Source: an uncultured Bacilli bacterium
GTDB taxonomy: Bacteria > Bacillota_I > Bacilli_A > RFN20 > CAG-826
Direction of reading: 5' to 3'
Length of the DNA: 64,000 nt
NCBI GenBank assembly: GCA_944350425.1
Contig: CALVOX010000007.1
Location: forward strand, 5,617-69,616
Part shown: piece by piece, positions 1 to 64,000 of the stretch
How positions within the stretch are numbered: position 1 is the stretch's first letter
How the letters are laid out: each line of letters starts with the position of its first letter
Position numbers and translations under genes: made by a program
The notes under the pieces: generated by a model
The model's database searches: none
Told to the model about the DNA's origin: nothing
The model's input: the letters and a program-made list of their open reading frames with translations, nothing else

Positions 1-388
1 ACGGTCAAATTTCTTGTTCTTTTTTGCTTCATTATGCATCTTAAAGGCCGATTGAATGTAATATTTTCCCTTAGAATTATTCATATTTACGACAAAATCG
101 ATTTCATAAGAACATTTTTTATTATTTTCGTCAGTGCTATCAACTACTCCAACATCAACGCTATATCCTCTAGAAATTAATTAACTATAAATTAAATTTT
201 CCATTAAATGAGTTTCTTTAAATTGACGAAAGTTTAGTCTTGCATTTAATAAACCTAAATCAACTGAATAATATTTATATAGGTATATTGATTCGCCTGA
301 ACATAGAGATCCATTAAATTACGTCTACTGGGAATTTTTAGATGCTGGTGTAAAAAATGTTAAAGGCGTTAGAAAAATACATGAAGAA

Positions 389-745
389 TTGTTTGAAAAG
401 GGTCTATATAAGGTATCAAATGACCCTATTTCGTATTTGAAAAATTTAAAATCTTCTGAATTAAGAGAACTTGCAAAAAAGTTAAATCTTCAAATTAAAG
501 GGAAAAAGGATGATTTTATTAATCAAATTAAAGCGAGTGTCAACTATAATACTTTAAAAAATATTTTTGGTTATGATATGTATGAATTTTCAGAAAAAGT
601 CTTTGATTATGGGGGAATTTTTGTAGACTTTAAGCGCGAATACAATAACTCTTTATCCGATAAATCAATTTCTTTTCTTGATTTTATTAAGTTAAGAGAA
701 ACAACAAGTGTTGATGAACTTAATTATAGGTATTTAAAAAAATAA
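389..745 (+). CDS. hypothetical protein with SAP/HeH-like helix motif (LKSSELRELAKKLNLQIKGKKDDFINQI); TTG start, reading frame open back to 266
   Basis: ORF track plus manual frame extension. No RBS and no family signature beyond the SAP-like motif. May be a degraded gene. Confidence 0.3.
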   Translation: MFEKGLYKVSNDPISYLKNLKSSELRELAKKLNLQIKGKKDDFINQIKASVNYNTLKNIFGYDMYEFSEKVFDYGGIFVDFKREYNNSLSDKSISFLDFIKLRETTSVDELNYRYLKK

Positions 746-890
746 ATGACACAAAACGGCTTGAAAACTATGACAAAAATAAAAAAATGAATGTGTTCAA
801 GAGTCTAAAGATCTACTTAAAACATTTTATATTGAATTAAGTGGAACTATTTATAATGTAGAGAATTGGAAAGAATTTAAAAAAATTAGG

Positions 891-1160
891 TTGAAACCCG
901 AAAACCGGAGAGATGTTCCTATTAAATTTAATTCTAATTTAGTAAACAGCATTAAAGCTAACGCAGAATATATTAATGATGAAATGATTACTAAAGCTAC
1001 AACAGAAAAGCTGGTCTTTACTGCTTGCCCACCAGAATTATTTAAAAATATAATTAAGTTAATAATTGAAGATAAATTTGATCGAGAAACAAAAAAGAAA
1101 ATAGAAGAAGCTTTAAATAATAATCTATCTACTATTAGAAATAATTTATACGGATTTTAA
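891..1160 (+). CDS. hypothetical small protein (TTG start, frame open from 783)
   Basis: ORF track only. No RBS and no recognisable motifs. Possibly a gene remnant. Confidence 0.2.
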   Translation: MKPENRRDVPIKFNSNLVNSIKANAEYINDEMITKATTEKLVFTACPPELFKNIIKLIIEDKFDRETKKKIEEALNNNLSTIRNNLYGF

Positions 1161-1252
1161 TTAGTGAAAATCAAGTTGGTAATTAAAATCACTAAAATTT
1201 ATAGAATAAGTTGTAAATTAAATTCTAAAGAAGTTTATTAATTTTTTAGAGA

Positions 1253-2635
1253 TCAATCTTTATAAAAATCCTTTAATGTAAATAAGTTATATTTTTCTTT
1301 ATCAAAATCATTTTTAAATCCATTTTTGGAAACAAATCCTAATTTATAGAAATTTATGTCTAAATTCTTGATTTGTTCTTCCTCTTCCGTGATAACTTTT
1401 TTACCTATTTTATCTTTTGTAAATTTACATTCATATGAAATATAACCATTTTTGTCTTTAGTTACACAATCAAATTCTCTATTGGTTTTATTTTTTGCAT
1501 CGTTATAAAAATATGTTCCTATTTCTGTTATAATCGGACTAATTTCTCCTTTTATGTTTTTTCTATGTAGAAAAGATTTCGTAATTTCTTCAAATTTTTT
1601 AGGTATATAACTACTGTAAAAATCTTCTTTTATGAATGCTTCAAAAAATTGGTTTGGATTTTCTCTTAATTCAATATAAGATGGATCGTATAAATAACGA
1701 TAATAGAAACTTAAAAAATTGTCTTCAAAAACAAAGAAAGTTTTTCTATTATTAGATTTGTCATTAATTGGTGTTATTCTTTTAACGATATCCATATCTT
1801 CAAGTTTTTCTAAAAGATATTCGTTTCTGTTGTTACCCTTAGATTTGAGAGTTGAGATGATATCGGATTTTTTTGTTTTTCCTTTTGCTATAAGAGAAAT
1901 AGTTTCACTTAAAAGTGGTAAGTTTTTAGTTTCAGAATATATTGAATTTACTCCGAATTCTAGAATAGAATTTTTAGAAATAATTAAGTTCTTAATATTA
2001 TCTAAGGCTGTTAAATTGTTATTAATTAGGCTATTAAAAAATGGTAAGCCTCCAAACGTAGAATACATAATGATTTTATCTTCATCACTATAATTTTTAT
2101 AAAATAATGAAGATTCATAATAATTAAATGGTCTTACTGGAATTATATGATTAAATCTGCCATAACAATGAGAACTATGTTCAAGGAGTTTAATCATTAA
2201 ACCTACATAACTACCAGAGATAACAATCTTTAGTTTTGAATCATTAATATATTTATCAATAAATACAGCAAGGATTGATTCGACGGTAAAATCTCGTTCA
2301 AGCAAGAAAGAGAATTCATCTATAATTAAAATTATTTTTTTCGTCAAAGATTGTTCGAATATAAATTCGAAAATACCTTCAAATGAGTGAAAATCAAGAT
2401 AATTTATATTAAAAACATCTTTTATTCTTTTGCTTAGTCTTTTAATATTAAGTTCCAAAGTTCCTCTAACAGCTTCAAATTTTATGATAATGCAATCTTT
2501 AACTCCTTTTAGTGAACTATTAATTAACTCAGTTTTTCCAACTCTTCTTATTCCATAGATTAATATCGACTCAAATTTGTCGGAACTATAAGCGTTAATT
2601 AGTTCAGTTAGTTCTTTTTGTCTACCGATAAACAT
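1253..2635 (-). CDS. AAA-type ATP-binding protein (Arch_ATPase/DUF234-like architecture)
   Basis: N-terminal Walker A GIRRVGKTEL, DExx-like IIDEF, 460 aa. The family is assigned from motif layout only. Confidence 0.55.
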   Translation of the reverse strand: MFIGRQKELTELINAYSSDKFESILIYGIRRVGKTELINSSLKGVKDCIIIKFEAVRGTLELNIKRLSKRIKDVFNINYLDFHSFEGIFEFIFEQSLTKKIILIIDEFSFLLERDFTVESILAVFIDKYINDSKLKIVISGSYVGLMIKLLEHSSHCYGRFNHIIPVRPFNYYESSLFYKNYSDEDKIIMYSTFGGLPFFNSLINNNLTALDNIKNLIISKNSILEFGVNSIYSETKNLPLLSETISLIAKGKTKKSDIISTLKSKGNNRNEYLLEKLEDMDIVKRITPINDKSNNRKTFFVFEDNFLSFYYRYLYDPSYIELRENPNQFFEAFIKEDFYSSYIPKKFEEITKSFLHRKNIKGEISPIITEIGTYFYNDAKNKTNREFDCVTKDKNGYISYECKFTKDKIGKKVITEEEEQIKNLDINFYKLGFVSKNGFKNDFDKEKYNLFTLKDFYKD

Positions 2636-2647
2636 AACATTATCTCC

Positions 2648-2758
2648 TTTTACAAATAAATTTGTAACAAATTCATTTGTATTATAACTAAAAAGATTTT
2701 ATTAATAAAGCCTTATTTTCAGTTTTTACAAATAAATTTGTAACAAATCGATTTGTAT
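2648..2758. promoter_or_regulatory. two copies of a ~35-bp operator-like element (TTTTACAAATAAATTTGTAACAAAT[TC/CG]ATTTGTAT), each with nested palindromes, in the divergent promoter region
   Basis: Direct repeats read at 2648-2682 and 2724-2758. Internal palindromes TTACAAATAAATTTGTAA and ACAAATnnATTTGT. Confidence 0.4.
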
Positions 2759-2863
2759 AAAGTTAGAGATAATCATTTTCATTTACAATTTAAGTAATAT
2801 TACTTAACTAAATAGTTAAGTTTTTGTAAAATTAGAGTATTAAATCAAAAGAAAGGAGAGAAG

Positions 2864-3385
2864 ATGGAACAAAAGAAAAGTAAAGTAAAAGTTGATAAAA
2901 GAAAAGATGAAAATGGTAAAAACATCTATTCTTTTGATTTAAAGAAATTATCTAATTCAAATAAGAATATTAATAGTAATATTAAAAATAATAAAGATAA
3001 GATAAGAGTATATGCTTTTGAAATACCTATTTCAAAAGGAGACTTTTCTTTAGATAACTATGATTCATTTGATGATATTATCGATGAATTAGATCTTGAT
3101 GATGAATATAAAACTAATTTAAAAGAAGAATTACTTGAATTAACGAATAAAACAATTAAAGAAGATTTATTAGAAGAAGATAAAAATAATAATGAAGAAG
3201 ATGATGATTCTTTAGAATCTTTGATTAAGAAACTAGCTAAAACTTTAAATGAAACTAATGATAAATTATCTTTAGAAGATAAAGCTAAATTAAAAGAATA
3301 TTTAAATAACAAGAAATCTAAATTAAATGATGATTTAGATTTAAACGATAGTCCGACTAATAAGAAGAATAAGAAAGATAAGTAA
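2864..3385 (+). CDS. hypothetical acidic, low-complexity K/E/D/N-rich protein
   Basis: RBS AAAGGAGAGAAG upstream of ATG. 173 aa with biased composition. Confidence 0.45.
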   Translation: MEQKKSKVKVDKRKDENGKNIYSFDLKKLSNSNKNINSNIKNNKDKIRVYAFEIPISKGDFSLDNYDSFDDIIDELDLDDEYKTNLKEELLELTNKTIKEDLLEEDKNNNEEDDDSLESLIKKLAKTLNETNDKLSLEDKAKLKEYLNNKKSKLNDDLDLNDSPTNKKNKKDK

Positions 3386-3389
3386 TTTA

Positions 3390-4433
3390 ATGGAAGATAA
3401 AAATATTACTAATAAGGTAGGTAGTTATCTAGAAGAAATAGATAATTCTAAAAATGATACTCATATCTATGTAATCATGGGGCCAACAGCTTCTTCTAAA
3501 TCGAAGTTAGCTAGTTTTTTACTTAATTATTTAGGAGGGTCTTCTAAAGCTAAAATCATTAATTTTGATGCTTATCAAATATATAAAGAAATGGATATTG
3601 GTACGGCTAAACCTTCTAAAGAAGAACTAGATTTACTTTCACCTATAGATAATACTAAAACGTTACTTTTATATGATTATCTTTTACCAAGTGAATCAAA
3701 TGATATATATTTCTATCAAAATATCTCTAGAGAATTAATAAGAAAATATATTACTAATTATAACCTTATTTTTGTCGGTGGAAGTGGATTATATATTAAA
3801 GCATCATTATTTGATTATCATCTCTATAACGAAGATGATAATCAAATAAAATATAATGAAAAAGAATATGAACTTAAATATAAAGATCTAAGTAATTTAG
3901 AACTATATAATAAGTTACTTATTCTTGATAAAAATGATGCTTTAAGAATTGGAAATAATAATCGTAAAAGATTACTTAGATCTTTATATATTAATGAATA
4001 TTATCATTTAACTAAAGATGAGTTAAATGATAATGGTAAAGATAGACTATATTTTAATAATACTAGTAATGATTTAATTAAGTTTATTTATATTAATCCT
4101 AGTAAAGAGATACTTGATAAAAGAATTAGAGAAAGAGTAGAAGAAGTAATGTTTAAAGATAACTTATTACTTAATGAAGTTAAAACTATCTTAACTAAAT
4201 ATGGTTCATCTTCTAATTCTTTTAAAGCTATCGGATATAAAGAGTTTATCGATAAAGATAATAACAATGCTATTCGTAACGATTTAGATAATGTCAAAGA
4301 AGAAATAATTCGTAATACGATTAAATATGCTAAAAGACAAAGAACATTCTTTAATCATCAATTTAATAGCGTTAACGTTAATCAATATAATAGTGTAGAA
4401 GATGCTATTAAGAATATAGATGATTTTTTTTAA
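3390..4433 (+). CDS. miaA: tRNA dimethylallyltransferase-like (MiaA family, divergent)
   Basis: P-loop-like IYVIMGPTASSKSKLA followed by DAYQIYKEMDIGTAKP, compared with the MiaA motif DSMQVYRGMDIGTAKP. 347 aa. Confidence 0.5.
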   Translation: MEDKNITNKVGSYLEEIDNSKNDTHIYVIMGPTASSKSKLASFLLNYLGGSSKAKIINFDAYQIYKEMDIGTAKPSKEELDLLSPIDNTKTLLLYDYLLPSESNDIYFYQNISRELIRKYITNYNLIFVGGSGLYIKASLFDYHLYNEDDNQIKYNEKEYELKYKDLSNLELYNKLLILDKNDALRIGNNNRKRLLRSLYINEYYHLTKDELNDNGKDRLYFNNTSNDLIKFIYINPSKEILDKRIRERVEEVMFKDNLLLNEVKTILTKYGSSSNSFKAIGYKEFIDKDNNNAIRNDLDNVKEEIIRNTIKYAKRQRTFFNHQFNSVNVNQYNSVEDAIKNIDDFF

Positions 4434-4485
4434 TATGATTATTTCTCAAATAAATATATATTTAATAACTAATTAAATAAAGTAA

Positions 4486-4526
4486 AACAGGAAGCTAATT
4501 TAGCTTCCTGTTTATTTGTTTTGTTT
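4486..4526. terminator. bidirectional rho-independent terminator (AACAGGAAGCTA-ATT-TAGCTTCCTGTT) flanked by A and T runs
   Basis: Perfect 12-bp stem read directly. It lies between convergent miaA and the lipoprotein A extension. Confidence 0.6.
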
Positions 4527-4556
4527 ACTAATTTTTATTTTATTAGTATTGATTTA

Positions 4557-5063
4557 TTACTTAAGAACAACCTTTACATCAGCTGGTGTAGCACCTTCAG
4601 CTTCAACTGTTCCAGTAATTGTAAGAGATGTAGCTCCATCAACGTTAACGAGTTTTGCAAAATCTTCCATTGAAAGTTTAATTGAAACTTCATTATCGTT
4701 AATTGTGGCTTCGCCCAATGATGTTTCTACATCCTTAATGGATTTAGAAGTAGCATAAGAAGTATCATCAAGTTTTACGTTACCTAAATTAATTTTTAAT
4801 GTAACGGATTGAAATACTTGAGAAACAGTGGAATAAATCAATTTACCATTATTATCAGAACTTAGATATGTTCTTAATTTAGTAATATCATATTCAACGC
4901 CATAATCGTTACTTGATAATAATTGCATATAGCCAACAAAAGGATTTTCTTCAGCTGAGTCAAAGCCTAAATCTCCAAGTAATCCTGTTAATTTCATGAC
5001 TTCAACTTCTTTAGTTTCATCATTAAATGCGGCTTCACTTCCTGAATCTAATCCAAGAATGAA
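4557..5063 (-). pseudogene. in-frame C-terminal continuation of lipoprotein paralog A, separated from 5064-7709 by a single TAA and with no other stop
   Basis: Same frame as 5064-7709 (5064-4557=507). Hand translation across 4998-5063 is open: ...GLK*FILGLDSGSEAAFNDETKEVEVMKLTG... Confidence 0.5.
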
Positions 5064-7709
5064 TTATTTTAGTCCTGTATATGCAGATCCATCTCCATTG
5101 ACATCGCCTAAAACGATGCTAGCTCCGCTTAATTGAATATCAGATATTAGTTGCCTGGGATTTTCCTCAGCACCTAAAACTTCAGTTGTTAAATCAATGA
5201 ATGCATTAACAGATGTAATAGTTTTGCAACTTAAGTCAATTGCGCCACTAGTTGCACTATCTTTGATTACATAACCAGTTGCAGTTCCATCTTTTGCAAC
5301 AACCTTATGACCAATAAATGATAACAATTCATTATATTGTTTGCCATAAACAACTGATTCTTGAACTGTACAATCACTGATTAAATTTTGATATTTTTGA
5401 TTTAACCAATTCTTTGTTTCGCTTAAGAAGTTAGCAACATCAGCATCATATAATGAAGTTAAATTAGAATTAGTTGTAAATCTATTTACTGTACTAACAC
5501 TAGCTTCACCTGAAATGATGTCGTCGACCATATCATCGAATGCTTCTTTGAAAGTTGAAACGTTATTTTCTTCAGCATTGAAGAAATCTTCGTATCCTTC
5601 TTCAACAGCAGTAACAAATGCATGAACTTTCTTATCTAATGTTCCTAAAGCTTTACCTGCGGTTTGTAAGCCTTCTGCAGCAGAAGCTAAATCTTTCATA
5701 GTGGAAAGTTTGTTATTTGTCCAAGTTGTAGTAATATCAGCTACTGTGACATAATTTGAACTTTCTAATTCTTTTGGTAAATATTTTTCACCTAATTTTG
5801 TTTTGAAATCAGCAACGACATCTTTGTATCTAGCAGATTGTCTTGTTAAAGCTACTTGTAAATTTTGTTTAACGGCAGCAACGTTTGCACATGATTTTAA
5901 TTGTCCTTCATATGTAGAAACGATGGATGCGTATAAGGAAGGATTGCTATTTTTGACTTTTGAATATACGGAATATTTTCCTAAATCAGCACCAACTTCA
6001 ACATAACCGTCTTTATTTACTGTATTACCACTTGCTAAATAAGGGTTTGCATATTCTTTATCCCAAGTTAAAACGTTAGCAACAGATTTGAAACCTACTA
6101 ATTTTTGTCCTTGATAAACTGGAGCACCGAAAATTGAACCATAAAGTGGATCTTTTGCTGCGATTTCTTCGGCTTGAGCTTTTAATGTTTTTAATGCGTC
6201 AGCAACAGCGTTTTCAATACGTTCTGCTTTGAAAGCTTGAAGACCATTAGCGACAACTGCATCTTCTAAAGCGATTTCGATTCTACCGATTAAGCCAGAA
6301 GTTGCATCAACATAGGATTCAATTGTTTTTGAATTGTCCTTATCTTCATTAACGAAGTTAGAAACAGTACCTTCAACAACGCCTTTTAATGTGACTTTAG
6401 CATTTGGAGAAGATGATAATGATTTAGCATCATCAATTTCTTTTGTGTATGAAGCAACAATACCTTCGACTAATTTTTCTTTAACGCCATCATATGTATC
6501 ATTGATTGCATCAACGCCTTCTTTTTGTAAAGCAATTTCGTTTTTGTTATTTAATGGTAATTCTGTTGCAGCACTTACTTTTGATGCATATTCTTCATAA
6601 ACTGCTCCAGGTAAAGTTTCAACTGATACACCATATTGAGCAAGTAAAGTAACCATTGCATCATAAGCTTCTTCAGCATTCTTATTTGCTTCTGGATCTA
6701 ACCAATCTTCTTTTGTAATTAAAGTTTCATAAGCATCTTGTAAACCTTCTAATGCAGTTTGCTTTCTTAAAGTTAATGTTGTTAATGTACCTTCAGCGAA
6801 AATAACTTTTGTTCCATCTTTACAAGCATGTTCGTTAACAACTTTAGAAATTTCTTCTAATGTTGTAGCAGCTTCGATAGCTGCTTTTGCAGTTTCTGCA
6901 TCTTTAGTTGAATCTTCTTCAGTGTATTTTTCGTTTGTAACACCTTCGATTAAGTCATCAACCATTGATGGTGCTAAAGATTTAGCATTATCAACCAATA
7001 ATTTATATTCATTTTGTAAAACTGTAACACCTTCTTGAGCAGCTTTTTTAGCAGCTTCTAATTTTTCAGTAGCAGTAGCACTATCTTCTAAATCGTTTAC
7101 AGCGTCTTCTACGTCGCCTTTTAATTCTTCTAATTTATCAAATAATGAATCATCAGCAAATGTAGCCTCAGCATATAAAGCATTTACACCTTTATCATCT
7201 TTTGTTCCATCTGGTGCTCTGAAAATTAAATGATCTTTATCAGTGATTTCTTCTAAGGCATTTTCTAATAAAGATTGTCCATATGAAGTTGCATCATTCC
7301 ATACTGCACCTGTTACTTGGATTGTACCATCATAAACATCAGCATCAGAAATAGTATAAGTTGAAGATGCAGGATCAAAATCAGTTACTGGTTCACCATT
7401 GATTTCAAAATAGACGAGTAAATTTTTAGTTTCATCTTTTGGTGTGAAAGTGAATGTTACTTTATCGTGTTCGCCTTCTGTAACGAAGTAAACATCTTGT
7501 TTAACACTACCACCTTGAATGTTATTGTCATTAATAACGATGACATCTTTGTAGGTTTTACCATCAACACCATCTTTACCTGGTTGACCGTCTTCCCCTG
7601 GTTTGCCTGGTTCACCTGGTGTACCTGGAGTTGTTTGATTACATGAAGAAACAACTAAACCTAAGGATAAGCATAAAGCTCCTAAAGTTAATAAATTTTT
7701 CTTTTTCAT
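5064..7709 (-). CDS. large surface lipoprotein, paralog A (881 aa to the TAA; ~1051 aa if read through), collagen-like GXY tract after the lipobox
   Basis: Signal peptide MKKKNLLTLGALCLSLGLVVSSC (lipobox VSSC), then GTPGEPGKPGEDGQPGKDGVDGK. Homologous throughout to the 8700-11687 and 11815-14835 proteins. Confidence 0.8.
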   Translation of the reverse strand: MKKKNLLTLGALCLSLGLVVSSCNQTTPGTPGEPGKPGEDGQPGKDGVDGKTYKDVIVINDNNIQGGSVKQDVYFVTEGEHDKVTFTFTPKDETKNLLVYFEINGEPVTDFDPASSTYTISDADVYDGTIQVTGAVWNDATSYGQSLLENALEEITDKDHLIFRAPDGTKDDKGVNALYAEATFADDSLFDKLEELKGDVEDAVNDLEDSATATEKLEAAKKAAQEGVTVLQNEYKLLVDNAKSLAPSMVDDLIEGVTNEKYTEEDSTKDAETAKAAIEAATTLEEISKVVNEHACKDGTKVIFAEGTLTTLTLRKQTALEGLQDAYETLITKEDWLDPEANKNAEEAYDAMVTLLAQYGVSVETLPGAVYEEYASKVSAATELPLNNKNEIALQKEGVDAINDTYDGVKEKLVEGIVASYTKEIDDAKSLSSSPNAKVTLKGVVEGTVSNFVNEDKDNSKTIESYVDATSGLIGRIEIALEDAVVANGLQAFKAERIENAVADALKTLKAQAEEIAAKDPLYGSIFGAPVYQGQKLVGFKSVANVLTWDKEYANPYLASGNTVNKDGYVEVGADLGKYSVYSKVKNSNPSLYASIVSTYEGQLKSCANVAAVKQNLQVALTRQSARYKDVVADFKTKLGEKYLPKELESSNYVTVADITTTWTNNKLSTMKDLASAAEGLQTAGKALGTLDKKVHAFVTAVEEGYEDFFNAEENNVSTFKEAFDDMVDDIISGEASVSTVNRFTTNSNLTSLYDADVANFLSETKNWLNQKYQNLISDCTVQESVVYGKQYNELLSFIGHKVVAKDGTATGYVIKDSATSGAIDLSCKTITSVNAFIDLTTEVLGAEENPRQLISDIQLSGASIVLGDVNGDGSAYTGLK

Positions 7710-7779
7710 AAATTAATTTAATCTCCTTAATGTAAAAAGAAAGTTTCTATTAAATAAGTGTTAGAAGAAAAAGAAAAAT
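7630..7779 (-). repeat. 5' cassette of paralog A (70-nt 5'UTR plus the first ~80 nt of CDS), identical to 14756-14905 as a direct repeat and inverted relative to the B copy
   Basis: Base-by-base comparison of 7630-7779 with 14756-14905. Confidence 0.8.
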
Positions 7780-7932
7780 TTAATCATATTAGCTAATAGC
7801 CATACATTTATTGTGTTTTAAAACTTTGATTTTTATATAGTTCTAAACAAAATAACTTTTTAGTTTTTAATACTAAAATTTTTGAATAATAAACCTTTGA
7901 AATAGAAACTTTTTTATTTTTAACTATTTTTT

Positions 7933-7940
7933 TGTATAAT
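7933..7940 (+). promoter_or_regulatory. extended -10 element TGTATAAT preceded by a T7 tract, inside the 1-kb ORF-free spacer
   Basis: TTTTTTTGTATAATAATC read directly. It is followed by the hairpin TGTCTTTC-TTTA-GAAAGACA at ~7976-7995. Confidence 0.3.
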
Positions 7941-8564
7941 AATCGGAGTTAAAATTCTAGTGATTATTAAAATTTTGTCTTTCTTTAGAAAGACATGATT
8001 CTAAAGAAAGTTACAAATTATTCTAAAAAAGCTCTTAAAGTGACACTAGTAGAAAATTAGTAAAAATGTATTGCATAATAGAAACTTTAATAGTATTATA
8101 TAGGTGTCGTTATGGAACGTAACTCTTTTTGTTATCGAAAAATTAATTAAAATAAATAATGATTATTGTTATTGCTATAACATACTATTAATCATTATTT
8201 AGATAAATTGATTTAGCGATAATCTTAATTAGAAAGAATTAATTAATGTATTATCTACTTAATTAATTAAGAAAGAGTGGATTAAAGATGTAATAGTTAT
8301 TGCTTCGTTTAAATTGTTTAAATAAAGATAACTATCTACATGAATCGATAACTATTTATTATATTGTCTTAAGTTATCTTTATTACTTCTTAGCAAGTAG
8401 CTAAGAAGATTAAAATCAACCTGATGTTGATTTTAATTAAACAAGTTAGATAGTACTTAATAATTGTTATTTTCTTTGGTTCACAAACTGCTATTAATTA
8501 AATAGAAATACATAAAATTAATTTGATCTTGTTAGGAAAGTTGTTAACTCTAATTTGTCAATTA

Positions 8565-8593
8565 AAAAAGTAAATAATATATAAGAGGACAAT
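8565..8593 (+). promoter_or_regulatory. sigma-A promoter for lipoprotein B (TTGTCA-17 nt-TATATA), ~107 nt upstream of its ATG
   Basis: -35 at 8565-8570, 17-nt spacer, -10 at 8588-8593. Confidence 0.5.
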
Positions 8594-8654
8594 TAGATTA
8601 GATAAGTTTACTAATCATTTGAAGTCAAATTTAGACTCGTGGTTATATTACTTA

Positions 8655-8848
8655 TTTAATAGAAAGTTTCTTTTTACATTAAGGAGATTAAATTAATTTA
8701 TGAAAAAGAAAAATTTATTAACTTTAGGAGCTTTATGCTTATCCTTAGGTTTAGTTGTTTCTTCATGTAACAACACTCCTGAAAAAGGCGATCCAGGTGA
8801 ACCAGGTGTAGATGGTCAACCAGGTAAAGATGGTGTCGATGGAAAAAC
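8655..8848 (+). repeat. ~194-bp 5' cassette of paralog B (UTR + signal peptide + GXY region), an inverted repeat of 14687-14880 with one mismatch
   Basis: Direct comparison. Identity runs through codon 51 (…GVDGKTY) and then breaks. Confidence 0.8.
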
Positions 8849-11687
8849 CTATGTCCCAATTATTGTTGTTAACGATTTAAACATCAAAGGTGGAACTATT
8901 GACCAAGACGTTTATTTTGCAGTACAAGGTGAACATGATAAAGTAACTTTCACATTCACAGCAGAAAGTGAAGGAAATGTAATTACTTATTTTGAAATTA
9001 ATGGTGAAGAAGTAAGCATTGCTCCAGATGCAACAAGTTATACTGTTGAAGATATTGATACATCTTATCCAAATGGTATTCAAGTTACTGGATTAACATA
9101 TCAAAGTCTTGATGCTTATGCTACAACCGGTGTAAAGGATTTCTTCAAAACAATTTCTGATGCTGATAATCAAGTTAAAAACGGCACTGAACCAGAAGGC
9201 TTAGTAAAGAGTGCATATTACGATGTTACTTTAGAACAACTTGTTACTGAAAAAGTCGAAGAAGTTAAAAAGGCTTATACTGATTTAGGCAAAGATGCTA
9301 CTGTAACCGAAAAAGTTGAAGCTATTAAAACAGCAACAAAAAAAGCTGAAGCTGAAATCCAAGAAGCATATGATAATTTAGTTACAGCTGCTAAAAACAC
9401 TGCTAAAACTGCATTAAAAACTTTAGATGAATCTTTAGTAAATAGCAATTATACTGAAGCAGATAGAAAAACTGTTTTAGATACAGCAAATGCTGAAGTC
9501 GATGCTGCAACTTCTTTACAAGGATTAGCTGCAGTCGTTAATACTGCTACAGCAAATCTTAAAGGCGCTAAATATAACAAATTATTCGCTCTTAAAGCTC
9601 AAGCTTTTGCTGAAATTAAATCAGCCGTTGAAGCAACTGGCTCATTTGAAAAAGATGTCGAAGCTAATAAAGATATCTTAGCAGATTATGGTATTACTGC
9701 TGATTCAAAACCAAGCGTAATCGCTAAAACATATTATGCTCAAGCTTCTGCTGCTACAGAAATTACTACTGTTGTAGTTGAAGAAAACGGAGTAAAAACT
9801 ACTTTAACATCAATTGGTAAAGAAGCTAAAGAAGCAATCGAAGCTTCAGTTGATAGCGTTAAAGGAACATTACTTGCTAATATTAAAGCTGCTTATATCG
9901 CTGAAGTCGATAATTCTAAAGTTTTAGCTGATGCTCAAAATGCTGCTTCTACAATTAAAGGTGTCATTGAAGCAACAGTTTCTAACTTTGAAGTTCAAGC
10001 AGAAGCTGACCCAACTCACTACACAATTTCAACATTTGTTTCTACAACTGGTACAGATGGTCACACAGCATTAAATTATGATTATACAGATGGCTTAATC
10101 TATAGACTTGAAAAAGCTGTTACAGAAGCTGTCGTTGCTAATGGTGTTCAAGCTTTCAATAGCGAAAGAATCGAAAATGCAAAACAAGCTGCTATTGCTT
10201 CATTCCAAGAAAAAGTTGATGAAATTAAAGCTGCTGATGCCGGATACGTTGAAGCAGTTTCTTATACAAAAGATTCATCTGGTAAGATTACACCAAAGAA
10301 AACATCTTGGGTTCTTGCGACTGTAGAAGAAACAAATGTTACTTTAGATACTCCTTTCTTTACTTCTACTGGAGAAGGTGAAGGAAAAACTTGGTCACTT
10401 GTTGCTCCAGAAACAGGATTAGTTACAGAAGAAGGTGGTAAACGCTTAACAGACTATAATGTTGACACTTGGTTAACAACATTAAAAGGAGTTACTTTAT
10501 CTTCTCCATTAGTTGTTAAACGATTTGAATCAACTCATATTGGTGATTTTGAAAAGATTTATGATAAAGCAATCGAGGTATTAACAAAATCATTAAGAAC
10601 AAAACTTGCTCTTGGTGATATTGAAGGAGAATATATTTCTTCAGATGATGTCTTAACCTCTTTCAATAATAGTGTTAAAGATAAGACTTTAAACGAAATT
10701 ATTAAGGTTGGACAATCCACATATGCTTCAAAAGAATTATTAACTAAATTAAATGATGCTGTTGAAGATGATATTGCTGCAAGGGTTGAAAAAGATAGTG
10801 CTTATGAAGCCTTATTTGGTAGCGAAGAAACATCCGTTTATAGAGAAGAATTAGGCAATTTAGTTGATTCATTAGTTTCTGGACAAGCAGGAGAAAGTGA
10901 AGTTAACGCATTCATTGAAGAAGATAATTTAAATTCTTTATACGCTCAAGATGTTGCAACATATCTTGACGATGCAAAAGATGTCTTAACACAAGTTTAT
11001 CAAAACTTAATTAGTGGAAAAGATGTCTCCGTTGATGAATACAGAACATTAACAAAACTCTATAACGATTATAATTCTTGGATTGGTCAAAAGATTAAAC
11101 AAAATTCAGACGGCGAATGGGTCCTTGATGAAAAAGGTTCAGTAGTCTATCCATGTAACACTATAACAACAGTTGATAAATGGTTAGCAGATGCTAGATT
11201 ATCTTTATCAAATGTAACAAGCGATGAGGAAGAAACAAATGAAATTACAGCTTTAAAACTTTATAGTTTAAAGACAGGAAATGCTGGTATAGATGCTATT
11301 CTAGGCATTAAATTTGATGGTAATTTAAATATCACAGGAGATGCAGAAAACCCATCTGATTACACTTCTCAAATAAGTGGCTTAGAAAATTTAAGTGATT
11401 TATTAAGTTTAGAAAAACTTACTCTAACAGGAAAAGTTGGTCTAGCAAAAAGCGTTAACAACGAAAATACTGCAGATTATCTTTGCCAAGTTACTAAAGT
11501 TGAAGTAAAGAAAGGTGAAGAAGTATCCAAAGATTTCACTTTAGAATTTGATGGAGAAAATGCAACATTTTCAGTTGATATGACTTCACTTCAAAGAGGT
11601 GTAAAATACACTGTTTCAATTACTGTTGCTTCCCCAGTAATTAATGAACAAACTTTTGCCTTCACAGTCACATTACCATCTGAATAA
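8700..11687 (+). CDS. large surface lipoprotein, paralog B (995 aa)
   Basis: RBS AAGGAGA. Lipoprotein signal with VSSC lipobox, GXY tract, and blocks shared with C (LANIKAAYIAEVDNSKVLAD, YPCNTITTVDKWLADAR). Confidence 0.85.
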   Translation: MKKKNLLTLGALCLSLGLVVSSCNNTPEKGDPGEPGVDGQPGKDGVDGKTYVPIIVVNDLNIKGGTIDQDVYFAVQGEHDKVTFTFTAESEGNVITYFEINGEEVSIAPDATSYTVEDIDTSYPNGIQVTGLTYQSLDAYATTGVKDFFKTISDADNQVKNGTEPEGLVKSAYYDVTLEQLVTEKVEEVKKAYTDLGKDATVTEKVEAIKTATKKAEAEIQEAYDNLVTAAKNTAKTALKTLDESLVNSNYTEADRKTVLDTANAEVDAATSLQGLAAVVNTATANLKGAKYNKLFALKAQAFAEIKSAVEATGSFEKDVEANKDILADYGITADSKPSVIAKTYYAQASAATEITTVVVEENGVKTTLTSIGKEAKEAIEASVDSVKGTLLANIKAAYIAEVDNSKVLADAQNAASTIKGVIEATVSNFEVQAEADPTHYTISTFVSTTGTDGHTALNYDYTDGLIYRLEKAVTEAVVANGVQAFNSERIENAKQAAIASFQEKVDEIKAADAGYVEAVSYTKDSSGKITPKKTSWVLATVEETNVTLDTPFFTSTGEGEGKTWSLVAPETGLVTEEGGKRLTDYNVDTWLTTLKGVTLSSPLVVKRFESTHIGDFEKIYDKAIEVLTKSLRTKLALGDIEGEYISSDDVLTSFNNSVKDKTLNEIIKVGQSTYASKELLTKLNDAVEDDIAARVEKDSAYEALFGSEETSVYREELGNLVDSLVSGQAGESEVNAFIEEDNLNSLYAQDVATYLDDAKDVLTQVYQNLISGKDVSVDEYRTLTKLYNDYNSWIGQKIKQNSDGEWVLDEKGSVVYPCNTITTVDKWLADARLSLSNVTSDEEETNEITALKLYSLKTGNAGIDAILGIKFDGNLNITGDAENPSDYTSQISGLENLSDLLSLEKLTLTGKVGLAKSVNNENTADYLCQVTKVEVKKGEEVSKDFTLEFDGENATFSVDMTSLQRGVKYTVSITVASPVINEQTFAFTVTLPSE

Positions 11688-11728
11688 AATAATTGTTATC
11701 TTAAATTATTTAAAAGATATTTATAAAA

Positions 11729-11762
11729 AAACAGAAAACCTATAAAAGTTTTCTGTTTTTTA
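11729..11762. terminator. bidirectional terminator (AAACAGAAAAC-loop-GTTTTCTGTTT) between convergent B and C
   Basis: 11-bp stem, A-run upstream and T-run downstream. Confidence 0.6.
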
Positions 11763-11814
11763 TTATCTTTAATTAATTAAAGATATTATAAAATAAATCT
11801 AATTAAATTTAAGA

Positions 11815-14800
11815 TTATTCACCGGTTGTAACTAATTCGGAGAAATCTAATTGAATAGTTTTTACAACATTTGTTCCAGCTGCATCATAGATTTCAATTG
11901 TTAAGAAATCTTTATCATTATAATCAGCTTTAGATCCTTCAGCACCACTAACAGCAACTAAAGTTAAGAATGAACTTGAAGTTTGATTCTTTACTTCTGA
12001 AATTCCTGTTTTGTAGTCTGCAGCAGTTGCAGATCTATAAGTTACTACTTTATATCCAGGTGTTTTTTCCCATCTGAATAAGAAGACTTGTGTGTTTTCT
12101 TTATAAGCTTCACCCCAAGAAGTACCAGCTAAATCTTTACCTGCACTAACTGTTTTGCCTTCAACTTTAATATTTACAAGTGCATCTGTTGCTGATGTAA
12201 CTTCGAACTTTAATGATGGGTCATTTTTAAGAGTGATATCAACACCACCAATTGTTAATGTTCCTTCTTCAACGCTTTCAACAACGACATCTGGTGTAAC
12301 TTCATATGTAGGTGTAGTTCCAGATTTGCTTAATGAAGTTCTAGCATCATTTAACCATTTGTTAACTGCATGTAAAGTATCACATGGATAAACGACTTTA
12401 CCATTTTCTTCATCTAATACCCAAGCGTCACTTTCGTTTTTAACAATCTTTGCACCGATGAATGAAATATAGTCATTATAAACTTTTTGATAATTTCTAT
12501 ATTGTTCAACTGAAACTAAATCCTCACTAATTTTGTTTTGATAAATTTGTGCTAAAACATCTTTAGCATCAGTTAAGTAATCGTTAACATCGCTTGCATA
12601 TAAAGAATCTAAGTTAGCTTTAGTAACAAATGATGTAACATCACTTTCACCAGCTGCACCTGTTAATAATTTAGTAATCATATCATTTACAGCAGCTCTA
12701 TATGAAGAGTTAGAAGTTGGTTGTACTGGATCTCCGCCATCGAAGAATACCTTATAACCATTATCTTTAACGTCTCTTGCTTTAACATCGCTTGCAATTG
12801 CCTTATCAAGAGTAACTAATGAATCTGATGAGGATGTAGTTGATTGAGCGACTTCTAATATTTCATCAAAAGTTTTATTCTTAACAGCTTCATCAAACTT
12901 GCTGCTTACTTGTTCTGTGCTAACATATGTGCCCTTAGTTTTAGGTAATGATTCTGCTTTTAATTCAGAAACATAGAGTGCTTTAGCAGCATCATAGATT
13001 TTTTTGAAATCACCAGTATGAGCTGTTTCCCATTTCTTAACTTCTAATACAGGGTAAGTACCAGCAATTGTTGCTTCCTTTAATTCGCCTAACCAATCTT
13101 CTACGCTATATCCACTTAATACAGCGCCTGTACCTGTTGATGTAGAAGAAGCTTCAGTAATTTGAAGACCACTTACTTCTGGTAAACTATATGTCTTTTC
13201 TGTATCACCAGTAACAGCAAATAATGGGTTATCAATTTTTACTGCAGGGTTAGCTGTACTGTCTAATACATATTCTTTAACAGTTGGAGTAACAACACCA
13301 TCTGCTTCTTTATATGAGACTGCTTTAACGTAACCTGCATCTGCTTTAATTTCATTGACTTTTGCTTCAAATGCTTCAATAGCATCTTGTTTAGCGTTTT
13401 CTAATCTTTCATTACTGAAAGCAACGTTACCGGATTGAGTAATAACTTTGGCTAAAGCTACTTCTAAGTCATAAATTAATTGACCTGATTCTGTAGTACC
13501 GACATAATCAGATAAATTCTTTGTATCCTTATCTAATACGATGTAGTTTGAACAAACAGTTTCGATAACACCTTTAATAGTTGATGCAGCATTTGGTTGA
13601 TCTGCTAAAACTTTGGAATTATCAACTTCTGCGAGATAAGCAGCTTTGATATTAGCAAGTAATGTTTCTTTAACACCCTTTGTTGCTGCGTCAATAGCGG
13701 CTTTACATTCATTAACTAAAACGATTTCGCCATCTTCGTTAACTTCAATTGTAGTTGCTTCAGAAATTTGATCTGTATATGTTTTTGCAATAGCTGCTGG
13801 ATCTTGATCTAAAGAAACACCCCATTCTTCTAATGCAGCTTTTGTTCCTTCATCAGCAAATTCTTCAACATATCCTTTAATTGCAGGAGTATCGAGGTAA
13901 GCAGCGATTTGGTTTAAAGCTTGATTCTTTAAGTTATAAAGTTTGTTGTATTGAGCATCAGCAGTTAAAGCAGAACCATTAATAATTTTACTTAAACCTT
14001 CTAATGTTGTAGCTGCATCAATAGCTGCTTTTCCTTCAGCTAAGATTGCTTCTCTATCTTCGTCTAAGAATGTTTCTTGAGTAAGTGCAGCATCTAATGC
14101 TTCTAAGTGTCCTTCAGCTAAAACTTTTTTATCAGCTAAGACTTCGGCATAAGCTTCATCAAGAGCTTTGATAGCTTCGTTAGCAGCAGTTTCACCTGCA
14201 GTTAATCTTTCTTGAATAGTAGCATCTTCTTCTAATTCTGATAAAGCAGTTCCAATATCTAATTTACCTTGTTTGTAAACACCTTCTAATGTTTTATCAG
14301 CGTATGCTGATTGTTTATCTGCAGCAGGTGTTTCAGCTGTTTCACCAACATTTGTAACGATTTGGCTATCGTTAGCGACCATTGATTTCCAGTGTTCTTC
14401 TAAAAGTTTTGTTGAAACAGATAATGCATCACCGAAGACTGCACCAGTAACTTGAATTGAACCTTGATATACATCTGCATCAGTTAAAGTATAAGAGGTT
14501 GAACCTGGAACTAAATCTGTAACTACTTTGTTATTAATTTCTAAAGAAACGATGAATTCATCAGCGTTTTCAGCTGTGAAAGTAAATGTAACGCTATCGT
14601 GTTGGCCTTCTGTTACAAAGAAAACACTTTGTTCGACATCACCACCAACGAGGTTATCATCGTGAATAACAATAACATCTTTATAAGTTTTACCATCGAC
14701 ACCATCTTTACCTGGTTGACCATCTACACCTGGTTCACCTGGATCGCCTTTTTCAGGAGTGTTGTTACATGAAGAAACAACTAAACCTAAGGATAAGCAT

Positions 14801-14835
14801 AAAGCTCCTAAAGTTAATAAATTTTTCTTTTTCAT
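11815..14835 (-). CDS. large surface lipoprotein, paralog C (1006 aa)
   Basis: First 51 aa and the 5'UTR are identical to B. The rest is a mosaic homolog of both B and A. Confidence 0.85.
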   Translation of the reverse strand: MKKKNLLTLGALCLSLGLVVSSCNNTPEKGDPGEPGVDGQPGKDGVDGKTYKDVIVIHDDNLVGGDVEQSVFFVTEGQHDSVTFTFTAENADEFIVSLEINNKVVTDLVPGSTSYTLTDADVYQGSIQVTGAVFGDALSVSTKLLEEHWKSMVANDSQIVTNVGETAETPAADKQSAYADKTLEGVYKQGKLDIGTALSELEEDATIQERLTAGETAANEAIKALDEAYAEVLADKKVLAEGHLEALDAALTQETFLDEDREAILAEGKAAIDAATTLEGLSKIINGSALTADAQYNKLYNLKNQALNQIAAYLDTPAIKGYVEEFADEGTKAALEEWGVSLDQDPAAIAKTYTDQISEATTIEVNEDGEIVLVNECKAAIDAATKGVKETLLANIKAAYLAEVDNSKVLADQPNAASTIKGVIETVCSNYIVLDKDTKNLSDYVGTTESGQLIYDLEVALAKVITQSGNVAFSNERLENAKQDAIEAFEAKVNEIKADAGYVKAVSYKEADGVVTPTVKEYVLDSTANPAVKIDNPLFAVTGDTEKTYSLPEVSGLQITEASSTSTGTGAVLSGYSVEDWLGELKEATIAGTYPVLEVKKWETAHTGDFKKIYDAAKALYVSELKAESLPKTKGTYVSTEQVSSKFDEAVKNKTFDEILEVAQSTTSSSDSLVTLDKAIASDVKARDVKDNGYKVFFDGGDPVQPTSNSSYRAAVNDMITKLLTGAAGESDVTSFVTKANLDSLYASDVNDYLTDAKDVLAQIYQNKISEDLVSVEQYRNYQKVYNDYISFIGAKIVKNESDAWVLDEENGKVVYPCDTLHAVNKWLNDARTSLSKSGTTPTYEVTPDVVVESVEEGTLTIGGVDITLKNDPSLKFEVTSATDALVNIKVEGKTVSAGKDLAGTSWGEAYKENTQVFLFRWEKTPGYKVVTYRSATAADYKTGISEVKNQTSSSFLTLVAVSGAEGSKADYNDKDFLTIEIYDAAGTNVVKTIQLDFSELVTTGE

Positions 14836-14905
14836 AAATTAATTTAATCTCCTTAATGTAAAAAGAAAGTTTCTATTAAATAAGTGTTAGAAGAAAAAGA
14901 AAAAT
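14687..14905 (-). repeat. 5' cassette of paralog C; inverted repeat partner of 8655-8848 and direct repeat partner of 7630-7779
   Basis: Direct sequence comparison. Confidence 0.8.
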
Positions 14906-14966
14906 ATCTTCCTACTAAGATTTTTTAGTAGGAAGATTGTGTAATAAGAACGTTTCTTATTACACA
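14906..14966 (-). terminator. two tandem perfect hairpins (12-bp stem ATCTTCCTACTA/TAGTAGGAAGAT and 13-bp stem TGTGTAATAAGAA/TTCTTATTACACA) between the recombinase 3' end and the lipoprotein C 5'UTR
   Basis: Stems read directly. On the minus strand they are followed by a T-rich run (ATTTTTCTTTTTC). Confidence 0.5.
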
Positions 14967-15085
14967 TATTAACTTTTTATTAGAACCATAAAAAATAATA
15001 AATTAATAAGAGTAGTAGTTAATATCATAAGTACTATTAATCCTATGATATTTGTCAATCTAAAATTATTTTAAAAATATTTATC

Positions 15086-16288
15086 TTAATCATTAGGAGT
15101 AATCTTTTTTAAAATCTTAGTAGCTTCTTCTAAAGCTTTATTGTCATCAATATAGTTATTTTCATTAATAAAATCACTTGCTTGACCAAGAAGTGTTTTT
15201 CTCGATTTAGAAGAAGCACCAGCATTATATAATTCAGTATTAATTGATTTTCTAGAGAATCCATGAATAGTGTTATAAGGAATAGAAGCTTTTAAACAAT
15301 ATCTTTTAAGTTTTTTTCTTATTCCACTATTGGTGTAATTAAATAAGATTGCTTCTTGATTATCAATTAAGTTATTTACTTCTAAATATTCTTTAAGTAA
15401 CTTAACATTGTTATTTGTATATATAATCGTTTTATAAGAAGAAGAGGTTTTAAGTCTAGAAGTTAGTCTTCCGTTAATTTGAAGTTTCTGTCTAGAAATA
15501 TTAATTAAAGCAATATTCTTTCTATTATCAAAAGAAATATCTTTAACTTTAATACCTAAGAATTCTCCAATTCTTAAAGAAGAAAAATAAAGTAATGTGA
15601 ACATTACTTTATCATTAAAGTTGTCAATAACTTTAATTAATTTCATTAATTCTTCTTTAGAAGTATATTTATTTCTTGATACTTTCTTTATTTCAACTTT
15701 CGATTTAAATTTAACTAAGATAAGTAATAAATCATCTTTATCTTCACTATTAATTAAACGTAACTTTCTCGAATATTCAATTAACTTTATTAATATTGAT
15801 AATATTTGGTTCTTTAAATGAGTAGAAACATTTAAAGAACCAAGATAGTTTCTAAATAAAGTTAATTCTTCTATTGAATATAATCTATTTATATCATTAT
15901 TAAAGTAATTATAGATATGATGATAAAACAATCGATCTAGATTATAGATATAAGATGTTGATAATTCATCTTTTCTAGAACTGATATAAAAAGAATATAG
16001 TTTCTCTAATGTAAATAAAGAGATATCTAATCTTTTAATATTCTTATTATTCTTATTAGAAGAATTAAGAGATAATAACGAAGATGAAAGTAGTTTATCA
16101 AGATCATTAATTCGTTTTACTAATACTTTAGTTAAAGTTTCTTCTAAGTTAGAAACATAAGTTTTATCTTCAAAACTTAAGTTATCATTATCACTAATAA
16201 ATAAATGATAGTAGTTACCATTATTATCGAGTTTTATTCTCTTATCGATATAATAATGATTTGTTTTTTTATTTAAAATAACACTCAT
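15086..16288 (-). CDS. tyrosine site-specific recombinase (phage-integrase family)
   Basis: Box I-like SLRIGEFLGIKVKDI (Arg), box II-like HGFSRKS…LLGQAS, and a C-terminal Tyr in NNYIDDNKA. RBS AGGAGG. 400 aa. Confidence 0.8.
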   Translation of the reverse strand: MSVILNKKTNHYYIDKRIKLDNNGNYYHLFISDNDNLSFEDKTYVSNLEETLTKVLVKRINDLDKLLSSSLLSLNSSNKNNKNIKRLDISLFTLEKLYSFYISSRKDELSTSYIYNLDRLFYHHIYNYFNNDINRLYSIEELTLFRNYLGSLNVSTHLKNQILSILIKLIEYSRKLRLINSEDKDDLLLILVKFKSKVEIKKVSRNKYTSKEELMKLIKVIDNFNDKVMFTLLYFSSLRIGEFLGIKVKDISFDNRKNIALINISRQKLQINGRLTSRLKTSSSYKTIIYTNNNVKLLKEYLEVNNLIDNQEAILFNYTNSGIRKKLKRYCLKASIPYNTIHGFSRKSINTELYNAGASSKSRKTLLGQASDFINENNYIDDNKALEEATKILKKITPND

Positions 16289-16446
16289 TTGAATTCCTCC
16301 TATTAATAAAAGCGTTAATTTCTTAGTTTAAGCTCTGATTAAACTTTTACTAATATTAAGGATAATTGTTGCTATTAATAAAATAAGATTACTCAAACGA
16401 GTAACCTTATAGTTTTTTATTTATCTAGTATTAATAAAATCTATAT

Positions 16447-17007
16447 TTATTTATCGTAATAATAGATGGAATTTTTAACTTCTTCAGCATAAGTTTTACC
16501 TTTAAGATATTCAACAATCTTAAAAGCAAAATCAATGGTTGCACTAGCACTAATTCCTGAGATGATATTATCATCTTGAACGACATAAGTATCAATATAT
16601 GTACCACCAAAATCTTCATTCATCGATTTAAAACAAGTATATTTTTTATTTTTTAATAATCCTAAATGACCTAAGATTGTTGGACCTGCACAAATAGCAG
16701 CAATTAACTTATGTTTAGAATAAAAATCTAAAATAATATCTTTAAATTCTTTACTAGCTTCGAGTTCTTTATATTCAGGACCTCCTGCAATAAATAAAGT
16801 ATTGTAGTTATCTAAAGAGAAGTTATGATCTTCATTTATAACTTTATAGTCATTAAGTTTTAAACCATATCTACCTTCAATATTACTTCTTTTTAAAGAA
16901 TAAATATCGACATCAATATTACTTCTTCTTAAAATTGCAAAAGTTCCAAATGCTTCTATTTCTTCAAAACCATCTGTTAAAATTAAAAGTACTTTATTGC
17001 TATTCAT
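16447..17007 (-). CDS. DJ-1/PfpI/ThiJ family protein
   Basis: LLILTDGFEEIE…FIAGGPEY…AAICAGPTILGHLGLL. 186 aa. Confidence 0.75.
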   Translation of the reverse strand: MNSNKVLLILTDGFEEIEAFGTFAILRRSNIDVDIYSLKRSNIEGRYGLKLNDYKVINEDHNFSLDNYNTLFIAGGPEYKELEASKEFKDIILDFYSKHKLIAAICAGPTILGHLGLLKNKKYTCFKSMNEDFGGTYIDTYVVQDDNIISGISASATIDFAFKIVEYLKGKTYAEEVKNSIYYYDK

Positions 17008-17589
17008 TTTAATATCTCCTAGCTTTTTTTTAATTATATCTTAAATAATAAAAGGGAGATATTAAAATGAATAAATATATTTATAATATTACTGTGTATT
17101 TAAGAATAATTATTGTCAATTAAAAATGTTTTGTCCAATTATAATGGGGTGTATAATTACAAAATTACTATTCTGTGTTAATAAACTATGTTTATTAACA
17201 CTAGAAGAATTTGCTACTTAAATTCACTTTTTGTAACCAAAGAGCTTCAATATAATAATTGTCGAAATATTTTTAAATTTATATTGAAAAAATTTAATTT
17301 TCAGTTTATATTAATTTCACATTTTGAAGTTAACTATTCTTCAAAATAATTGTATTAGTTTATTAGCTAATATCTTCACTTATTGAAGTTTTAAATTAGT
17401 TATTATATAGAAATAAATAATTAAATTGTTTGGAATTAGTAATAAATATTTTTCTAAAGTAAAGTGCACTTATTTCAAAATTAATATTTATTGTATTTTC
17501 CTATAGATTTAGGTTATTTGCTATCAATATCTTAATAAAAAGTATTGAATTTTATATTCATTTTAGAGATAATTACAAGGCTTTTGCTA

Positions 17590-17640
17590 GAGTGTCTTAC
17601 CCAATGACTAACCACTCTTAAAAGAAAACAGGGGGATATA
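17590..17640 (+). promoter_or_regulatory. stem-loop plus A-rich tail immediately 5' of queT; candidate preQ1-type riboswitch or leader, not confirmed
   Basis: AGAGTG-18 nt loop-CACTCT, then TAAAAGAAAACAGGGGG, ending 6 nt before the ATG. The loop is longer than in the canonical preQ1-I aptamer. Confidence 0.2.
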
Positions 17641-17645
17641 TTTCA

Positions 17646-18209
17646 ATGAAAAACTTTTTTAAAGATTTTTTTAGTGTAAAGATGATTGCTTTAAATGCAA
17701 TTATCGCCGCAATTTATGCAGTGCTTACAATTGCATCAGGACCACTTTCCTACAATTATTTCCAATTTAGAGTAAGTGAATTTTTAAATCTTTTAGTATT
17801 TTTTAATCCTAGTTATACTTTAGGTTTAACAGTTGGATGTTTAATTGCTAATTTGGCTTCATTTGCCGGAATATATGATATTATCTTCGGAACACTTGCA
17901 ACACTTGTATCTTGCTTACTTATGATACCTTTTGCAAAACTTACCAAAAACTTATTCTTTGCAACATTTATTCCAAGTTTGATTAATGCAATTACTGTTC
18001 CTTTTATTATATATTTAGCTTCTTTAGGAACTGGTGATGAATTTGCTTTAAGTTCAATAATGTATTTTACGATGTTTGGTTGGACTTTCTTAGGGGAGTT
18101 CATTGCAATAACGATTTTAGGCTATGTAATTTTTATGCCTTTAATGAAAAAAGTTCACTCTTTTCCAAAGCTTATTAATGCGAGAACTAACCTAGATTTT
18201 AAGTGGTAG
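17646..18209 (+). CDS. queT: queuosine-precursor transporter QueT (ECF-type S component)
   Basis: 187-aa polytopic membrane protein directly upstream of tgt-queA-queH. RBS GGGGGA. Confidence 0.6.
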   Translation: MKNFFKDFFSVKMIALNAIIAAIYAVLTIASGPLSYNYFQFRVSEFLNLLVFFNPSYTLGLTVGCLIANLASFAGIYDIIFGTLATLVSCLLMIPFAKLTKNLFFATFIPSLINAITVPFIIYLASLGTGDEFALSSIMYFTMFGWTFLGEFIAITILGYVIFMPLMKKVHSFPKLINARTNLDFKW

Positions 18210-18243
18210 AAAAGATATAATTTTTAAACTTATATAAGGATGA

Positions 18244-19413
<1,170 letters not shown>

Positions 19414-19415
19414 TT

Positions 19416-20441
19416 ATGGATATCGAATTATTTGATTATGAACTTGATCCTAGTTTAATTGCACAAACTCCACTTAAAGATCGAGATAAATGCCGTTTAT
19501 TAGTTGTTGATAAAACAAATAAAACATATAAAGATGAACCTCACTTTTTTGAAATATTAAAATATTTAAAAAAAGGTGATGTTTTAGTTAGAAATAATAC
19601 TAAAGTTATTCCAGCAAGAATCTATGGAATAAAAGAAGAAACAAATGCTCATATTGAATGTCTATTACTCAAAAACTTGGGCAATGATGTTTATGAATGT
19701 TTAATTGGAAATGCAAAAGTTATTAAACTTGGTACTAGAATTAAATTTAGCGATAAGCTTTATGGAGAATGTCTCGAAGTAAGAGATGAAGGAATAAGAA
19801 TTATTAAATTTATTTACCAAGGAATATTCTTAGAAATTCTTGAAGAAATTGGTAATATGCCTTTACCTCCATATATTAAAGAAAAAATTAAAGATAAAAG
19901 TGATTATCAAACTATCTATGCTTTAAAAGAAGGAAGTAGTGCGGCTCCTACAGCAGGATTCCATTTTAGTGAAGAACTTTTTGCTAAAATTAAAGAAATG
20001 GGAATTGACGTGATTGATGTTACTTTAACTATTGGTTTAGGTACGTTTAGACCAGTTAAAGAAAAAGATGTTTTAAAACATCATATGCATGAAGAAGAAT
20101 ATGAAATTAGTGAAGAAGCTGCCTCTTTCTTAAACAAAGCTAAAAAAGAGGGAAGAAGAATTATCGGAATTGGTACGACATCTCTTAGAACTTTAGAAGC
20201 TAATATTTCTAAATACGGTGAATTTAAAGCAACCAAAGAATCAACTGATATTTTTATATATCCTGGATATACTTTTAAAGCAATCGATGCTTTAATTACT
20301 AATTTTCATTTACCTAAATCAACTTTAATTATGTTAGTAAGTGCTTTAATGGGAAGAGAATTTACCTTAGAAGTTTATAAACACGCAGTTGATGAAAGAT
20401 ATCGTTTCTTTTCTTTTGGAGACGCAATGTTTATTTATTAA
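19416..20441 (+). CDS. queA: S-adenosylmethionine:tRNA ribosyltransferase-isomerase
   Basis: MDIELFDYELDPSLIAQTP…GFHFSEELF…TNFHLPKSTL. The start overlaps the tgt TGA stop. Confidence 0.9.
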   Translation: MDIELFDYELDPSLIAQTPLKDRDKCRLLVVDKTNKTYKDEPHFFEILKYLKKGDVLVRNNTKVIPARIYGIKEETNAHIECLLLKNLGNDVYECLIGNAKVIKLGTRIKFSDKLYGECLEVRDEGIRIIKFIYQGIFLEILEEIGNMPLPPYIKEKIKDKSDYQTIYALKEGSSAAPTAGFHFSEELFAKIKEMGIDVIDVTLTIGLGTFRPVKEKDVLKHHMHEEEYEISEEAASFLNKAKKEGRRIIGIGTTSLRTLEANISKYGEFKATKESTDIFIYPGYTFKAIDALITNFHLPKSTLIMLVSALMGREFTLEVYKHAVDERYRFFSFGDAMFIY

Positions 20442-20469
20442 AAAACTAAACTATATTATTATTTAAGAT

Positions 20470-22098
20470 ATGGATGAAGATAAAAGTATAAAAGAAAATA
20501 AAAATTACTATAACGAATTCGTTAAATTATATAAAGAAATAAGAAAAAAAGAGAAAGATAAACCTAAACTTCTCCTTCATGTTTGTTGTGCGGCTTGTAG
20601 CGCTTATCCTTTAGTTTTTCTTATAGATTTATTCGATATTACTATTCTTTATACTAATTCTAATATCTATCCTAAAGAAGAATTTGATAAAAGACTTTAT
20701 TATCTTAAAAAATATGTTTCGGATATAAATACCAAATTTAAAACTCATATCGAGATTGTTGTTGATAACTATCATTATGATACATTTAAAAAAGATCTTG
20801 AACCTTATAAAAATGAAAAAGAAATGGGTACAAGGTGTAAAATCTGTATCGCTAAACGTTTTAATCAATTATTTGAATATGCTAAAAACAATAACTTTAA
20901 ATATGTAACAAGTGTAATGTCTATATCAAGAAATAAAGATGTTAACTATCTTAATGAACTTGGTTTATCTTTAGAAAATAAATATAAAGACTATGATATT
21001 AAATATATTGTAAGTGATTTTAAGAAAAATAATGGGCAAGATCTTGGGATTAAAATTGCAAAAGAATTTAATATTTACCGTCAAGATTATTGCGGATGTG
21101 AATATTCTTTATCAAAAGAACATAAACCAAGAGAAGTTAGTGTTATCGTACCTATCCATGGTGTTTATGAATATTTAGATAAATGTTTAGATTCTTTAGT
21201 CCATCAAAATATAGAAGTAAGTTATGAAGTCGTTTGCGTACTTGATTCACCTCTTGAACAAGATAGAGAAATTACATATAAGTATCAAACTTTATTCCCT
21301 GATTTAGTTACTGTACATGAAGTTAATTTTAAAGATTTAAGTGAAGTTAGAAACTATGGCTTGCTTCATTCTTATTCTAGATATGTCGCATTTGTTGATG
21401 GCGATGACTACGTCTCGCCAACTTATCTAAAAGATTTTTATGAAGATATTGTAAAAAAGAATTCTGATATTGTGGTTTGCAATTACTATATGGCTTATCC
21501 GAATAAAATAAAAAAATGTTTTCCTTCAAATCCGCTTATCTTTAAACCTCGAAATAGTTTAGAAGCTTGTAGAAGTTTATGCCGTGACATCCATTTAAGA
21601 GGATATGTTTGGAATAAGTTTTTCAAAAGAGAAATTATTGAAAATAAGTCAATCTTCTTTATGTCATTTAGGTATTGCATTGAGGATTATTTCTTTGTTT
21701 TTTCTTATCTTCTTAATATCAATTCTATTTCTTTTATAAATAAATATAACTATTATTACGTTCAAAGGCCAAGTAGCGTCGTTCATAAAGATGATGGTTC
21801 TATTATAAAAAAACTTATTAATTCTCAATTTCTAGTAAAATATTACGCTTTTAAAGAGAATAGACCAGAAACTACTAAAATTTCTTATTTCTTTAAAGAA
21901 ATAGCCTTAATTTATTCAATTATCATTCAAAGAAAAAACTTACAAATTCCTTTAAAAGAATTTATTTCAAGTACAAGAAAACAAATCAAAAAGATTAAAA
22001 AAAATGAATATCTTTACGAAGGAGAAGACTGGGAAAAAGTAGTCGCTTCATATATTGAAAAACAAAACAAAGATTTTTATATCGACAAAGGAAAATAA
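20470..22098 (+). CDS. queH: fusion protein: N-terminal epoxyqueuosine reductase QueH (DUF208), a family-2 glycosyltransferase domain, and a ~90-aa tail
   Basis: QueH Cys motifs LLHVCCAACS, RCKICIAKRF, YCGCEYS, then the GT2 start SVIVPIHGV…VDGDDY. The 542-aa frame has no stop and no internal Met/RBS at the junction. Confidence 0.7.
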   Translation: MDEDKSIKENKNYYNEFVKLYKEIRKKEKDKPKLLLHVCCAACSAYPLVFLIDLFDITILYTNSNIYPKEEFDKRLYYLKKYVSDINTKFKTHIEIVVDNYHYDTFKKDLEPYKNEKEMGTRCKICIAKRFNQLFEYAKNNNFKYVTSVMSISRNKDVNYLNELGLSLENKYKDYDIKYIVSDFKKNNGQDLGIKIAKEFNIYRQDYCGCEYSLSKEHKPREVSVIVPIHGVYEYLDKCLDSLVHQNIEVSYEVVCVLDSPLEQDREITYKYQTLFPDLVTVHEVNFKDLSEVRNYGLLHSYSRYVAFVDGDDYVSPTYLKDFYEDIVKKNSDIVVCNYYMAYPNKIKKCFPSNPLIFKPRNSLEACRSLCRDIHLRGYVWNKFFKREIIENKSIFFMSFRYCIEDYFFVFSYLLNINSISFINKYNYYYVQRPSSVVHKDDGSIIKKLINSQFLVKYYAFKENRPETTKISYFFKEIALIYSIIIQRKNLQIPLKEFISSTRKQIKKIKKNEYLYEGEDWEKVVASYIEKQNKDFYIDKGK

Positions 22099-22135
22099 AC
22101 TATTTTTTGTATTTTTTGCGCGTTATAATTTTCTT

Positions 22136-23119
22136 ATGATTAGAGTTTTTAAAGAGACAAACAAAAAGTTAGATGAGTTTACTATTGAAAACAAAGATTT
22201 TTTAGCTTTGCATGATCCAAATTTAATGCCTAAAGGAAGTTGGATACATGTAAGTGATCCCGATGAAGCAATATTGAGTGAAATTTCTAAATTAACCTCA
22301 ATTCCTTTAGATTTTTTGATGTCTTCTTTAGATGAAGAAGAAAGTGCTCGTATTGATAAAGATGATGACGCATCCTTAATAGTTTTAGATACTCCTTTTT
22401 TAATTGATGAAGAGAAGAAGCTTTATACAACCGCACCATTTATTATTTCATATAATCAAAGTTACTATGTAACTATTGCACGACATAAATTTGAACTTTT
22501 AGATGAAGTCTTTAAACGTGTTAAATTAATCGAACCACATAAACATGTTAGATTTACTTTAAATATTATTTATCGTTTAGCTACTTTATTTATTAATTAT
22601 TTAAAAAAATTAAATTTAAAAACTGAAGAAATTGAAAGAACTTTAAGAACTTCAACTAAAAATAAAGAAATCTTAGAGCTTATGGATATTTCTAAATGTT
22701 TAATTTATTTTTCAACAGCTTTAAATGCTGATAAGGCGGTATTAATTAAACTTTTAAAGTTAAAAGAGTTTAATGAATTTGAAGACGATTATGATTTAAT
22801 GGAAGATACTAAAGTAGAATTAGATCAAGCAAGTGAAATGTGTTCAATTTCTAGAAGCGTTCTTTCTTCAATGACTGATGCTTTTGGCTCTGTTATTAAT
22901 AACAATCTTAATAGTGTTATGAAAACTTTAAGTGTAATTACTATTGTTTTATCAGTTCCAACTCTTATTTCTTCTTTATATGGAATGAATGTTGAAGATA
23001 TTCCTTTAGCTCATCATGAGCTAGCTTTCTGGATTGTTTTTGCTATTTCTTTAGCCTTTGCAATCATTGCTTCAATCATTCTTATATTCTTAAGTTCCGG
23101 AAGAGGAAGAAAGAAATAA
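22136..23119 (+). CDS. corA: CorA-family Mg2+/Co2+ transporter
   Basis: YGMN motif and two C-terminal TM helices. The ATG at 22136 is chosen over the overlapping TTG at 22055. Confidence 0.8.
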   Translation: MIRVFKETNKKLDEFTIENKDFLALHDPNLMPKGSWIHVSDPDEAILSEISKLTSIPLDFLMSSLDEEESARIDKDDDASLIVLDTPFLIDEEKKLYTTAPFIISYNQSYYVTIARHKFELLDEVFKRVKLIEPHKHVRFTLNIIYRLATLFINYLKKLNLKTEEIERTLRTSTKNKEILELMDISKCLIYFSTALNADKAVLIKLLKLKEFNEFEDDYDLMEDTKVELDQASEMCSISRSVLSSMTDAFGSVINNNLNSVMKTLSVITIVLSVPTLISSLYGMNVEDIPLAHHELAFWIVFAISLAFAIIASIILIFLSSGRGRKK

Positions 23120-23273
23120 GCAGGATGTCTATTTTTTGTAATTTATCTACTCTAAAGCATAAAAAGAGTAGATTTTTTATTTAAAAAGACTATACTAATA
23201 AGGCTTAAAGTTCTTAGGCTTCAAAACTAAGGAAAGAAGCAGAAGAATCGGATAAATTTTAAAAAAATTATTG

Positions 23274-23302
23274 TTGACATTACATATAAACATCTGTATT
23301 AT
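23274..23302 (+). promoter_or_regulatory. consensus sigma-A promoter of the S10 operon (TTGACA-17 nt-TATTAT)
   Basis: -35 and -10 read directly with a 17-nt spacer. Confidence 0.7.
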
Positions 23303-23422
23303 ATGTATGTTTTAGCGTTTGTAATGATTTGCGAGGTTGCTGATACACCCACAAGCGTTGTCATGAAGGTATCAGGTAATTCGCAATGAACAAGTCGCGT
23401 GGATAAAGAAAGGAGTTATTTC
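23303..23422 (+). promoter_or_regulatory. structured ~115-nt S10-operon leader
   Basis: Stems CTGATAC…GTATCAG and GCGAGG…, ending at the RBS AAGGAG. Confidence 0.3.
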
Positions 23423-23734
23423 ATGGCAAAAGTAAAAAAGATTAGAGTTCGTTTACAAGCTTATGATCACAAGTTACTTGATACAGCTAGTGGTAAGATT
23501 GTAAATGCTATTACTAAAACAGGTGCTAGTGTAGTCGGACCTATTCCACTTCCAACGGAAAAACAAGTTTACACAATTCTTAGAGCTGTTCATAAAGATA
23601 AAGATTCCCGTGAACAATTCGAAATTAGAACACATAAGAGAATTATTGATATCACAAATCCTAGCAATGACACAATTGCTGCTCTTAGAAAATTAGATCT
23701 TCCTAGCGGTGTTGATATCGATATCAAGTTATAA
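23423..23734 (+). CDS. rpsJ: 30S ribosomal protein S10
   Basis: [20 protein letters not shown]…. Confidence 0.95.
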
Positions 23735-23751
23735 GAAGGAGGTAAGAAAAA

Positions 23752-24450
23752 ATGAAACAAATCATTGGTCGTAAAATCGGAATGACTCAAATGTTTGCAG
23801 AAGATGGCACAATGTATGCTGTTAGCGTTATTGAAGTCTTACCTAACGTTGTCACACAAAAGAAGACCTTAGAAAAAGATGGTTATGAAGCAATTCAAGT
23901 TGGATACGAAGACAAATTAAAAAACGTTAACAACTGTGAAAAAGGCTTATTCAGCAAAATCAATGTCACTCCAAAGAAAAACTTATTCGAACTTAAGGGT
24001 GATGAAATGAATTCTTATGAAGTAGGAAGCGAAATTAAAGCTGACTTATTCAAAGAAGGAGAAGCAATCGATGTCATCGGTACATCAAAAGGTAGAGGTT
24101 ATGCTGGTGTCATTAAAAGATGGGGCCACACAATCGGACCTAAAGGACATGGTTCAGGTTATCATAGAGGACAAGGTTCATTCGCTAACAATGGTAGATG
24201 TAATAACCGTGTCATCCCAGGTAAGAAAATGTCCGGTCATATGGGAAATCAAAGCGCAACAGTCTTAAACTTAAGAGTTATTAAAGTTGATGCAGAAAAG
24301 AATTACATCCTTGTAAAAGGTGGTGTCCCAGGACCTAAAAAAGGCTTAGTCAAAATTAGAAGTGCTGTTAAGACAAATGCTAAGGCATTCACTCTTAAAC
24401 CTTTAATTGATAGAAGCAAAAAAGAAGAAGTTTCTGAAGAAACAAAGTAA
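23752..24450 (+). CDS. rplC: 50S ribosomal protein L3 (K-rich C-terminal extension)
   Basis: Operon position. RBS AGGAGG. Confidence 0.95.
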   Translation: MKQIIGRKIGMTQMFAEDGTMYAVSVIEVLPNVVTQKKTLEKDGYEAIQVGYEDKLKNVNNCEKGLFSKINVTPKKNLFELKGDEMNSYEVGSEIKADLFKEGEAIDVIGTSKGRGYAGVIKRWGHTIGPKGHGSGYHRGQGSFANNGRCNNRVIPGKKMSGHMGNQSATVLNLRVIKVDAEKNYILVKGGVPGPKKGLVKIRSAVKTNAKAFTLKPLIDRSKKEEVSEETK

Positions 24451-24469
24451 TTAGAAAGGAGATATTAAA

Positions 24470-25093
24470 ATGGCTGAAATGAATTTAAAAGTTTATTCAC
24501 AAGACGGCAACGAAGTATCAACTTTATCTGTTTCTAAAGAAGTCTTCGGTGTTGAAGTTAATGAACAAGTTATGTTCGATGCAGTTATGACTTATCTTGC
24601 AAATAGAAGACAAGCTACTGCAAAAACAAAAAATAGAAGCGAAGTCTCTGGTGGTGGTAAAAAACCATGGAGACAAAAAGGAACTGGTAGAGCAAGAGCT
24701 GGTTCAACAAGATCCCCAATCTGGGTTGGTGGAGGTAAGATCTTTACTCCAACAGGTAATCAAAACTACAAGATCAAACAAAACAAAAAAGAACACGAAT
24801 TAGCACTTAAATCAGCTTTATCTCTTAAAGCTAAAAAAGACTTAATCGTCTTAGATAAATTAAGTGTTAATGGTAAAACAAAAGAAGTTGTTGCTATGTT
24901 AAACGCATTCAAAGTTGCTGATGAAAAGACACTTTTTGTTACAAGTGATTCACTTGTTCTTCAAGGTTCTAACAACATTGAAAACGTTTTAACTAGAAGC
25001 GTTGAAAATATCTCTGTTTACGACTTATTAAATTCAAGTAAGTTAATTATGTTAGCAGATGATGTTAAAAAGGTTGAGGAGGTACTCAAATAA
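24470..25093 (+). CDS. rplD: 50S ribosomal protein L4
   Basis: Operon position and sequence. Confidence 0.95.
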   Translation: MAEMNLKVYSQDGNEVSTLSVSKEVFGVEVNEQVMFDAVMTYLANRRQATAKTKNRSEVSGGGKKPWRQKGTGRARAGSTRSPIWVGGGKIFTPTGNQNYKIKQNKKEHELALKSALSLKAKKDLIVLDKLSVNGKTKEVVAMLNAFKVADEKTLFVTSDSLVLQGSNNIENVLTRSVENISVYDLLNSSKLIMLADDVKKVEEVLK

Positions 25094-25437
25094 TGGCTAA
25101 GAAAACAAAAGTAGCTGAAGAAGTAGTTAATAACGAAAAGAAAGCTAGTATTCATGACTTCGATATTATTATCGAACCAGTCATTACTGAAAAATCAATG
25201 GCTCAATCTCAAGAAGGTAGCAAATATACCTTTAAAGTAAAAAAGACTGCTAACAAAACAGAAATTAGAAATGCAGTTTCCAAAATCTTCGGTGTTCATG
25301 TTGTTGGTGTTCAAACTGTTAATGTTATTAGCAAAAACATCTCACGTGGCTCAAGATATAAAGGAACTCTTCCTTCATACAAAAAAGCAATTGTTACTTT
25401 AAAAGAAGGAGAAGTTATCAATCTCTTTGCAGAATAG
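25093..25437 (+). CDS. rplW: 50S ribosomal protein L23 (N-terminal extension)
   Basis: Operon position. Confidence 0.9.
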   Translation: MAKKTKVAEEVVNNEKKASIHDFDIIIEPVITEKSMAQSQEGSKYTFKVKKTANKTEIRNAVSKIFGVHVVGVQTVNVISKNISRGSRYKGTLPSYKKAIVTLKEGEVINLFAE

Positions 25438-25472
25438 TAAGAGAAAATTAACTTAAATATAGGAGAAAATAT

Positions 25473-26306
25473 ATGTCAATAAAAACTTATAAACCATATA
25501 CTCCTTCTAGAAGAGCAATGATTGTTCTTTCTAATGAAGGAATTACAAAAACTACTCCTGAAAAAAGCTTGACTGTCACATTAAAAAAGAGTGGCGGAAG
25601 AAATAACCAAGGCGTTATCACTTGCCGTCATATCGGTGGCGGAAACAAAACTAAATACAGAATTATCGATTTCAAAAGAGATAAAGATGGCGTAGTTGGA
25701 AAAGTCGCAGCAATCGAATATGATCCAAATAGAAATGCAAGAATTGCATTAATCAATTATGCTGACGGTGAAAAAAGATATATTCTTCAACCAAACGGCT
25801 TAAAAGTCGGTGATAAAGTTGTATCTGGCGAAAGCGTTGATATTCTTACAGGTAATGCTTGTTTATTAAAGAATATCCCAGAAGGTACTTTCGTTCATAA
25901 TGTTGAACTTAGACCAAAGAAAGGTGGCCAAGTTTGTAGAAGTGCTGGATGTAGCGCTCAAATCTTAGGTAAAGAAGGAAAATACGTTATCTTAAGACTT
26001 CAATCCGGTGAAATGAGAAAATTCCTTGGTGAATGTAAAGCTACAATCGGTATTGTTGGTAATGAAGATTATAACCTTGTTAATTTAGGTAAAGCTGGTA
26101 AAACAAGATACTTAGGTATTAGACCTACTGTTAGAGGTAGTGCTATGAACCCTAACGATCACCCACACGGTGGTGGTGAAGGTAAGTGTCCTGTCGGTAG
26201 AGATGCTCCACGTACTCCATGGGGTAAGAGAGCTCTTGGTGTTAAGACACGTTCATTAAAGAAACAATCTTCTAAATTAATCGTTAGAAGAAGAAATGGT
26301 AAATAG
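25473..26306 (+). CDS. rplB: 50S ribosomal protein L2
   Basis: [24 protein letters not shown]. Confidence 0.97.
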
Positions 26307-26324
26307 TAAAGGAGGAAGAGACTA

Positions 26325-26630
26325 ATGGCAAGAAGTTTAAAAAAGGGTCCATTCGCTGATGAACACTTATTAAAGAAAGTTGAAGCTTTAAATAAGGCCA
26401 ACAAAAAATCAGTCATTAAGACCTGGTCAAGAAGAAGTACAATTTTCCCAGAATTCGTTGAACACACCTTTGCTGTTTATAACGGTCACGCATTTATCAC
26501 TGTCTATGTCACAGAAGACATGGTCGGTCATAAATTAGGAGAATTTGCTCCAACAAGAACATTTAAAGGCCACTTCGGTAATAACGCCGAAGATAAGGCA
26601 GCAGCAAAAGCCGCTGCAGGCATTAAATAA
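26325..26630 (+). CDS. rpsS: 30S ribosomal protein S19 (Ala/Lys C-terminal tail)
   Basis: [10 protein letters not shown]. Confidence 0.95.
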
Positions 26631-26649
26631 TGGATGAGGTAAATAACTT

Positions 26650-27207
26650 ATGGCAGAAGAAATCAAAAACGAAGAAGTAAAAGAAGTTAAAGTTAAAAAG
26701 ACTTCATCCAAGAAGAGTGGTGAAGCAAAGTCAACTTCAACAAAGAAGGCTTCTACTAAAAAAACTTCCACTGCTAAGAAAACAGCAGAAAAGAAAGAAG
26801 TTAAAAAAGAAGAAGTAAAAGAAACAAAAAAAGCTAAGAAAGAAGTTGTTGAAACTAAAAAAAGAAGCGAAGCAACTGCTAAAGTCTTAGGACTTAAAGT
26901 TACCCCAAGAAAAGTAAGATTAGTTATCGATCTTGTTAGAGGTAAAGACGTTGACGAAGCTATTCAAATTTTATCTTTAGTTCACAAAGAAGCTGCTCCT
27001 TATATTATTAAATTACTTAATAGTGCTAAGGCTAATGCAACAAACAACTTCAATATGGATGGTGATAAATTATACATCGCATCTATTATGGCAAGCGACT
27101 CAATCAAGATGAAAAGATATCTTCCACGTGCTAAAGGAAGTGCATCTGGTTTAGTAAAAAGATTCTCTAATGTATTCGTTACATTAAAAGAGAAGGAATT
27201 ATTTTAA
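26650..27207 (+). CDS. rplV: 50S ribosomal protein L22 with a ~75-aa K/E/T-rich N-terminal extension
   Basis: C-terminal L22 core GLKVTPRKVRLVIDLVRGK. Confidence 0.9.
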   Translation: MAEEIKNEEVKEVKVKKTSSKKSGEAKSTSTKKASTKKTSTAKKTAEKKEVKKEEVKETKKAKKEVVETKKRSEATAKVLGLKVTPRKVRLVIDLVRGKDVDEAIQILSLVHKEAAPYIIKLLNSAKANATNNFNMDGDKLYIASIMASDSIKMKRYLPRAKGSASGLVKRFSNVFVTLKEKELF

Positions 27208-27226
27208 GGGAAGGAGGTAAAAAACA

Positions 27227-27931
27227 ATGGGACAAAAAGTTAATCCAATTGGTATGAGAATCGGTTTAAATAAAAACTGGAACTCAAGATGGTTCGCAAA
27301 TGACAAAGATTTCTCAACCTTCTTACTTGAAGATAATAAAATCAGAAATTACTTAGAAAAACATTTACCAAAAGAAGCATATCTTTCACACGTTGAAATC
27401 GAAAGAAAGAAAAAAGAAAATGGCCACTTAATTAGAGTATTCATTTTCGTTGGAAGAGCTGGCGTTATCTTAGGAAAAGAAAATCCTGCAAAGAATATCC
27501 TTGCTTTAAAGAAAGAATTACTCAAATTAGTTGCTAAAGGAAATGATATTAGAATCGACTTAGTCGATGTTAAACAACCAAACTTAGATGCAACAATCGT
27601 TGCAAATAAGATGTGCAAACAACTCGAAGAAAGAGCAAGCTTCAGAATTGTTCAAAAAAGAGCAATTGCTGATGTTAGAAAAGCAGGCGCAAAAGGTGTT
27701 AAAACAGCTGTTAGTGGTAGACTTGCAGGTGCAGATATTGCAAGAACTGAAGGCTACAAAGATGGAACAATGGCTATTAACACATTAAGAAGCGATATTG
27801 ATTACGCTTGGAGAGAAGCAATGACAACCTATGGTAAACTTGGTGTTAAAGTCTGGATTTGCCGTGGTGAAAAAGAAATCAATCCAAAAGAAGTAGTCAA
27901 GCAACCAGCCGTAGATAAGAAAGGAGAATAA
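27227..27931 (+). CDS. rpsC: 30S ribosomal protein S3
   Basis: [13 protein letters not shown]. Confidence 0.97.
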
Positions 27932-27936
27932 CAAGT

Positions 27937-28350
27937 ATGTTACAACCTAAAAGAGTAAAATGGAGAAGACCACATATTATTAAATATGAAGGTTTATCCA
28001 AAGCAGGTAACACTGTTGACTTTGGAACCTATGGCTTACAAGCTATCGAAGGAAATTATGTTTCTGATAGACAAATTGAAGCTTGCCGTATTGTTCTTTC
28101 AAGATATACAAAAAGACAAGGCCAAGTATGGATTAGAATCTTCCCACACTTAGCTAAAACTAAAAAACCAGCAGAAGTCCGTATGGGTTCTGGTAAAGGT
28201 TCACCAGAATATTGGGTTGCTGTTGTTAGAAAAAATAGAGTTATGTTTGAAATTGGCGGAGTACCAGATGAAGTTGCTATTCAAGCTTTAAAAATGGCTG
28301 CATATAAACTTCCATTAAAAACCCGCGTTATTAAAAAGGAGGTTAAATAA
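27937..28350 (+). CDS. rplP: 50S ribosomal protein L16
   Basis: [11 protein letters not shown]. Confidence 0.97.
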
Positions 28351-28353
28351 TTT

Positions 28354-28551
28354 ATGAAGATTAGTGAAGTTAGAGAACTTTCTAGCGAAGAATTAAATGC
28401 TAAGATTTATTCATTAAAAGAAGAATTATTTAATCTTCGTAGAAAAAAAGCTGTTGGACAACTTGAACAAATGAGCGAAATCAGAAGAGTTAGAAAAGAT
28501 ATCGCTAGAGTCTATACAGTATTAAAAGAAAGAGAATTAGGTGTTAAATAG
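28354..28551 (+). CDS. rpmC: 50S ribosomal protein L29
   Basis: Operon position. Confidence 0.9.
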   Translation: MKISEVRELSSEELNAKIYSLKEELFNLRRKKAVGQLEQMSEIRRVRKDIARVYTVLKERELGVK

Positions 28552-28564
28552 GAGGTAAAAGACA

Positions 28565-28894
28565 ATGGAATCAAAAAGAAGAAAAATTCAAGGCGTTGTT
28601 ATCTCTGATAAAACACCTAAAACAATTGTTGTCGAATTAACAGGTTATAGAAAGCACCCTAAGTATAAGAAAAGAGTTCAATTCAGATCAAAATATTATG
28701 CTCATGATGAAAATGAACTCGCACACTTAGGTGATGTTGTCACAATTCAAGAATCAAGACCTATTTCTAAATTAAAGAGATTCGTTCTTGTAAGTGTTGA
28801 TAAGAAAGCTCTTGAAGACATCAAAGTCTTAGAAGAAAGAGAAGTTGAAGAAGTTCTTCACGAACACGAAGAAGAAGCAAAGGAGGCAGAATAA
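28565..28894 (+). CDS. rpsQ: 30S ribosomal protein S17 (acidic C-terminal extension)
   Basis: Operon position. Confidence 0.9.
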
Positions 28895-28896
28895 AT

Positions 28897-29271
28897 ATGG
28901 TTCAAACAGAAACAAATTTAAAAGTTGCTGATAACTCCGGAGCTAGAGTAGTAAGAATTTTCAGAATTTATGGTGGAAGCCATGTTAAGAGCGCTTCCGT
29001 TGGCGATATTGTCCTTTGCGCAGTCAAAGATGCTATTCCAAATGGTAAAGTTAAAAAGAGCGATGTCGTTAAAGCTGTAATCGTTAGAACATCTTATCCA
29101 ATTGAAAGAAAAGATGGATCAACAATCAGATTTGATGACAATGCTTGTGTCATTATCAACGAAGATAAAACACCAGTAGGTACTCGTGTATTTGGACCTG
29201 TAGCAAGAGAACTTCGTGATAAGGGTGAAGATTTTATGAAGATTCTTTCCCTTGCAACTGAAGTCTTATAG
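28897..29271 (+). CDS. rplN: 50S ribosomal protein L14
   Basis: [10 protein letters not shown]. Confidence 0.97.
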
Positions 29272-29289
29272 TATAAAGGAGAGAAGATT

Positions 29290-29604
29290 ATGAAACTTAA
29301 AAAAGGTGATAAAGTAATTGTTATCTCTGGAAAAGATAAGGGAAAAACAGGCACAATTCAAAGAGCCTATCCAAAATTAAATAAAGTTGTTATTGATGGT
29401 GTTAACGTTAGAAAAAGACATCAAAAACCAACTCAAAATCATCCAGAAGGAAGCATTGTTGAAATGTATGCACCTCTTGATGCTTCAAAAGTTATGTTCT
29501 ATGACGAAAAGAGCAAAAAAGGTGTTAGACTCGGTTATCTTGTAAAAGAAGATGGTTCTAAAGTTAGAATCAATAAAAAAACCGGAAAAGAAATTAAGGA
29601 ATAG
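29290..29604 (+). CDS. rplX: 50S ribosomal protein L24
   Basis: MKLKKGDKVIVISGKDKGK. Confidence 0.95.
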   Translation: MKLKKGDKVIVISGKDKGKTGTIQRAYPKLNKVVIDGVNVRKRHQKPTQNHPEGSIVEMYAPLDASKVMFYDEKSKKGVRLGYLVKEDGSKVRINKKTGKEIKE

Positions 29605-29620
29605 TTAAGGAGGTAGTAAT

Positions 29621-30235
29621 ATGAGCGAAACTAAAAATACAAAAAAAGTAGAAGCTAGTGCTACTACTTCAAACGGCCACAAAGTTAAGGCTGATGTAAC
29701 TAGACTTGAAGCTAAATATAAAGAAACAATCGTTCCAAACTTAATGAAGAAATTTGAATATCAAAATATTCATCAAGTTCCAAAAATGGAAAAGATTGTT
29801 ATCAATATCGGTGTAGGTGATGCTACACAAGAAAAGAAAAGACTTGAAGAAGCTGTTGAAGAATTAGCATTAATCTCTGGTCAAAAACCAATTATTACAA
29901 AAGCTAAAAAATCAATCGCTACTTTCAAATTAAGAGAAGGTGAACCAATTGGTTGTAAAGTTACTCTTAGAGGAAGAAGAATGTATGAATTCTTCGATAA
30001 ACTTACATCAATCGCACTTCCTAGAGTTAGAGACTTTAGAGGCGTTAGTAAAAACGCTTTCGATGGAAGAGGAAATTATACTTTAGGTATTAAAGAACAA
30101 TTAATTTTCCCTGAAATTGATTATGATAAAGTCGCTAAAGTAAGAGGTATGGATATCGTAGTCGTTACTAGTGCAAAAACTGATGAAGAAGCTTATGCAT
30201 TATTAAAAGAATTCGGTATGCCATTTAATAGATAG
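29621..30235 (+). CDS. rplE: 50S ribosomal protein L5 (N-terminal extension)
   Basis: Operon position. Confidence 0.95.
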
Positions 30236-30255
30236 GAAGGAGGGTAAAAAGTATT

Positions 30256-30441
30256 ATGGCAAAAACAAGTTTAAAAGTTAAACAAGCTAGACCTCAAAAA
30301 TTCAAAGTAAGAGAATACACACGTTGTAAAAGATGTGGACGCCCTCACGCTGTCTATTCAAAGTTTGGCCTTTGTAGAATTTGTCTTAGAGAACTTGCCT
30401 ATAAAGGTGAGATCCCAGGAATGAAAAAATCATCTTGGTAA
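30256..30441 (+). CDS. rpsN: 30S ribosomal protein S14 type Z (Zn ribbon)
   Basis: [20 protein letters not shown]. Confidence 0.95.
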
Positions 30442-30459
30442 TTATTAGGAGGTAAAAGT

Positions 30460-30858
30460 ATGCATCAAGATCCAATAGCAGATATGCTCACAAGAATTAG
30501 AAATGCTAATGCTTTACATCATGAAAGTGTAAAGATGCCTTCTAGTAAATTAAAGGCAGGCATTGCTAAGATTCTTTTAAAGGAAGGATTCATTACTTCT
30601 TTTGAAGAAAAGAAATTAGATAACAATAAAAAAGAATTAGAAATCGTTCTTAAATATGGTCCTAATGGTGAAAAAGTTATCTCTGGCTTAAGAAAAATCT
30701 CCAAACCAGGTTTAAGAATTAACTGCGATAGCAAACATATTCCTTACGTTTTAAAAGGTTTAGGTATTGCTATTATCTCAACTAGTAAAGGACTTCTTAC
30801 CGATAAAGAAGCTAGAGAATTAAATGTCGGTGGCGAAGTTATCTGCTACGTCTATTAA
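30460..30858 (+). CDS. rpsH: 30S ribosomal protein S8
   Basis: [13 protein letters not shown]. Confidence 0.97.
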
Positions 30859-30872
30859 TAGGAGGATGATTT

Positions 30873-31433
30873 ATGTCAAGAATTGGTAAGAAATTAATTC
30901 CTATTGTAGAAGGAGTAAAAGTTGAAGTTAAAGAAGGCTTAGTTGATATTAAAGGTACAAAAGGCGAAGACACAATTAAATTTGATCCAAACTTAATTAC
31001 TGTCGAAGTCGAAAATGGCCACATTAAAGTCTCAAGATTAAATGAAGAAAAACATACAAAACAACTTCATGGTACAATCAGAGCATTAATTAATAACGCT
31101 GTAGTTGGTGTTAGCCAAGGATATTCAAAAATTCTTGAAATCATTGGTATTGGTTACCATGCTGATATGGCTGGAAAAGATGTCATCTTAACAGTTGGTT
31201 ATTCTCACCCAGTTAAAATTTCACCAGTTGAAGGTGTTACAATTAAAGTCTTAGAAAATAAATCTAAAGATATCAACTCTATTGTTGAAGTTAGCGGAAG
31301 TGATAAATTCAAAGTTGGTCAAGTCGCTGCTCAAATTAGAGAAGTTAGAAAACCAGAACCTTATAAAGGTAAAGGTATTAGATATAGAGGCGAATACATT
31401 CTTAGAAAAGAAGGTAAACGTGCTGGTAAGTAA
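30873..31433 (+). CDS. rplF: 50S ribosomal protein L6
   Basis: MSRIGKKLIPI. Confidence 0.95.
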   Translation: MSRIGKKLIPIVEGVKVEVKEGLVDIKGTKGEDTIKFDPNLITVEVENGHIKVSRLNEEKHTKQLHGTIRALINNAVVGVSQGYSKILEIIGIGYHADMAGKDVILTVGYSHPVKISPVEGVTIKVLENKSKDINSIVEVSGSDKFKVGQVAAQIREVRKPEPYKGKGIRYRGEYILRKEGKRAGK

Positions 31434-31449
31434 TTAGGAGGAGGTAAAT

Positions 31450-31806
31450 ATGATTAAAACTATTGATAGAAACGAAGTCAGAGTTAGAAAACATCATAGA
31501 GTTAGAGCTAAAATCTCTGGTACTCCTGATTGCCCACGTCTTTGTGTCTTTAGAAGTAACAAAAATATCGAATGCCAAGTAATCGATGACACTAAAGGTG
31601 TCACTCTCGCAGCTTCTTCTTCTGAAGCTATGAAACTTGCTCACGGCGGAAACGTTGATGCAGCAAAACAAGTTGGCCTTGATATTGCTAAAAAATGCTT
31701 AGAAAAGAATATTGAAAAAGTCGTCTTTGATCGTGGTGGATATGTCTATCACGGACGTGTCAAAGCTTTAGCTGAAGGCGCAAGAGAAGGCGGACTTAAA
31801 TTCTAA
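31450..31806 (+). CDS. rplR: 50S ribosomal protein L18
   Basis: Operon position. Confidence 0.95.
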
Positions 31807-31824
31807 TTGGTTAGGGAGAAGTTT

Positions 31825-32475
31825 ATGGAAGAAAACAAAGTTACTGAAACAAGTGTAGAAGAAAATAAAGTCGCTTCTAACCAAGAAGAAGGCGCTAAAG
31901 CTGAAGGAAAGAAGAACTTCAGAGGTCAAAAAAATTCTTCCCAAAGAAGCGGAAGAAAATTTGATAAAAACAAGAAGGAAAGAAGAGAACCTGTCGTCAA
32001 AGAATTTGAAGAAAGAGTTGTCGCAATTAATAGAGTTTCTAAAACTGTTAAAGGTGGTAGAAGAATGAAATTCTCCGCTCTTGTAGTTATCGGAAATAAA
32101 AAAGGTAAATTCGGCTTCTCAACAGGTAAAAGTGGCGAAGTCCCAGACGCAATTAAGAAGGCAGTTGATAAAGCTAAAAGAAATACATATGTAATTCATT
32201 TAACAAAAGCTGGTTCCTTAACACATGAAGTCGTCGGCGAATTCGGAGCTACAAAAGTCTTCTTAAAGCCAGCTCCAGAAGGTACTGGAATCATTGCTGG
32301 TGGTACTGTTAGAGCTATCTTAGAATTAAGCGGTGTTAGAAACGTTTACTCCAAAGTTTATGGATCAAGAACACCAATTAATGCTGTTAGAGCAACTATT
32401 AACGCACTTAATAGTTTAAAATCTTATAAGGGCGTACTTGAACTTAGAAAAGGAGGAGACTCAGATGTTAAATAA
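31825..32475 (+). CDS. rpsE: 30S ribosomal protein S5 (~50-aa K/E-rich N-terminal extension)
   Basis: The ATG at 31825 carries the RBS GGGAG. Core motif GRRMKFSALVVIGN. Confidence 0.95.
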   Translation: MEENKVTETSVEENKVASNQEEGAKAEGKKNFRGQKNSSQRSGRKFDKNKKERREPVVKEFEERVVAINRVSKTVKGGRRMKFSALVVIGNKKGKFGFSTGKSGEVPDAIKKAVDKAKRNTYVIHLTKAGSLTHEVVGEFGATKVFLKPAPEGTGIIAGGTVRAILELSGVRNVYSKVYGSRTPINAVRATINALNSLKSYKGVLELRKGGDSDVK

Positions 32476-32902
32476 CTTAAAACCAACTGAGGGTAGTAGA
32501 AAAAAATCCTTTAAAAGATGTAGAGGCGCTGGTTCTGGATTAGGTAAAAATGGCGGTTCTGGTAACAAAGGCCAAGGCTCAAGAGCTGGTGGCGGTGTTA
32601 GATTAGGATTTGAAGGTGGTCAATTACCTTACTTCAGAAGATTCCAAAAAAGAGGATTCAAACATCACGCACATGTTGAATATGCAGTTATTAACCTTTC
32701 AACATTAAATAACTTTAACGAAGGCGAAGAAGTTACAATGACTTCTTTAATCGAAAAAGGCTTAATTAAAAAAGAATGTGACGGCTTAAAAGTCCTCGGT
32801 AGTGGCGAACTTAAAGTCAAACTTACTGTCAAAGCTAACAAATTCTCAAAGACTGCTTTAGAAGCAATTGAGAAAGTTGGTGGAAAGGCTGAAAATATTT
32901 AG
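32465..32902 (+). CDS. rplO: 50S ribosomal protein L15; there is no L30 gene between S5 and L15
   Basis: MLNNLKPTEGSRKK with RBS GGAGGA. S5 and L15 overlap, so rpmD is not encoded here. Confidence 0.95.
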   Translation: MLNNLKPTEGSRKKSFKRCRGAGSGLGKNGGSGNKGQGSRAGGGVRLGFEGGQLPYFRRFQKRGFKHHAHVEYAVINLSTLNNFNEGEEVTMTSLIEKGLIKKECDGLKVLGSGELKVKLTVKANKFSKTALEAIEKVGGKAENI

Positions 32903-32954
32903 TATTGAAATTTTCTTAAACTATCTATATATTTATTAAAGTAAAGAAATTTAC

Positions 32955-33006
32955 ATCTTTGAGTATGGCTTAACTTGCCATCTCAAAGATTAATAAATAT
33001 TTTTAC
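32955..33006 (+). terminator. intra-operon interrupted 14-bp hairpin plus T-run between rplO and secY (possible attenuator or processing site)
   Basis: ATCTTTGAG-T-ATGGC…GCCAT-CTCAAAGAT, followed by TTTTT. Confidence 0.4.
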
Positions 33007-33058
33007 AGTTTAGGAGATTTATTACTAAATATTGATTTTTTAATATAAAGACATAAAT

Positions 33059-34402
33059 ATGAAGAAATTCATTGACATATTTAAAAACAAAGAAGTTGTT
33101 AATCGCATATTCTTTACGATTATGATATTGTTCGTCTTTAGAATAGGATGTGCAATTACTGTTCCTGGAGTCGATGCTAGTGCTTTACAAGATAATATTA
33201 TGGGTAGCAACAACATGCTTTCCTTAATGAATCTTTTGGGTGGTGGTGCGCTTCAGAATTTTTCTGTCTTTGCTCTAGGTGTTTCACCTTATATCACTGC
33301 GCAAATCATTATTCAACTTCTTTCCATGGATGTTTTACCGGCTTTAACTGAACTAAATAGGCAAGGACAATATGGTAGAAAGAAAATTGAAATGGCTACC
33401 AGATATCTTTCTTTACTTATTTGTGCGGTTCAAGCTTATGGTATTATTCAAACTGCTCTAAATACTGAATGGATTACATTCACAATGGAGCAAAATGCTT
33501 TAACTTATATCTATATTATTACCGTTATGATGGCTGGATCAACACTCGTTATCTGGCTTGGTGACCAAATCACCTCCAAAGGTATCGGTAATGGTATATC
33601 AATGATTATCTTTGCTGGTATTGTTGCTTCCTTACCTGCTCAAATTGGTACAGCCTTTGAAACTTGGGTTGTTGCTAACTGGAATTTAGGAAGTTCACAA
33701 ACTACCGAAGGTGTATTTAGATTTATTCTTTATGTTGCTTCTTATATCGCAATTATTGCATTCGTTGTATTTATTGAACTTTCAAGAAGAAAGATACCTG
33801 TACAACATGCAACCAGATCTCAAGGCAGCGAAAAATTAACAAAAGCTTCATTCCTTCCTATTAAAATTAATAGTGCAGGTGTTATTCCAGTTATTTTCGC
33901 TTCATCAATCTTAATGGCTCCATCAATCATTGCATCATTTATATCAACGGATGCTCTAGAAGCAGAATGGTTAAATGTATTTAACTACAATGCTATGGTT
34001 GATACTGGAGGAGTAATGATTCCTTGGGGTTTAATTATTTATTTAGTATTTGTTTTTGCATTTACATTCTTCTATGCAAACTTACAAATCAATCCAGAAA
34101 ACTTAGCAAACAATTTCCAAAAAAATGGTTCATATATACCTGGAATTAGACCAGGAATCGAAACTGAACGCTATGTAAGAAAAGTTTTAAATCGTATTAC
34201 TTTAATTGGTGCAACATCACTCTGCTTTATCGCAGCGGTTCCTGTTGTTCTTACATTAAGTGGCGTATTTGGAAGTAATACATCTCTTGCTTTTGGTGGT
34301 ACAGGACTTATTATCGTTGTTGGTGTTGCTCTTGAACTTAATAACCAAATCGATGGTCTTATCGCTGGTAAGAGTTATGATGAAGTTATCGGAGGAATGT
34401 AA
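33059..34402 (+). CDS. secY: preprotein translocase SecY
   Basis: 10-TM profile with the LGV/ITAQI region. Confidence 0.95.
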   Translation: MKKFIDIFKNKEVVNRIFFTIMILFVFRIGCAITVPGVDASALQDNIMGSNNMLSLMNLLGGGALQNFSVFALGVSPYITAQIIIQLLSMDVLPALTELNRQGQYGRKKIEMATRYLSLLICAVQAYGIIQTALNTEWITFTMEQNALTYIYIITVMMAGSTLVIWLGDQITSKGIGNGISMIIFAGIVASLPAQIGTAFETWVVANWNLGSSQTTEGVFRFILYVASYIAIIAFVVFIELSRRKIPVQHATRSQGSEKLTKASFLPIKINSAGVIPVIFASSILMAPSIIASFISTDALEAEWLNVFNYNAMVDTGGVMIPWGLIIYLVFVFAFTFFYANLQINPENLANNFQKNGSYIPGIRPGIETERYVRKVLNRITLIGATSLCFIAAVPVVLTLSGVFGSNTSLAFGGTGLIIVVGVALELNNQIDGLIAGKSYDEVIGGM

Positions 34403-34404
34403 AA

Positions 34405-35052
34405 ATGTTAAAAACAATCATCTTACTTGGCGCTCCTGGCGCTGGAAAAGGCACTAACGCTAAAAAAATTACAAGTGAGTATCATCTCCCACATATTTCA
34501 ACTGGAGATATGTTTAGAGAAGCACTTAGAGATGAAACTGAATTAGGAAAACTTGCTAAATCTTATATGGATAAAGGCTTGCTTGTTCCTGATGAAGTTA
34601 CAATATCTTTAGTTAAAGAAAGACTTTCTAAAGATGATTGTAAGGACGGCTTCCTCCTCGATGGATTCCCAAGAAACCTTAAACAAGCAGAAGCTTTAGA
34701 GGAAATCGGGAAAGAAATTAACCGTCCAATTAATTATGTTATCGACATCAATGTACCAGAAGAAATCTTAAAAGATCGTATTACTGGTAGAAGAGTATGT
34801 AAAAAATGCGGTGCCCCATACCATATCAAAACTTTAAAACCAAAAGTTGAAGGAGTTTGTGATATTTGTGGAGGAGAACTCATTCAAAGAAAGGATGATA
34901 ACGAAGAAGCACTTAAGGTTAGACTTGATGAATATCATCATCAAACCGAACCATTAATTAATTATTATTCTAAAAAAGGAATTTTGCATACTGTTGATGG
35001 TAGTAAAGATTTAAAAGAAGTAATGGCCGATATTGACGCTATACTTGATTAA
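34405..35052 (+). CDS. adk: adenylate kinase (Zn lid)
   Basis: GAPGAGKGT and CKKCGAPYH…CDICGGEL. Confidence 0.97.
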   Translation: MLKTIILLGAPGAGKGTNAKKITSEYHLPHISTGDMFREALRDETELGKLAKSYMDKGLLVPDEVTISLVKERLSKDDCKDGFLLDGFPRNLKQAEALEEIGKEINRPINYVIDINVPEEILKDRITGRRVCKKCGAPYHIKTLKPKVEGVCDICGGELIQRKDDNEEALKVRLDEYHHQTEPLINYYSKKGILHTVDGSKDLKEVMADIDAILD

Positions 35053-35053
35053 T

Positions 35054-35821
35054 ATGGCAATTATTATTAAATCTGAACGAGAAATCAATCTCATGAAAGA
35101 AGCTGGAAAAGTGATGATTGATTTATTCGATGAATTAAAAAAATATACTAAACCAGGAATATCCACAGCTGAGCTAGATAAAATTGCAGCAAGATTTATT
35201 AAATCAAATGGTGCGATTCCAGCTTGTAAAGGATATGAAGGTTTCCCGGGCAATATATGTATAAGCGTAAATGATACGCTTATACATGGTATTCCTTCAA
35301 AAAAGATTATTCTTAAGGAAGGTGATATTGTCTCTTATGATGTAGTCATTTTAAAAAATGGCTATAATGTGGATGCTTGTAGAACTTTTCCAGTAGGTGA
35401 AATTAGTGAAAACGCTAAAAAACTAATTGAAACAGCTAAATCTTGCTTCTTCAATGCTGTAAAAATTGTTAAACCTGGCGCTCATATTGGAGATATTTCT
35501 TCTATTATTGAAGAAACTGCTCATAGCGCAGGTTATACATTGACCGAAGATTATACAGGTCATGGTATTGGAAAAGATATGCATGAAGATCCATACGTTC
35601 CAAATGTTGGCAATAAAGGTAGTGGTCCAAAACTTCAAAAAGGAATGACTATTTGTATTGAACCAATGCTTAATGAAGGAAAAGTTGATCTTGATGTTAT
35701 GGAAGATGGTTGGACTGTTAAAACAAGAGACCATAAACTTAGTGTCCACTATGAAAACACGGTTGTTGTAACAGAAACAGGCTATCAAATTATAACTTTA
35801 AAAGAAGGAGAAGAAATTTAA
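35054..35821 (+). CDS. map: methionine aminopeptidase type I
   Basis: [21 protein letters not shown] at 35054. Confidence 0.95.
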
Positions 35822-36039
35822 TGGCAAAACAAGATGTTATAACCGTTGAGGCGATAGTTGTAGAAGCTTTACCAAATGCTAACTTTAAGGTAAAACTCGA
35901 AAACGATGTAGTAATTCATGCCACTGTTTCTGGTAAAATCCGTATGCATTACATTCGCATTTTACCAGGTGATAAAGTTACCGTTGAACTCTCGCCCTAT
36001 GATTTAAACAATGGCAGAATAGTCTTTAGACATAAATAG
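35821..36039 (+). CDS. infA: translation initiation factor IF-1
   Basis: [24 protein letters not shown]. Confidence 0.97.
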
Positions 36040-36109
36040 GCTATTTCAACAAGTTTATCTATTTACTGAAAATAGATTGTTAGCACACATTTTTAATGGA
36101 GGAAACATT

Positions 36110-36223
36110 ATGAAAGTAAGAGCCTCAGTAAAACCAATTTGCGATAAATGTAGGGTTATTAAGAGACATGGCAAAGTCATGATTATCTGTTCAAATCCTA
36201 AACATAAGCAAAGACAAGGCTAA
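36110..36223 (+). CDS. rpmJ: 50S ribosomal protein L36 (37 aa, not in the ORF track)
   Basis: Hand translation gives [45 protein letters not shown]. Confidence 0.9.
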
Positions 36224-36281
36224 TTTGTTTAAGTTTTAAACTTACAAATTAAAATTAATTTCGGAGGAAAAAAAGAAAATT

Positions 36282-36656
36282 ATGGCACGTATCGTCGGTG
36301 TTGATATTCCAAATGATAAGAGTATTTTAATTTCTCTTACATATATTTATGGAATCGGACTTGCTACTTCAAAAAAAATCTTAGCTGATGCTAAGGTTGA
36401 CCCTACAATTAGAGTAAAAGACCTTTCTAATGAAGATTTATCTAAAATTAGAAGTGAACTTTCCCACTACAAAGTTGAAGGTGATTTAAGAAGAGAAGTT
36501 CTTCTTAACATTAAAAGATTACAAGAAATCGGATGTTATAGAGGAATTAGACATAGAAGAGGTCTTCCAGTAAGAGGACAAAGAACTAAAACAAATGCTA
36601 GAACTAGAAAAGGACCAGCAAAAACAATCGCTAATAAAAAGGAAGCGGTTAAATAG
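36282..36656 (+). CDS. rpsM: 30S ribosomal protein S13
   Basis: [10 protein letters not shown]. Confidence 0.97.
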
Positions 36657-36676
36657 TTAATGGAGGTAGATAGAAC

Positions 36677-37066
36677 ATGGCAAAGAAACAAACTACCCGT
36701 AAGAAAAGAATTAAGAGAACTTATAGTAAGGGTGTAGCTCATATTCACTCAACATTTAACAATACCATTGTTACAATCACTGATGAACAAGGTAATGCAA
36801 TTGCTTGGTCATCTAGTGGTGTCTTAGGCTTTAAGGGCGCAAAAAAATCAACTCCTTTTGCTGCTCAATCCGCTGCAGAAGCTGCTGGTAAAGCTGCTGT
36901 CGATCAAGGCATTAAAAGTGTTGATGTTGATGTCAAAGGACCTGGTGCAGGTAGAGAAAGTGCAATTAGAGCTTTAGCATTAGCTGGCTTAACAATTACA
37001 TCTATTGTTGATACCACTCCAATTCCACACAATGGTTGCCGTCCACCAAAAAGAAGACGTGGTTAA
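36677..37066 (+). CDS. rpsK: 30S ribosomal protein S11
   Basis: Operon position and sequence. Confidence 0.97.
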
Positions 37067-37158
37067 TTACTTTATCTTAAATTTATAAAAGCAAAAGACA
37101 TAATGATAATTAGACAATTAACCGAAAGTAATACTATTTATTTCAGGGGGTTAAACTA

Positions 37159-38187
37159 ATGAGTGAAGAAAAAGAAGTAGTAACACTTAGCAATAAGAAT
37201 GAAATAGAAACTGAGCAAGATTTTGATTTAAAATTAGCTCACCCATTTGAAGAGAGCAAATTTACAATTACTTTCGAAAACGAACAAGAGCATTACGCAA
37301 AAATTGTTTGTGAACCTTTAGAAAGAGGTTTTGGCTTAACACTTGGTAATGCTATGAGAAGAGTATTATTATCAACTCTTCCAGGAACTAGTGTTTACGC
37401 TATTCAAGTAGAAGGTGCAGTTCATGAATTTACTGCTTTAGATGGTATTAACGAAGATTTGACTCAAATCATTCTTAACTTAAAGAACTTAGTATTAGAA
37501 TCAGATACTTATAGTGATCAAAGTTATGAAACTAGCCTTAGCATAAGCGGCCCTCGTAAATTATTAGCTAAAGATATTCCAATGCCAACAGGCATCAAAG
37601 TCGTTAACGGTGATTTAGAAATTTGTAACATCGCTGAAGGCGGTAAACTTGATATGACTTTGTATATGAGAAATGGAAGAGGCTTTGCAACTTCAGAAGA
37701 AAACAAACAATATGTTACTTCTAGAGGTGTCATTGCAACAGACTCTAACTATTCTCCAATTACAAGAGTAAACTACAAAGTTGAAGCAACCCGTGTTGGA
37801 CATGATTCACGTTTTGATAAATTAACACTTGAAGTTTGGACTAATGGTTCAATCACTCCTGTTGATGCTATATCTTTAGCAAGCAAAATCCTTGTTTCGC
37901 ACTTCCTTAATTTCCAACATTTAACAAATAAATTTGATAATGTTGATTTAATTAAAGACTTAGAAGAAAAGAAAGAAGAACCATTCGAAAATCAATCAAT
38001 TGAAGACTTAGATCTTACAGTTAGAAGTTATAACTGCTTAAAGAGAGCTAATATTCAAACAGTTCTTGATTTAACTCAAAAAACAGAACTTGAAATGATG
38101 AAGGTAAGAAATTTAGGAAAGAAATCTTTAAAAGAAGTTAAAGATAAACTCGCTGAAAGAGGACTTCATTTTAAAGATGCTAAATAA
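37159..38187 (+). CDS. rpoA: DNA-directed RNA polymerase subunit alpha
   Basis: CEPLERGFGLTLGNAMRRVLLS. Confidence 0.97.
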   Translation: MSEEKEVVTLSNKNEIETEQDFDLKLAHPFEESKFTITFENEQEHYAKIVCEPLERGFGLTLGNAMRRVLLSTLPGTSVYAIQVEGAVHEFTALDGINEDLTQIILNLKNLVLESDTYSDQSYETSLSISGPRKLLAKDIPMPTGIKVVNGDLEICNIAEGGKLDMTLYMRNGRGFATSEENKQYVTSRGVIATDSNYSPITRVNYKVEATRVGHDSRFDKLTLEVWTNGSITPVDAISLASKILVSHFLNFQHLTNKFDNVDLIKDLEEKKEEPFENQSIEDLDLTVRSYNCLKRANIQTVLDLTQKTELEMMKVRNLGKKSLKEVKDKLAERGLHFKDAK

Positions 38188-38214
38188 GAGAAATTGATAA
38201 GTTAGGAGATTATT

Positions 38215-38610
38215 ATGCAAATCGGAAGAAAGAATGTACATGGTAAGGGCGGTGTTAGATTTAAAACCCCTTACACATCCTCTAAACATAAAGCACAAGT
38301 TAGAAACTTATGTACCGAACTTATCTTAAATGGTAAGATCGTTGTTACAACTGGTATGGTTAAAGACGTTATTAAACAATTTGACCACCTTGTAACTTTA
38401 GCAAAAAGAGGCGATCTTCATTCAAGAAGACTCGCAGCTGCTGTTGTAAAGAAATATAACGTTGAAGGTAAAGGCGACGCTTTAGAAATCTTATTTACTG
38501 ACTTAAGCAAGAGATTCGCTAATAGAAATGGTGGATACTTAAAAGTCTTTAAGTTAGATAATAGAAAAGGCGATAACGCTCCTGTTAGATTACTTACATT
38601 AGCTGATTAA
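38215..38610 (+). CDS. rplQ: 50S ribosomal protein L17
   Basis: Operon position. Confidence 0.95.
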   Translation: MQIGRKNVHGKGGVRFKTPYTSSKHKAQVRNLCTELILNGKIVVTTGMVKDVIKQFDHLVTLAKRGDLHSRRLAAAVVKKYNVEGKGDALEILFTDLSKRFANRNGGYLKVFKLDNRKGDNAPVRLLTLAD

Positions 38611-38626
38611 TTTTGCAAATAAATTT

Positions 38627-38662
38627 GACTCTAGATAGGAACTTTCCTATCTAGAGTTTAAA
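38627..38662 (+). terminator. operon-end hairpin (GACTCTAGATAGGA-ACTT-TCCTATCTAGAGT)
   Basis: 13-bp stem read directly. The T-tail is weak. Confidence 0.5.
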
Positions 38663-38717
38663 AAAAGTAACTTAATTTTTCTAAAAACTAATGTATAATA
38701 TTATTAGAGGTAAGGAA

Positions 38718-38882
38718 ATGAAGAAGTTAGGTAAAAAAATTATAGTTTGCGGTTTAATATTTTCGGGTTTTTTAGGTGCTATGACTTCTTGCCAACAACT
38801 AAAAATTGAAATTAATACCGGTGCTGATGCCGTCGAAACTTTAGAAACTTCTTCAGAAAGCGATACCTTAGTTAATATTTAG
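38718..38882 (+). CDS. small lipoprotein (54 aa; lipobox MTSC)
   Basis: MKKLGKKIIVCGLIFSGFLGAMTSC. Confidence 0.4.
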   Translation: MKKLGKKIIVCGLIFSGFLGAMTSCQQLKIEINTGADAVETLETSSESDTLVNI

Positions 38883-38968
38883 CAAAGAATAAAAGTTGAT
38901 TAAACTTAGTCCATGAGAATGGGCTTTTTATTTTGCCTAATTTATATATAATTAAAAGGGTGGAAATT

Positions 38969-39613
38969 ATGAAATCTAAATTTATTGTGTTTGATCTTGA
39001 TGGTACTTTAATAAATACTTTATACGGAATAAGAGAAGCATTAAACGAAACTTTAAAAGAACTTAACATCCCTTTTACTTATTCTTTAGATGAAACAAAA
39101 ACTTTTATCGGCAACGGTGCAAAAGTTTTATTTGCAAAAGCTTTAAAAAGAGACTTTACCGCAGAAGAGTTTAATTTATTTTTAAAAAATTATGAGAAAG
39201 ATCAATATATTTCTCCTTTTTTCCCAAATGTCATCGAGACTTTAAAAGAGTTAAAAAATAGAGGGTATAGATTGTTTTGTAATTCAAATAAACCAGATTC
39301 AATTCTACAAAAATTGATGGCAAATAAATTTGGAGAGTCTATTAATTTGTTTGATAATATTATTGGTGATTCAACTAAATTCAATCGTAAACCATCTCCG
39401 GACTATGTTAATTATATTGTTGAGAAATTTGATTTAACAAAAGATGGCTCTTATTATGTTGGTGACTCAGTAGTTGATCTTAATACTGCTGAAAATAGCT
39501 CTTTAAAATCAATCATAGTTTCTTATGGTTATGGAGATAATGAATTCAAAAATGATACATATATTACAAAAGTGATTGATAATTTTGAAATACTACTAGA
39601 TATTGCTAAATAA
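38969..39613 (+). CDS. HAD-superfamily hydrolase (subfamily IA-like)
   Basis: FIVFDLDGTLINT, YVGDS, and RBS AAAGGGTGG. Confidence 0.7.
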   Translation: MKSKFIVFDLDGTLINTLYGIREALNETLKELNIPFTYSLDETKTFIGNGAKVLFAKALKRDFTAEEFNLFLKNYEKDQYISPFFPNVIETLKELKNRGYRLFCNSNKPDSILQKLMANKFGESINLFDNIIGDSTKFNRKPSPDYVNYIVEKFDLTKDGSYYVGDSVVDLNTAENSSLKSIIVSYGYGDNEFKNDTYITKVIDNFEILLDIAK

Positions 39614-39615
39614 TT

Positions 39616-40137
39616 TTGAATTTTGTGTTAAAATTAATATTGGTAAATAAAATTATGAAATTAAAAGAAAGGCTACTTGCAAATAATGTGAAATACATCG
39701 ATTTGAAATTTAATGTTTTTGATGGTGCTAAGTGGAAAGAAGAAGTAATTAATGTTCCAGAAAAAGTTCCATTTATAAAAAATACGATGTTTGATGACAA
39801 TCAAAATGAATTAATTTTTGGTTTAAAACGTTATATTTTCAAAATTAAAACTTATATTGGTAGTCAAAACGAAGAAGAATTCTTTAAAAACGAAATGGCT
39901 TTTGATGCTTCGCTTTATTGCCTTATGACTTTATCCGAAATAGCATCTCAAATTTCAAAAGATGAGAAGATTTGTAGTTATTATCAAGGCATTGATTTTG
40001 AAGATATCGCTGGAATTTATAAGTCTGCAATTCATGGAGATATGTTTGATATGAATGCTATTGCAAGTTCTTTATTTGAAATTTTGCCATTTTTCTTATT
40101 ATTAATGTATCTAAGAGAGGGGGTAGTTGATTTTTAA
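39616..40137 (+). CDS. hypothetical protein (start may be the ATG at 39655)
   Basis: ORF track only. Confidence 0.35.
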   Translation: MNFVLKLILVNKIMKLKERLLANNVKYIDLKFNVFDGAKWKEEVINVPEKVPFIKNTMFDDNQNELIFGLKRYIFKIKTYIGSQNEEEFFKNEMAFDASLYCLMTLSEIASQISKDEKICSYYQGIDFEDIAGIYKSAIHGDMFDMNAIASSLFEILPFFLLLMYLREGVVDF

Positions 40138-40550
40138 TGATAACAATTTATACATCGCCATCATGTTCTTCTTGTAGAAAAGTTAAGAAGTATTTTGAAG
40201 ATAATCATATTCCATATAAAGAGAAAAATATATTATCAATTTCTTTAAAAGAAAATGAGCTCAAAGATCTTCTTGAAAAAAGCGAAAACGGCACTGAGGA
40301 TATTATATCTACTCGTTCTAAAATTATTAAAGAAGGGCATATTAACATCGACGATATGTCGATAAGTGAATTAATCGAATTTATTCGTAAGAATCCTAGC
40401 GTTTTAAAAAGACCAATCATGATTGATGATCATAATATGCAAGTTGGATATAGCGAAGAAGAAATTACCGCATTTCTTCCAAAAGCTAAAAGATATTTAA
40501 GCGAAAATCTCTGTAAAGACTGTGAAAATTGCGGCGATAAAAACGAATAA
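40137..40550 (+). CDS. spx: Spx/ArsC-family redox regulator with a Cys-rich C-terminal tail
   Basis: MITIYTSPSCSSCRKVKKYFEDNHIPY, i.e. the N-terminal CxxC motif. Confidence 0.8.
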   Translation: MITIYTSPSCSSCRKVKKYFEDNHIPYKEKNILSISLKENELKDLLEKSENGTEDIISTRSKIIKEGHINIDDMSISELIEFIRKNPSVLKRPIMIDDHNMQVGYSEEEITAFLPKAKRYLSENLCKDCENCGDKNE

Positions 40551-40555
40551 ATTAA

Positions 40556-40590
40556 AATAACCTGGAAGTTAATCCAGGTTATTTTTTTGA
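40556..40590. terminator. bidirectional terminator (AACCTGGA-AGTTAA-TCCAGGTT + T7)
   Basis: Read directly. Confidence 0.65.
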
Positions 40591-40599
40591 TTATCTAAA

Positions 40600-41187
40600 T
40601 TATTTAGTTTCAAGAGTTTCAAGAGCTCTAGTTTCTTTGCTCTTTAAATTATATTTATAGAAAGTATTGGTTGAAATACAAATTTCTTTAAGCATTTCTT
40701 TTGCTCTATTTAATGATGGACCAGCTACTTCTAATTCATAGTCAACTTGTGTATTGTAAGTATTCTTATCGATTGAGAATTCATAACCAGAATCGTTATA
40801 GTTAACTTCAACTCTGTGTGTTGTTAAAGTGGTAATAACTTTTAATGTTTTTGAATCAACACCTAACATTTTAATGAAATCATCAGTATAACATTCTGGG
40901 AATTTATTAGATTTAACGAAAGCATTAAATACTTCTTTAGAAAGGTTTTCATCTTTTTCGAGTAAGCCTTCAGCAAGAGGTGCTTTTAAAGTTAATGTAT
41001 AAATGCCATCTTTTTCTCTAATTCTTAAACCAATACCCATTTTCTTTAATGCTAAATTATCGCTATCAATATAATAATTTACTTGATTGTATTCATTAAT
41101 TACATGGTTTTTGTAGTAAGAAAGAACATGATGGTATTCTTTTTCAGTAATTAAGACTTTTGCTTCAATTTCAATATTTGTTGCCAT
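40600..41187 (-). CDS. CYTH-domain (triphosphate tunnel metalloenzyme, YjbK-like) protein
   Basis: N-terminal EIEAKVL, YELEVAG, and syntenic neighbours spx and ppnK. Confidence 0.6.
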   Translation of the reverse strand: MATNIEIEAKVLITEKEYHHVLSYYKNHVINEYNQVNYYIDSDNLALKKMGIGLRIREKDGIYTLTLKAPLAEGLLEKDENLSKEVFNAFVKSNKFPECYTDDFIKMLGVDSKTLKVITTLTTHRVEVNYNDSGYEFSIDKNTYNTQVDYELEVAGPSLNRAKEMLKEICISTNTFYKYNLKSKETRALETLETK

Positions 41188-41305
41188 ATTTTAATTTTCC
41201 TTTACCTCAAATGCTCTTTATCATTTACCAAATAAAAGTTGATAGATAATAAAGTAAAAATCTATTAATTATGATACAATAATTTAGTAAGAATTTAAAC
41301 AAGAT

Positions 41306-42151
41306 ATGAGATATTTAATTGTTAAAAGATCAGATAAGATTTCAAAAAAAGTAAGTGAACTTATAATTAATAAGTGCACAGATTATAAATTTACATATAT
41401 AAGTGAAAATGAAGCTTTATCTTTAAAAGATAATGATAAAATTGATGTAGTTTTTTCAATCGGAGGAGATGGAACATTTCTTCGTAGTGTTCACTATTTT
41501 CACAAGTTTAATCCGTTATTTATTAATATAAATACTGGCACTTTTGGATATCTTTGTGAATTTAAAATAGATGAAATTGATGAAATTTTCCCTAGATTAT
41601 TCCAAAGATCAATTAATTTTAAAGAAGTTTCATTACTTAGACTTGATAAATATAAATTTAACGAAGATGGAAATAATTTTTCATTAGTTGATTCATATTT
41701 TGCTCTAAATGAGTTTAGAATTGCTTCAATTAACGAAGCAACTGTTAAATTTGATATTTATATTGATGATACGTTCTTTGAATGTCTTAGAGGTGATGGA
41801 TGCGTTATTTCTTCTTCTCTTGGAAGTAGTGGAATTACTAAATCACTTAAAGGAGCTTTGGTTGATAATGAGATTGAAATGCTTGAATTCGTTGAAAATG
41901 CACCAATTTTCAATAAAAAATATCATTCAATTTCATCGCCTTTCGTTTTAAATAAAGACAAAGAATTTAAACTTACAAATTTCTTCCATCATTCATTTAA
42001 TGTTTATTATGACTGCGAATCTCTCAGAATTAGTAATTTTGATAAAAACGATTATATCTCAATTTATCTTGATAAAAATAATAAGATTAAGATTTTAACT
42101 AATCCTAAAACTAATTATATTGAAAAAACTAGAGAAATGTTTCTTAATTAA
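41306..42151 (+). CDS. nadK: NAD+ kinase
   Basis: GGDGT, NTGTFGYL, DGCVISSSLGSSGITKS. Confidence 0.8.
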   Translation: MRYLIVKRSDKISKKVSELIINKCTDYKFTYISENEALSLKDNDKIDVVFSIGGDGTFLRSVHYFHKFNPLFININTGTFGYLCEFKIDEIDEIFPRLFQRSINFKEVSLLRLDKYKFNEDGNNFSLVDSYFALNEFRIASINEATVKFDIYIDDTFFECLRGDGCVISSSLGSSGITKSLKGALVDNEIEMLEFVENAPIFNKKYHSISSPFVLNKDKEFKLTNFFHHSFNVYYDCESLRISNFDKNDYISIYLDKNNKIKILTNPKTNYIEKTREMFLN

Positions 42152-42782
42152 TTTCATTTAATTTATGTAATATCTCTTCTAAAGGAAGACCAATAATATT
42201 AAAGGTTGACCCTTTAATATTATTAATTAAATGAAATTTATCATCATCTTGGTAAGAATACCCTCCTGCCTTATCTAGAGTAGGAATTTTTTCTAAATAA
42301 TCGTTAATTATATTATTATCTAATTTATTAAATGATACTAAAGAAGTTGTAGTAGAAGAATATATATTATTCTTATAATAAATGCTAAATCCTGAGATAA
42401 CTTTTTGAGTAGAATTAGAAAATTCTTTTAAAAACTTAATATTTTCTTCTTTACTAATAGGTTTGCCATATATTTTATTTTTAAAAACTATAGAAGTATC
42501 GGATGTTATTATTAAAGTATTATCTAAACTATAATTTTGATTTTTAAGCATTTCTAAAATGTTATCCATTTTAAATCTAGATAAAATTAATGGATAAGCT
42601 TCAATATTATTTAAGTTGCTAAAAATAGTTTTATCTAATTCTCTTTCATTTAAAGTTGGAGAAATTATGTTTAATATTATATTTTCTACTTTTAAAATTT
42701 CCTTAAATTTATCTAAATTATTTTTAATTATTTCTTTTCTTCTAGGAGAAGAAGAACCTAAGATTAAATTTATCGTTTTCAT
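42144..42782 (-). CDS. maf: Maf-like nucleoside-triphosphate pyrophosphatase
   Basis: ILGSSSPRRKEI. Confidence 0.7.
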   Translation of the reverse strand: MKTINLILGSSSPRRKEIIKNNLDKFKEILKVENIILNIISPTLNERELDKTIFSNLNNIEAYPLILSRFKMDNILEMLKNQNYSLDNTLIITSDTSIVFKNKIYGKPISKEENIKFLKEFSNSTQKVISGFSIYYKNNIYSSTTTSLVSFNKLDNNIINDYLEKIPTLDKAGGYSYQDDDKFHLINNIKGSTFNIIGLPLEEILHKLNEIN

Positions 42783-42825
42783 AATTTCTAATTAAGTGTA
42801 ATTAAAAATAAGCTACAACTGTAGC

Positions 42826-44643
42826 TTATTTTTTTCTTGAAGCAGGGAGATTTTCTCTTTTATCAAGAACTAAAGGAATAATCATTGGATTCCTTTGTGT
42901 TTTTCTAAAATAATATTTAGAGACAATGCTTCTAACTGTATTTTTAATGTCATTAAATGTTACATGTTTAGAATTAAATAATTCATTTAATCCTTCTTCA
43001 ACCATCGTAGCAGCATGTCTAGTTAAATGATTTTCGTATTTTCCATAAGAGACAAAACCTACTGTATTAACTCTTGGAGGAGAAATTAATCTCGAATTCT
43101 TCGAATCAAGAAGAACAAGTACTGAGACCATTCCATCATCGTGAAGTATTTTTCTATCTCTAATAACTGCAGTAGATACGCCATTGACATCATAGCCATC
43201 GATATAGACATCTTCGGCTTGTAATCTTTCGCCTTGAATTACTTTATGATCTTTTAGAACTAGTGTATCACCATTAGCGAGAATAAAGACATTTTCATCA
43301 GGCATACCAAGCTCTTTTGCAATATCTCCATGAAGTTTTAACATATGATATTCACCGTGAGCTGGCATAAAGTATTTTGGCTTAAATAATTTTAAATTCA
43401 TTTTTAATTCTAATCTTGAAGGGTGGCCAGATGAGTGAATATCTTTAATAATTTGGTTAGTAATAACATTTGCACCCATTCTTGTAAGTTGGTTAACGAC
43501 TTTAGCAATTGAAGAACCATTACCAGGAATAGGAGAAGAAGAGAAGACAACAGTATCACCAAAAGAAACGCTAATTCCTTTAAAAGTACCATTAGCTATT
43601 CTATTGAGTGCAGCCATTGCTTCACCTTGTGATCCTGTACATAAAATTAATATTTCACTATCTTTTAATGTTTTTAAATCACTAACATCTTTAAAATATG
43701 AATCAGGGAAACGAATATAGCCGAATTTACGAGCGCAATCTACTGCTGTAACCATGCTACGACCAACAATTATACATTTTCTATCATGTTTTAATGCACA
43801 ATCTAATATTTGTTGAATACGAGAAACGTTTGAAGAGAATGTTGAGATAATAAGTCTTCCATGAGCTCTATCAAAAATATCATTAATAGCATTTAAAACA
43901 TTCTTTTCTGATGGTGTCCAACCTTCTTTTTCAGCATTAGTAGAATCTGCTAAAAGTAAATCAACACCTTCTTCACCCATAGTTGAAATTCTATGAAGTT
44001 CAATATCTGGTCCAACTGGAGTTAAATCAATCTTAAAGTCGCCAGTAGTAACAATTCTACCTTCACTAGTATCTATACAAATACCATAAGAATCAGGTAT
44101 TGAGTGAGTAACTCTAAAAAAAGATACTTTAAAAGAACCAGCAGTAACGATTGAAGTATCGTTATATTCAACAAGTTTGACACTTGTTTTTATCTTTTGA
44201 TCTAAAATCTTTTGTCTAATTAGAGCACAAGCAAGTTTAGGAGCATAAATTACTGGGATATTTACACTTTTAATTAAAAAAGGTACAGCACCAATATGGT
44301 CTTCATGACCATGAGTAATAAAAAGTGCTCTTATCTTTTGATTTACATCTTTTAAGTGCTTATACGAAGGGATTACATAATCAACCCCAACAAGTTCATC
44401 TTCAGGAAATCTAACACCAGCATCAATAATAATCAAATCGTTGTCATTTTCTACACAATAGGTGTTTTTTCCGACTTCACCTAAGCCACCTAAAGCATAG
44501 ACTAAGACTGGTGAAGTATATTTTTTATGAGGAATAACTTTTGGTTCTTCAACAATAACTTTTTCTTCTTTAGTTTCCTCTTCCATTTTCTCGTTTAAAA
44601 TTTCATCTACTTTATTCATTACATCAATATTTTTTCTTATCAT
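42826..44643 (-). CDS. rnj: ribonuclease J (metallo-beta-lactamase/beta-CASP)
   Basis: HGHEDHIG. ATG at 44643 (MIRKNI) is preferred; 44619 is an alternative. Confidence 0.85.
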   Translation of the reverse strand: MIRKNIDVMNKVDEILNEKMEEETKEEKVIVEEPKVIPHKKYTSPVLVYALGGLGEVGKNTYCVENDNDLIIIDAGVRFPEDELVGVDYVIPSYKHLKDVNQKIRALFITHGHEDHIGAVPFLIKSVNIPVIYAPKLACALIRQKILDQKIKTSVKLVEYNDTSIVTAGSFKVSFFRVTHSIPDSYGICIDTSEGRIVTTGDFKIDLTPVGPDIELHRISTMGEEGVDLLLADSTNAEKEGWTPSEKNVLNAINDIFDRAHGRLIISTFSSNVSRIQQILDCALKHDRKCIIVGRSMVTAVDCARKFGYIRFPDSYFKDVSDLKTLKDSEILILCTGSQGEAMAALNRIANGTFKGISVSFGDTVVFSSSPIPGNGSSIAKVVNQLTRMGANVITNQIIKDIHSSGHPSRLELKMNLKLFKPKYFMPAHGEYHMLKLHGDIAKELGMPDENVFILANGDTLVLKDHKVIQGERLQAEDVYIDGYDVNGVSTAVIRDRKILHDDGMVSVLVLLDSKNSRLISPPRVNTVGFVSYGKYENHLTRHAATMVEEGLNELFNSKHVTFNDIKNTVRSIVSKYYFRKTQRNPMIIPLVLDKRENLPASRKK

Positions 44644-44920
44644 ACCGCTTTTAACCTTTTTAACAACAAATAAACAATATAAAATTTCTTTCAACGGATA
44701 TTATTCTTATTTAAATACCTTGTAAATAAGATTTCTTGACTTATTATCTAAAAAAATTTGTCAATTTTCAATTAAAAATTTATCGAATTTAGAAATTTTT
44801 AGCAAAGTCGAAAATTATCGATAATTACGACAGATTTTAAAAATTATTTATGTTTTTCTTAAATATAATTTCATAATTTAAAATTTATTAAATCATTAAT
44901 AAAAACAACTAATTTTACTT

Positions 44921-45469
44921 TTAGAGTTTTATAGCATTTTCTTTTACAAAGAAAGGATTCTTTTTGTTTATATGGTCATAAAACAAAATACCTTTAAGAT
45001 GATCGATTTCGTGTTGAACAACAATTGAATGATATCCAGTTAAAGTCAAAGTTATATCTTTTTCATTTATTAAATCATAGGCTTTTAAAGTGATTTTATA
45101 TGGTCGATATATATAACCTTCATGTGGTTTATCGACGCTTAAACATCCTTCTCCACCTTCTAAATAGCATTCTCTAGTTGATTCAGAAATAATTTTAGGA
45201 TTTACTAAAACTAATTCAAAATTTTCTTTTTCTTCTTGGACATAAACAGCAATTAAATTAATATTACGTCCAATTTGAGGAGCAGCTAAACCAACGCCAC
45301 TACGAACATTTTTATGTTTTTCTAAAAATTCTTCATCTTGAGATAATTTTAAATATTCAAGCATACTTAAGCCGAGTTCTTTAATTTTAGGGTCTAATGG
45401 TAAAGGGATATCACTTGATCTTTCTCTTAAACTTTTTTTGTTATCTTTTACAATTTTAAATAGTTCCAT
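44921..45469 (-). CDS. def: peptide deformylase
   Basis: GVGLAAPQIG, EGCLS, HEIDHL. Confidence 0.92.
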   Translation of the reverse strand: MELFKIVKDNKKSLRERSSDIPLPLDPKIKELGLSMLEYLKLSQDEEFLEKHKNVRSGVGLAAPQIGRNINLIAVYVQEEKENFELVLVNPKIISESTRECYLEGGEGCLSVDKPHEGYIYRPYKITLKAYDLINEKDITLTLTGYHSIVVQHEIDHLKGILFYDHINKKNPFFVKENAIKL

Positions 45470-45547
45470 ACTAGTTAAATAGTTTAGGTGAAATTGATAT
45501 TTTTTTCAATTGTTATGAAACTAAATTATGTAATAAAATTAAAAAGT

Positions 45548-45964
45548 ATGAGCAGAGTTTTTAAAGAGTTAGATATTCTTTTTGATAAATTAACAAATAA
45601 AATTAAATCTAATCCTATTTATATAGATTATGTTAATTCAAAGAAGAAATTAAATAAATCGAATCACTTTAATGCTCTAATTTTTAGAAAAATAGAACTA
45701 GAAGAACTTTATTTTACATATTTAACCTTTGAAGACAAAACTAAATTAAATGAAATGAAAAAAGATTTAGATTTATTATTAAAGCAAATTAAATCCTTAA
45801 AAGAAGTGAGAGAATATGTCATAAACGAAGCAAAACTTAATTATTTAATTGATTTAATTAGTCTATATGTTTTTAAATATCAAAACTTTGATATAGCTAA
45901 GTTTGATAAAGAAAAAGAAATTAAAAAGTTATTTATAAAGTTATATTTAGCTTTAAATTCATAA
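45548..45964 (+). CDS. hypothetical protein, possibly YlbF/YmcA-like
   Basis: Size, coiled-coil character, and synteny with rsmD-coaD as in Bacillus ylbF-ylbH-coaD. Confidence 0.3.
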   Translation: MSRVFKELDILFDKLTNKIKSNPIYIDYVNSKKKLNKSNHFNALIFRKIELEELYFTYLTFEDKTKLNEMKKDLDLLLKQIKSLKEVREYVINEAKLNYLIDLISLYVFKYQNFDIAKFDKEKEIKKLFIKLYLALNS

Positions 45965-45979
45965 TATAATATAGAAGTT

Positions 45980-46612
45980 ATGTTAAAAGTAAGTAGTGGT
46001 AAATATAAATTTAAAAGGTTAAAAGAAGTTCAAGATAAAACTATTACTAGACCAAGTAAAGATATTGTTAAACTTGGTTTAAGTAATATTATTAACTATT
46101 ATTTAGTTAATAATTTAGATATAAGCAATAAAAATAACTTATCTTTTCTAGATTTATTTGGGGGTACTGGACAAATAGGAATTGAAATGTTAAGTAAAGA
46201 TATATTTTCATTAGTTATTTTTAATGATAAAAGTAAAGAAGCTATTAAAGTAATTAAAGAAAATTTAACTTTATTAAATGATGAACAATATCTTAACGAA
46301 CATACATTATTATTAAATAAAGATTATTTAGATACTTTAAAATATATTGCTTCATCTAAAGAATTAAGAATATATTTACCATTAAACGTAATATTTTTAG
46401 ATCCACCTTATAAAGATATAATTAACTATGATTTTATTCTTAATTTATATAAATTAAATTTAATATCTAAGGATAGTTTAATAATAATTGAAAGTGATAA
46501 AGATTTAGACAAATCAATTGTTGATAATATTGATTTATCTAAATCATCTAATTTAATTAAAGAATATAAATATGGTAGAAGTAAGTTATATTTAATAAAA
46601 GTAGATTTATAA
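45980..46612 (+). CDS. rsmD: 16S rRNA (guanine966-N2)-methyltransferase RsmD-like
   Basis: LDLFGGTGQIGIEMLS and FLDPPY. Confidence 0.7.
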   Translation: MLKVSSGKYKFKRLKEVQDKTITRPSKDIVKLGLSNIINYYLVNNLDISNKNNLSFLDLFGGTGQIGIEMLSKDIFSLVIFNDKSKEAIKVIKENLTLLNDEQYLNEHTLLLNKDYLDTLKYIASSKELRIYLPLNVIFLDPPYKDIINYDFILNLYKLNLISKDSLIIIESDKDLDKSIVDNIDLSKSSNLIKEYKYGRSKLYLIKVDL

Positions 46613-46637
46613 ATAGAATGTGCTAGAATGTTAGTCT

Positions 46638-47147
46638 ATGAATAAAATTGATACTAAAAATAAGAGAATAGGTATATATCCTGGAAGTTTTGATCCAATT
46701 ACTAATGGACATATTGATATTATTAAAAGAGCATCCCTTTTATTTGATGAAATAATTGTTTTAATTGGTTTTAATATGGGAAAAGAAGGAAGATTTGATG
46801 TTAAAACTAGATATAAAATGATTCAAGAAGCAATAAAAGAAAATCATCTTGATAATGTTAAATGTGATTACTATGATGGATTAACTTTAGATTATGCTAA
46901 AAAACATAATTCAAGATTTATTATTAGAGGTTTAAGAGTAGTTTCTGATTTTGATTATGAATGGTCTTATGCCGCAAGTAATGAATTTATTGACCCAAGT
47001 ATTGAAATTGTATTTTTAATGGCTAAGAAAGAGAATACTTTTATTTCATCTTCATCTATTGTTGAATTAGCCAGTAATAAAGTTGATGTTTCAAAGCTTG
47101 TACCATCTTATGTTAGTGAAGTCTTAAAAGAATATTCTAATAAATAA
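46638..47147 (+). CDS. coaD: phosphopantetheine adenylyltransferase
   Basis: IGIYPGSFDPITNGHIDIIKRA. Confidence 0.92.
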   Translation: MNKIDTKNKRIGIYPGSFDPITNGHIDIIKRASLLFDEIIVLIGFNMGKEGRFDVKTRYKMIQEAIKENHLDNVKCDYYDGLTLDYAKKHNSRFIIRGLRVVSDFDYEWSYAASNEFIDPSIEIVFLMAKKENTFISSSSIVELASNKVDVSKLVPSYVSEVLKEYSNK

Positions 47148-47255
47148 GATTAAACTAATTTAATTAATAACTTGAGTAGTTAGTATTAATACTAACTACT
47201 TTTTATAAAAAAGAAGCATTTAATTATGCTTCTTAAGTTTATTAGTTATATTTAA

Positions 47256-48143
47256 TTAAGATCTATAATCTGGTGAGAAGAGTGATTCATATGTCCAAGC
47301 ATTTTTCATAAATGCAGCATATGTATATTTATCACTTCCATCAGGTGCATTGAAGATTTCGGTAATAATATGAGTTGATTCATTAGCATCTGTTAAATCA
47401 AATAAGATACAAGTAGGAGTTTGAAGACCAGCTGGATCAACTAATTTTTCAGTATTAGCATATAAAGTTGATTGAACTTTAGAACCATTATCAGTTGCAA
47501 CACCACTATTAAGATAGAAATCAGTGTTTTTAACTACAGACATTGCTTCGTCATAGAAATAAAGATATTGTGGAGAAGTCATAGTTACTGCAATTGGAGT
47601 AGTATCTTGGTCACTATAATATGTATCATCATCGAATTCTCTATTTGGAACGATTGAGACGAAACTCATTGGTGGAACTTCTACACCTTTTGAATCAGCT
47701 TCTGGCATGTATGTATCCCAGTTATCATTTAAGTATTCAAGACCTGTTTTCAAATTTCCACAACCATCACAACTATCTTGGACGAAGAATAAGAAGAATC
47801 TATCGTTACCGTTTGAATACTCGCTTAATAATTCTTTAGCAGTTTCTTTATCGCCATTAGCCCATGATGTTTGTGCATCTTCGAAATTTGCAAAGAAGTT
47901 ATCAACTTCACTATTCCATTCACCGATTCTTGTGCCTTCCATTGAAAGTTCATTATCTTCAAAGTAAGCTAAATCGGAATCAGATTGGCTAATTAATCCT
48001 TGGATTCCTTTAGTAATTGAAGGAATAGAGAAGATAATTGCAAATATGATGCCTACAATTAAAAGTGGTTGTACCCAAGCAGTTTCTTTAATCCATCTCC
48101 AAATCGCAACGAAAGGAGTAGCAATTTTTCTTAATATATTCAT
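47256..48143 (-). CDS. membrane-anchored extracytoplasmic protein with a CxxC motif (thioredoxin-like?)
   Basis: N-terminal TM helix and FFVQDSCDGCGNL. Confidence 0.4.
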   Translation of the reverse strand: MNILRKIATPFVAIWRWIKETAWVQPLLIVGIIFAIIFSIPSITKGIQGLISQSDSDLAYFEDNELSMEGTRIGEWNSEVDNFFANFEDAQTSWANGDKETAKELLSEYSNGNDRFFLFFVQDSCDGCGNLKTGLEYLNDNWDTYMPEADSKGVEVPPMSFVSIVPNREFDDDTYYSDQDTTPIAVTMTSPQYLYFYDEAMSVVKNTDFYLNSGVATDNGSKVQSTLYANTEKLVDPAGLQTPTCILFDLTDANESTHIITEIFNAPDGSDKYTYAAFMKNAWTYESLFSPDYRS

Positions 48144-48405
48144 AATGTAATTTATCCCTTTTCTTATTAATAAAATAACGTTAAGTTTTTAACGCTTTTA
48201 TAATTTATCATTAATAGGCCAAGTAAACAAGTAGTTAAAATTTATTTTTTGATAATCTTATATATATATTTAATATATATAAGTGTCTCATATTTACTTG
48301 CTAGAAAGATTATACACAAAAGTTAGTAATTTTTTAATAAGTAATTGAATAAGATTTATAATAAAATTAAAATATGTAAATTCAAATACGAAGGTAGTAA
48401 ACTTT

Positions 48406-49485
48406 ATGAATTATTTTATTTATAAGATTAAAAAGCTTATTAGAAATTACTTCTTTGATCATCCACATCAAAAAAGTGCTATATCCTATACATTTGCAAT
48501 TATTGTAACTGCATTAAGTGCAATTATTTTCTCGTTTGGTTTTAAATGTTTTATTCAACCTAACTATAGTGCTTTTGCTAATCAAGACTTAGTTCATGAA
48601 ACAGGAACTATTTTAGCTTTAGCTAGTTCTGGAGCTAGTGGTATGTCTCAATCGGTTTTAGAGATTTTTAAACTTGCTGGACTTACTTTTACTCTTGATC
48701 CGTTTAATGTTTACGTTATTAACTTCGTTTCTTATTTTGTTATTAATATTCCTTTACTTTTATTGGCTTATTTTAAAATTGGTAAGAAATTTGCCTTTTT
48801 ATCATTAATTAATGTAGTTTTTGTTACTATTTTTGGTATTATTCTTCCTACCGAAGAAGGTTCTTTTATAGTTGAAATCAGTGAAGCGGTATTTAATCAA
48901 CCTGTTGCAAGAATTTTATTTGCTGGTTTATGTACTGGTGTAGCTACTGCTTTATCTTATTTAATTGAATCAACTTGCGGCGGAATTGATATTATTGCTT
49001 ATTATATTAGTGAAAAGAAATCTTCAGGAGTTGGAATTTATAGTGCAATTTTTAATTTCTGTATTGTAACTTTATATACAATTCTTTCTTGTTGTTCTGG
49101 TGGATTAGTTGATGGAGTACATTTTTTACCAGTTGAGTTTTCTCAAGCAGCAATAATCTTTTTATATACCTTCTTATATATGATCATTACAACTTTAGTT
49201 GTTGATACGATTAATATTTCAAATAAAAAGCTTAATCTTCAAATTATTTCAAAAGATGCTAATTTATCACAAGTTATTATGTCGAATATACCGCATGGAT
49301 GTACTGTTATTAATGGTAAAGGTGGATTTACTGGTAAAGATGTCTATATTATTTCAGTAACAGTAAGAAAATCAGAACAAAAACGTGTAATTAAGATTGC
49401 TAAAAAAGCAGATCCATCATGTTTTATTAATGTTCTTGTTACTGAACAAGTATATGGTAAATTCTTTAGAAAACCTATCAAATAG
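48406..49485 (+). CDS. YitT-family membrane protein (DUF161 + DUF2179)
   Basis: Five TM helices and a C-terminal soluble domain. Confidence 0.65.
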   Translation: MNYFIYKIKKLIRNYFFDHPHQKSAISYTFAIIVTALSAIIFSFGFKCFIQPNYSAFANQDLVHETGTILALASSGASGMSQSVLEIFKLAGLTFTLDPFNVYVINFVSYFVINIPLLLLAYFKIGKKFAFLSLINVVFVTIFGIILPTEEGSFIVEISEAVFNQPVARILFAGLCTGVATALSYLIESTCGGIDIIAYYISEKKSSGVGIYSAIFNFCIVTLYTILSCCSGGLVDGVHFLPVEFSQAAIIFLYTFLYMIITTLVVDTINISNKKLNLQIISKDANLSQVIMSNIPHGCTVINGKGGFTGKDVYIISVTVRKSEQKRVIKIAKKADPSCFINVLVTEQVYGKFFRKPIK

Positions 49486-49494
49486 TTAATATAT

Positions 49495-49530
49495 AAAAAA
49501 GATTATCATTTTAATGATAATCTTTAATAA
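49495..49530. terminator. bidirectional terminator (GATTATCAT-TTTA-ATGATAATC)
   Basis: Read directly, with A6 upstream and a T-rich run downstream. Confidence 0.6.
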
Positions 49531-49536
49531 GTTAAG

Positions 49537-49626
49537 TGGCGGAGAAAAGGGGATTTGAACCCCTGCGAGCTATTAACTCCTGCTGGTTTTCGAAACCAGT
49601 CCCTTCAGCCTCTTGGGTATTTCTCC
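49537..49626 (-). tRNA. tRNA-Ser (anticodon CGA), 90 nt with long variable arm and encoded CCA
   Basis: Reverse complement GGAGAAATACCCAAGAGGCTGAAGGGA…CTGGT-UUCGAAA-ACCAG…GGTTCAAATCCCCTTTTCTCCGCCA. Confidence 0.85.
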
Positions 49627-49762
49627 AATAATTTATATAAGTAACTTATGTATGTTATCTTAATTTAAAAAATAAATCCATCATTTATTTTTTTATATAA
49701 TATTATTATATAAATATTTCAATTATTAATTTTATTAAGTAAGGTTTTAAGGTATAATTTTT

Positions 49763-51538
49763 ATGATTATGAAACTTGGTAATGATTTAAGCTTTTTAAT
49801 GGAAGTAGTTGGATTTACGTCTTTCTACATAATCTTAATATTTGTCTTAATCGCAATTATAATAGTTGCAATATCAGCTTTTAAGTTTTTTTCTTTTAGA
49901 AAAAAACAAAAGACCGCTAACATTTTATCATCTCATTTTTATTATATTATTAATTTAAAAAAACATAGTGTTAGACGATATAATTATCGTAATTTTGATA
50001 AATATAAAGAAATGTCGTTTGTTGAATTTCTTTCTAATTTTGCTGAAAACGAAAGAGATAAAGCGAAGACGTTTTTTACTTCATTTATTTCAAAAAAAGA
50101 AATTGATCAATATTCTAATGATGTAGTTTCTTCTTTTGTTATGATTAATTCTAAGTTTAAACATTTTGTTAACCGTATTTTATTTAAGGTTATAAAAATA
50201 GATTATGATGAGGGAATTATTTATGCCGAATCTCATCGTTTATTTAACTTACCTTGTAATTTAAATAAAAATAAAAAGAAGTTTAAAGCTACTACCTCGT
50301 CTTTAGGTGAAATTAAAAAAACATATGAGGATGGTTTTTTTGCAAAAGGGTCTTTCTTTGTTATTTCTTTTAAAAAGAAAGATAATATCGATACTTTTTT
50401 TAATGAATACCAAATTAGATATATCATTTTAGACGGGCTTTATAAATCTTTTAAAACTTTATCATCTTATTTCTTTTTTAAAGATAATGATGAATTTGAA
50501 ATCGATTTACTCGATAAGAATTTTATTGCTAGTTATGATGTTAAAAACATGACGAAAAGAATAATTAGAAGAATTTCGGAAGTCTTTGAAAATTATGGTT
50601 TTGATAATGTTTATTATTTTACAATTACTGGCTCTTTAGTTAGTGAACTTAGTCATGATTTTGATTTATCTTACCGTGCCTTAAAAGAATGTATTGAAAA
50701 AAATTATGAAGAAAATTTACTTTATTCGATTTATCGCAAAGAAGAAGCTAATGAAGATGCCAAAACTTGGGCTATTAGAACTGATGTATTAAAAGTTATT
50801 AAAGAAAACTTAATTAGACCTTCTTTTAGAAGTATTATTTGTTTAGAAAATAATGAAATAAAAATTTATGGCTATCAAGTTAAATTCAAGGTTTTATATG
50901 ATAAATTTAAATCTCTTGATGATTTAAAAAAAGATGCCAAGATAAATAATAATACGAAAGAAATCTTTTCTTTATGTTTAAAAACAGCAATCCCTTCTTA
51001 TTTAACCTTTAGAGAAAATTTTTTTACTAAGCTATATATTCCAATTAATTTAAATGAAATTCAATACGCTCTTCTTTCGATTCCTTATGTCGAAAGATCA
51101 AACCAAGCTCATTTTGTATTTGTATTAGACATAAATGAGTTTTTGGACTTAGAAGATTTAACTCCGGCTATTAATATAATTAAAGATGTTCAAAGAAAAG
51201 GACATGAAGTGGCTGTTAGATGCATTAATGGTGGTTTTAAAATCAAAACTGAATTAGGTCAAGTTATTGACTCATTCTTTGTTGATTTAAACTTAGAAGA
51301 AAATGTTAAAGCTGATTCAAAATCTTATATTGCTTCTCACCCCTTCCTTGATCGACTTTATCAATTTCATAAGCCGATTATCGAAGTTAATGCTAAAAGT
51401 TTTAGCGAAGTGGAACTTCTTTATAGATCTGGTTTAACTTATTTCTCGAGCGATGCTATTCAAGGTTATACGGAAATGATTGATAAACTAGATAAAAAAA
51501 TAATAAAAAAGCTTACAAATTTAATTAACAATAACTAA
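49763..51538 (+). CDS. membrane-anchored protein with a degenerate EAL-like C-terminal domain
   Basis: N-terminal TM helix. C-terminus …IIEVNAKSFSEVELLYRSGLTYFSSDAIQGY resembles the EAL EGVE…QGY block, but other motifs are not recognisable. Confidence 0.35.
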   Translation: MIMKLGNDLSFLMEVVGFTSFYIILIFVLIAIIIVAISAFKFFSFRKKQKTANILSSHFYYIINLKKHSVRRYNYRNFDKYKEMSFVEFLSNFAENERDKAKTFFTSFISKKEIDQYSNDVVSSFVMINSKFKHFVNRILFKVIKIDYDEGIIYAESHRLFNLPCNLNKNKKKFKATTSSLGEIKKTYEDGFFAKGSFFVISFKKKDNIDTFFNEYQIRYIILDGLYKSFKTLSSYFFFKDNDEFEIDLLDKNFIASYDVKNMTKRIIRRISEVFENYGFDNVYYFTITGSLVSELSHDFDLSYRALKECIEKNYEENLLYSIYRKEEANEDAKTWAIRTDVLKVIKENLIRPSFRSIICLENNEIKIYGYQVKFKVLYDKFKSLDDLKKDAKINNNTKEIFSLCLKTAIPSYLTFRENFFTKLYIPINLNEIQYALLSIPYVERSNQAHFVFVLDINEFLDLEDLTPAINIIKDVQRKGHEVAVRCINGGFKIKTELGQVIDSFFVDLNLEENVKADSKSYIASHPFLDRLYQFHKPIIEVNAKSFSEVELLYRSGLTYFSSDAIQGYTEMIDKLDKKIIKKLTNLINNN

Positions 51539-51581
51539 TAAAATTAGTATTCTTATAGACGATATTTTGAAAGGTAGAATT

Positions 51582-53018
51582 ATGGCTAAGATTGAAGTTA
51601 AAAATAAATCGATTACTTCTAGAGATGAAGATTTCGCTCAATGGTATACCGATGTTTGTAAAAAAGCAGAATTAATGGATTATTATCAAACAAAAGGATT
51701 TATTATTTATAGACCTTATGGTTATGCTATTTGGGAAAATATTAAAAATTATTTAGATGAAAAATTTAAGGCAACAGGACACTCAAATGTCTATATGCCT
51801 ATGGTCATTCCAACAAGTTTATTTCAAAAGGAAAAAGATCATATTGAAGGCTTTGCTCCAGAAACACTTGTTGCAACAATTGGAGGAAGTCAAGAAATCC
51901 AAGATCCTTTAATTATTAGACCAACCTCCGAATGTGTTTTCACTGACCATTTCTCTCATATTATCTCTTCTTATAGAGATTTGCCAGTTAAATATAATCA
52001 ATGGTGTTCGGTTGTTAGATGGGAAAAAACAACAAGACCATTTCTTAGAGGAAGTGAATTCTTGTGGCAAGAAGGACACACAATGCATGCAAGTGAAGTT
52101 GAAGCTAGAGAAGAAACTTTAAAAATGCTTGAAATATACGATTCTTTAGGAAAAGATTTACTTGCTATTCCTTTTGTGAAAGGAAGAAAAACTGAAAAAG
52201 AAAAATTTGCTGGTGCAGAAGAAACTTATTCTATCGAGGCTTTAATGCATGATGGAAAAGCTCTTCAAAGCGGAACAAGTCACTATTTTGGGCAAGGTTT
52301 TGCTAAAGCTTTTGATGTTAAATATTTAGATAAAGATGGAAAAATTAAAAACCCATATCAAACTTCATGGGGGGCTTCAACAAGATTAATTGGTGCTATT
52401 ATTATGGTTCATGGCGATGATAATGGTTTAGTTTTGCCTCCTTTTGTTGCTCCTATTCAAACTGTTATTGTCCCAATTCAAATGTCAAAAGAAGGAGTTT
52501 TAGCAAAATGTAGAGAAATCTTTGCTAAACTTAAAGAAGCCGGAATTAGAGTTAAACTTGATGATTCGGATAAGACACCTGGTTGGAAATTTTCTGAATA
52601 TGAAATGAAAGGTGTACCTTTAAGAATTGAACTTGGGCCAAGAGACTTAGAAAAAGGCGTCTTAACTATTGTTAAAAGAAATGATTTGACTAAAGAAACT
52701 ATTTCTATTGATGATGTTGTTAGTGAAGTAAAAAGACTTTTAGATACTGTCCATCATGAAATGTATCAAGCGGCTTTTAAGAATTTAATGGAAAATATTA
52801 CTGAAGTTCATTCTTATGAAGAATTAAAAGAAGTAGTTAATAAAGGCGGATACGCTAAGATGATGTGGTGTGGTGATGAAGAGTGTGAAAATAAAATTAA
52901 AGAAGATACAAATGCTACTTCACGCTGCATTCCTTTTGATCAAACTCATTTTGATGATGTTTGTCCAGTTTGTGGTAAAAAAGCAAAATACGTTGTTTAT
53001 TTTGCAAAAGCATATTAA
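51582..53018 (+). CDS. proS: proline--tRNA ligase (archaeal/eukaryotic-type class II)
   Basis: MAKIEVKNKSITSRDEDFAQWYTDVCKKAELMDY and a C-terminal Zn-binding Cys cluster. Confidence 0.92.
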   Translation: MAKIEVKNKSITSRDEDFAQWYTDVCKKAELMDYYQTKGFIIYRPYGYAIWENIKNYLDEKFKATGHSNVYMPMVIPTSLFQKEKDHIEGFAPETLVATIGGSQEIQDPLIIRPTSECVFTDHFSHIISSYRDLPVKYNQWCSVVRWEKTTRPFLRGSEFLWQEGHTMHASEVEAREETLKMLEIYDSLGKDLLAIPFVKGRKTEKEKFAGAEETYSIEALMHDGKALQSGTSHYFGQGFAKAFDVKYLDKDGKIKNPYQTSWGASTRLIGAIIMVHGDDNGLVLPPFVAPIQTVIVPIQMSKEGVLAKCREIFAKLKEAGIRVKLDDSDKTPGWKFSEYEMKGVPLRIELGPRDLEKGVLTIVKRNDLTKETISIDDVVSEVKRLLDTVHHEMYQAAFKNLMENITEVHSYEELKEVVNKGGYAKMMWCGDEECENKIKEDTNATSRCIPFDQTHFDDVCPVCGKKAKYVVYFAKAY

Positions 53019-53029
53019 TTAAAACAATC

Positions 53030-53097
53030 AGCTTAACTAGTTTAATGACTAGTTAAGCTAAAAAGAGCAATAAAAAAATGCGATTATTCATCGCATT
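53030..53097. terminator. two hairpins (AGCTTAACTAG…CTAGTTAAGCT; AATGCGAT-TATTC-ATCGCATT) between proS and the convergent tRNA
   Basis: Read directly. The second hairpin is followed by T7 on the minus strand. Confidence 0.55.
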
Positions 53098-53110
53098 AAT
53101 TACTTAATAA

Positions 53111-53200
53111 TGGCGGAGTAAGAGAGGATCGAACTCTCGCACCGGTTGCCCGATCTACTTCCTTAGCAGGGAAGCCCCTTCACCACTTGGGTATTACTCC
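53111..53200 (-). tRNA. tRNA-Ser (anticodon GCU), 90 nt with encoded CCA
   Basis: Reverse complement GGAGTAATACCCAAGTGGTGAAGGGG CTTCC-CUGCUAA-GGAAG … GAGTTCGATCCTCTCTTACTCCGCCA. Confidence 0.85.
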
Positions 53201-53292
53201 ACTACCAATTTGTAACTGCCTTTTTAAGGCCTAGTTATAATAACATAGATAAATTTAATTTTCACTATTTTTTTAATAAATATTTAGATATT

Positions 53293-54846
53293 ATGAAATT
53301 AGATAAGCTTAACCGAACATATAAAGAAAAAGATGCACCGAAAAGCGTAGTTTATTCTTACTCTATTCTTTCAGGATTTAGAGATGCTTTAATGCAATTT
53401 ATTGCATTATTTTTACTTCTTTATGTTCAATTCGCCTCACCTTTAATTAATGAGAGCTTATCTAATTATGAAATGATGTATTTAATCATTACTTTAGGTG
53501 TTGCTTTAATTAAAGTTATTGCTGGACTTGCAACTGTTTTTATATCTTATTTTATTAATAAAGCGCATACAAGATTTGGAAAATTTCGTCCTTTTATTAT
53601 TGCAGGGAGCGTTTTAACAACAATATTTTATTTTTTAATGTTTTCTAATCTTGGCAGCGGTTATTTGTATGTTGCGTTATTTTTAATCTTTGTTCTTATT
53701 CATGAAGTTACTTATACAATTAACGATAATGCCTGGTGGAGTTATGTTCCTACTTTAAGCGAAGATGATGAAATAAGAGGTAAAATTCTTTCGATAATGA
53801 ATACTTCTATAGCTATCGGAACTTATGTAGTTGCAGCTATTTCTCCTTTAGTTACTACTGGAGATGCTAAAAAGAATTTAACTATAGTTGCAATAGTTTT
53901 AGGAGTGTTATATCTACTTTCTCAACTTATCTTTGCTTTATTTTTTATGAAAGAAAAAGAAGGAATTAATAAGAATAATTTTATCGATAGAAATGGAGTT
54001 TCTATCGATAAAGGAATAAGAGGTGTTTTTGCTATTTTATTTAAAGATAAACAAGTATTAATAGCAATGATTTCATTCTTTTTAATGTTTTGTGCACAAA
54101 TGACTTTAATGGGAAATAGTGCTAATTATTTTTATTATACTTATGGTTATGGTGAATTTGGTAGTATTCCTTTAAATAATGCAATGCTTTCAGGTGGAGC
54201 AATGTCATTTCTTTTTACTATTAGTTATGGTGTTGGCTATACAATTTCAATGATAACTTTTCCTTTGTTACAAAAGAAATTTACTAGAAAGAAATTACTG
54301 ATTGCTTCTTTAATTGTACTTACTTTAGGTTATTTATATTTATTTTTCTTTGGACTTAGTATTGGATTTGAAATATCTTTATTTATAGTTTCCTTAATTA
54401 CTTTTTATTTCCAAGGGGTTTATTATCTTATTTTTACATTAAATTGTACAAATTCGATTGAATATCATAAAGCTAAGTTCCATGAACAAAATGAAAGTGG
54501 GATATCTTCTTTTAAATCTTTAGGTGTTAAAAGTGCTAATGCTGTTCAAACAATTTTGCTTTATTTATTCTTATTTATTTCTAATTTACTACCTTTAAAT
54601 AGTGAGATTGCTTCTTTTGAGGCTCAATATAATTTAGGTCAAATTGATTTAGCTTTTAAAGAAAATAGTATCCGTGATGCTATCTTAAATTTTGCTAATA
54701 TTGATACATCTTTAATAATTTATCGCGTTGGAATTACAATTCTTCCTCTAATTTGTTTATTAGTTGGAGGACTTCTAACCTTATTTAAATTTAAATGTTT
54801 AGATGAAAAATATTATCAAGAAATCTTAAAAGAAATTAACGAGTGA
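53293..54846 (+). CDS. MFS/GPH-family sugar:cation symporter
   Basis: TRFGKFRPFII compared with the GPH motif RxGKFRPW. 12-TM profile. Confidence 0.6.
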   Translation: MKLDKLNRTYKEKDAPKSVVYSYSILSGFRDALMQFIALFLLLYVQFASPLINESLSNYEMMYLIITLGVALIKVIAGLATVFISYFINKAHTRFGKFRPFIIAGSVLTTIFYFLMFSNLGSGYLYVALFLIFVLIHEVTYTINDNAWWSYVPTLSEDDEIRGKILSIMNTSIAIGTYVVAAISPLVTTGDAKKNLTIVAIVLGVLYLLSQLIFALFFMKEKEGINKNNFIDRNGVSIDKGIRGVFAILFKDKQVLIAMISFFLMFCAQMTLMGNSANYFYYTYGYGEFGSIPLNNAMLSGGAMSFLFTISYGVGYTISMITFPLLQKKFTRKKLLIASLIVLTLGYLYLFFFGLSIGFEISLFIVSLITFYFQGVYYLIFTLNCTNSIEYHKAKFHEQNESGISSFKSLGVKSANAVQTILLYLFLFISNLLPLNSEIASFEAQYNLGQIDLAFKENSIRDAILNFANIDTSLIIYRVGITILPLICLLVGGLLTLFKFKCLDEKYYQEILKEINE

Positions 54847-54871
54847 TTTAAAATATATTTAGGGTAAAAAA

Positions 54872-56608
54872 ATGGAAGAAATTTATTATGGCGAATTTAT
54901 AAAAGAAAGAAGGATAAAACTTGGCTTATCGCAACAAGCATTAGCCAACGTTTTACAATGTAGTTATCAAGCTATTTCTAAATATGAAAGAGATTTAGTC
55001 AGGCTTGATATTTCTTTATTATCGAAACTGGCTTCAGTTTTAGAACTTGATGTTGAATCTTTTATATTAAAAAAAGAAGAAAAACTAAATGACTATGCTT
55101 CAAAGTTTAGTTTTGATTTTCAAAAGTTTACTACTAGACTCGTATATTTAAGAGAAAAAAGAGAAATTCCTCAAAAAGTTGCTGCTAAAAGTATCGGTAT
55201 TAAAGCTTCTAGACTTTCTAAGTTAGAAAATGGGCAAGCTGTAATTAAGATTGAAGAATTTGTTGCTTTAGCAAATTATTATGAAGTATCTTTAACTTCT
55301 TTTTACTATGCAATGAGTGATGAAGAACTATTTGAAGCATTTAATCCGGCTCCAGTAGAAGAGGTAAATGAAGTTAACGAAGATAACAAAGAAAAACCAA
55401 ATAAATTTATAGAATTAATTAAAAAACCTAAATTATATATTCCTTTAGCTTTAGGAGTTGTAGCAGTTTTAATTCTTTCAATTTCTTTACCTTTATCATT
55501 ACAAAATTCATCTTATGATTATTCAGATTTTGAATTTAGTAAAGACAAAAGAGGCTACATTTTAACTTCATATACTGGACTTGACGATACATCAGTTTTT
55601 ATTCCAGGCGAATATAAAGGTGAAAAAGTTTATAAAATTGGTGAAGAGGCTTTTAATAATTTAACTAATATTACTTCAATCGAAGTAGGAGAAGGAGTTG
55701 AAGAAATTGCATCAGGTGCTTTTTTACGTTGCTATAGTTTAAAAAAGATTAGCCTCCCTTCAACTTTAAATAGTTTAGGAGGCAATGCATTTTTTATTGC
55801 ATATTCTTTAAATCAAATTGATTTAGATGAAAATAATGAATATTTTGATGTCATTGATGGAAATCTATATTCAGAAGATCATAAAGTACTTTATAAAGTT
55901 TTGCCAAATATTGGTAATAATGGTAGAAGTTTTGATATTCCAGAAGGAGTAGAAACACTTAAATCTGGTTCTTTTGATTCAAATTATTATTTAGCTGACA
56001 TTTCTTTTCCAAGTAGTCTTAAAAAGATTGAAAAACAAGCCTTTATTGATTGCTATAACATTCAAGAACTTGTTTTTAATGAAGGCTTAGAAGAAATTGA
56101 TGTGGCGGGAATTTCAGGAGTTCATGATAATATTACAAATATCGTTCTGCCTTCAACAATAAAAGGTTTTGAAAATGGTAATCCATTTATTGATTTGCCA
56201 ACTTTAAATAGCGTTTCTTTTAGAGGAGAAAATCCTAATTTTAAAATTATTGATGGTTGTTTTTATAGCAACGATGGTTCAATTTTATATTATGTTCCAC
56301 AATGTTATCCTAATGATGTTTTAACGATTCCAGAAGAAACAAGAGTTATTAGCAAGTATGCAATTTCTTCTGTAAGAAGACTTTTAAATATCATTATTCC
56401 TTCAACTGTTGAAAGATTAAATTCATATGCTATTTTTTCAAATAAAGGTTTAGATTCAGTTTGCATTAAAGAAGGTGATCAAATTTTAGACCAATATTCG
56501 ATTTATAAATGTAATAATGCGACTATTTATATTGAAGCTGATACTTTATCAAATGGTTTTGATCAAAATTTCACCGATTCTGATTATGTTATAGGTGCTA
56601 CTTTATAG
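54872..56608 (+). CDS. membrane-anchored regulator: two XRE-type HTH domains, one TM helix, and an extracellular BspA-type leucine-rich-repeat domain
   Basis: HTH1 LGLSQQALANVLQCSYQAISKYERD; HTH2 REIPQKVAAKSIGIKASRLSKLENGQ; TM KLYIPLALGVVAVLILSISL; LRR_5-like repeats (…AFxxCxxLxxIxLPxSL…). Confidence 0.65.
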   Translation: MEEIYYGEFIKERRIKLGLSQQALANVLQCSYQAISKYERDLVRLDISLLSKLASVLELDVESFILKKEEKLNDYASKFSFDFQKFTTRLVYLREKREIPQKVAAKSIGIKASRLSKLENGQAVIKIEEFVALANYYEVSLTSFYYAMSDEELFEAFNPAPVEEVNEVNEDNKEKPNKFIELIKKPKLYIPLALGVVAVLILSISLPLSLQNSSYDYSDFEFSKDKRGYILTSYTGLDDTSVFIPGEYKGEKVYKIGEEAFNNLTNITSIEVGEGVEEIASGAFLRCYSLKKISLPSTLNSLGGNAFFIAYSLNQIDLDENNEYFDVIDGNLYSEDHKVLYKVLPNIGNNGRSFDIPEGVETLKSGSFDSNYYLADISFPSSLKKIEKQAFIDCYNIQELVFNEGLEEIDVAGISGVHDNITNIVLPSTIKGFENGNPFIDLPTLNSVSFRGENPNFKIIDGCFYSNDGSILYYVPQCYPNDVLTIPEETRVISKYAISSVRRLLNIIIPSTVERLNSYAIFSNKGLDSVCIKEGDQILDQYSIYKCNNATIYIEADTLSNGFDQNFTDSDYVIGATL

Positions 56609-56618
56609 GAGGCAGGTT

Positions 56619-57746
56619 ATGCCAAGAAAAAAGAAATCGAAAAAAATAAAAAATACTATAATCTCTTTAGTTTCGTTAGTAGTAGTTTGCGCAATTGCTG
56701 TTGGAGTTTACTATGTTTATGAAACATATATTAAAAAACCTGAACCTGAAGAACCACCGGTTGAACTTCCTACTACATTAGGTGAAGCAAATGTTGCTTC
56801 GACTTTATCATGGAACGAAGAGTTTAATATTTCTTCAACTAGCGTTTTTTATCAATATGATGAAAATTCAATCAATTCATATTATAAAAATATTGATTTT
56901 GAAGCTGAAACTGAAGATTTATTTTCTTCTCTTCAAACTTTACTAGAAACAAATCAACTTAAGGTTAATTATACTGGAACTAATTCAACCTTAAGTATGT
57001 CTAAAACTTGGGCAAATTATTGTTTAACCGATAGAGATTACACTGTCGATAATTTAACAAAAGCAGAAGTTGAAACTGGAAAATGGAAGATGGATGGAGC
57101 ATCTTTAGACATTTTATATAGAAAAGATAATCTTATTTTTGATAAAGATAAAAATGGTACTGAAATGCAAATTGATAGAGAACATATTCTTCCAAAATCG
57201 TATGGTTTTAATGCTGATGGAGACGGTTATCAAGATTATTTTGCAGGATGTGATTTACATAATTTAAGAGTTTCTGATCATGGTGGCAACTCTACTGCCC
57301 ATAACAATAGACTTTATGATGATTTAAACCCTTCTGATCCAAATGTTTTATCTTTAGATGATCCTGATGGAAAATCTACTTCATATTATAATAAAGACAA
57401 AGGATTATTTATGCCACCTGATGAAGATAAAGGTGAAATTGCTAGAGCTATTTTCTATATGGCTACTAGATATCATAACTATGAAGAAAAAGATGCTTTA
57501 GGAAACGCTTCTCCAGCAATTGTTTTAAAATCAGATGTTACTTATATGGGTGCTAAAACAATTTCGCCTGAACAAACAAAAGATTCTCCAGCTGAATTTG
57601 GTATATTATCAACACTTTTAGAACGGAATCAATTAGATCCAGTAAGTGAAAATGAAATGACAAGAAATAATCTTGTATATAATTTACAAGGGAATAGAAA
57701 TCCTTTCATTGATTTTCCTAATTTAGCTAATATCTTATTTGCTTAA
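56619..57746 (+). CDS. membrane-anchored extracellular endonuclease I-family nuclease
   Basis: N-terminal TM helix, DREHILPKS and DLHNLRVSDHGGNSTAHNNRLYDD (endonuclease I signature). RBS AGGAGG. Confidence 0.55.
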   Translation: MPRKKKSKKIKNTIISLVSLVVVCAIAVGVYYVYETYIKKPEPEEPPVELPTTLGEANVASTLSWNEEFNISSTSVFYQYDENSINSYYKNIDFEAETEDLFSSLQTLLETNQLKVNYTGTNSTLSMSKTWANYCLTDRDYTVDNLTKAEVETGKWKMDGASLDILYRKDNLIFDKDKNGTEMQIDREHILPKSYGFNADGDGYQDYFAGCDLHNLRVSDHGGNSTAHNNRLYDDLNPSDPNVLSLDDPDGKSTSYYNKDKGLFMPPDEDKGEIARAIFYMATRYHNYEEKDALGNASPAIVLKSDVTYMGAKTISPEQTKDSPAEFGILSTLLERNQLDPVSENEMTRNNLVYNLQGNRNPFIDFPNLANILFA

Positions 57747-58952
57747 AAAATCAATATATCCTTCTTCGTTGAAGGTATCTACTTTGCCTTTAATTAATCT
57801 TTTAATGTAACTAATGAATTCATTAGTTACATTTTTGTTTTTATAATCTAAATATTTATCATCAATTTTTCTTTCTTTATTTGCCACTAAACTAATATCA
57901 ACAAAATCAAATTTATAGGAAGAATTATTTTCATCATAATTAATTGTTAACATTTTTTTGTTTAAATCTTTATTATTAAGTGCTTCTTTAAGTAAGAAAG
58001 AAGAAGAACTTAATGCTAAGTCTTGCTCAGTTTTAGAAGGTGAAAAAGAATTTGCTCTTTGTAATAAAGAAAGTTCAATACTCCTAACTTTAAAATTGAA
58101 TTTTGACTCAACTAAAGATGCTAAATAGTGTGAAACACCGCCTAATGAATGATGAGAAAATACATCTAATGAGGAATTAGCCTCATAAATTAATTCGTTT
58201 TTATTATTTTTAATTCCTTCACTAACTACAACTAAACAATGCTTTTTCATAGAATAAATATTTTTTACTTGATTTAAAAAATCATCAATATCAAAAACAA
58301 ATTCTGGTAAATATATTAAATCAATATCTATTCCAATTGTTTTTAAAAAGAATGAAGAAGCAGTTAACCATCCAACATTTCTTCCCATAACTTCAACAAT
58401 ATTTACACGTCCAACTTTATATGAAGCATCGTCATAATAAATATTAATTATTGAGTTAATAATAAATTTTGCAGCACTAGGAAAACCAAAAGAAAAATCG
58501 GTATACATTAAATCATTATCTATGGTTTTTGGGATTCCAAGACATATACAGTCATAATTTTTAAGCGATAAATAATTCGATATTTTATTGATAGTGTCCA
58601 TAGAATCATTACCGCCATTATAAAAGAAGTAACGAATATTATATTTTTTAAAAATTTCTAAAATTTTAATGTAATCAGCCTCATCTTTATTAAAGTCTTT
58701 TAATTTATATCTATTTGACCCAAAGTAAGCGCCTGATGTATTAAGTAGTTTTTGGTATTTTGAATAATTTTTGAAGTCTATTTCGACTAATTCTTCATTT
58801 AATAATCCTTCAATTCCATATTTCATTGAATAAAATTTATCAATTTTATCAGCATTTTTGCTAGCTTCAATAACTAGCCCATAGAAAGAAGTGTTAATGA
58901 CACTTGTAGGGCCGCCACTTTGACCATAAAGAATATTTCCTGTTAATTTCAT
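57735..58952 (-). CDS. pfk: 6-phosphofructokinase (long, possibly PPi-dependent type)
   Basis: GQSGGPTSVIN and PKTIDNDL. Confidence 0.8.
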   Translation of the reverse strand: MKLTGNILYGQSGGPTSVINTSFYGLVIEASKNADKIDKFYSMKYGIEGLLNEELVEIDFKNYSKYQKLLNTSGAYFGSNRYKLKDFNKDEADYIKILEIFKKYNIRYFFYNGGNDSMDTINKISNYLSLKNYDCICLGIPKTIDNDLMYTDFSFGFPSAAKFIINSIINIYYDDASYKVGRVNIVEVMGRNVGWLTASSFFLKTIGIDIDLIYLPEFVFDIDDFLNQVKNIYSMKKHCLVVVSEGIKNNKNELIYEANSSLDVFSHHSLGGVSHYLASLVESKFNFKVRSIELSLLQRANSFSPSKTEQDLALSSSSFLLKEALNNKDLNKKMLTINYDENNSSYKFDFVDISLVANKERKIDDKYLDYKNKNVTNEFISYIKRLIKGKVDTFNEEGYIDFLSK

Positions 58953-59024
58953 AGGATAATTTTAATTATTTTTTAATGATATTTAAAGTTAAATCATATA
59001 TCATAAGGAAGGAAATTATTTTAT

Positions 59025-59825
59025 ATGAAAAAGAATATTTTTGCAGTTGATGTTGATGGAACGTTAATTCAAAGTGGAACAGGTAAACTTGGTGAAGAAA
59101 ATTTAAACGCAATAAAAACTATATTAAATCATAATGATATTTTTTGTTTCTCTTCCGGAAGAACTTTTAGGTCGCTTAAACATCTTTTAAAAGGAAATGA
59201 TTTAGATATAATTTATATTTGTGAAAATGGTAATCTAATTCGCACTAATAACGAGATTCTTTTTGTTAATGTAATAAAAAAAGAATTAGTTTTGCATATA
59301 ATAGATTTTTTATACAAAAACCATGGTGAAAAAATTGGTATTTTAGTTTCTCTAGTTGATAAATGTTTATATTATGAAAATAAAAGACTTGTTATTGATT
59401 TTAAAACTCCTGCTTATGAAAACTTAGAGTATCAAGATTTTTTAAATATTTTTAAGGATCAAGACGTAATCAAAATATCTATTTATATGAACGAATTATG
59501 TGATGAATTCTATGAAATATATCGCGATTTAAATCGATTATTTGAAGGACAAATCGAAGTTTTTGATGCCAATAATAGGTGGATTGACATTTCAAAAATC
59601 GGCGGAAACAAAGGAAACGGAGTTAAATTCATCGTCGATAAATTTAACTTAAACTACGATAATTTATATACTTTTGGGGATGGTGAAAATGATTTAAGTA
59701 TGCTAAGCCTTACGAAAAATTCTTTTTCGCCGTTTCTTGCTTTAGATAAAGTAAAAGATAAAGTTAATTTTCTTTATTCGTCGTTTCCGAAGATAATTGA
59801 CGCTTTTTATTTAGATAAGAAATAA
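59025..59825 (+). CDS. Cof-type HAD-IIB phosphatase
   Basis: IFAVDVDGTLI and GDGENDLSML. Confidence 0.7.
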   Translation: MKKNIFAVDVDGTLIQSGTGKLGEENLNAIKTILNHNDIFCFSSGRTFRSLKHLLKGNDLDIIYICENGNLIRTNNEILFVNVIKKELVLHIIDFLYKNHGEKIGILVSLVDKCLYYENKRLVIDFKTPAYENLEYQDFLNIFKDQDVIKISIYMNELCDEFYEIYRDLNRLFEGQIEVFDANNRWIDISKIGGNKGNGVKFIVDKFNLNYDNLYTFGDGENDLSMLSLTKNSFSPFLALDKVKDKVNFLYSSFPKIIDAFYLDKK

Positions 59826-60378
59826 TTCCTTTATAACTTAAAATAACAATAATTGATACTACTGCTCCTTCAAAAAGTCCGGCTAAACAATCAGTAAAAT
59901 AGTGATGGAGTAAAGCAATTCTTGAAAACATTACTAAAATCATAATTATAAAAAATACTATAGAATAACCTAGATATGATTTAGTTTTTCTTTTATCGAT
60001 TAATAAGTAATAGAAAAAGAAAGAAAAACTTCCGGTACTTGTTATTGCACTATGTCCACTTGGAAAAGAATAACCATCAATATGGAAGCCAGGAGAAGTA
60101 GTTAAACCTAAATCAACAAATGGCCTTGATCTTTCAAATATGTTTTTAAATACTAAATCATTTAATAAATAAGTAACTATTAATGTAATTAACATTAAGA
60201 TTCCAACCCATCTATTTTCTTTTTTGATTAAAAACATTGCGGCAATAACAAAATAGAAAATAAAGAAGCAAGAAAAAATAGTCATCCATTCAGTGAATGA
60301 TTCGCTTCCAATATAATTTTTAAAAAACTCTCTAATCCCCTCATCTAAAGGATTAATCCAACTAGCTAAAATCTTCAT
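59764..60378 (-). CDS. PAP2-family phosphatase (undecaprenyl-diphosphatase-like)
   Basis: KxxxxxRP, PSGHS, SRIALLHHYFTD. Confidence 0.75.
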   Translation of the reverse strand: MKILASWINPLDEGIREFFKNYIGSESFTEWMTIFSCFFIFYFVIAAMFLIKKENRWVGILMLITLIVTYLLNDLVFKNIFERSRPFVDLGLTTSPGFHIDGYSFPSGHSAITSTGSFSFFFYYLLIDKRKTKSYLGYSIVFFIIMILVMFSRIALLHHYFTDCLAGLFEGAVVSIIVILSYKGIISYLNKKRQLSSETTNKEN

Positions 60379-60599
60379 AAGTTAATATTAATTCAAATCA
60401 AAATAATTTTACATAGAAAAATTGTTAAAAAATTATAAAAAGCATAAAAAGGCGATTATTATCGCATAATTTTATGGTGTATAATTATCTTTACATTGAT
60501 GTAAAGTAAAGTGTAAAGAAGCTTTTTCTATTCAAAAAGTAAATCTATTGATAGACTTAAAGCAACATTTGAAGAGCTACTAAATGGAGGCAAAAAAAT

Positions 60600-61412
60600 A
60601 TGGAAGAAAACATTGGAAAAAGATTAAGTGAGTTTAGAAAAAGAAAAGGATATTCTCAAGAAGAATTAGCTTCTAAACTCAATGTTTCTAGACAATCAAT
60701 AATTAATTGGGAAAACGGAGATGCGACTCCTTCGTTATATTATTTAAAAGATTTAGCAAACCTTTATGGAGTAAGTATTGATGACTTAATAAATGTTATT
60801 AAACCAATCGATGATTGCTATAAAAAAGATAAAGAGAGAACGGAACATATCCATATTAATAAAAAAGGGGTTTTTATTAATGCTGATGATGACCATGTTA
60901 CTATTTCTAAAGATGGAATAAAGATTACGGACATAAGTGGTGATGAGTTTACTTTAGATAATAAAAAAGAAAAGAATAAAAAGTTTTATAAAAAGCTCGC
61001 TAGTTTAATAGATGGTTCGATGTTAATTTTAGTTTGCATCGTTTATCTTGTTCTTGGCTTTATTAATAACAACTATTTTTCTCTTCTTTGGCCAATGTTT
61101 TTAGGTGCATTTATCCCTGGAGGATTATTTAGATGTATTGCTTTAAAGAAAGCTAGTCAGTTTCCAATTGTTTGGATTGCTACCGGAATCTATTTCTTTA
61201 TTGGAATGATGTTTCCTTATTATTTAAATATAAATGGTTGGCATCCTTATTGGGCAATATTATTTATAATTCCATTATATTTTATCTTTGTAAATTCTAT
61301 TGAATCATTATTAAAACTTAGAAAACATAATGATAGTAATGATAAAGACGATAAAGTTATCGATATTACTACCGATGAACATGAATTGGGTGAAAGCGAA
61401 GAAAAAGAATAA
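60600..61412 (+). CDS. XRE-family HTH regulator with C-terminal TM segments
   Basis: LSEFRKRKGYSQEELASKLNVSRQSIINWENG. Confidence 0.65.
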   Translation: MEENIGKRLSEFRKRKGYSQEELASKLNVSRQSIINWENGDATPSLYYLKDLANLYGVSIDDLINVIKPIDDCYKKDKERTEHIHINKKGVFINADDDHVTISKDGIKITDISGDEFTLDNKKEKNKKFYKKLASLIDGSMLILVCIVYLVLGFINNNYFSLLWPMFLGAFIPGGLFRCIALKKASQFPIVWIATGIYFFIGMMFPYYLNINGWHPYWAILFIIPLYFIFVNSIESLLKLRKHNDSNDKDDKVIDITTDEHELGESEEKE

Positions 61413-61443
61413 AAAAATTGGAAGGTTAACCTTCCAATTTTTA
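61411..61443. terminator. bidirectional terminator (TTGGAAGGTT/AACCTTCCAA palindrome, A7/T4)
   Basis: Read directly. Confidence 0.65.
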
Positions 61444-62064
61444 ATGTATTTCACCATTTAAGAATGCTTTAAGTACTGCACCTAATACTTCAATTGATTT
61501 ATTATCATAACCATCATTGTTAATGATTAAGTCGGCATAATATTGAGATGGTCCGATAATTTCTTCATACATTGGTTGAACAGTGCTGAAATATTGAGCG
61601 ATAATCGATTCTTTTGTTCTCTTTCTTTCGATAATATCTCTTTCTATTCTTCTTAATAATCTTCTTTCTCTTGAGGCATTAATAAATACTTTTAAATCAC
61701 CTAAATCTCTTACTTTTTTATTAACTAGACCCATAATTCCTTCAACTATAATTAGTTTTTTAGGTTCAACATGTTCTACTTCATTAGAACGAGTATAGTT
61801 AACATAATCATAAAGCGGTTTATCAATTGCGTTACCATTTTTTAAGGCGAATAGTTGTTCATACATATATTTCCAATCAAAAGCCTTAGGATGATCGAAA
61901 CTTTGCTTCTTTCTTTCTTCTAAAGGCATGTTTGATAAATCCTTATAGTAATCGTCAATTGAAAAATGAACGACATTATCTTCACCAATTATTTTTATAA
62001 CTTCGTTAATAACATAAGTTTTGCCGCTGCTAGAGCCGCCACCAACTAAAATTAATTTTGACAT
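61441..62064 (-). CDS. udk: uridine kinase
   Basis: LILVGGGSSSGKTYV. Confidence 0.85.
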   Translation of the reverse strand: MSKLILVGGGSSSGKTYVINEVIKIIGEDNVVHFSIDDYYKDLSNMPLEERKKQSFDHPKAFDWKYMYEQLFALKNGNAIDKPLYDYVNYTRSNEVEHVEPKKLIIVEGIMGLVNKKVRDLGDLKVFINASRERRLLRRIERDIIERKRTKESIIAQYFSTVQPMYEEIIGPSQYYADLIINNDGYDNKSIEVLGAVLKAFLNGEIH

Positions 62065-62188
62065 ACAAAATTAGCCCTTTTAATTGTATAATATTTTAAG
62101 AACGTTTTAGAAATTAATTTTCTATTATTTTTCAAACGATTGGCTATATATTTATTAATTTATATTTGTAGAGAGGTTTATAAAAGAG

Positions 62189-63022
62189 ATGAAGTATAAA
62201 ATTATTGTAGATTCATCATCGAATTTAACGAAAGATTATTTAGATGGTGAAGAAAATATTCTTTTTGCCGTAGCACCTTTAAAAATGAATTTTGGCGGGA
62301 AAGAATATGTTGATGATGAAAAACTTGATGTTCATCAAATGCTAGTTGATTTATCAAAATGCAAAGAAGTTCCGCATTCTTCTTGCCCATCACCACAAGA
62401 TTTTTTATCAACTTATGAAGGAGCAGATAAATATTTAGTATTTACTATTTCAAATAAACTTTCAGGTTCTTTTAATAGTGCAAGAATTGCTAAAGATATG
62501 TTCGAAAATAAAGATGATGTATTTTTACTTGATTCAAAACTTGTTGCTGGATCAATCGAACTTTTAGTTATTGAAGCTGTTAAATTAATTAAAGAAGGAA
62601 AATCATTTGAGGAAATTAAAGCTTCTTTAACTGAATTCCGTGATAAGATGCAACTTTTATTCGTTTTAAATAAATTTGATAACTTAGTAAAAAATGGACG
62701 TGTTTCTAAAATTACTGCATTTATTGCTAATTTAGCTAATATTAAGCCACTTTGTTATGGAGAAGATGGTGAGATTAAAATTAAAGAAAAGATTAGAAGC
62801 GTTGAAGGGGCTTTAAAAAGATTGGTTTTTAATATTGGAAAGATGTGTGAAGACTTTAAAAATAAAGTTTGTATTATTTCTTATACCGAAAATAAAGACG
62901 AAGCAACTTCTTTAGCTTCGATGATTCAAACAAAATATCCTTTTAAAGAAGTAAAAGTTGTAGCTAATAGAGGACTATGTTCTTTCTACGCTTTAGAAGG
63001 TGGAATTATTTGTTGCTTTTAG
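62189..63022 (+). CDS. DegV-family fatty-acid-binding protein
   Basis: MKYKIIVDSSSNLTKDY. Confidence 0.8.
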   Translation: MKYKIIVDSSSNLTKDYLDGEENILFAVAPLKMNFGGKEYVDDEKLDVHQMLVDLSKCKEVPHSSCPSPQDFLSTYEGADKYLVFTISNKLSGSFNSARIAKDMFENKDDVFLLDSKLVAGSIELLVIEAVKLIKEGKSFEEIKASLTEFRDKMQLLFVLNKFDNLVKNGRVSKITAFIANLANIKPLCYGEDGEIKIKEKIRSVEGALKRLVFNIGKMCEDFKNKVCIISYTENKDEATSLASMIQTKYPFKEVKVVANRGLCSFYALEGGIICCF

Positions 63023-63031
63023 ATTAGATAA

Positions 63032-63856
63032 ATGGAAAAAGTTTTACTTTTACAAAAGTATAAGATTAAAGAAAGAATTTACAATAAAAAGGATTTAATA
63101 ACTTCAATAGTTTTTAAGATTCTTAATATTTTAATTTGCACTATTTCATTAACTCTTTTTGTTATTGTAAATAAAGAATATATTGATGAAGGCTTATTTT
63201 TTACTTATCTTGAATTTGATGTGAATATATTAATTATTTTAATTTCGGTAATCTTTTTAGTATTGGATTTAATATTTCTTTTAACTAAAAAGGATTTTAG
63301 TAAAAGATGGCTATATTTAAGCAAATTTATTATTCTTGGTGGAAGTTTTAATGCTTTTTTATATTTTGTTCCAACTTTTATTACGATGGTTTTGAATATA
63401 AATGACCCATTAACAATAATTTCGTATATTTTTAATAGTTTTTTAACTTGTCTTATTTTTACTCTAGATTTTGTGATTAACGATTATTCTTTTACTACAA
63501 GAAGAGCTCATATATATTTACTTCTTATTATTCCTTTAATTTATATCGTTATTTTTGCAATTTTAAGTATCGGATTTGATGTTCATTGGCCATTATTTAT
63601 AAGCAAAGGTAGTTTAAAAGAATCGTGTGCTCCTTATCCTTTTTTAAATTATGAAATAAATACATGGTTTGATAATAAATTTACATTTAGTGAATTTGAT
63701 GATGGCCATTATGGTTTTTCAACCTTCTATTTATTATTTTGGACAATACCTTTTAATTTAATTTATGGCTTTATTATCTTAAAAATTAAAAATAAACGTC
63801 TAATTAAAAAATATGAATTAGATATTCCAAATACTGGTTATTATCAAGAAATATAA
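63032..63856 (+). CDS. hypothetical polytopic membrane protein
   Basis: ORF track. About six predicted TM helices. Confidence 0.4.
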   Translation: MEKVLLLQKYKIKERIYNKKDLITSIVFKILNILICTISLTLFVIVNKEYIDEGLFFTYLEFDVNILIILISVIFLVLDLIFLLTKKDFSKRWLYLSKFIILGGSFNAFLYFVPTFITMVLNINDPLTIISYIFNSFLTCLIFTLDFVINDYSFTTRRAHIYLLLIIPLIYIVIFAILSIGFDVHWPLFISKGSLKESCAPYPFLNYEINTWFDNKFTFSEFDDGHYGFSTFYLLFWTIPFNLIYGFIILKIKNKRLIKKYELDIPNTGYYQEI

Positions 63857-63859
63857 GTT

Positions 63860-63886
63860 TTAGCACTCTCTCTTGACAAGTGCTAA
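63860..63886 (+). promoter_or_regulatory. CIRCE element (HrcA operator) TTAGCACTC-N9-AAGTGCTAA overlapping the -35
   Basis: Matches TTAGCACTC-N9-GAGTGCTAA with one mismatch. Confidence 0.7.
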
Positions 63887-63900
63887 AAGGAAGTTATAAT
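63873..63900 (+). promoter_or_regulatory. sigma-A promoter TTGACA-16 nt-TATAAT
   Basis: Read directly. Confidence 0.6.
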
Positions 63901-63941
63901 ATTCCGTAGTTGCTAATCCAACAAAGGAGGTTGCTTTAATT

Positions 63942-64000
63942 ATGGAAGATTATTCAAAAGATAAAGATATATTAGAAAAATTTGGTAGAAATATTACTAA
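63942..64000 (+). CDS. clpB: 5' end of a Clp/Hsp100 ATPase gene (likely clpB), truncated by the window
   Basis: RBS AAGGAGG. MEDYSKDKDILEKFGRNIT resembles the ClpB ...LEKYGRDLT start. A CIRCE operator lies upstream. Confidence 0.45.
   Translation, partial: MEDYSKDKDILEKFGRNIT

Follow-up and report, generated by a model that had tools for sequence, protein, structure and literature searches.

The window, the whole 64,000-nt stretch of DNA that was analysed, contains a cluster of three paralogous lipoprotein genes (A, B, and C) adjoined by a tyrosine recombinase gene (15086-16288, minus strand; PF00589). The host belongs to an uncultured low-GC 'Bacilli' lineage and is of gut type. Read with table 11, the window holds 52 ORFs of at least 150 aa, just three of which end in TGA, consistent with the standard genetic code that a previous sequence-only reading assigned to this DNA. 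The same reading recognized three paralogous lipoprotein genes with a shared 5' cassette and a recombinase nearby, and the ORFs and the PF00589 match confirm it.

The lipoprotein genes and their shared 5' cassette

Gene B (8700-11687, plus strand, 995 aa) and gene C (11815-14835, minus strand, 1006 aa) are convergent and flank a bidirectional terminator-like hairpin (11726-11761; z = -5.4), while gene A (minus strand, 881 aa) is divergent from B. The bounds formerly given for gene A, 5064-7709, are those of its ORF. However, it is an in-frame TAA at 5064-5066 that shortens the gene; the frame carries on to 4557 and would encode about 1050 aa if read through, and the stop codon is identical in every contig that contains gene A. 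The three proteins have a common start, MKKKNLLTLGALCLSLGLVVSSC (lipobox residue Cys23), and then 7-8 Gly-X-Y triplets. These triplets were earlier described as a collagen tract; the repeats are present, but in the window genes they score 19.5 bits against Pfam Collagen, under the 27.2-bit cut-off, which distant members of the family exceed. The AlphaFold model of the gene B protein (mean pLDDT 78.8) shows an N-terminal Ig-like sandwich and then a long helical body. Protein identity is 36% for A and B and 45% for B and C.

The three genes have 122 nt in common, from -50 to +72, and the sole difference is a G/C marker (G at 8666 at gene B, C at 14869 at gene C). Beyond the cassette, nucleotide identity among A, B, and C falls to about 50-60%, and an 82-nt cassette probe has three matches in the 64 kb versus zero expected. 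Pairwise, B and C form an inverted repeat of 210 nt with 97% identity (8643-8852 and 14683-14892), A and B an inverted repeat of 128 nt (7639-7766 and 8643-8770), and A and C a direct repeat of 153 nt (7639-7791 and 14765-14917). The long shared boxes of the sequence-only reading are thus real, but they measure 128-210 nt rather than 140-194.

Precise and conservative inversions in public assemblies

Does the locus invert? Orientation heterogeneity, the test that the sequence-only reading itself suggested, was looked for in public assemblies of the same strain and was found. In ERZ28614154 scaffold_870, invertible segment II (8651-14884, 6,234 nt), which carries the convergent gene pair B and C, is the exact reverse complement of the window with 0 mismatches, and both flanks (left, 8,650 nt; right, 6,000 nt) likewise match the window with 0 mismatches. 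Invertible segment I (7759-8650, 892 nt) lies between the divergent genes A and B; its left end carries the upstream region U_A and its right end U_B. The segment is exactly inverted, again with 0 mismatches, in ERZ24773420 NODE_5089 (L015). A check of segment I for ORFs and Rfam families found neither. Two scaffolds of this strain differ in gene order (rec-C-B-A versus A-C-B-rec), U_B is joined to A, to B, and to C in different assemblies, and the table of junctions across assemblies fits a four-state model. In a second strain, which has two paralogs only, the gene pair is seen in both orientations. These inversions are precise and conservative.

Arbitrary orientation across inverted repeats in short-read metagenomes could in principle generate such arrangements as assembly artefacts. 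Many contigs end at the cassette, scaffold L023 is joined by NN within the repeat, and the flips of segment I and of the second strain rely on the assembler having resolved repeats of 122-200 nt; the marker-bearing event is the flip of the B-C segment only. However, scaffold_870 contains junctions that are absent from the window arrangement, namely U_B with the C marker within 17 nt and U_C with the G marker. Because these new junctions span just 17 nt, reads must contain them, and since a de Bruijn assembler emits only read-supported junctions they are not an assembler's join. The swap is reciprocal at both ends with 0 mismatches elsewhere, the U_C-B and U_C-C junctions co-occur at k-mer scale in a single sample, and the observations agree across two strains, several samples, and two projects. 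We consider an artefactual origin extremely improbable.

Core sites, crossover, and the recombinase

Where does the crossover occur? Each gene has a core site of about 22 nt, located 58 to 37 nt 5' of its start codon, and the three sites are oriented minus, plus, minus. Core site 1 (7745-7766, minus strand) reads, in gene orientation, TTCTAACA, CTTATT, and TAATAGAA in succession. Its left arm lies within the slot-specific U_A and its right arm within the gene-linked cassette, and the inverted 892-nt segment of L015 has its junction at this site. Core site 3 (14871-14892, minus strand) reads the same, and the TTCTA-N12-TAGAA geometry is present at both. Core site 2 (8643-8664, plus strand) reads TTATATTA, CTTATT, and TAATAGAA; it is the central site, common to both invertible segments. 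In the B-C flip the G/C marker, which lies 17 nt inside the repeat, moves with the gene, whereas the U sequence keeps its place. The crossover is therefore confined to the 16 nt ACTTATTTAATAGAAA (-50 to -35 relative to each ATG), at the very end of the 210-nt repeat. At site 2 its bounds are the point of U divergence (8649/8650) and the marker at 8666. Thus, recombinase-mediated inversion between conserved 5' boxes, as originally suggested, is supported by the alternative arrangements in public assemblies, but the active site is not the long boxes as such: it is the core of about 22 nt at their upstream edge. Similarly, an A/C difference at position 1 remains with the U side in the L017/L027 species. 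In a distant species, a 24-nt element, GTTCTAATTTTTAAGAAATAGAAC, occurs in three exact copies with the same geometry, one 5' of each of three paralogs, and is the sole sequence exactly shared upstream of them.

The recombinase is a protein of 400 aa that matches PF00589 (E = 5.8e-14) and, over residues 20-395, the PHROG_1 integrase (E = 1e-20). Residues R239, K280, H342, R346, Q369, and Y379 do not vary across the family, and the catalytic residues are intact. An Xer-like identity was considered and rejected: the PHROG_1 match and the closest relatives, which are located in prophages, identify a phage-type integrase. A search across the window found no recombinase besides 15086-16288. The gene adjoins the locus in all near-identical strains, and in the second strain it lies 5.5 kb off, beyond unrelated genes. 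From its adjacency, we infer that this recombinase is the invertase of the locus. It had been raised earlier that the recombinase might belong to an unrelated integrated element; this is not so here, and the gene lies among DJ-1, queT, tgt, queA, and ribosomal protein genes.

Alternatively, the segments could invert by RecA-type general homologous recombination, for which inverted repeats of 128-210 nt suffice, the integrase being a bystander such as the relic of a lost prophage. Its nearest relatives, which are prophage integrases, and its distance from the lipoprotein genes in the second strain would suit this explanation. The marked crossover lies instead at the extreme end of the repeat, within 16 nt; as the marker is present in one event only, however, a single crossover falling within 16 nt at the start of about 190 identical nt has p ~0.08 under uniform homologous recombination, which is suggestive but not decisive. 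Also pointing away from RecA are the arm-spacer-arm form of the core, as in tyrosine recombinase sites, and the distant species, which keeps just the 24-nt element, identical upstream of otherwise divergent 5' regions. Furthermore, every strain seen keeps the recombinase beside the locus with its catalytic residues intact, and the vicinity is free of prophage genes. General homologous recombination is, in our estimate, quite unlikely. One feature counts against a site-specific switch: because sites 1 and 3 form direct repeats, the locus could be deleted by a tyrosine recombinase.

Upstream regions, proposed switch, and relation to known systems

We propose that the phage-type integrase catalyses both inversions. 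Central site 2 can recombine with either outer site, giving four states: recombination with site 1 inverts the 892-nt A/B spacer, and recombination with site 3 the 6.2-kb B-C gene pair. Because the crossover sits upstream of the common 5' UTR, the coding sequences stay constant, and only the upstream region joined to each gene (U_A, U_B, or U_C) changes. Inversion exchanges just what lies 5' of -50, so the switch must act on transcription.

U_B probably carries the promoter. The U_B-proximal non-coding element (8030-8649, plus strand, 620 nt), the candidate carrier of the single promoter, is conserved across species, with 92% identity to the related species L027 and 96.9% to the second strain. 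U_B conservation exceeds that of neighbouring coding DNA (86-88% for the miaA coding sequence), and the U_A-proximal part is only 59% identical. A -10-like TATATT at 8645-8650, with GTGG before it, overlaps the left arm of site 2; a promoter scan of the locus found no outstanding promoter, the U_B match being a weak consensus in DNA of 20-29% GC. The element may also hold accessory recombinase-binding DNA. Next to site 3 are two tandem strong hairpins (14906-14966, minus strand; -31.6 kcal/mol, z = -9.6). The second (14937-14906) precedes AUAUUUUUCUUUU, which makes it a predicted intrinsic terminator, and directly abuts the site. We propose that the tandem hairpins insulate U_C, which is probably a silent slot. 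In the second strain the hairpin stem is conserved and the loop is different, though no gene there reads into the hairpin. U_A is assumed to be silent as well. With U_B as the only promoter and U_A and U_C silent, one lipoprotein would be expected to be expressed at a time.

The polarity could also be different, with promoters in U_A (perhaps also U_C) and U_B silent, or with all slots transcribed and inversion changing only the level. In both species the -10-like hexamers of U_A (TATGAT in the window, TGATATATAAA in L017/L027) lie directly 5' of the shared T-rich tract, each gene can be joined to U_A as well as to U_B under the four-state model, and the promoter scan does not decide. However, U_C has the same site-adjacent 20-nt tract as U_A, ATTTTTCTTTTTCTTCTAAC, yet is about 20 nt from the strong terminator, with no room for a promoter. 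The two-gene strain, whose two slots are one of U_B type and one of U_C type, fits a single ON and a single OFF position, and the contrast in conservation (92-97% for the U_B region, 59% for the U_A-proximal part) likewise favours U_B. We regard a different polarity as possible but unlikely.

We are fairly confident that the locus is a site-specific DNA-inversion switch for a surface lipoprotein family. The sequence-only reading compared it with vsa/HvsR, vsp, mpl, and shufflons; the likeness to an inversion switch holds, but the closest systems are M. agalactiae vpma and M. bovis vsp rather than vsa, since upstream regions and not coding cassettes are exchanged. In vpma, the recombination site lies at -51 to -72, and the system has one promoter and a recombinase next to the genes (PMC2268961). 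Like vpma/vsp (Xer1/Mbr), the present locus groups paralogous genes for surface lipoproteins whose 5' UTRs and signal peptides are highly conserved, places a short site in each 5' UTR (here about -58 to -37), and has a tyrosine recombinase gene beside it, and inversion rejoins gene bodies to other upstream regions; the single promoter is proven there and putative here. In contrast to the Xer-like protein of those systems, the enzyme here is a phage-type integrase of 400 aa (PHROG_1), and the lipoproteins, which combine a collagen-like tract with an Ig-like domain, form an uncharacterised family unrelated to those of vpma/vsp. The host differs as well, being a low-GC 'Bacilli' with the standard code, each locus has just 2-4 genes, and one invertible unit is a gene-free spacer. 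The locus is therefore of the known vsp/vpma type, but with different proteins.

Mycoplasma pulmonis vsa/HvsR similarly has several lipoprotein genes beside a tyrosine recombinase gene, undergoes inversions, and relies on a single expression site. The vsa site lies within the coding region, so that the promoter and the 5' 714 nt of coding sequence move onto silent 3' bodies (PMC2268961), whereas here the crossover is 5' of the start codon and all genes are complete. Segment I, being short, non-coding, intergenic, and flanked by inverted repeats, resembles E. coli fimS with FimB/FimE, the Bacteroides capsule and surface-protein invertons, and M. penetrans mpl, and as in invertible promoters its orientation sets which neighbour faces which end. 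However, one of its inverted repeats also serves a second, gene-carrying segment, which makes one switch region for three genes rather than a single-gene on/off switch. Likewise, R64-type (Rci) and Bacteroides or enterobacterial shufflons use multiple sites, one tyrosine recombinase, and overlapping segments to give multiple states, but they swap 3' coding segments of one gene, while here whole genes move relative to the upstream region with coding sequence untouched. If the proposed switch operates as described, its purpose would be surface antigen or receptor variation to evade host immunity or phage.

Gene content and the shared 5' cassette

What kinds of proteins does the locus encode? Genes A (5064-7709, minus strand, 881 aa), B (8700-11687, plus strand, 995 aa) and C (11815-14835, minus strand, 1006 aa) are open reading frames whose products start identically with MKKKNLLTLGALCLSLGLVVSSC, which holds the lipobox, and continue with seven or eight Gly-X-Y triplets. 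The lipobox signal peptide MKKKNLLTLGALCLSLGLVVSS-C23 is found in three of three genes, and with this signal peptide and an invariant lipobox Cys, A, B and C are predicted lipoproteins. At the nucleotide level, 122 nt (−50 to +72 from the ATG) are common to A, B and C with one G/C difference, bearing out the sequence-only reading, which had described three paralogs with identical 5' ends and a lipobox. This shared DNA, hereafter the cassette, lies within a B/C inverted repeat of 210 nt (97% identity), an A/B inverted repeat of 128 nt and an A/C direct repeat of 153 nt; an 82-nt cassette probe has three matches in the 64 kb, with none expected. Beyond the cassette, nucleotide identity among the three genes drops to approximately 50-60%. 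Likewise, across the lipoprotein family the signal peptide is invariant and the identity of the mature parts falls to 26-35%, a pattern that fits concerted evolution of the 5' cassette. The GC content is 33-34% in the lipoprotein genes, 21% in the recombinase gene, 20% in the spacer between A and B, and 23-30% in the flanks (28.8% for the window). The standard genetic code, as had been claimed, is adequate for the window; a code 4 reading was unnecessary and was dropped.

Gene A contains an in-frame TAA (5064-5066), after which the reading frame goes on to 4557 for 168 further codons. This TAA is found in every contig of the window's strain that was examined, and A-like proteins in other strains (P0045-P0048) are 1100-1104 aa long; together these observations identify A as a predicted truncated allele or pseudogene in the making.

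The lipoproteins match no Pfam or NCBIfam family beyond a weak Collagen (PF01391) hit in gene A (19.5 bits, cut-off 27.2), with no match in B and C; in distant members of the family the corresponding position reaches 30-56 bits, above the Pfam threshold. When 1.84 billion representatives were searched exhaustively with a profile, 79 clusters were returned at E <= 1e-10, describing a small, lineage-restricted family, and the weaker matches cover the signal peptide and collagen part only. Because of this small number of clusters and the lack of any family other than Collagen, the proteins appear to lack homology to Vsp, Vpma and Vsa. The AlphaFold model of B (mean pLDDT 78.8) has a disordered Gly-X-Y stalk, an Ig-like sandwich (approximately residues 50-135) and a long helical body, and ends in a beta C-terminus that is modelled poorly; a PDB fold search with this model gave no significant match, only generic Ig-like matches (E > 0.09).

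The number of paralogs varies from two in strain 2 (L030) to three in the window and four in a related species, L027 (ERZ16268124 scaffold_7, 1-14500). Two of the four L027 paralogs are atypical. In P0049, the paralog proximal to miaA, cassette homology begins only at −34, and the recombination site is therefore absent; another paralog is split into ORFs of 728 aa and 138 aa beside a perfect 41-nt tandem duplication (5127-5208).

Inversions observed in assemblies

Alternative contigs were found by exact-protein look-ups in several ENA and Logan assemblies. The gene order is recombinase-C-B-A in ERZ28614751:scaffold_313, as in the window, and A-C-B-recombinase in ERZ28614154:scaffold_870. Base-by-base comparison shows that segment II, the 6,234 nt that carry B and C (8651-14884), is the exact reverse complement in scaffold_870, and that the flanks match the window with 0 mismatches over 8,650 nt on the left and 6,000 nt on the right. 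In ERZ24773420:NODE_5089, gene A and 7.7 kb of flank are identical to the window, and segment I, the 892-nt spacer between A and B (7759-8650), is exactly inverted, such that U_B, the upstream region joined to B in the window, precedes gene A. The BRZ_KR sample from which NODE_5089 derives also contains a 6.4-kb contig with B and C, both ends of which are sequence of U_C, the upstream region of C in the window; thus U_C-B and U_C-C junctions coexist in this sample. Strain 2, which has 94-96% nucleotide identity to the window's strain and only two paralogs, has its gene pair in both orientations between flanks that match throughout 6,231 and 6,805 nt (0 mismatches). In the related species, the orientation of the spacer relative to miaA in L027 is opposite to that in L017. 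DNA inversions occur in populations. The inversion proposed from the sequence is therefore seen directly, as exact flips of two segments in otherwise identical contigs, and orientation heterogeneity is seen in one mixed sample and in a second strain.

A table of all junctions at all loci fits a four-state model in which two invertible segments have the central site in common. With U_A denoting the upstream region of A in the window, the states are S1 (U_A-A, U_B-B, U_C-C), S2 (U_A-A, U_B-C, U_C-B), S3 (U_A-B, U_B-A, U_C-C) and S4 (U_A-C, U_B-A, U_C-B). Each of B, C and A has been seen joined to U_B.

Could the repeats have misled the assemblers? Cassette position 17 distinguishes the arms of the B/C repeat, being G in one (8666) and C in the other (14869). 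This marker travels with the gene in the inverted scaffold and the slot-specific upstream sequence keeps its place; the exchange therefore occurred within ACTTATTTAATAGAAA (−50 to −35), 16 nt that form the outermost part of the 210-nt repeat. Each new junction, U_B followed by the C marker and U_C followed by the G marker, lies within 17 nt, which is shorter than any assembly k-mer. The junctions must therefore be present in reads, and a misjoin is excluded for the B-C event.

Some public scaffolds bridge the locus by read pairs only, as shown by L023, an ENA scaffold joined by 'NN' within the signal-peptide repeat (11480-11490). Logan contigs that end 210 nt past the recombinase stop were rejected as signs of heterogeneity, since U_A and U_C merge into a common k=31 path at that point. 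In short-read metagenome-assembled genomes (MAGs) the locus breaks or flips, and gene order there is not to be trusted.

The recombination site and the recombinase

The core sites before A, B and C (sites 1, 2 and 3, approximately 22 nt, in minus, plus and minus orientation) follow the pattern TTCTAACA-CTTATT-TAATAGAA, an arm-spacer-arm layout of the kind usual for tyrosine recombinase cores. Slot-specific DNA supplies the left arm, which is TTCTAACA in U_A and U_C and TTATATTA in U_B, and the right arm lies within the gene-linked cassette. In L017 and L027, an A/C difference at the first site position stays with the upstream side. In the distant species L024, the lipoproteins are 26% identical to those of the window and the 5' regions of the three paralogs differ, and an exact GTTCTAATTTTTAAGAAATAGAAC (24 nt) with the TTCTA-N12-TAGAA geometry of the window core is found upstream of all three paralogs; a fourth copy with one mismatch is nearby. 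Taken together, the crossover position, the core layout and these comparisons indicate that recombination is site-specific rather than homologous.

The right-arm motif ATAGAAACTTT has five copies in the 64-kb window, all at this locus, with 0.74 expected. Two of these are extra copies in the spacer (7902-7912 and 8078-8088), and the same invertible segment contains, in reverse orientation, a decayed relic of the 5' UTR with its ATG (8508-8550). The extra copies and the relic may serve as accessory binding sites, or they may be fossils of paralogs since lost, the latter because decayed cassette relics share the segment.

Which enzyme acts on these sites? As had been noted, a tyrosine recombinase gene (15086-16288, minus strand, 400 aa, PF00589) lies beside the lipoprotein genes, 250 nt from gene C, and no second recombinase is encoded in the 64 kb. 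Adjacency and the nature of the site argue that this recombinase is the presumed invertase. The catalytic residues R239, K280, H342, R346 and Y379, together with Q369, are invariant in the recombinase family (32 clusters); Q369 replaces the His or Trp of the fifth catalytic position and is conserved family-wide, prophage integrases included. Among protein families the recombinase matches the PHROG_1 integrase best (nearly full length, E = 1e-20), and with the XerC, XerD and XerA models it reaches 24-52 bits, the cut-offs being 220-335. Judged by these models and by its nearest homologs, the recombinase appears to fall outside the Xer-like group of Xer1, Mbr and HvsR. Outside the species, the proteins closest to it (40-49% identity) are encoded at prophage ends beside repressor, RecT, YqaJ and SSB genes, with one of them isolated. 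None of these homologs adjoins lipoprotein paralogs, which leaves this species group as the only one in which the link between recombinase and lipoproteins is documented. In the window the gene stands among core genes (DJ-1, queT, tgt, queA and ribosomal proteins). Because of the integrase match, the prophage-borne relatives and this core-gene setting, the recombinase looks like a domesticated phage-type integrase. The TTCTAA-N10-ATAGAA core was searched for beside the homologous prophage integrases and is absent there; consequently there is no evidence that the site derived from their att sites.

Prophages from related metagenome samples (L018 and L028; ERZ16268xxx, BRZ_QV) encode integrases 40-42% identical to the locus recombinase, and the domesticated enzyme could plausibly have come from prophages of this type. 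In strain 2, an insert with Fic, DUF6273 and a 277-aa protein (L030, 4505-9690) separates the recombinase from the lipoprotein genes, and a nucleotidyltransferase/HepT-like toxin-antitoxin pair (18051-18873) adjoins miaA.

Upstream slots, and comparison with vpma and vsp

Since the crossover is upstream of the shared 5' UTR, inversion leaves the proteins unchanged and alters only the upstream region of each gene, which means that transcription must be the level at which the switch works. U_C is made up of a pair of strong hairpins (−31.6 kcal/mol, z = −9.6), of which the second is a canonical terminator ending approximately 20 nt from the site. U_A and U_C have in common the 20-nt tract ATTTTTCTTTTTCTTCTAAC beside the site. 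U_B is unique; its left arm, TTATATT, creates a −10-like TATATT after GTGG, and U_A likewise has −10-like hexamers. Strain 2 has exactly one U_B-type and one U_C-type slot, and the U_C-type hairpin is kept although no gene reads into it. We infer one expression site, U_B, and two silent slots, U_A and U_C; the joining of A, B and C to U_B in one contig or another is consistent with this. A promoter scan gave fewer matches than in shuffled sequence, none distinctive, a consensus scan being uninformative in such AT-rich DNA. Two manual candidates, TTGAAG-N19-TATATT before site 2 and TTGTCA-N17-TATATA (approximately 8559-8587), were rejected as not conserved or oddly spaced, so the promoter inference retained is the overlap of TATATT with the left arm only.

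A 620-nt non-coding stretch on the U_B side (8030-8649) is 92-97% identical between species and strains, exceeding both the miaA coding sequence (86-88%) and the U_A-proximal part of the spacer (59%). The stretch has no ORF and no Rfam match, and an Rfam and small-ORF search of the whole of segment I found nothing. The 620 nt may act as promoter or regulatory DNA, or they may hold arm-type recombinase sites. One extension of the latter idea, which we regard as rather improbable, is that the invertase is a domesticated prophage integrase whose N-terminal arm-binding domain is still in use, that the 620-nt element is an attP-like arm region, and that only pairs of a U_B-type with a U_A- or U_C-type site synapse. 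If true, this would account for the presence of a unique, long conserved element on just one side and for the escape from self-deletion of a locus in which sites 1 and 3 are direct repeats; a phage integration machine would have been rewired into a partner-selective gene switch.

Other structures were observed in the spacers. Two tandem hairpins lie mid-spacer (8386-8437, z = −5.7); across species the loop sequence changes (CTGAT, CCAGA or CAAGA) and the stems are kept, which suggests a selected structure, possibly a bidirectional terminator or insulator. A hairpin with an 8-bp stem, TGTCTTTC-TTTA-GAAAGACA (7976-7995), has equivalents in L027 and L017 and is an island of conservation within the poorly conserved U_A half; the L027 copy has the loop TAAA, the reverse complement of TTTA. 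In L024, the 452-nt invertible spacer, otherwise AT-rich, contains the GC-rich alternating tract TATACGCGTATACGCGCGTACGCGCAC (5800-5850).

Promoter-swapping lipoprotein shufflons are a textbook feature of a few pathogenic mycoplasmas. In the vpma locus of Mycoplasma agalactiae and the vsp locus of M. bovis, the site lies in the 5' UTR at −51 to −72, there is a single promoter, and a tyrosine recombinase gene is adjacent, loss of xer1 yielding phase-locked mutants (PMC2268961). Like these loci, the window has a cluster of lipoprotein paralogs whose 5' UTR and signal peptide are conserved, a short 5' UTR site before each gene (crossover −50 to −35), a tyrosine recombinase gene and inversions in populations, all in keeping with the vsp-type architecture that had been proposed. 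In contrast to vpma and vsp, the recombinase belongs to another subfamily, that of the phage integrases; the lipoproteins come from another, uncharacterised family; the host is an uncultured 'Bacilli' lineage known as MAGs; and a gene-free invertible spacer has a site in common with the gene-carrying segment. The architecture and logic match those of vpma and vsp and neither protein component appears homologous, which points to convergent assembly of the same strategy from an unrelated recombinase and an unrelated lipoprotein family.

The lipoprotein promoter-swapping strategy thus appears to extend to an uncultured, standard-code, low-GC 'Bacilli' lineage from metagenomes. With a 22-nt site, one recombinase and a two-gene minimal version in a sister strain, the locus also offers a compact experimental system that might be reconstituted in vitro. 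Finally, given this locus, the dominant variable surface antigens or phage receptors of the lineage are likely to be the collagen-tract lipoproteins.

Follow-up and report, generated by a model that had tools for sequence, protein, structure and literature searches.

Shuffles of lipoprotein genes behind a single promoter are immune-evasion devices of pathogenic mycoplasmas. The silent vsa genes of Mycoplasma pulmonis lack a 5' end, and the vsa recombination site lies inside the coding region. The fimS element of Escherichia coli, which measures 314 bp and has 9-bp repeats, turns one operon ON or OFF. In the Vpma system of M. agalactiae, a conserved 5' untranslated region (UTR) and signal peptide are combined with a unique promoter and an adjacent recombinase gene, and the recombination sites lie in the 5' UTR (PMC2268961). 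The mpl genes of M. penetrans are thought to switch independently of one another, each through an invertible promoter sequence next to it (PMC2268961).

The 64,000-nucleotide stretch of DNA analyzed here (the window), from an uncultured Bacilli bacterium, very probably contains an antigen-switching locus of the Vpma/Vsp type, in which a recombinase changes which of three genes lies behind a single promoter. The initial annotation had proposed a fim-like invertible promoter. Its idea of an inversion switch holds in kind, and a tyrosine recombinase is encoded in the locus, but three sites are involved and the switch is not a two-gene ON/OFF device.

Architecture of the locus

Three lipoprotein genes make up the cluster. 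Gene A (positions 5064 to 7709, minus strand, 881 amino acids [aa]) carries LVVSSC as its lipobox, has a Gly-X-Y tract resembling collagen, and is presumably silent in this arrangement; gene B (8700 to 11687, plus strand, 995 aa) lies behind the putative promoter; and gene C (11815 to 14835, minus strand, 1,006 aa) is presumably silent here and lies behind that promoter in the alternative arrangement. They have a lipobox signal peptide in common and bodies that are 30 to 42% identical, which identifies a cluster of paralogous surface lipoprotein genes. Pfam and PDB sequence searches assigned the lipoproteins to no family, apart from a sub-threshold Collagen match on A; the protein of gene B had no NCBIfam match, and a fold search with a model of it returned generic Ig-like matches only. 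Gene A is cut by an in-frame TAA at 5064 to 5066, at a position occupied by Ser in its relatives of 1,056 to 1,112 aa, and its severed C-terminal part persists in the same frame as a 146-aa open reading frame (ORF; 4557 to 4997, minus strand) that aligns to the C-terminus of P0033. Genes B and C converge on a two-way terminator hairpin (11726 to 11761), which lies midway along the invertible segment.

The repeat architecture was observed directly. A repeat search recovered inverted arms at 7639 to 7766 and 8643 to 8770, which are 128 nt long, 97% complementary, and 876 nt apart, in agreement with the proposal that the 5' ends of A and B are identical in inverted orientation around 7710 to 8699. 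Within them, strict identity holds at 8650 to 8665 and 8667 to 8770, which cover the 5' UTR and the initial 71 nt of the coding sequence, and the chance expectation for a 71-nt cassette probe is 0.00 occurrences. The inverted cassette copies described at A and B are thus real, but the cassette also has a third exact copy, on gene C (14765 to 14835). All three copies are identical or one base apart over 120 to 141 nt, with the 5' UTR and signal-peptide region conserved.

The silent cassette of A (7639 to 7779, minus strand) comprises signal-peptide codons (7639 to 7709), a 5' UTR with a ribosome binding site (RBS), a crossover segment (7744 to 7759), and a 20-nt silent flank, ATTTTTCTTTTTCTTCTAAC (7760 to 7779, minus strand). 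That of C (14765 to 14905, minus strand) has its crossover segment at 14870 to 14885 and its silent flank at 14886 to 14905, and the A and C cassettes are identical over 141 nt, including the 20 nt of upstream flank. Sequences specific to A are TGTAATCAAACAACTCC and TCATGTAATCAAACAACTCC. The B copy alone has a different upstream flank, with a −10-like TATATT, in place of the T-rich "silent" flank common to A and C. The same pattern recurs in every locus examined in all strains: as read from sequence, exactly one distinct flank per locus carries a −10-like box, and the other flanks are silent.

The unique flank (promoter-flank sequence, GACTCGTGGTTATATTACTTATTTAATAGAAAC) holds a putative expression-site promoter on the plus strand at 8619 to 8649, with TTGAAG (8619 to 8624), a 19-nt gap, and TATATT (8644 to 8649). 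With its 19-nt gap, it is a weak match to the consensus and is absent from the list of a simple promoter scan; its TATATT directly abuts the crossover segment and is replaced by TCTAAC at the silent sites. The joining sequence GACTCGTGGTTATATT precedes the cassette there, followed by the crossover segment ACTTATTTAATAGAAA (8650 to 8665, plus strand) and by a G/C marker at 8666 that stays with the gene body. A candidate core site on the plus strand consists of GGTTATATTA (8641 to 8650), CTTATT (8651 to 8656), and TAATAGAAAG (8657 to 8666); this division into arms is a proposed one, with CTTATT as the likely central region.

Gene C is adjoined by a gene for a 400-aa tyrosine recombinase (15086 to 16288, minus strand; PF00589, E = 5.8e-14). 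Residues R239, K280, H342, R346, Q369, and Y379 are invariant across the recombinase family, and the catalytic set is intact, with Q in the place usually held by H or W. The protein scores far below the equivalog cutoffs of the NCBIfam XerC, XerD, and XerA models, and a PDB sequence search with it gave no match. The gene has been kept with the locus in all strains examined, at about 5 kb from the cassettes in the second strain, and its product probably catalyzes the inversion. Downstream of it, two adjacent hairpins (14906 to 14966, minus strand), of which that at 14937 to 14906 is followed by a T-rich run, are kept in a related metagenome-assembled genome (MAG) with compensatory changes. Together, these terminator hairpins insulate silent gene C.

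Inversion of the B-C segment

Both orientations of B and C were observed directly in one strain. Scaffold_313 of ERZ28614751 is 100% identical to the window, and scaffold_870 of ERZ28614154 matches it at 99.94 to 100% identity but has 8650 to 14885 inverted. The promoter flank is therefore joined to B in one case and to C in the other, and the B and C proteins are exact in both arrangements. The initial annotation was right to expect an invertible segment, but the documented one is not the spacer; it is the 6.2-kb B-C segment (8650 to 14885), on the other side of the promoter. In the look-up, five contigs had one B/C order and two the other, with contigs of the same gene order collapsed and orientations read from assemblies, in which a 128- to 200-nt inverted repeat may be resolved arbitrarily.

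A rival view is that there is no dedicated switch, that the repeats are simply conserved 5' ends of paralogues, and that the different orders stem from assembler choice or from occasional RecA-type homologous recombination. The repeats do exceed many assembly k-mers, and in one scaffold (L018) the recombinase-side flank adjoins an A-like body, a join that the repeats might have induced as a chimera. The marker at 8666 is difficult to reconcile with this view. B-bearing contigs from each of the four samples that were read have G alongside B, and in scaffold_870 the G has gone to the recombinase side together with B, even though 174 more identical nucleotides were open to exchange. Since the marker stays with gene B, the exchange falls within 16 nt of the 5' UTR (8650 to 8665), a crossover interval that is thus directly observed. 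The shared stretch of only 16 nt makes a k-mer misjoin impossible, and the scaffold_870 junction needs reads across the unique flank, the 16 shared nucleotides, and the marker. Furthermore, both ends of contig L011 (BRZ_KR) carry the recombinase-side flank, as exact 77-nt copies that break off right at the marker, so that both junctions are present in one sample.

Both orientations also occur in a second strain background. There, the B'-C' segment is 100% identical over 6,235 nt and is inverted in contig L028 relative to L025, L026, L027, and L029; the identical stretch in this strain is 157 nt, with no marker in it. Together with the conservation of the recombinase gene with the locus in all strains, these observations make the absence of a dedicated switch very improbable.

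A cassette scan and a conserved-block motif scan of JGI metagenomes gave 0 matches, and a scan of a genome collection returned only one related MAG, whose contig ends inside the cassette. Contig L032 stops 34 nt short of a gene.

Proposed mechanism and the spacer next to gene A

We propose that the paralogues A, B, and C, each starting with the same 5' UTR, RBS, and signal peptide, would be expressed one at a time from the site at 8650, the only cassette copy that appears to be preceded by the conserved promoter-bearing block (8034 to 8649). The recombinase encoded at 15086 to 16288 would recombine this expression site with a silent site of opposite orientation, inside a short core of the 5' UTR, with the crossover falling within 8650 to 8665 and probably in the central region CTTATT. 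If the partner is the C site, 8650 to 14885 would be inverted, and B and C would trade places behind the promoter; if it is the A site, the spacer (7760 to 8649) would be inverted, and the promoter would come to lie in front of A.

The second of these exchanges is at the heart of the fim-like alternative, in which the 876-nt spacer itself would be the principal inverting element, directing transcription either to A or to the divergent gene B. As in fim-type systems, a promoter segment does lie within inverted repeats, the 128-nt arms enclosing an 876-nt spacer with a promoter-like flank. Over 141 nt, the A site equals the C site, and it lies in the opposite orientation to the expression site. 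In a related scaffold (L024), the spacer is reversed with respect to the conserved backbone on the IPPT side. The genes on either side of the spacer there have deletions in the signal-peptide region, however, and because these genes are damaged the scaffold is weak evidence. The spacer has the orientation of the window in both scaffolds of this strain read as DNA and in L023, and in those two scaffolds gene A, which carries a nonsense codon, is never behind the promoter. A second strain has no gene A and yet has kept the block and still switches B' and C'. Unlike an ON/OFF switch of a single operon, moreover, the locus has one promoter for three genes at three sites, and a two-state flip cannot account for the documented B/C swap. 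That the spacer is the main invertible element is, on balance, somewhat less likely than not.

As one exchange among others in a three-gene switch, a spacer flip toward A is nevertheless plausible, because A has an identical site, and is mechanistically expected; it is seen only indirectly, in the single related scaffold L024. Cassettes evolve in concert inside each genome, which implies some form of exchange involving A.

Conserved structured block upstream of the expression site

The spacer is AT rich, as first described (GC content, about 0.18 to 0.21), and the extended −10 element behind a T7 tract (TGTATAAT at 7933 to 7940; T7 at 7927 to 7933) and two short palindromes (at about 8388 to 8410 and 8411 to 8439) were all found again. 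The statement that no ORF exceeds 12 codons was incorrect, since ORFs of 21 aa (ATG), 32 aa (GTG), and 34 aa (TTG) occur. None of them is gene-like, and with the longest at 34 aa a small-protein gene in the spacer was ruled out. The spacer was also rejected as a copy of a mobile element, since BLAST of 8030 to 8660 against the window found no second copy.

Two parts of the spacer evolve differently. The left part (7780 to 8033, plus strand) is variable and indel rich. Strains nevertheless agree in three of its elements: one copy of AATAGAAACTTT (7901 to 7912), the extended −10 TGTATAAT (7933 to 7940; TGTATACT in relatives), and a hairpin (7976 to 7995), all on the plus strand. The remainder (8034 to 8649, plus strand) is an ORF-free block, 92 to 97% identical in three other strains, with an extensive predicted fold that includes a hairpin of ∼360 nt (8202 to 8559). 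Within it, at 8077 to 8088 on the plus strand, lies a second extra copy of AATAGAAACTTT, the right-arm motif of the recombination site, in addition to that at 7901. An inverted partial site copy at 8598 to 8607 showed no conservation at the DNA level.

The suggestion that the spacer may encode a regulatory RNA gains from the right two-thirds being conserved and strongly structured, although no Rfam family matches it. In its present form, the proposal is that the block from ∼8034 to 8649, perhaps transcribed from the TGTATAAT promoter at 7933, is a plus-strand structured leader or noncoding RNA that controls or stabilizes the transcript of the expression site. This reading adds to the recombinase-driven switch and does not replace it. 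It is consistent with the identity of 92 to 97% across strains next to an indel-rich left part, with retention of the block beside the expression site even where gene A is absent (second strain), and with retention of the extended −10 as TGTATA(A/C)T in four strains. The minimum free energy is −157.7 kcal/mol, compared to about −105 for shuffled sequences (z, −6.3 to −9.2), with coding-sequence controls near 0. On the plus strand, 215 predicted pairs contain 14 one-sided changes that keep pairing and 2 compensatory changes, versus 4 and 0, respectively, for 174 pairs on the minus strand, and variable columns make up 5.8% of paired but 19.4% of unpaired positions.

On the other hand, there are four close sequences with two covarying pairs, the observed covariation score was reached by 12 of 500 shuffles, and the test is partly circular, as these same sequences had served to predict the structure. 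Folding of the minus strand is good as well (z, −5.8 to −6.0), and AT-rich palindromic DNA might instead serve at the DNA level. An Rfam 15 search of 7400 to 9000 (E ≤ 1) found nothing above chance, a search of the whole window at the gathering score found only two tRNAs, and an nhmmer profile of the block detected no diverged copy in the loci of a second species. An RNA function is accordingly put forward as tentative and somewhat less than probable. A broader proposal, which we consider rather unlikely, is that the ∼750 nt upstream of the expression site form a new functional module, in which a plus-strand structured RNA from the TGTATA(A/C)T promoter is combined with the AATAGAAACTTT copies at 7901 and 8077 as accessory recombinase sites that favor expression-site exchanges over silent-by-silent ones.

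Significance

The occurrence of this logic in an uncultured gut bacterium with the standard genetic code would mean that the design is more widespread than thought or that it arose repeatedly, with different proteins and a divergent recombinase here serving a known switch logic. The locus offers a concrete 16-nt site and an enzyme that can be tested, and ordinary metagenome assemblies can evidently reveal such switching, crossover point included. New leads on the control of such switches come from the conserved, structured block and from the additional copies of the site motif that precede the promoter. If the module of structured RNA and accessory sites were confirmed, this would be the first described Vpma-type switch outside Mycoplasma.

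Comparison with known switches

Literature searches for such a switch in RF39 or Acholeplasma and for the sample accessions returned nothing relevant, and the closest relatives in design are found among the mycoplasmas and in E. coli. With fimS/FimB/FimE and the mpl genes of M. penetrans, the locus shares a promoter segment within inverted repeats and tyrosine recombinases encoded nearby; here, in contrast, gene 5' ends form the repeats, three genes share a single putative promoter, and it is genes, not the promoter, that change place in the documented inversion. MBA/UU376 of Ureaplasma parvum is described as alternating the expression of oppositely oriented surface protein genes by inversion at short inverted repeats (PMC3047005), and among known switches it comes closest to the proposed A/B toggle. 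MBA/UU376 is described as giving rise to chimeric genes, whereas here exchange takes place in the 5' UTR and the proteins are exact in both arrangements. Vsa/HvsR of M. pulmonis likewise has a single expression site to which inversions by a tyrosine recombinase bring silent genes (PMC2268961), but in the present locus all genes are complete, each having an RBS and a start codon of its own.

The strongest resemblance is to Vpma/Xer1 of M. agalactiae and Vsp/Mbr of M. bovis. The differences from them lie in several features. The host is an uncultured Bacilli MAG rather than a Mycoplasma, and it uses the standard code: its long ORFs contain 80 TGG codons and TGA ends 3 of 39, unlike the hominis group of Mycoplasma. 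There are three genes versus six in Vpma; the proteins are ∼1,000 aa long, with a collagen-like tract and no known family match; the recombinase falls below the Xer cutoffs and, as noted, has Q in place of the usual H or W; and the expression site is preceded by ∼620 nt of conserved, structured sequence. The similarities concern the plan of the locus: paralogous surface lipoprotein genes form a cluster, their 5' UTR and signal peptide are conserved, and a tyrosine recombinase gene lies beside them. Those systems also have a unique promoter, for which the one flank with a −10-like box is the candidate counterpart here. As in those systems, the sites are in the 5' UTR, at −50 to −35 relative to the ATG here and within −72 to −51 in vpma, and inversions, seen here as orientations in assemblies, put a silent gene behind the promoter (PMC2268961).

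Organization of the lipoprotein locus

Genes A (5064-7709, minus strand, 881 aa), B (8700-11687, plus strand, 995 aa) and C (11815-14835, minus strand, 1006 aa) encode paralogous lipoproteins. All three start with MKKKNLLTLGALCLSLGLVVSSC and continue into a collagen-like Gly-X-Y tract. Three exact copies of a 71-nt stretch of the cassette (the common 5' UTR, ribosome binding site and signal-peptide start) occur in the window (0.00 expected by chance), the third at the start of gene C. In the public protein collection, approximately 40 relatives combine a near-identical signal peptide with very different bodies, and the lipoproteins matched no known family. The structure model of the gene B product (pLDDT 79) predicts an Ig-like N-terminal domain and long helices and had no match among solved structures. 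Gene A is interrupted by an in-frame TAA (5064-5066) at a position occupied by Ser in close relatives (1056-1112 aa), and a 146-aa ORF in the same frame (4557-4997) is its severed C-terminal end.

Adjoining gene C is a gene for a 400-aa tyrosine recombinase (15086-16288; PF00589, E = 5.8e-14). Its score is far below the XerC, XerD and XerA cut-offs, and across 13 aligned members of its family, residues R239, K280, H342, R346, Q369 and Y379 do not vary.

A 460-aa ATPase_2/DUF234 (STAND-like) protein is encoded next to the locus (1253-2635), and McrBC and AAA genes lie near it in related strains, which suggests a variable defence-gene neighbourhood. In a second strain (contigs L025 to L029; L025, 4505-9690 and 16979-18873), the recombinase and the cassettes are separated by inserted genes, among them Fic and DUF6273, and two small ORFs (60 and 122 aa) together with a nucleotidyltransferase/HepT-like pair stand in place of gene A. 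A second species (L030, 192-12916) has a variant signal peptide, MKKKNLLALSALVLSLGLTVSSC, and three family genes in one orientation; recombinase and conserved spacer block are both absent from this 13-kb contig.

Inversion between genes B and C

The window corresponds to ENA scaffold ERZ28614751 scaffold_313 (100% identity). Look-up of the exact B and C proteins retrieved a second scaffold, ERZ28614154 scaffold_870, which is 99.94-100% identical to the window but carries segment 8650-14885 (6236 nt, 100% identity) inverted, giving the gene order A, spacer, C, B, recombinase. Five contigs in this look-up have the window order and two the alternative order. A single base near the 5' edge distinguishes the B cassette (G at 8666) from that of gene C, which has a C there. 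In scaffold_870 the C variant comes directly after the promoter flank, and gene B has taken the G along to the recombinase side; the marker travels with its gene, and the exchange therefore falls within the 16 nt at 8650-8665. This stretch is too short for an assembler k-mer misjoin, and it is a small share of the ∼190 nt of near-identity open to homologous recombination. The G was kept with B in B-bearing contigs from all four samples read.

Contig L011, from a third sample, consists of the B-C segment with an identical 77-nt recombinase-side flank on both ends, ending exactly at the marker; such a pattern marks a k=77 graph node connected to both ends, and both junctions were thus present in one sample. 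The second strain, without gene A and with additional genes between recombinase and cassettes, has a corresponding B'-C' segment (100% identity over 6235 nt) that is inverted in L028 relative to L025, L026, L027 and L029. Inversion between the expression site and the C site swaps genes B and C.

Proposed expression and silent sites

Alignment of the three cassette copies revealed 20 additional upstream nucleotides common to A and C (ATTTTTCTTTTTCTTCTAAC). The B flank is unrelated and ends in TGGTTATATT, so that a −10-like TATATT (8644-8649) abuts the common sequence. Upstream of C are two hairpins and then a T-rich run, and the hairpins are kept in a related MAG with compensatory changes. In each locus examined, exactly one flank is of the promoter type and every other cassette copy has the silent flank; the simplest and most likely reading is a single expression site alongside several silent genes.

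We propose that the recombinase acts inside the 5' UTR, exchanging the expression site with a silent site that points the opposite way. The putative core, deduced from sequence, would comprise two imperfect inverted arms flanking a 6-nt centre: GGTTATATTA (8641-8650), CTTATT (8651-8656) and TAATAGAAAG (8657-8666) at the expression site, and CTTCTAACA, CTTATT and TAATAGAAAC at silent sites. With sites directed left in A, right in B and left in C, two inversions are possible. Exchange of the expression site with C makes B and C trade places, as in scaffold_870, and exchange with A would flip 7760-8649 and place the promoter before A. An A-C exchange would lose the promoter by deletion.

The spacer and its possible inversion

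The initial annotation had proposed a fim-like invertible promoter segment between A and B, bounded by inverted cassette copies. A repeat search confirmed the inverted repeat: arms at 7639-7766 and 8643-8770 (128 nt, 97% complementary, 876 nt apart) form the starts of the divergent genes A and B, with exact identity confined to 8650-8665 and 8667-8770. The interpretation was partly supported. A recombinase-type inversion switch stands, the B-C segment occurring in both orientations, whereas a fim-type ON/OFF element was rejected as the class for this locus.

A putative promoter flip towards A is mechanistically expected, as the A site is suitably oriented and shares 141 identical nucleotides with the proven C site. 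The spacer has the window orientation in both scaffolds of this strain that were read and in the related L023. In the related L024 it is reversed relative to the conserved IPPT-side genes, but both genes next to it there (5446-6600) have lost part of the signal-peptide region, which puts the expression-site gene out of frame. A further gene of the family downstream in L024, P0052, has no recombination site. In L023 (3126-5768, strain BRZ_RM), two ISL3-family transposase genes occupy the place of gene B, and the recombinase-side site is cut at the crossover segment. In L018, from another sample (11386-13993), an A-like gene body is joined straight to the recombinase-side flank, either by deletion between two directly repeated silent sites or as an assembly chimera caused by the repeat; identity of the A and C cassettes over 141 nt makes the two indistinguishable.

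The predicted TGTATAAT following a T7 tract (7933-7940) and two palindromes (near 8388-8439) are present in the spacer. ORFs, thought not to exceed 12 codons, reach 34 codons, none being gene-like, and an Rfam search, as proposed in the initial annotation, gave no family matches for the spacer. Alignment of the window with three other strains divides the spacer into two parts. The left part (7780-8033) is variable apart from three small conserved elements: a copy of AATAGAAACTTT (7901-7912), an extended −10, conserved as TGTATA(A/C)T, and a hairpin (7976-7995). AATAGAAACTTT, the putative right arm of the recombination site, recurs exactly at 8077-8088, and both of these extra copies point the same way as the expression site. 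All five exact copies of the right-arm 12-mer AATAGAAA[C/G]TTT in the 64-kb window fall within the locus (0.18 expected), and the two in the spacer, which hold their position and direction in every strain, may serve the recombinase as accessory sites.

The right block (8034-8649) is 92-97% identical across strains, similar to neighbouring genes, and stays beside the expression site even in the strain without gene A. Its plus strand folds at −157.7 kcal/mol, versus ∼−105 for shuffled sequences (z = −6.3, 20 shuffles; −9.2, 24 shuffles), and its minus strand at −114.6 kcal/mol (z ∼−6); coding controls gave z near 0. Across four sequences, the plus-strand consensus structure (215 pairs) has 14 one-sided changes that keep pairing, 2 compensatory changes and 7 broken pairs, compared with 4, 0 and 7 for the minus strand (174 pairs), and 5.8% of paired versus 19.4% of unpaired positions are variable. 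These counts weakly favour a plus-strand RNA encoded by the block, since the four sequences are close and the structure was predicted from those same sequences. A predicted ∼360-nt hairpin (8202-8559) would have three small hairpins at its tip and many plus-strand G-U pairs; BLAST sees no DNA inverted repeat there. Elsewhere, the plus strand of 17008-17645, between the DJ-1 and QueT genes, also folds far better than shuffles (z = −6.3). It matched no Rfam family at threshold, preQ1 riboswitches included, and may be an undescribed leader of queuosine salvage genes.

Comparison with known systems

In the Vpma locus of M. agalactiae and its relatives, the 5' UTR and signal peptide are conserved, the promoter is unique, a tyrosine recombinase is encoded alongside, and recombination sites lie in the 5' UTR (PMC2268961). 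The present locus matches this published layout, with an apparently unique promoter, and by layout would work like a Vpma-type switch, shared ancestry not being implied. It differs from the Vpma system in its host, which uses the standard code (the nearest genome record is labelled an uncultured Bacilli MAG), in its lipoproteins, which match no known family, in its divergent recombinase, and in the large conserved block upstream of the expression site.

Follow-up and report, generated by a model that had tools for sequence, protein, structure and literature searches.

The locus and its three lipoprotein genes

The window, a stretch of 64,000 nt from an uncultured gut 'Bacilli' bacterium, carries three paralogous lipoprotein genes, termed A, B and C, and beside gene C a gene for a tyrosine recombinase of the integrase type (Table 1). 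An earlier sequence-only reading had proposed a two-gene system made up of B and C. Its central idea is borne out, but the system extends further and also includes gene A and the adjoining recombinase gene.

Table 1. Features of the locus, in window coordinates
Feature	Position	Strand	Remarks
Gene A	5064-7709	-	Lipoprotein paralogue of 881 aa with lipobox VVSSC and a short Gly-X-Y run resembling collagen; from ORF and alignment with B and C
Site sA	7744-7758	-	CTTATTTAATAGAAA in the 5′ UTR of A; junction upB/A in L015
Cassette K	7760-8649		Invertible, 890 nt between sA and sB; both orientations seen (window and L015)
Small hairpin	7976-7995	-	Left part of K, where conservation is poor; stem kept in L039, only the loop differs
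K-right	8036-8649	+	614-nt non-coding block; candidate expression site (promoter and long structured leader)
Candidate promoter	8050-8079	+	TAGAAA-18-CATAAT, consensus match; unchanged in four genomes; lies about 15 nt into K-right
Giant hairpin	8202-8559	+	144 base pairs; 17 G.U pairs against 1 C.A mismatch
Promoter-like motif	8555-8583	+	TTGTCA-17-TATATA; TTGTCA in the 3′ base of the giant hairpin
Shared 5′ block of B	8650-8852	+	Site, remaining UTR with AAGGAG, start codon, signal peptide, Gly-X-Y run
Site sB	8651-8665	+	CTTATTTAATAGAAA; crossover interval; upstream contexts diverge at 8649/8650
Gene B	8700-11687	+	995-aa lipoprotein; from ORF and alignment
Terminator-like hairpin	11726-11761		Between the convergent genes B and C
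Gene C	11815-14835	-	1006-aa lipoprotein; from ORF and alignment
Shared 5′ block of C	14683-14885	-	
Site sC	14870-14884	-	CTTATTTAATAGAAA
Two hairpins	14906-14966	-	Between the recombinase gene and sC; candidate terminators or insulators of upC
Tyrosine recombinase	15086-16288	-	400 aa, integrase type; Pfam PF00589, E 5.8e-14, residues 209-384

All three lipoprotein genes are complete, each with a UTR, ribosome-binding site, ATG and signal peptide. Their bases are identical from 57 nt upstream of the ATG through codon 24, with one SNP, and despite this common 5′ block the proteins are only 37–41% identical overall. Alignment of A with B and C gives 37% identity overall, with the first 23 residues identical, and B and C are about 37–41% identical beyond the shared block. 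In 27 members of the family, which elsewhere share about 30–35% identity, the signal peptide is at least 90% invariant.

The three products are predicted surface lipoproteins, with a role otherwise unassigned by family or fold. They belong to no family in Pfam or NCBIfam and have no sequence match in the PDB, apart from a weak match of A to Pfam Collagen. An AlphaFold model of B (mean pLDDT 78) predicts an N-terminal beta-sandwich followed by a large helical body. A fold search of the PDB with this model returned nothing better than E 0.04, the matches being to Ig-like domains only, at E 0.04 or worse.

By direct comparison, the 5′ blocks of B and C form a 203-nt inverted repeat with three mismatches (8666 G/C, 8843 A/T and 8849 C/T), the longest perfect run being 176 nt (8667–8842). 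A repeat search gives arms of 210 nt, 8643–8852 and 14683–14892, which are 97% complementary. The near-perfect inverted repeat previously described at 8655–8848 and 14687–14880 is thus real, although it has two mismatches and not one, at a UTR position (8666) and a coding position (8843). The 5′ end of A is a third copy of the block: 7639–7791 is a direct repeat of 14765–14917 (153 nt, 97%), and 7639–7766 is inverted relative to 8643–8770 (128 nt, 97%). A 48-nt core of the block has three exact copies in the window, with none expected.

Each block has at its outer edge the 15-nt sequence CTTATTTAATAGAAA, which occurs in only three exact copies in the 64 kb (sA, sB and sC) and is spaced 34 nt from the ATG. 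A weak dyad of the form 8-6-8 has been proposed around CTTATT; AT-rich DNA could produce it by chance. Sites sA and sC are direct repeats, and therefore the same enzyme could delete the locus.

The best full-length match of the recombinase is the PHROG integrase phrog_1 (E 1e-20, residues 20–395). Residues R239, K280, H342, R346 and Y379, to which catalytic roles are assigned by motif, are invariant in 20 homologues, and Q369 is found at the usual second His/Trp position. The protein was also considered as a XerC/XerD chromosome-dimer resolvase, and this was rejected: NCBIfam Xer models give scores of 24–52 bits against cut-offs of 220–335 (XerC 29 against 335, XerD 24.5 against 330, XerA 52 against 220).

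The recombinase gene is kept intact, in the same position beside a DJ-1 gene, across related strains that are 84–99% identical. The nearest relatives elsewhere show 40–49% identity, and two of these adjoin tRNA genes as ordinary integrases do. No large inverted repeats were found near the distant homologues in GTDB genomes (40–49% identity), and the shufflon would therefore be confined to a close lineage. No relative of the recombinase was found in IMG/VR. In JGI metagenomes, a pattern scan for the site plus UTR found nothing, and a profile search with the recombinase found one 2-kb contig.

Isoforms in other assemblies and the point of exchange

The isoforms are known from short-read metagenome assemblies, i.e. 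at the assembly level rather than from inspected reads. In the window isoform, which is identical to L007, gene B is located at upB, the right end of cassette K. In L012 (ena:ERZ28614154 scaffold_870) the segment 8650–14885 is inverted, with 100% identity over 6236 nt, and the C body lies directly behind upB; the same inversion is found in L008, and both flanks are collinear in the two assemblies. An isoform that places C behind the upstream region of B had been predicted from the window alone, and its absence from populations would speak against a switch. It is present in L012, and both B–C orientations occur in a second strain lineage as well, where L045 1495–7729 equals L042 9951–16185 at 100% with the flanks reversed.

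The cassette K also inverts. In L015 (ena:ERZ24773420 NODE_5089) the 890-nt segment is reversed and gene A is at upB; window positions 7703–8649 are in opposite orientation relative to gene A, and the junction is 8649/7759. L009 has a upC–B junction at one end and a C–upC junction at the other, and therefore both orientations are present in one sample. Both junction types are found in sample ERZ24773420, and one strain shows three isoforms across samples. Because different metagenome assemblies catch the locus in three different positions, the switch is real as judged from assembled sequence.

Assemblies break at the shared block. Every Logan contig stops 210 nt beyond the stop codon of the recombinase gene, and many members of the family lie on contigs the size of a gene. 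The inversion switch would explain the assembly breaks at this locus in this lineage. On the other hand, short-read assemblers cannot cross a perfect repeat of 176 nt and often break here, and scaffold orientation depends on read pairs. This raises the question of whether a repeat-bounded segment was resolved arbitrarily in an organism that has one fixed orientation. The SNP at 8666 provides an answer. It is only 16 nt from the unique flank, and therefore k-mers of at least 21 nt span the new junctions and must exist in the reads. The combinations of upB with the C allele and of upC with the G allele are new sequences, and the k-mer joining upB to the C allele is absent from the window isoform, and therefore is no product of the path an assembler chose through the repeat. 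In addition, the block that the K inversion has in common with A is only about 122 nt and can be spanned by single reads, and independent studies as well as two strain lineages show the same breakpoints. An assembly artefact is thus very improbable.

All breakpoints fall in CTTATTTAATAGAAA, on the outer border of the repeat. For the three kinds of rearrangement they map to 8650–8665 and the equivalent positions, 35–50 nt upstream of the ATG. Position 8666 is G in B, and C in A and C. The G stays with the B body in every junction and is seen with it behind upB and also behind upC; upB is also found joined to blocks that carry the C allele. As the 8666 allele follows the B body, despite 176 nt of perfect identity further in, exchange takes place within 8650–8665. 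In related genomes the base 5′ of CTTATT is A, C or T, and the block is invariant from CTTATT onward.

Recombination within the repeats, as first envisaged, does produce an inversion, but the crossover maps to the 15-nt site at the outer edge, and therefore the whole repeat moves together with the gene. It might be asked whether RecA-type homologous recombination between the 200-nt repeats is sufficient, with the recombinase gene an unrelated integrase remnant. Perfect identity over 176 nt does suffice for such recombination, and relatives of the recombinase elsewhere are ordinary integrases that adjoin tRNA genes. Yet the exchange point of every junction is in the outermost 16 nt of the 203-nt repeat, where the random expectation is about 8% per event, and the 8666 allele never leaves its gene body. 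In all strains the homology block starts exactly at CTTATT, and an intact recombinase is retained at the locus in strains that are 84–99% identical. Homologous recombination is improbable on these grounds. That the breakpoints are in CTTATTTAATAGAAA, and that a SNP 16 nt inside stays with the B body, indicates that the inversions are site-specific. Adjacency suggests that the neighbouring recombinase drives them.

Cassette K and its candidate hairpin leader

K-right ends at the site; its 5′ boundary is sharp, and it is 92.5–98% conserved in three other genomes. By comparison, one of these relatives reaches only 85% identity in its miaA region. There is no open reading frame above 34 aa in K-right, and Rfam covariance models run over 7600–8800 gave chance-level matches only, far below the gathering scores.

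Folding of region 8086–8700 gives −152.2 kcal/mol, compared with −103.7 ± 4.3 for shuffles (z −11.4) and −110.8 for the minus strand. The 144-bp hairpin alone gives −108.5 versus −72.7, and it is much more stable on the plus strand. In an alignment of four genomes, 98.9% of cells are paired, as opposed to 36–50% when the alignment is slid, and 14 pairs are preserved through one-sided changes and 2 through changes on both sides. The G.U bias of the hairpin points to transcription towards the gene, and this indicates that K-right is transcribed in that direction. The hairpin was also considered as a multicopy MITE and rejected as such, as K-right is a single copy among the sequences searched and the arms are undetectable as a DNA-level repeat by BLAST.

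The sequence-only reading placed a good sigma-A promoter for B at 8565–8593. The motif is present, but 10 nt away from that position (Table 1). Under the scanner rule it lacks a T at position 6 of the −10 element, and this element is not conserved, TATATA being replaced by TATTGA, TATGGA or TATAGA in L039, L041 and L042. Because the hexamers are not conserved and sit in the 3′ base of a conserved hairpin, the true transcription start is probably further upstream. A promoter scanner found 54 promoter-like sites in the region versus 72 in shuffles, and no strong candidate. Nor can the promoter be regarded as fixed, as was first thought, since cassette K, with the candidate promoter region, also flips towards A (L015).

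The upA and upC contexts have a common T-rich tract and no −10-like element. The two hairpins that had been noticed beyond the C copy of the repeat are present, at 14906–14937 (minus strand) and 14938–14966. The related MAG L016 retains the two of them, and in one a T-A pair has become C-G, a compensatory change. These properties suggest that upA and upC are silent. An anti-start hairpin formed by a 13-nt inverted pair, ATTTTTCTTTTTC / GAAAAAGAAAAAT, which flanks the UTR at upA and upC, was dropped: the fold is unusual for upA only (z −2.9) and not for upC (z −0.75), and the shared UTR is able to pair with the same stretch in every context.

Perhaps the DNA inverts without a switch in expression, all three genes being transcribed from signals in or near the shared block, with inversions that are neutral or that homogenise the family. 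Each of the three genes is complete and has its own ribosome-binding site, and in L039 a family gene that lacks the recombination site has retained the UTR and signal peptide and lies downstream of another gene, as this explanation would have it. However, the 34 nt from site to ATG are too short for a promoter plus leader, two conserved candidate terminators would insulate upC, the T-rich tract at upA and upC offers no −10-like element, and the 614-nt conserved block, read as transcribed, is behind upB. Inversion without switching is therefore unlikely. A putative promoter is assigned to upB from consensus matches, conservation and the structural argument, and upB alone would drive expression.

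A probable lipoprotein shufflon and its relation to known systems

There are three sites, three rearranged isoforms broken at the site, a recombinase gene, and an architecture that is conserved in related strains. These are best accounted for, with good probability, by a site-specific multiple-inversion system, or shufflon, through which three paralogous surface lipoproteins, each about 1000 aa long, undergo phase variation. Each gene opens with a common block: first CTTATTTAATAGAAA, then a UTR stretch of 34 nt that includes the ribosome-binding site, and finally the signal peptide, which is identical in all three. The adjoining recombinase would act on sites in inverted orientation: sB × sC would invert the 6.2-kb segment with the B and C bodies, and sA × sB would invert the 0.9-kb cassette K. 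The sole expression site would be upB, where the conserved block provides a promoter and a long structured leader; upA and upC would be silent, with a T-rich tract that at upC is preceded by two terminators. The outcome would be four DNA states, in which the cell makes A, B or C.

The proposed mode of switching is already known from the mycoplasma vsp and vpma systems. In vpma, vsp and vsa, site-specific inversions put alternative genes at a single expression site (PMC2268961). Mycoplasma agalactiae vpma (Xer1) and Mycoplasma bovis vsp (Mbr) have, as here, a cluster of paralogous lipoprotein genes with a conserved 5′ UTR and signal peptide and divergent remainder, recombination sites in the 5′ UTR, and an adjoining tyrosine recombinase gene; inversions place alternative genes behind a single promoter, as would be the case here, and terminators are drawn within the locus (PMC2268961). 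The present host differs in that it belongs to an uncultured gut 'Bacilli' MAG lineage with the standard genetic code; TGA is used as a stop codon, and therefore it is no mycoplasma in the strict sense. The cargo proteins of about 1000 aa have no Vpma/Vsp tandem repeats and match no family in Pfam or NCBIfam, the recombinase, at 400 aa, is of the integrase type and fails the Xer models, and there are three genes as opposed to six or more. The proposed expression site differs also, with its 614-nt conserved candidate leader and 144-bp hairpin.

Silent vsa genes are without the promoter-proximal 5′ end, which exists once. Every gene here, in contrast, retains its own UTR, start codon and signal peptide, and a vsa-type system was rejected for this reason. 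Mycoplasma pulmonis vsa (HvsR) does resemble the present locus in that inversions bring silent genes to one expression site and a tyrosine recombinase is nearby (PMC2268961).

Cassette K resembles invertible promoters (E. coli fimS, Bacteroides capsule/lipoprotein invertons, Mycoplasma penetrans mpl) in that it is short, is bounded by inverted sites and flips; a promoter inside it is predicted. Unlike these, it is no on/off switch for a single gene but toggles between two divergent ones, it shares its sites with the gene-body inversion, and its 890 nt far exceed the length of typical invertons. The R64 shufflon (Rci) and the type I hsdS shufflons (such as pneumococcal PsrA/CreX) likewise have several sites and one tyrosine recombinase, with multiple inversions that lead to protein variants (PMC9881135, PMC7096588). 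They exchange 3′ coding segments on the constant 5′ part of one gene, whereas here the exchange point, in the 5′ UTR, precedes the start codon and the ORFs are swapped whole; a gene-altering inversion of the Rci type was rejected accordingly. A search for literature on such switches in Acholeplasma or RF39 found nothing.

A broader interpretation is offered tentatively, and it is possible rather than probable. The locus may be an independently evolved counterpart of vsp/vpma in standard-code gut Bacilli, built on a domesticated phage-type integrase and a movable cassette whose conserved leader of about 600 nt, with a 144-bp RNA hairpin at its core, is transcribed into the selected lipoprotein gene. 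If true, the hairpin leader would be a new kind of element, with possible roles in RNase III processing, insulation or dosage control. It is in any case a candidate regulatory element tied to a phase-variation cassette.

Switch states at this locus can be read directly from public metagenome assemblies. With its defined 15-nt site and candidate recombinase, the locus represents a compact natural three-way switch that is testable and reusable. Lipoprotein shufflons with a single expression site have so far been characteristic of a few pathogenic mycoplasmas; they would thus also be present in uncultured gut commensals that use the standard genetic code.

Shared gene block and rearranged isoforms

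Three paralogous lipoprotein genes, A, B and C, open with the same block: 57 nt of upstream sequence, the start codon, and the codons for a lipoprotein signal peptide (MKKKNLLTLGALCLSLGLVVSSC) and for a short run of Gly-X-Y. Past the shared block, the protein identity of B and C drops to about 40%. A repeat search of the window gives inverted arms of 210 nt in B and C that are 97% complementary, and base-by-base comparison places the homology proper in 203 nt with three mismatches (8666 G/C, 8843 A/T, 8849 C/T) and a perfect run of 176 bases. The sequence-only reading described such a repeat at 8655-8848 and 14687-14880 with one mismatch; the repeat is there, but two mismatches are counted within these limits. 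That reading overlooked gene A (881 aa), which carries the block in direct orientation to C and inverted relative to B. The Gly-X-Y collagen-like run (GDPGEPGVDGQPGKDGVDGK) follows the lipobox cysteine in A, B and C (residues about 28-49 in B) and is nearly invariant family-wide; Pfam Collagen gives a weak match, in A only.

Features of the locus and of related loci (window positions unless another source is named)
Feature	Source	Position
Gene A (-)	window	5064-7709
Gene B (+)	window	8700-11687
Gene C (-)	window	11815-14835
Recombinase gene (-)	window	15086-16288
Inverted-repeat arms, B/C	window	8643-8852 / 14683-14892
Homology proper, B/C	window	8650-8852 / 14683-14885
Perfect run in repeat	window	8667-8842
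Direct repeat A/C (153 nt, 97%)	window	7639-7791 / 14765-14917
Inverted repeat A/B (128 nt, 97%)	window	7639-7766 / 8643-8770
Gly-X-Y run of B	window	8781-8846
UTR-bracketing pair, upA	window	7767-7792 with 7682-7707
UTR-bracketing pair, upC	window	14893-14905 with 14821-14833
Cassette K	window	7760-8649
AATAGAAACTTT copies in K	window	7901-7912, 8077-8088
UTR-like stretch (+)	window	7893-7965
Conserved non-coding block	window	8036-8649
Candidate promoter TAGAAA-18-CATAAT	window	8050-8079
144-bp hairpin	window	8202-8559
TTGTCA-17-TATATA	window	8555-8583
Two hairpins preceding upC	window	14906-14937, 14938-14966
ATPase_2/DUF234 gene	window	1253-2635
QueH/Glycos_transf_2 ORF	window	20470-22098
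tRNA-adjacent recombinase homologues	L018; L020	10930-11010; 11000-11075
Tandem family genes	L039; L040	9826-10000; 6750-6830
ISL3-family transposase genes	L041 (ena:ERZ24773532 NODE_379)	3126-5768
A-like gene behind upC	L034 (ena:ERZ16268064 scaffold_307)	11386-15045

Each gene has a 15-nt recombination site in its 5′ UTR (sA, sB and sC), and upA, upB and upC denote the DNA upstream of each. Same-strain assemblies were found through exact-protein look-ups. One scaffold (ena:ERZ28614751 scaffold_313) is identical to the window and reads A(-) B(+) C(-) recombinase(-). Another (L008/L012, ena:ERZ28614154 scaffold_870) reads A(-) C(+) B(-) recombinase(-); here window positions 8650-14885 are inverted at 100% identity over 6236 nt, and the flanks are collinear at 99.96%. 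Two further contigs come from one sample, ena:ERZ24773420. NODE_5089 (L015) first carries 7703-8649 and then, running the other way, follows the window from 7759 down to 1 (A and beyond) at 100%; in this contig the intergenic cassette K (890 nt) has been inverted and lies with its upB end against A. NODE_17423 (L009), of 6.4 kb, has an upC-B junction at one end and C-upC at the other, and thus both orientations of the B-C segment, S, are present. A second strain lineage, about 95% identical, without gene A and with extra genes beside the recombinase gene, also shows both orientations: L045 1495-7729 equals L042 9951-16185 at 100% over 6235 nt, with both flanks reversed. The inversion predicted from the sequence, which places the C body behind upB, is therefore found in other assemblies of two lineages. 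An arbitrary assembler path through the repeat cannot explain the recombinant junctions, since they are new sequences spanned by any k-mer of at least 21.

The sites sA (minus), sB (plus) and sC (minus) delimit two invertible segments, K and S, and their orientations therefore give four DNA states. B stands at upB in K+S+ (the window), C in K+S- (L012), and A in both K-S- (L015 combined with the left end of L009) and K-S+, the last not seen on its own. Recombination of sA with sC, a pair of direct repeats, would delete the locus. On the evidence of these assemblies, the locus can be regarded as a genuine and active site-specific inversion switch with three outcomes. The central idea of an ORF-swapping inversion is thus upheld by direct isoform evidence, and is amended by a third gene, an adjacent recombinase gene, a 15-nt crossover site and a movable putative promoter cassette.

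The locus systematically breaks short-read assemblies. In all five Logan contigs with the recombinase of the window itself (L002-L006), the sequence breaks off within the shared block, exactly 210 nt beyond the stop codon of that gene (window 14876), and contigs of close variant strains (L033, L035 and L036) stop 212-217 nt past the recombinase stop codon.

Crossover site and recombinase

The three upstream regions diverge from each other immediately 5′ of ACTTATT. In relatives the sequence is invariant from CTTATT onward, and the base just 5′ of it may be A, C or T. The only internal marker near the outer edge of the repeat is position 8666, which is G in B and C in A and C. This G travels with the B body, behind upB or upC alike, and upB is also seen joined to C-allele blocks; the exchange is therefore confined to 8650-8665, or 16 of the 203 nt. 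The 176-nt perfect identity, which is the main substrate expected for homologous recombination, sits further in. These sequence comparisons indicate that the inversion is site-specific and would not be a product of homologous recombination. Recombination within the repeats had been proposed; inversion does occur, with the crossover confined to the 15-nt site at the outer edge rather than the repeat at large.

The 15-mer CTTATTTAATAGAAA has exactly three copies in 64 kb, one per gene. A weak dyad is readable at sB (TTATATTA / CTTATT / TAATAGAA), and would fit a core site whose spacer is asymmetric and 6 nt long, although AT-rich DNA could yield such a dyad by chance. The right half of the site, the exact 12-mer AATAGAAACTTT, has four copies in 64 kb, all at this locus. 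Two lie inside K, where one stretch also resembles a decayed plus-strand copy of the UTR; they may serve as accessory binding sites or be what remains of a lost gene.

The ORF directly upstream of C (400 aa), also overlooked in the sequence-only reading, is a tyrosine recombinase. It matches Pfam Phage_integrase (E 5.8e-14) and, over nearly its full length, PHROG integrase phrog_1 (E 1e-20); 20 homologues all have residues R239, K280, H342, R346 and Y379. It does not classify as an Xer equivalog. Distant homologues (40-49% identity) adjoin tRNA genes or lack large inverted repeats in their neighbourhood, which suggests a domesticated integrase. Two homologues of 46-49% identity in other MAGs lie immediately beside a tRNA gene, like ordinary integrases of integrated elements. 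In GTDB, the nearest species-level genome, whose recombinase is 89% identical, is a MAG with the name 'uncultured Bacilli bacterium'.

Cargo, related loci and known switches

B is a surface-anchored lipoprotein. Its predicted fold (mean pLDDT 78) starts with a beta-sandwich at the N terminus and continues into a large helical body, and comparison with solved structures and with sequence families gave no significant match. The lipoprotein family is small, with 31 clusters, all metagenomic; the signal peptide is at least 90% invariant and members are about 30-35% identical overall. Many members are on gene-sized contigs (3-4 kb), which fits repeats at gene ends.

L039 has at least four family genes, and one tandem gene keeps the UTR and lacks the 15-nt site. 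About 26 nt including the site are deleted there, with the ribosome-binding site and signal peptide kept; this copy would be locked. Tandem family genes in L039 and L040, the latter with an S-like segment of three genes, show a fourth upstream context, ATCGATTATTATCAAATTTAATACATC directly followed by CTTATT. In L041, two ISL3-family transposase genes stand in place of B and sC. This is a two-site version with C at the upB position, and only K can flip. In L034 an A-like gene stands directly behind upC. A deletion of 25 nt in the signal-peptide region shifts its reading frame, its 3′ end differs, and after it the contig closes with G-rich repeats (GGGGGTTTATGG); the gene is possibly a decayed product of sA x sC deletion.

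Two observations concern the rest of the window. A 460-aa ATPase_2/DUF234 gene is 98% identical to its L039 counterpart and the neighbouring miaA region only 85%, a difference that suggests a recent exchange between strains. A 542-aa ORF inside a queuosine gene cluster (QueT, TGT, QueA) joins Pfam QueH (epoxyqueuosine reductase) and Glycos_transf_2 domains, an unusual combination.

By analogy, the working principle would be one already known from Mycoplasma lipoprotein switches. In the vpma, vsp and vsa systems, 5′ UTR and signal peptide are conserved, the recombination sites lie in that UTR, a tyrosine recombinase is adjacent, and inversions bring silent genes to a single promoter (PMC2268961). 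The present locus would share this principle, but its host is an uncultured gut Bacilli with the standard genetic code (about 28% G+C; Trp codon TGG, TGA a stop), its cargo, recombinase type and putative long structured leader differ, and the same sites both swap gene bodies and flip a putative promoter cassette. The vsa type is ruled out, the putatively silent genes here being complete, as is an Rci or hsdS-type shufflon, with exchange here upstream of the ORF.

Putative expression site and hairpin leader

We infer that upB is the expression site. At upA and upC, which have in common a T-rich tract (ATTTTTCTTTTTCTTCTAAC), no -10-like element was found. Two hairpins had been noted just beyond C's repeat copy, and they are located there, preceding upC; the related MAG L016 keeps both, and in one of them a compensatory change is seen. 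An inverted pair of 13-26 nt (ATTTTTCTTTTTC upstream, GAAAAAGAAAAAT at codons 2-5) brackets the UTR at upA and upC and is missing at upB; its folding is unusual for the upA context only (z -2.9).

upB is the end of a single-copy, 614-nt non-coding block without an Rfam match. Three other genomes keep it at 92.5-98% identity, with a 5′ boundary that is sharp and common to all; by comparison, identity is only 40-70% over the left part of K, and 85% for miaA in the same relative. Region 8086-8700 folds at -152.2 kcal/mol versus -103.7 +/- 4.3 for shuffles (z -11.4). A 144-bp hairpin forms the core. It contains 17 G.U pairs versus one C.A mismatch, and its plus strand is 36 kcal/mol more stable than the minus. 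This asymmetry argues that the plus strand is transcribed, towards the gene, and the promoter should therefore lie upstream of 8202. A candidate, TAGAAA-18-CATAAT, is invariant and just inside the conserved block. In the alignment of four genomes, 98.9% of cells are paired, versus 36-50% with partners slid. Fourteen pairs are kept through one-sided changes and two through double changes, but covariation itself is weak, with four close sequences only and 11 of 500 shuffles reaching it.

The promoter proposed earlier, TTGTCA-17-TATATA, exists as a motif, ten bases to the left of where it had been placed. Its TTGTCA falls in the 3′ base of the hairpin, and the -10 in relatives is TATTGA, TATGGA or TATAGA; with hexamers this doubtful, it would be a second promoter at best. 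Nor would the promoter be fixed, as had been supposed, since K, the putative promoter cassette, itself flips (L015). The 614-nt block may belong to the expression cassette as a long leader or as an ncRNA, and the conserved hairpin leader is the unexplained feature most deserving of follow-up.

Follow-up and report, generated by a model that had tools for sequence, protein, structure and literature searches.

We found that a single open reading frame (ORF) in the 64-kb stretch of DNA analyzed here (the window) encodes an epoxyqueuosine reductase (QueH) joined to a family 2 glycosyltransferase (GT2). We think it likely that this protein arose by fusion of neighboring genes, that its glycosyltransferase (GT) half is of a type that acts on the cell envelope, and that this half has decayed elsewhere in the family. 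A single event, within a small clade of AT-rich gut Bacilli that have not been cultured, would have joined queH to the adjacent gene. That gene, a translationally coupled GT2 overlapping queH, would have belonged to a small islet of glycosyltransferase genes lying between those for queuosine and the S10 ribosomal operon. The QueH half would complete synthesis of queuosine (Q) at tRNA position 34 after uptake of preQ1 (QueT), base exchange (Tgt), and the QueA step. The C-terminal half would be a GalT1/TarP-like GT-A enzyme, probably still active in the lineage of the window, and its acceptor, rather than tRNA, would be a glycoconjugate of the cell envelope that GT4-type partners help to make. 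Most other lineages that inherited the fusion would have lost the glycan partners from the locus, and their GT half, devoid of its catalytic motifs, would persist as a folded pseudoenzyme appendage of QueH.

The fused reading frame and the queuosine operon

The whole ORF (20470..22098, + strand; supported by translation, Pfam, and homologue clusters) runs for 542 aa without interruption and holds a complete QueH domain and a complete GT2 domain of the GT-A type, with a joint of ~9 residues. The motifs HVCCAACS, RCKICIAKR, and YCGCEYS are at residues 37-44, 122-130, and 207-213, and SVIVPIHGV and VDGDDY are at residues 224-232 and 309-314. The original prediction had described one 542-aa QueH-GT2 frame with no stop, Met, or ribosome-binding site (RBS) at the joint. 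The motifs, the Pfam matches, and the unbroken ORF bear out the first part. So does the junction the second: the linker KEHKPREV (21115..21138, + strand) is free of stop and start codons, there are zero stops and zero in-frame ATG, GTG, or TTG codons from C210 to the first GT strand, and the GT part has no RBS of its own. AlphaFold confidence (pLDDT) falls to 72-83 at the junction. Across the fusion family, the linker is low-complexity and varies in sequence and in length, from about 9 to 40 residues.

We recovered ~25 full-length fusions, with identities as low as 40%. The homologue cluster P0001 is 99% identical to the window protein and is also 542 aa; P0002 is 90% identical and was read from contigs of separate samples. 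Because the same frame is present in independent assemblies, the fusion ORF is not an artefact. As part of the explanation that we favor, QueH-GT2 is likely a genuine two-domain protein that has been vertically inherited.

The QueH domain (residues 34-215; 20569..21114, + strand) was identified by Pfam, alignment to Thermotoga maritima QueH, Foldseek, and cysteine motifs. The Pfam match (PF02677, DUF208) spans residues 34-215 and positions 1-174 of the 175 in the profile (E 1.6e-48; 165.6 bits vs a gathering cut-off of 23.5). Residues 4-175 of T. maritima QueH align with this half (E 1e-18), and Foldseek matched it to the T. maritima structure 7lc5 with TMt 0.88 and an rmsd of 2.4 A. pLDDT is >90 across the domain. 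The seven motif cysteines (CCxxC, CxxC, and CGC; Fe-S and iron site) align with those of the T. maritima enzyme, and none of them (C39, C40, C43, C123, C126, C208, and C210) varies among 22 family members. In the window's lineage, dN/dS (omega) of the QueH half is 0.06, at dS of 0.6-0.9. Thus the fusion resembles QueH (T. maritima 7lc5 and 9deu) in its full-length profile match, all conserved cysteines, its fold, and its place directly after queA in a queT-tgt-queA operon. In contrast to described QueH enzymes, which are single-domain proteins of ~180-250 aa, the fusion continues into a GT-A domain of 327 residues at its C-terminus and has, ahead of the QueH domain, an N-terminal helix (residues 12-27) that is specific to the clade and conserved across it. 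Based on family membership and operon context, we infer that the N-terminal half would be an ordinary epoxyqueuosine reductase.

Three queuosine genes on the + strand precede the fusion: queT (17646..18209; preQ1 transporter S-component; Pfam QueT, 8e-38), tgt (18247..19413; tRNA-guanine34 transglycosylase; Pfam TGT, 1.6e-159; TIGR00430, 532 bits), and queA (19410..20441; Pfam Queuosine_synth, 5.6e-128; NF001140, 449 bits). The likely start of queA is the ATG at 19416; the orthologue in the related locus L085 has 341 aa. The fusion had been placed inside this operon. The upstream part of that description stands, but the fusion is the last queuosine gene and is followed by corA (22136..23119, + strand; Pfam CorA, 1.4e-52) and then, in the window, by the S10 ribosomal-protein operon. 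Only the window's subclade, which includes L084 and L085 (where the corA product has 327 aa), has corA after the fusion. A scan of the operon for promoters and terminators gave fewer promoter-like sites than in shuffled sequences and no intergenic terminators.

We also noticed a conserved leader RNA directly upstream of queT that is undetected by Rfam. This structured element (17585..17651, + strand), identified by conservation in 10 related loci and covariation, has a layout like that of preQ1-I type II riboswitches. The type II signature comprises P1, an 'AC' before the P1 3' strand, an A-rich L3, and a 3' Shine-Dalgarno (SD) sequence, upstream of queT (PMC11625349). The leader has a 6-bp P1 stem, 'AC' preceding the P1 3' strand, an A-rich tail, the SD AGGGGG, and an ATG. 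Compared with type II, P1 covaries and the AC, A-rich tail, and SD are present, but the loop is 16-45 nt vs ~8. The leader is nearly invariant in the 10 loci; P1 is paired in 100% of them, with 2 compensatory positions, and our model of the element (R1) recovers a distant copy in locus L016. The P2 pseudoknot (CCC/GGG) never varies and is hence uninformative. Thermodynamic folding was uninformative, with z-scores near 0, which is what one would expect of a short pseudoknot rich in A and T. The Rfam model for preQ1-I (RF00522) had no match in the 81-nt stretch searched, either at the gathering threshold or at E<=10. This unannotated leader may help improve riboswitch models.

The glycosyltransferase half and the loss of its motifs in other fusions

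The GT-A (GT2) catalytic domain (residues 224-443; 21139..21798, + strand) was assigned to the GT2 class (GT-A fold, inverting, metal-dependent) from PF00535, a PDB match, fold matches, and a motif table. PF00535 (Glycos_transf_2) matches residues 224-349 (E 4.2e-19; 69.5 bits vs a gathering cut-off of 23.3). All of the motifs are intact in the window: SVIVPIHGV (beta1), LDSP, RNYG (RNxG), DGDD (DxD), and IED (ED). The DxD motif, for metal and nucleotide-sugar binding, is D310-G-D-D313 (21397..21408, + strand). A C-terminal helical region of the GT2 subfamily follows (residues 444-533; 21799..22068, + strand; AlphaFold helices and Foldseek) and aligns with the C-terminal parts of TarP/TarS-type enzymes. 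It contains YxYEGEDWEK (22009..22038, + strand), which was found by aligning the fusions. This motif (YxYEGEDWEK or YxYEGEEWEK) is nearly invariant and is the best-conserved element of the GT half across fusions, with E517, W521, and E522 invariant. Unfused orthologues have weaker versions (NSPWEGV, NAPWEST, and NKPWSSL).

The nearest known enzymes act on the cell surface. The best match of the GT half in a PDB sequence search was GalT1 (5hea; 1.7e-21), and Foldseek matched the same structure (E 5.6e-17, TMt 0.77), as well as TarP, TarS, and RmlT. These four enzymes (5hea; TarS, 5tz8; TarP, 6h1j; RmlT, 8bz5), which are the best sequence and fold matches, glycosylate cell-surface polymers and resemble the GT half in their DxD, their ED base motif, and the helices that extend their C-terminus. 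They differ in that identity is only ~20-25% and that the GT half is attached to an enzyme of tRNA modification. The related uncultured orders RF39, RFN20, and ML615J-28 are predicted to lack the standard synthesis of wall and lipoteichoic acid (PMC10868615). In the window's lineage, dN/dS of the GT half is 0.07 at dS of 0.6-0.9. Since all motifs are kept under this strong purifying selection, the GT half of this lineage is probably an active nucleotide-sugar transferase. Its acceptor would probably be a component of the cell envelope.

Most other fusions have lost these motifs. The DxD and other nucleotide-sugar motifs are gone from 18 of the 26 family sequences examined, with the fold kept. 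The DxD is intact in the window, P0002-P0006, P0025, and the unfused orthologues, and degenerate in P0007-P0024 and L001. In 5 full-length fusions the GT half is invisible to Pfam. Mean pairwise identity is 0.71 for QueH vs 0.36 for the GT core, and 69 of 204 columns are invariant in QueH compared with 2 of 229 in the GT core. Nevertheless, the motif-dead GT half is still predicted to adopt a GT-A fold (pLDDT 88), and its dN/dS is 0.19-0.22 (0.22 in one pair), with 0.13 in the C-terminal part. Because the DxD is lost in most of the family and the fold is kept, sugar transfer is not what the fusion conserves.

Distribution and probable origin of the fusion

The fusion is restricted to a single small clade, made up of AT-rich gut Bacilli that have not been cultured. 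Whole-profile matches were found in only 4 clusters (50% identity) among 1.84e9 representatives, and all of the fused genes share one site, queT-tgt-queA-[fusion]-(corA)-S10. The fused proteins group as a single clade whether the tree is built on QueH (bootstrap 79) or on GT2 (bootstrap 96), and in the GT2 tree the window's lineage is the first to branch off within that clade. The trees are distance-based (neighbor joining with bootstrap) and built from short domains, and their deep nodes are weak.

Close relatives carry the two genes separately or have only one of them. In two sister genomes (L004 and L006), queH and the orthologous GT2 are in different frames and overlap by 14-17 nt, and the GT2 has its own RBS and ATG. 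Three others (L002, L003, and L005) have the same operon with QueH alone. Elsewhere the GT2 is near other glycosyltransferases. The order is queH, GT2, GT4 in L006; GT2_3, a GT2-GT4 fusion (P0030), queH, GT4 in L172; and GT2, queH, Glf (UDP-galactopyranose mutase) in L007. The GT4 of L006 shares its N-terminus with the GT4 part of P0030. The stand-alone P0031 is between GT4/GT1 genes, and both it and P0027 are located away from queuosine genes. Together with the GT half of the fusion, these unfused or otherwise fused GT2s (L004, L006, L007, P0030, P0027, and P0031) form a subfamily with 100% bootstrap and a common, unusual signature (SVIVPIHGV...FVDGDDYV...IED and a C-terminal W-E helix). Most of them occupy the same locus as the fusion. 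The GT2 is joined to QueH in the window's clade only; elsewhere it stands as its own gene or forms a fusion with a different glycosyltransferase.

Outside this clade we found little sign of an association. Among the matches listed, none of 80 generic GT2 loci had queH nearby, and 75 of 80 queH loci had no GT2. The pattern used for the GT2 side in metagenomes, [YF][ILV]xF[VL]D[GS]DD[YF], is too generic to serve as more than a baseline; the matches listed were ordinary GT2s with 25-34% identity and included no orthologues.

The original prediction took the fusion as a sign of functional coupling and proposed to look at how widely the architecture is spread. It is confined to one clade and one locus, not spread across lineages, and this single lineage-restricted event, with sisters that carry two overlapping genes, argues against coupling. 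So does the range of other partners. We found QueH fused to at least nine unrelated types, among them GNAT, RNase HII, VanZ, Amidase_3, a CCA-adding enzyme, a methyltransferase, an MraY-like protein, and BPL/LplA. Because these partners are functionally heterogeneous, a single QueH fusion weighs less as evidence of pathway coupling. The alternative that had been named along with coupling, a chance fusion to a glycosyltransferase of the cell-surface type, is better supported. Two overlapping neighbor genes were most likely joined by accident.

Some observations do not fit this simple history. queH and GT2 are adjacent in at least three arrangements (queH|GT2, GT2|queH, and fused), which is more than a single insertion predicts. 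In addition, otherwise reduced genomes have retained the motif-dead domain at full length and under purifying selection (omega of ~0.2), and this, along with its near-invariant C-terminal motif, suggests that the appendage does something for the protein. Also counting against the explanation that we favor and its putative acceptor, no glycan partner genes were found in the window or beside the fusions: genes for partner GT4, Glf, GT2_3, and sugar-nucleotide enzymes were absent from the 64 kb, and GT4, Glf, and sugar-nucleotide partners were absent from beside every fused gene examined.

Other roles for the glycosyltransferase half

It is possible that the GT half, even in the window, is mainly a non-catalytic accessory of QueH that affects oligomerization, stability, or substrate handling. 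We consider this unlikely, though it has several points in its favor. An accessory role would let the GT half persist after its catalytic residues were lost, and the constrained, full-length, motif-dead domains and the C-terminal motif that is stronger in fusions than in unfused orthologues are consistent with this. GalT1 and TarP/TarS are oligomers. AlphaFold gave a pTM of 0.76 for both two-domain models, which hints that the halves pack in a defined way. In contrast, close relatives manage with QueH alone, and the linker is variable and low-complexity. The window's lineage keeps every catalytic motif at omega of 0.07, which a pure scaffold need not do. Furthermore, omega of ~0.2 can arise without any new function if purifying selection keeps the attached domain from misfolding.

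The original prediction favored a different role, a glycosylated queuosine or a new tRNA-modification step. The GT half would add a sugar to queuosine or epoxyqueuosine at tRNA position 34, coupled to the last step of queuosine synthesis. We regard this as very improbable. It is true that the fusion is stable, that both halves are strongly constrained and the catalytic motifs intact in the window's lineage, that queH and GT2 are adjacent in several arrangements within the clade, and that both halves are cytoplasmic enzymes. QTGAL (B3GNTL1), the galactosyl-queuosine enzyme of eukaryotes, is also classed in GT2. However, the DxD and the uracil- and ribose-binding motifs are lost in most fusions (the DxD in 18 of 26 sequences). 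The nearest orthologues not joined to QueH have GT4 enzymes as fusion partners or neighbors and Glf as a neighbor, which points to multi-step glycan assembly; a single sugar on queuosine needs none of these. In relatives (L002, L003, and L005), the QueH of this operon stands alone, and the association of this GT with queuosine genes is limited to one clade and one locus, against the baseline of 0 of 80 GT2 loci near queH and 75 of 80 queH loci without a GT2. Charge and pI of fused and unfused GT domains revealed no shift to a more basic surface, and thus no hint of an acquired RNA-binding surface.

QTGAL and QTMAN, the eukaryotic Q-tRNA glycosyltransferases, are glycosyltransferases like the GT half and act once queuosine is formed (PMC12518689). 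Unlike the fusion, they come from animals and have no enzyme of queuosine synthesis as a fusion partner, and the bacterial fusion family does not conserve catalysis. We saw no specific sequence relationship to them among the 8 PDB sequence hits of the GT half at E<=0.01, none of which was a QTGAL or QTMAN chain. Within the literature searched, sugar-modified queuosine is reported only in animals (PMC10690763, PMC12518689), and our searches found no report of QueH/DUF208 fusions or of bacterial glycosyl-queuosine. Because the window's early-branching lineage keeps its GT motifs intact, under a constraint as tight as that on QueH, there is a slim chance that its fused enzyme reduces epoxyqueuosine and then transfers a sugar onto the cyclopentenediol of Q34. 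If so, this would be the first glycosylated queuosine in bacteria, and the motif-dead relatives would have given up the extra step later.

Least probable of all, a sequencing or assembly frameshift could have merged two truly separate genes, as two-gene versions in relatives and an ORF-breaking indel in the relative L084 might suggest, but the identical uninterrupted frame in many independent assemblies and samples (99% to 40% identity), the lack of a start codon or RBS for the GT part, and the position of the L084 indel within QueH, away from a junction that is in frame, make this exceedingly improbable.

If the GT half did act on Q-tRNA, glycosyl-queuosine would extend from animals to bacteria, and a compact enzyme would be at hand to produce it. 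The evidence favors another history, in which neighbor-gene fusion was followed by pseudoenzyme decay. Since the fusion is likely accidental and confined to one small group, it does little to support the existence of sugar-modified queuosine in bacteria. With at least nine unrelated partner types, QueH fusions are a poor guide to pathway links. Separate genes, a probably active fusion, and fusions with a dead domain make up a natural series that provides material on how useless domains persist, and the GT2-GT4-Glf islet is a candidate pathway for surface glycans in a gut lineage that is uncultured and wall-reduced.

The fused reading frame and its origin

The fusion of the epoxyqueuosine reductase QueH to a family-2 glycosyltransferase (GT2) is a real gene in which both domains are complete. 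The 542-aa open reading frame runs without interruption on the plus strand of the window (20470-22098). Its QueH domain (residues 34-215; Pfam E 1.6e-48) covers positions 1-174 of the 175 in the profile, and is followed by a Glycos_transf_2 domain (residues 224-349; Pfam E 4.2e-19). All testable membership features were present, those of QueH in the N-terminal half and those of GT2/GT-A in the C-terminal half (the GT half). Against NCBIfam, the GT half gave sub-threshold matches only, all to generic polysaccharide-type GT2 models. Neither a stop nor an in-frame ATG, GTG or TTG occurs at the junction (…YCGCEYSLSKEHKPREVSVIVPIHGV…). The genes queT, tgt and queA are directly upstream, corA is downstream, followed by the S10 ribosomal-protein operon, and Rfam and promoter/terminator scans of the window found no element separating the four queuosine (Q) genes. 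The single frame, the uninterrupted joint and the linkage to Q salvage genes were all as originally noted. We infer that the N-terminal QueH reduces epoxyqueuosine.

An assembly artefact is excluded as the source of the fusion. Two database clusters, P0001 (99% identical) and P0002 (90% identical), both hold 542-aa proteins, P0002 was read from contigs of separate samples, and about 25 full-length fusions were found (530-606 aa, identity down to 40%). In one JGI contig (L084), a small deletion within the QueH part (about 575-600) splits the gene call into a QueH of 174 aa and a 'GT2' of 271 aa (P0121). The junction of this fusion gene is in frame, and the deletion is either a sequencing error or the mark of a recent pseudogene.

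The proposed survey of domain architecture and phyletic distribution placed the fusion in one small clade and at one locus. All fusions with fetched context (L001, L084, L085, L087, L089, L091, L174, L175 and L176) share one site, with queT-tgt-queA before the fusion, and corA or another small insert and then the S10 operon after it. The genomes are AT-rich MAGs (25-31% G+C) of uncultured gut Bacilli; a close relative lacking the GT is labelled Candidatus Onthovivens. When 1.84 billion cluster representatives (50% identity) were searched exhaustively by HMM, only four clusters (P0011, P0019, P0022 and P0023) matched the whole QueH+GT2 profile, and the remaining matches were to QueH alone or GT2 alone. 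Among the best 80 queH loci of species-representative genomes, this GT2 was beside queH in L001, L004, L006 and L007 only. Conversely, among the 80 generic GT2 loci listed, none had a queH nearby. The subclade of P0003 and P0005 carries, inserted after queA and ahead of the fusion, one more ECF-transporter S-component gene (about 200 aa, PF12822; L089 7349-7951, L174 1083-1676), which could encode a second transporter for 7-deazapurines or one for another vitamin.

The fusion had a single origin at this fixed locus. The related loci L004 and L006 encode QueH and the orthologous GT2 as separate genes, in different frames with a 14-17 nt overlap and with a dedicated Shine-Dalgarno sequence and ATG for the GT2. 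From such a pair, one frameshift ahead of the queH stop would yield exactly the architecture in the window, where the junction retains the GT2 N-terminus nearly from its start codon (PREVSVIVPIHGV, compared to MEEIKVSIIVPIHGV in L004). Three other loci (L002, L003 and L005) have queH alone with synteny unchanged. In the QueH-domain tree, the fused proteins group together as a clade (bootstrap 79), with the split and stand-alone forms as its sister (joint bootstrap 99). The GT2-domain tree also unites the fused domains in a single clade (bootstrap 96), nested in a subfamily with 100% support that includes unfused forms, and the window protein and P0002 are the earliest branch of the fused clade. 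The L004 contig (CAVGUA010000114.1) is titled Parabacteroides goldsteinii. The contig is likely mis-binned, because it has 31% G+C and Bacilli-type queT-tgt-queA-queH and S10 synteny.

The queT leader and genes upstream

A roughly 60-nt element immediately upstream of queT (17585-17651, plus strand) is nearly invariant across ten related loci. Copies are found in L001 (5052-5138), L002 (1100-1167), L004 (4040-4103), L006 (5176-5240), L016 (5233-5287), L087 (4772-4865), L089 (4321-4404) and L172 (3786-3852), and the element reads GCUAGAGUGUCUU-optional hairpin-CCCAUGACUAACCACUCUUAAAAUAAAACAGGGGG-N-AUG. The 6-bp P1 stem pairs in 100% of cells, with two compensatory positions, compared to 32-64% in slid controls. 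Differing hairpins are inserted at one loop position in four loci, and the copy in L016, recovered with a covariance model, is more divergent and has a further compensatory stem variant. Rfam searches with these elements gave no hit, even when short stretches were used with a cutoff of E<=10. When compared to the class I type II preQ1 riboswitch signature (PMC11625349), the 'AC' before the P1 3' strand, the A-rich tail and the Shine-Dalgarno sequence that follows all fit, but the loop is much larger. The leader probably represents a divergent variant of the preQ1-I class, missed by current models.

The intergenic region before the leader (17008-17584; about 580 nt, very AT-rich) has no ORF of at least 60 aa, no Rfam match and weak promoter-like sites only. 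A phage-integrase-family gene and a DJ-1/PfpI gene (15086-17007, minus strand) precede it. Members of both families, on opposite strands, also precede queT in L175 (424-2646), a distant relative whose fusion (P0023) is about 42% identical, and the integrase gene seems to be conserved and resident, not the mark of a fresh mobile-element border. Three very large ORFs, of 881 aa (5064-7709, minus strand), 995 aa (8700-11687, plus strand) and 1006 aa (11815-14835, minus strand), have no Pfam match above threshold and probably encode lineage-specific surface proteins. At the start of the 1006-aa protein, a lipoprotein-like signal (…LVVSSCNN) precedes a short collagen-like G-x-y run.

Catalytic decay and constraint in the GT half

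Most descendants of the fusion have degenerate catalytic motifs. The GT-A motifs SVIVPIHGV, LDSP, RNxG, VDGDDY and IED are retained in the window protein, P0002-P0006, P0025 and all unfused orthologues. In P0007-P0024 and L001 the DxD is replaced (e.g., by ESTSY, SSSDF, NSNDI, GLNGY or SSSVT), and most of these also lack the remaining nucleotide-sugar motifs. Precomputed Pfam annotation missed the GT2 domain in five full-length fusions. Members with intact motifs sit at the base of the GT2 tree and are paraphyletic, so the active state is the ancestral one and was lost at least twice. Across the fusion family, mean pairwise identity is 0.71 in the QueH region (69 of 204 columns invariant), 0.36 in the GT core (2/229) and 0.43 in the C-terminal region (6/85).

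The dead domain is under relaxed purifying selection: for the pair P0011/P0008, dN/dS is 0.22 in the GT core, 0.13 in the C-terminal part and 0.14 in QueH. It is also predicted to fold as GT-A still; the P0011 model (pLDDT 88.3) matched GalT1 and TarP at TMt of about 0.67-0.70. In the window/P0002 pair, constraint on the GT half matches that on QueH (dN/dS 0.07 vs 0.06, at dS 0.6-0.9), and the GT half of the window is probably still an active sugar-nucleotide transferase.

The best-conserved element of the GT half is the C-terminal motif YxYEGEEWEK, a sharpened form of a W-E helix already found in the unfused GT2 subfamily. The low-complexity linker is anywhere from about 9 to about 40 residues long. 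AlphaFold models of the window protein and P0011 both gave a pTM of 0.76, which is compatible with the two halves packing in a defined way. The pI of fused GT domains (8.6-9.5) shows no shift to more basic values relative to unfused ones (8.9-9.3).

The likely role of the GT half

The acceptor of the window's GT half is probably a cell-envelope glycoconjugate, not tRNA. Among solved proteins, sequence and fold alike place the GT half nearest to GalT1, which acts in adhesin glycosylation, and to TarS, TarP and RmlT, which glycosylate wall teichoic acid. These matches, together with the two-gene, GT2-GT4 and Glf-neighbour arrangements in sister genomes, favor what had been offered as the alternative, a chance fusion to a cell-surface-type glycosyltransferase. 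It is possible, though rather unlikely, that the GT half is a non-catalytic accessory of QueH, which would explain retention of the dead domain and is more plausible than glycosylation of Q. The latter, the reading originally preferred on the grounds that fusion marks functional coupling, is very improbable in this lineage: it has in its favor the adjacency of the GT and queH and nothing further, and a dedicated Q-tRNA glycosyltransferase is expected to show conserved catalysis wherever the architecture occurs and a link to Q independent of local synteny, whereas this family shows neither, its association with Q being tied to one locus. Sugar-modified Q has been placed in animals (PMC10690763, PMC12518689), and our literature search found no report of a QueH-GT fusion or of bacterial glycosyl-Q.

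QueH is a promiscuous fusion partner. Among proteins P0026-P0120, from outside the window, it is also joined to GNAT acetyltransferases, RNase HII (many cases, some labelled Gracilibacteria), VanZ, Amidase_3, a CCA-adding-type (PolyA_pol) nucleotidyltransferase, a methyltransferase, an MraY-like PF00953 transferase and a BPL/LplA biotin/lipoate ligase domain. Several of these partners are cell-envelope enzymes.

The sister of the fused GT domains (bootstrap 86) comprises the GT2 that L007 encodes as a free protein and the one that forms part of P0030, a 699-aa GT2-GT4 fusion. L007 (1-2676) carries GT2, queH and a UDP-galactopyranose mutase (Pfam GLF, 3.9e-74). L172 (6615-11851) carries queT-tgt-queA, GT2_3 (opposite strand), P0030, queH, GT4 and the S10 operon. 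In L006 (8629-10766), queH and GT2 are followed by a GT4 whose start (MKRIFWFLQQLEYLGGTETATISIANLL) is nearly identical to that of the GT4 part of P0030, and thus the GT2-GT4 linkage occurs twice, as adjacency and as fusion. Of the stand-alone members, P0031 (same GT2 subfamily) is flanked by GT4/GT1 genes and P0027 has no Q gene nearby. No partner glycosyltransferase was found in the 64-kb window. Overall, the GT2 belongs to an islet of several glycan or glycolipid enzymes, interleaved by chance with queH in this clade, and it has fused with whichever gene adjoined it. The islet between the Q genes and S10 of sister genomes, with GT2_3, the GT2-GT4 fusion, GT4 and UDP-galactopyranose mutase, is a candidate pathway for a surface glycan or glycolipid, possibly galactofuranose-containing, in an uncultured gut lineage.
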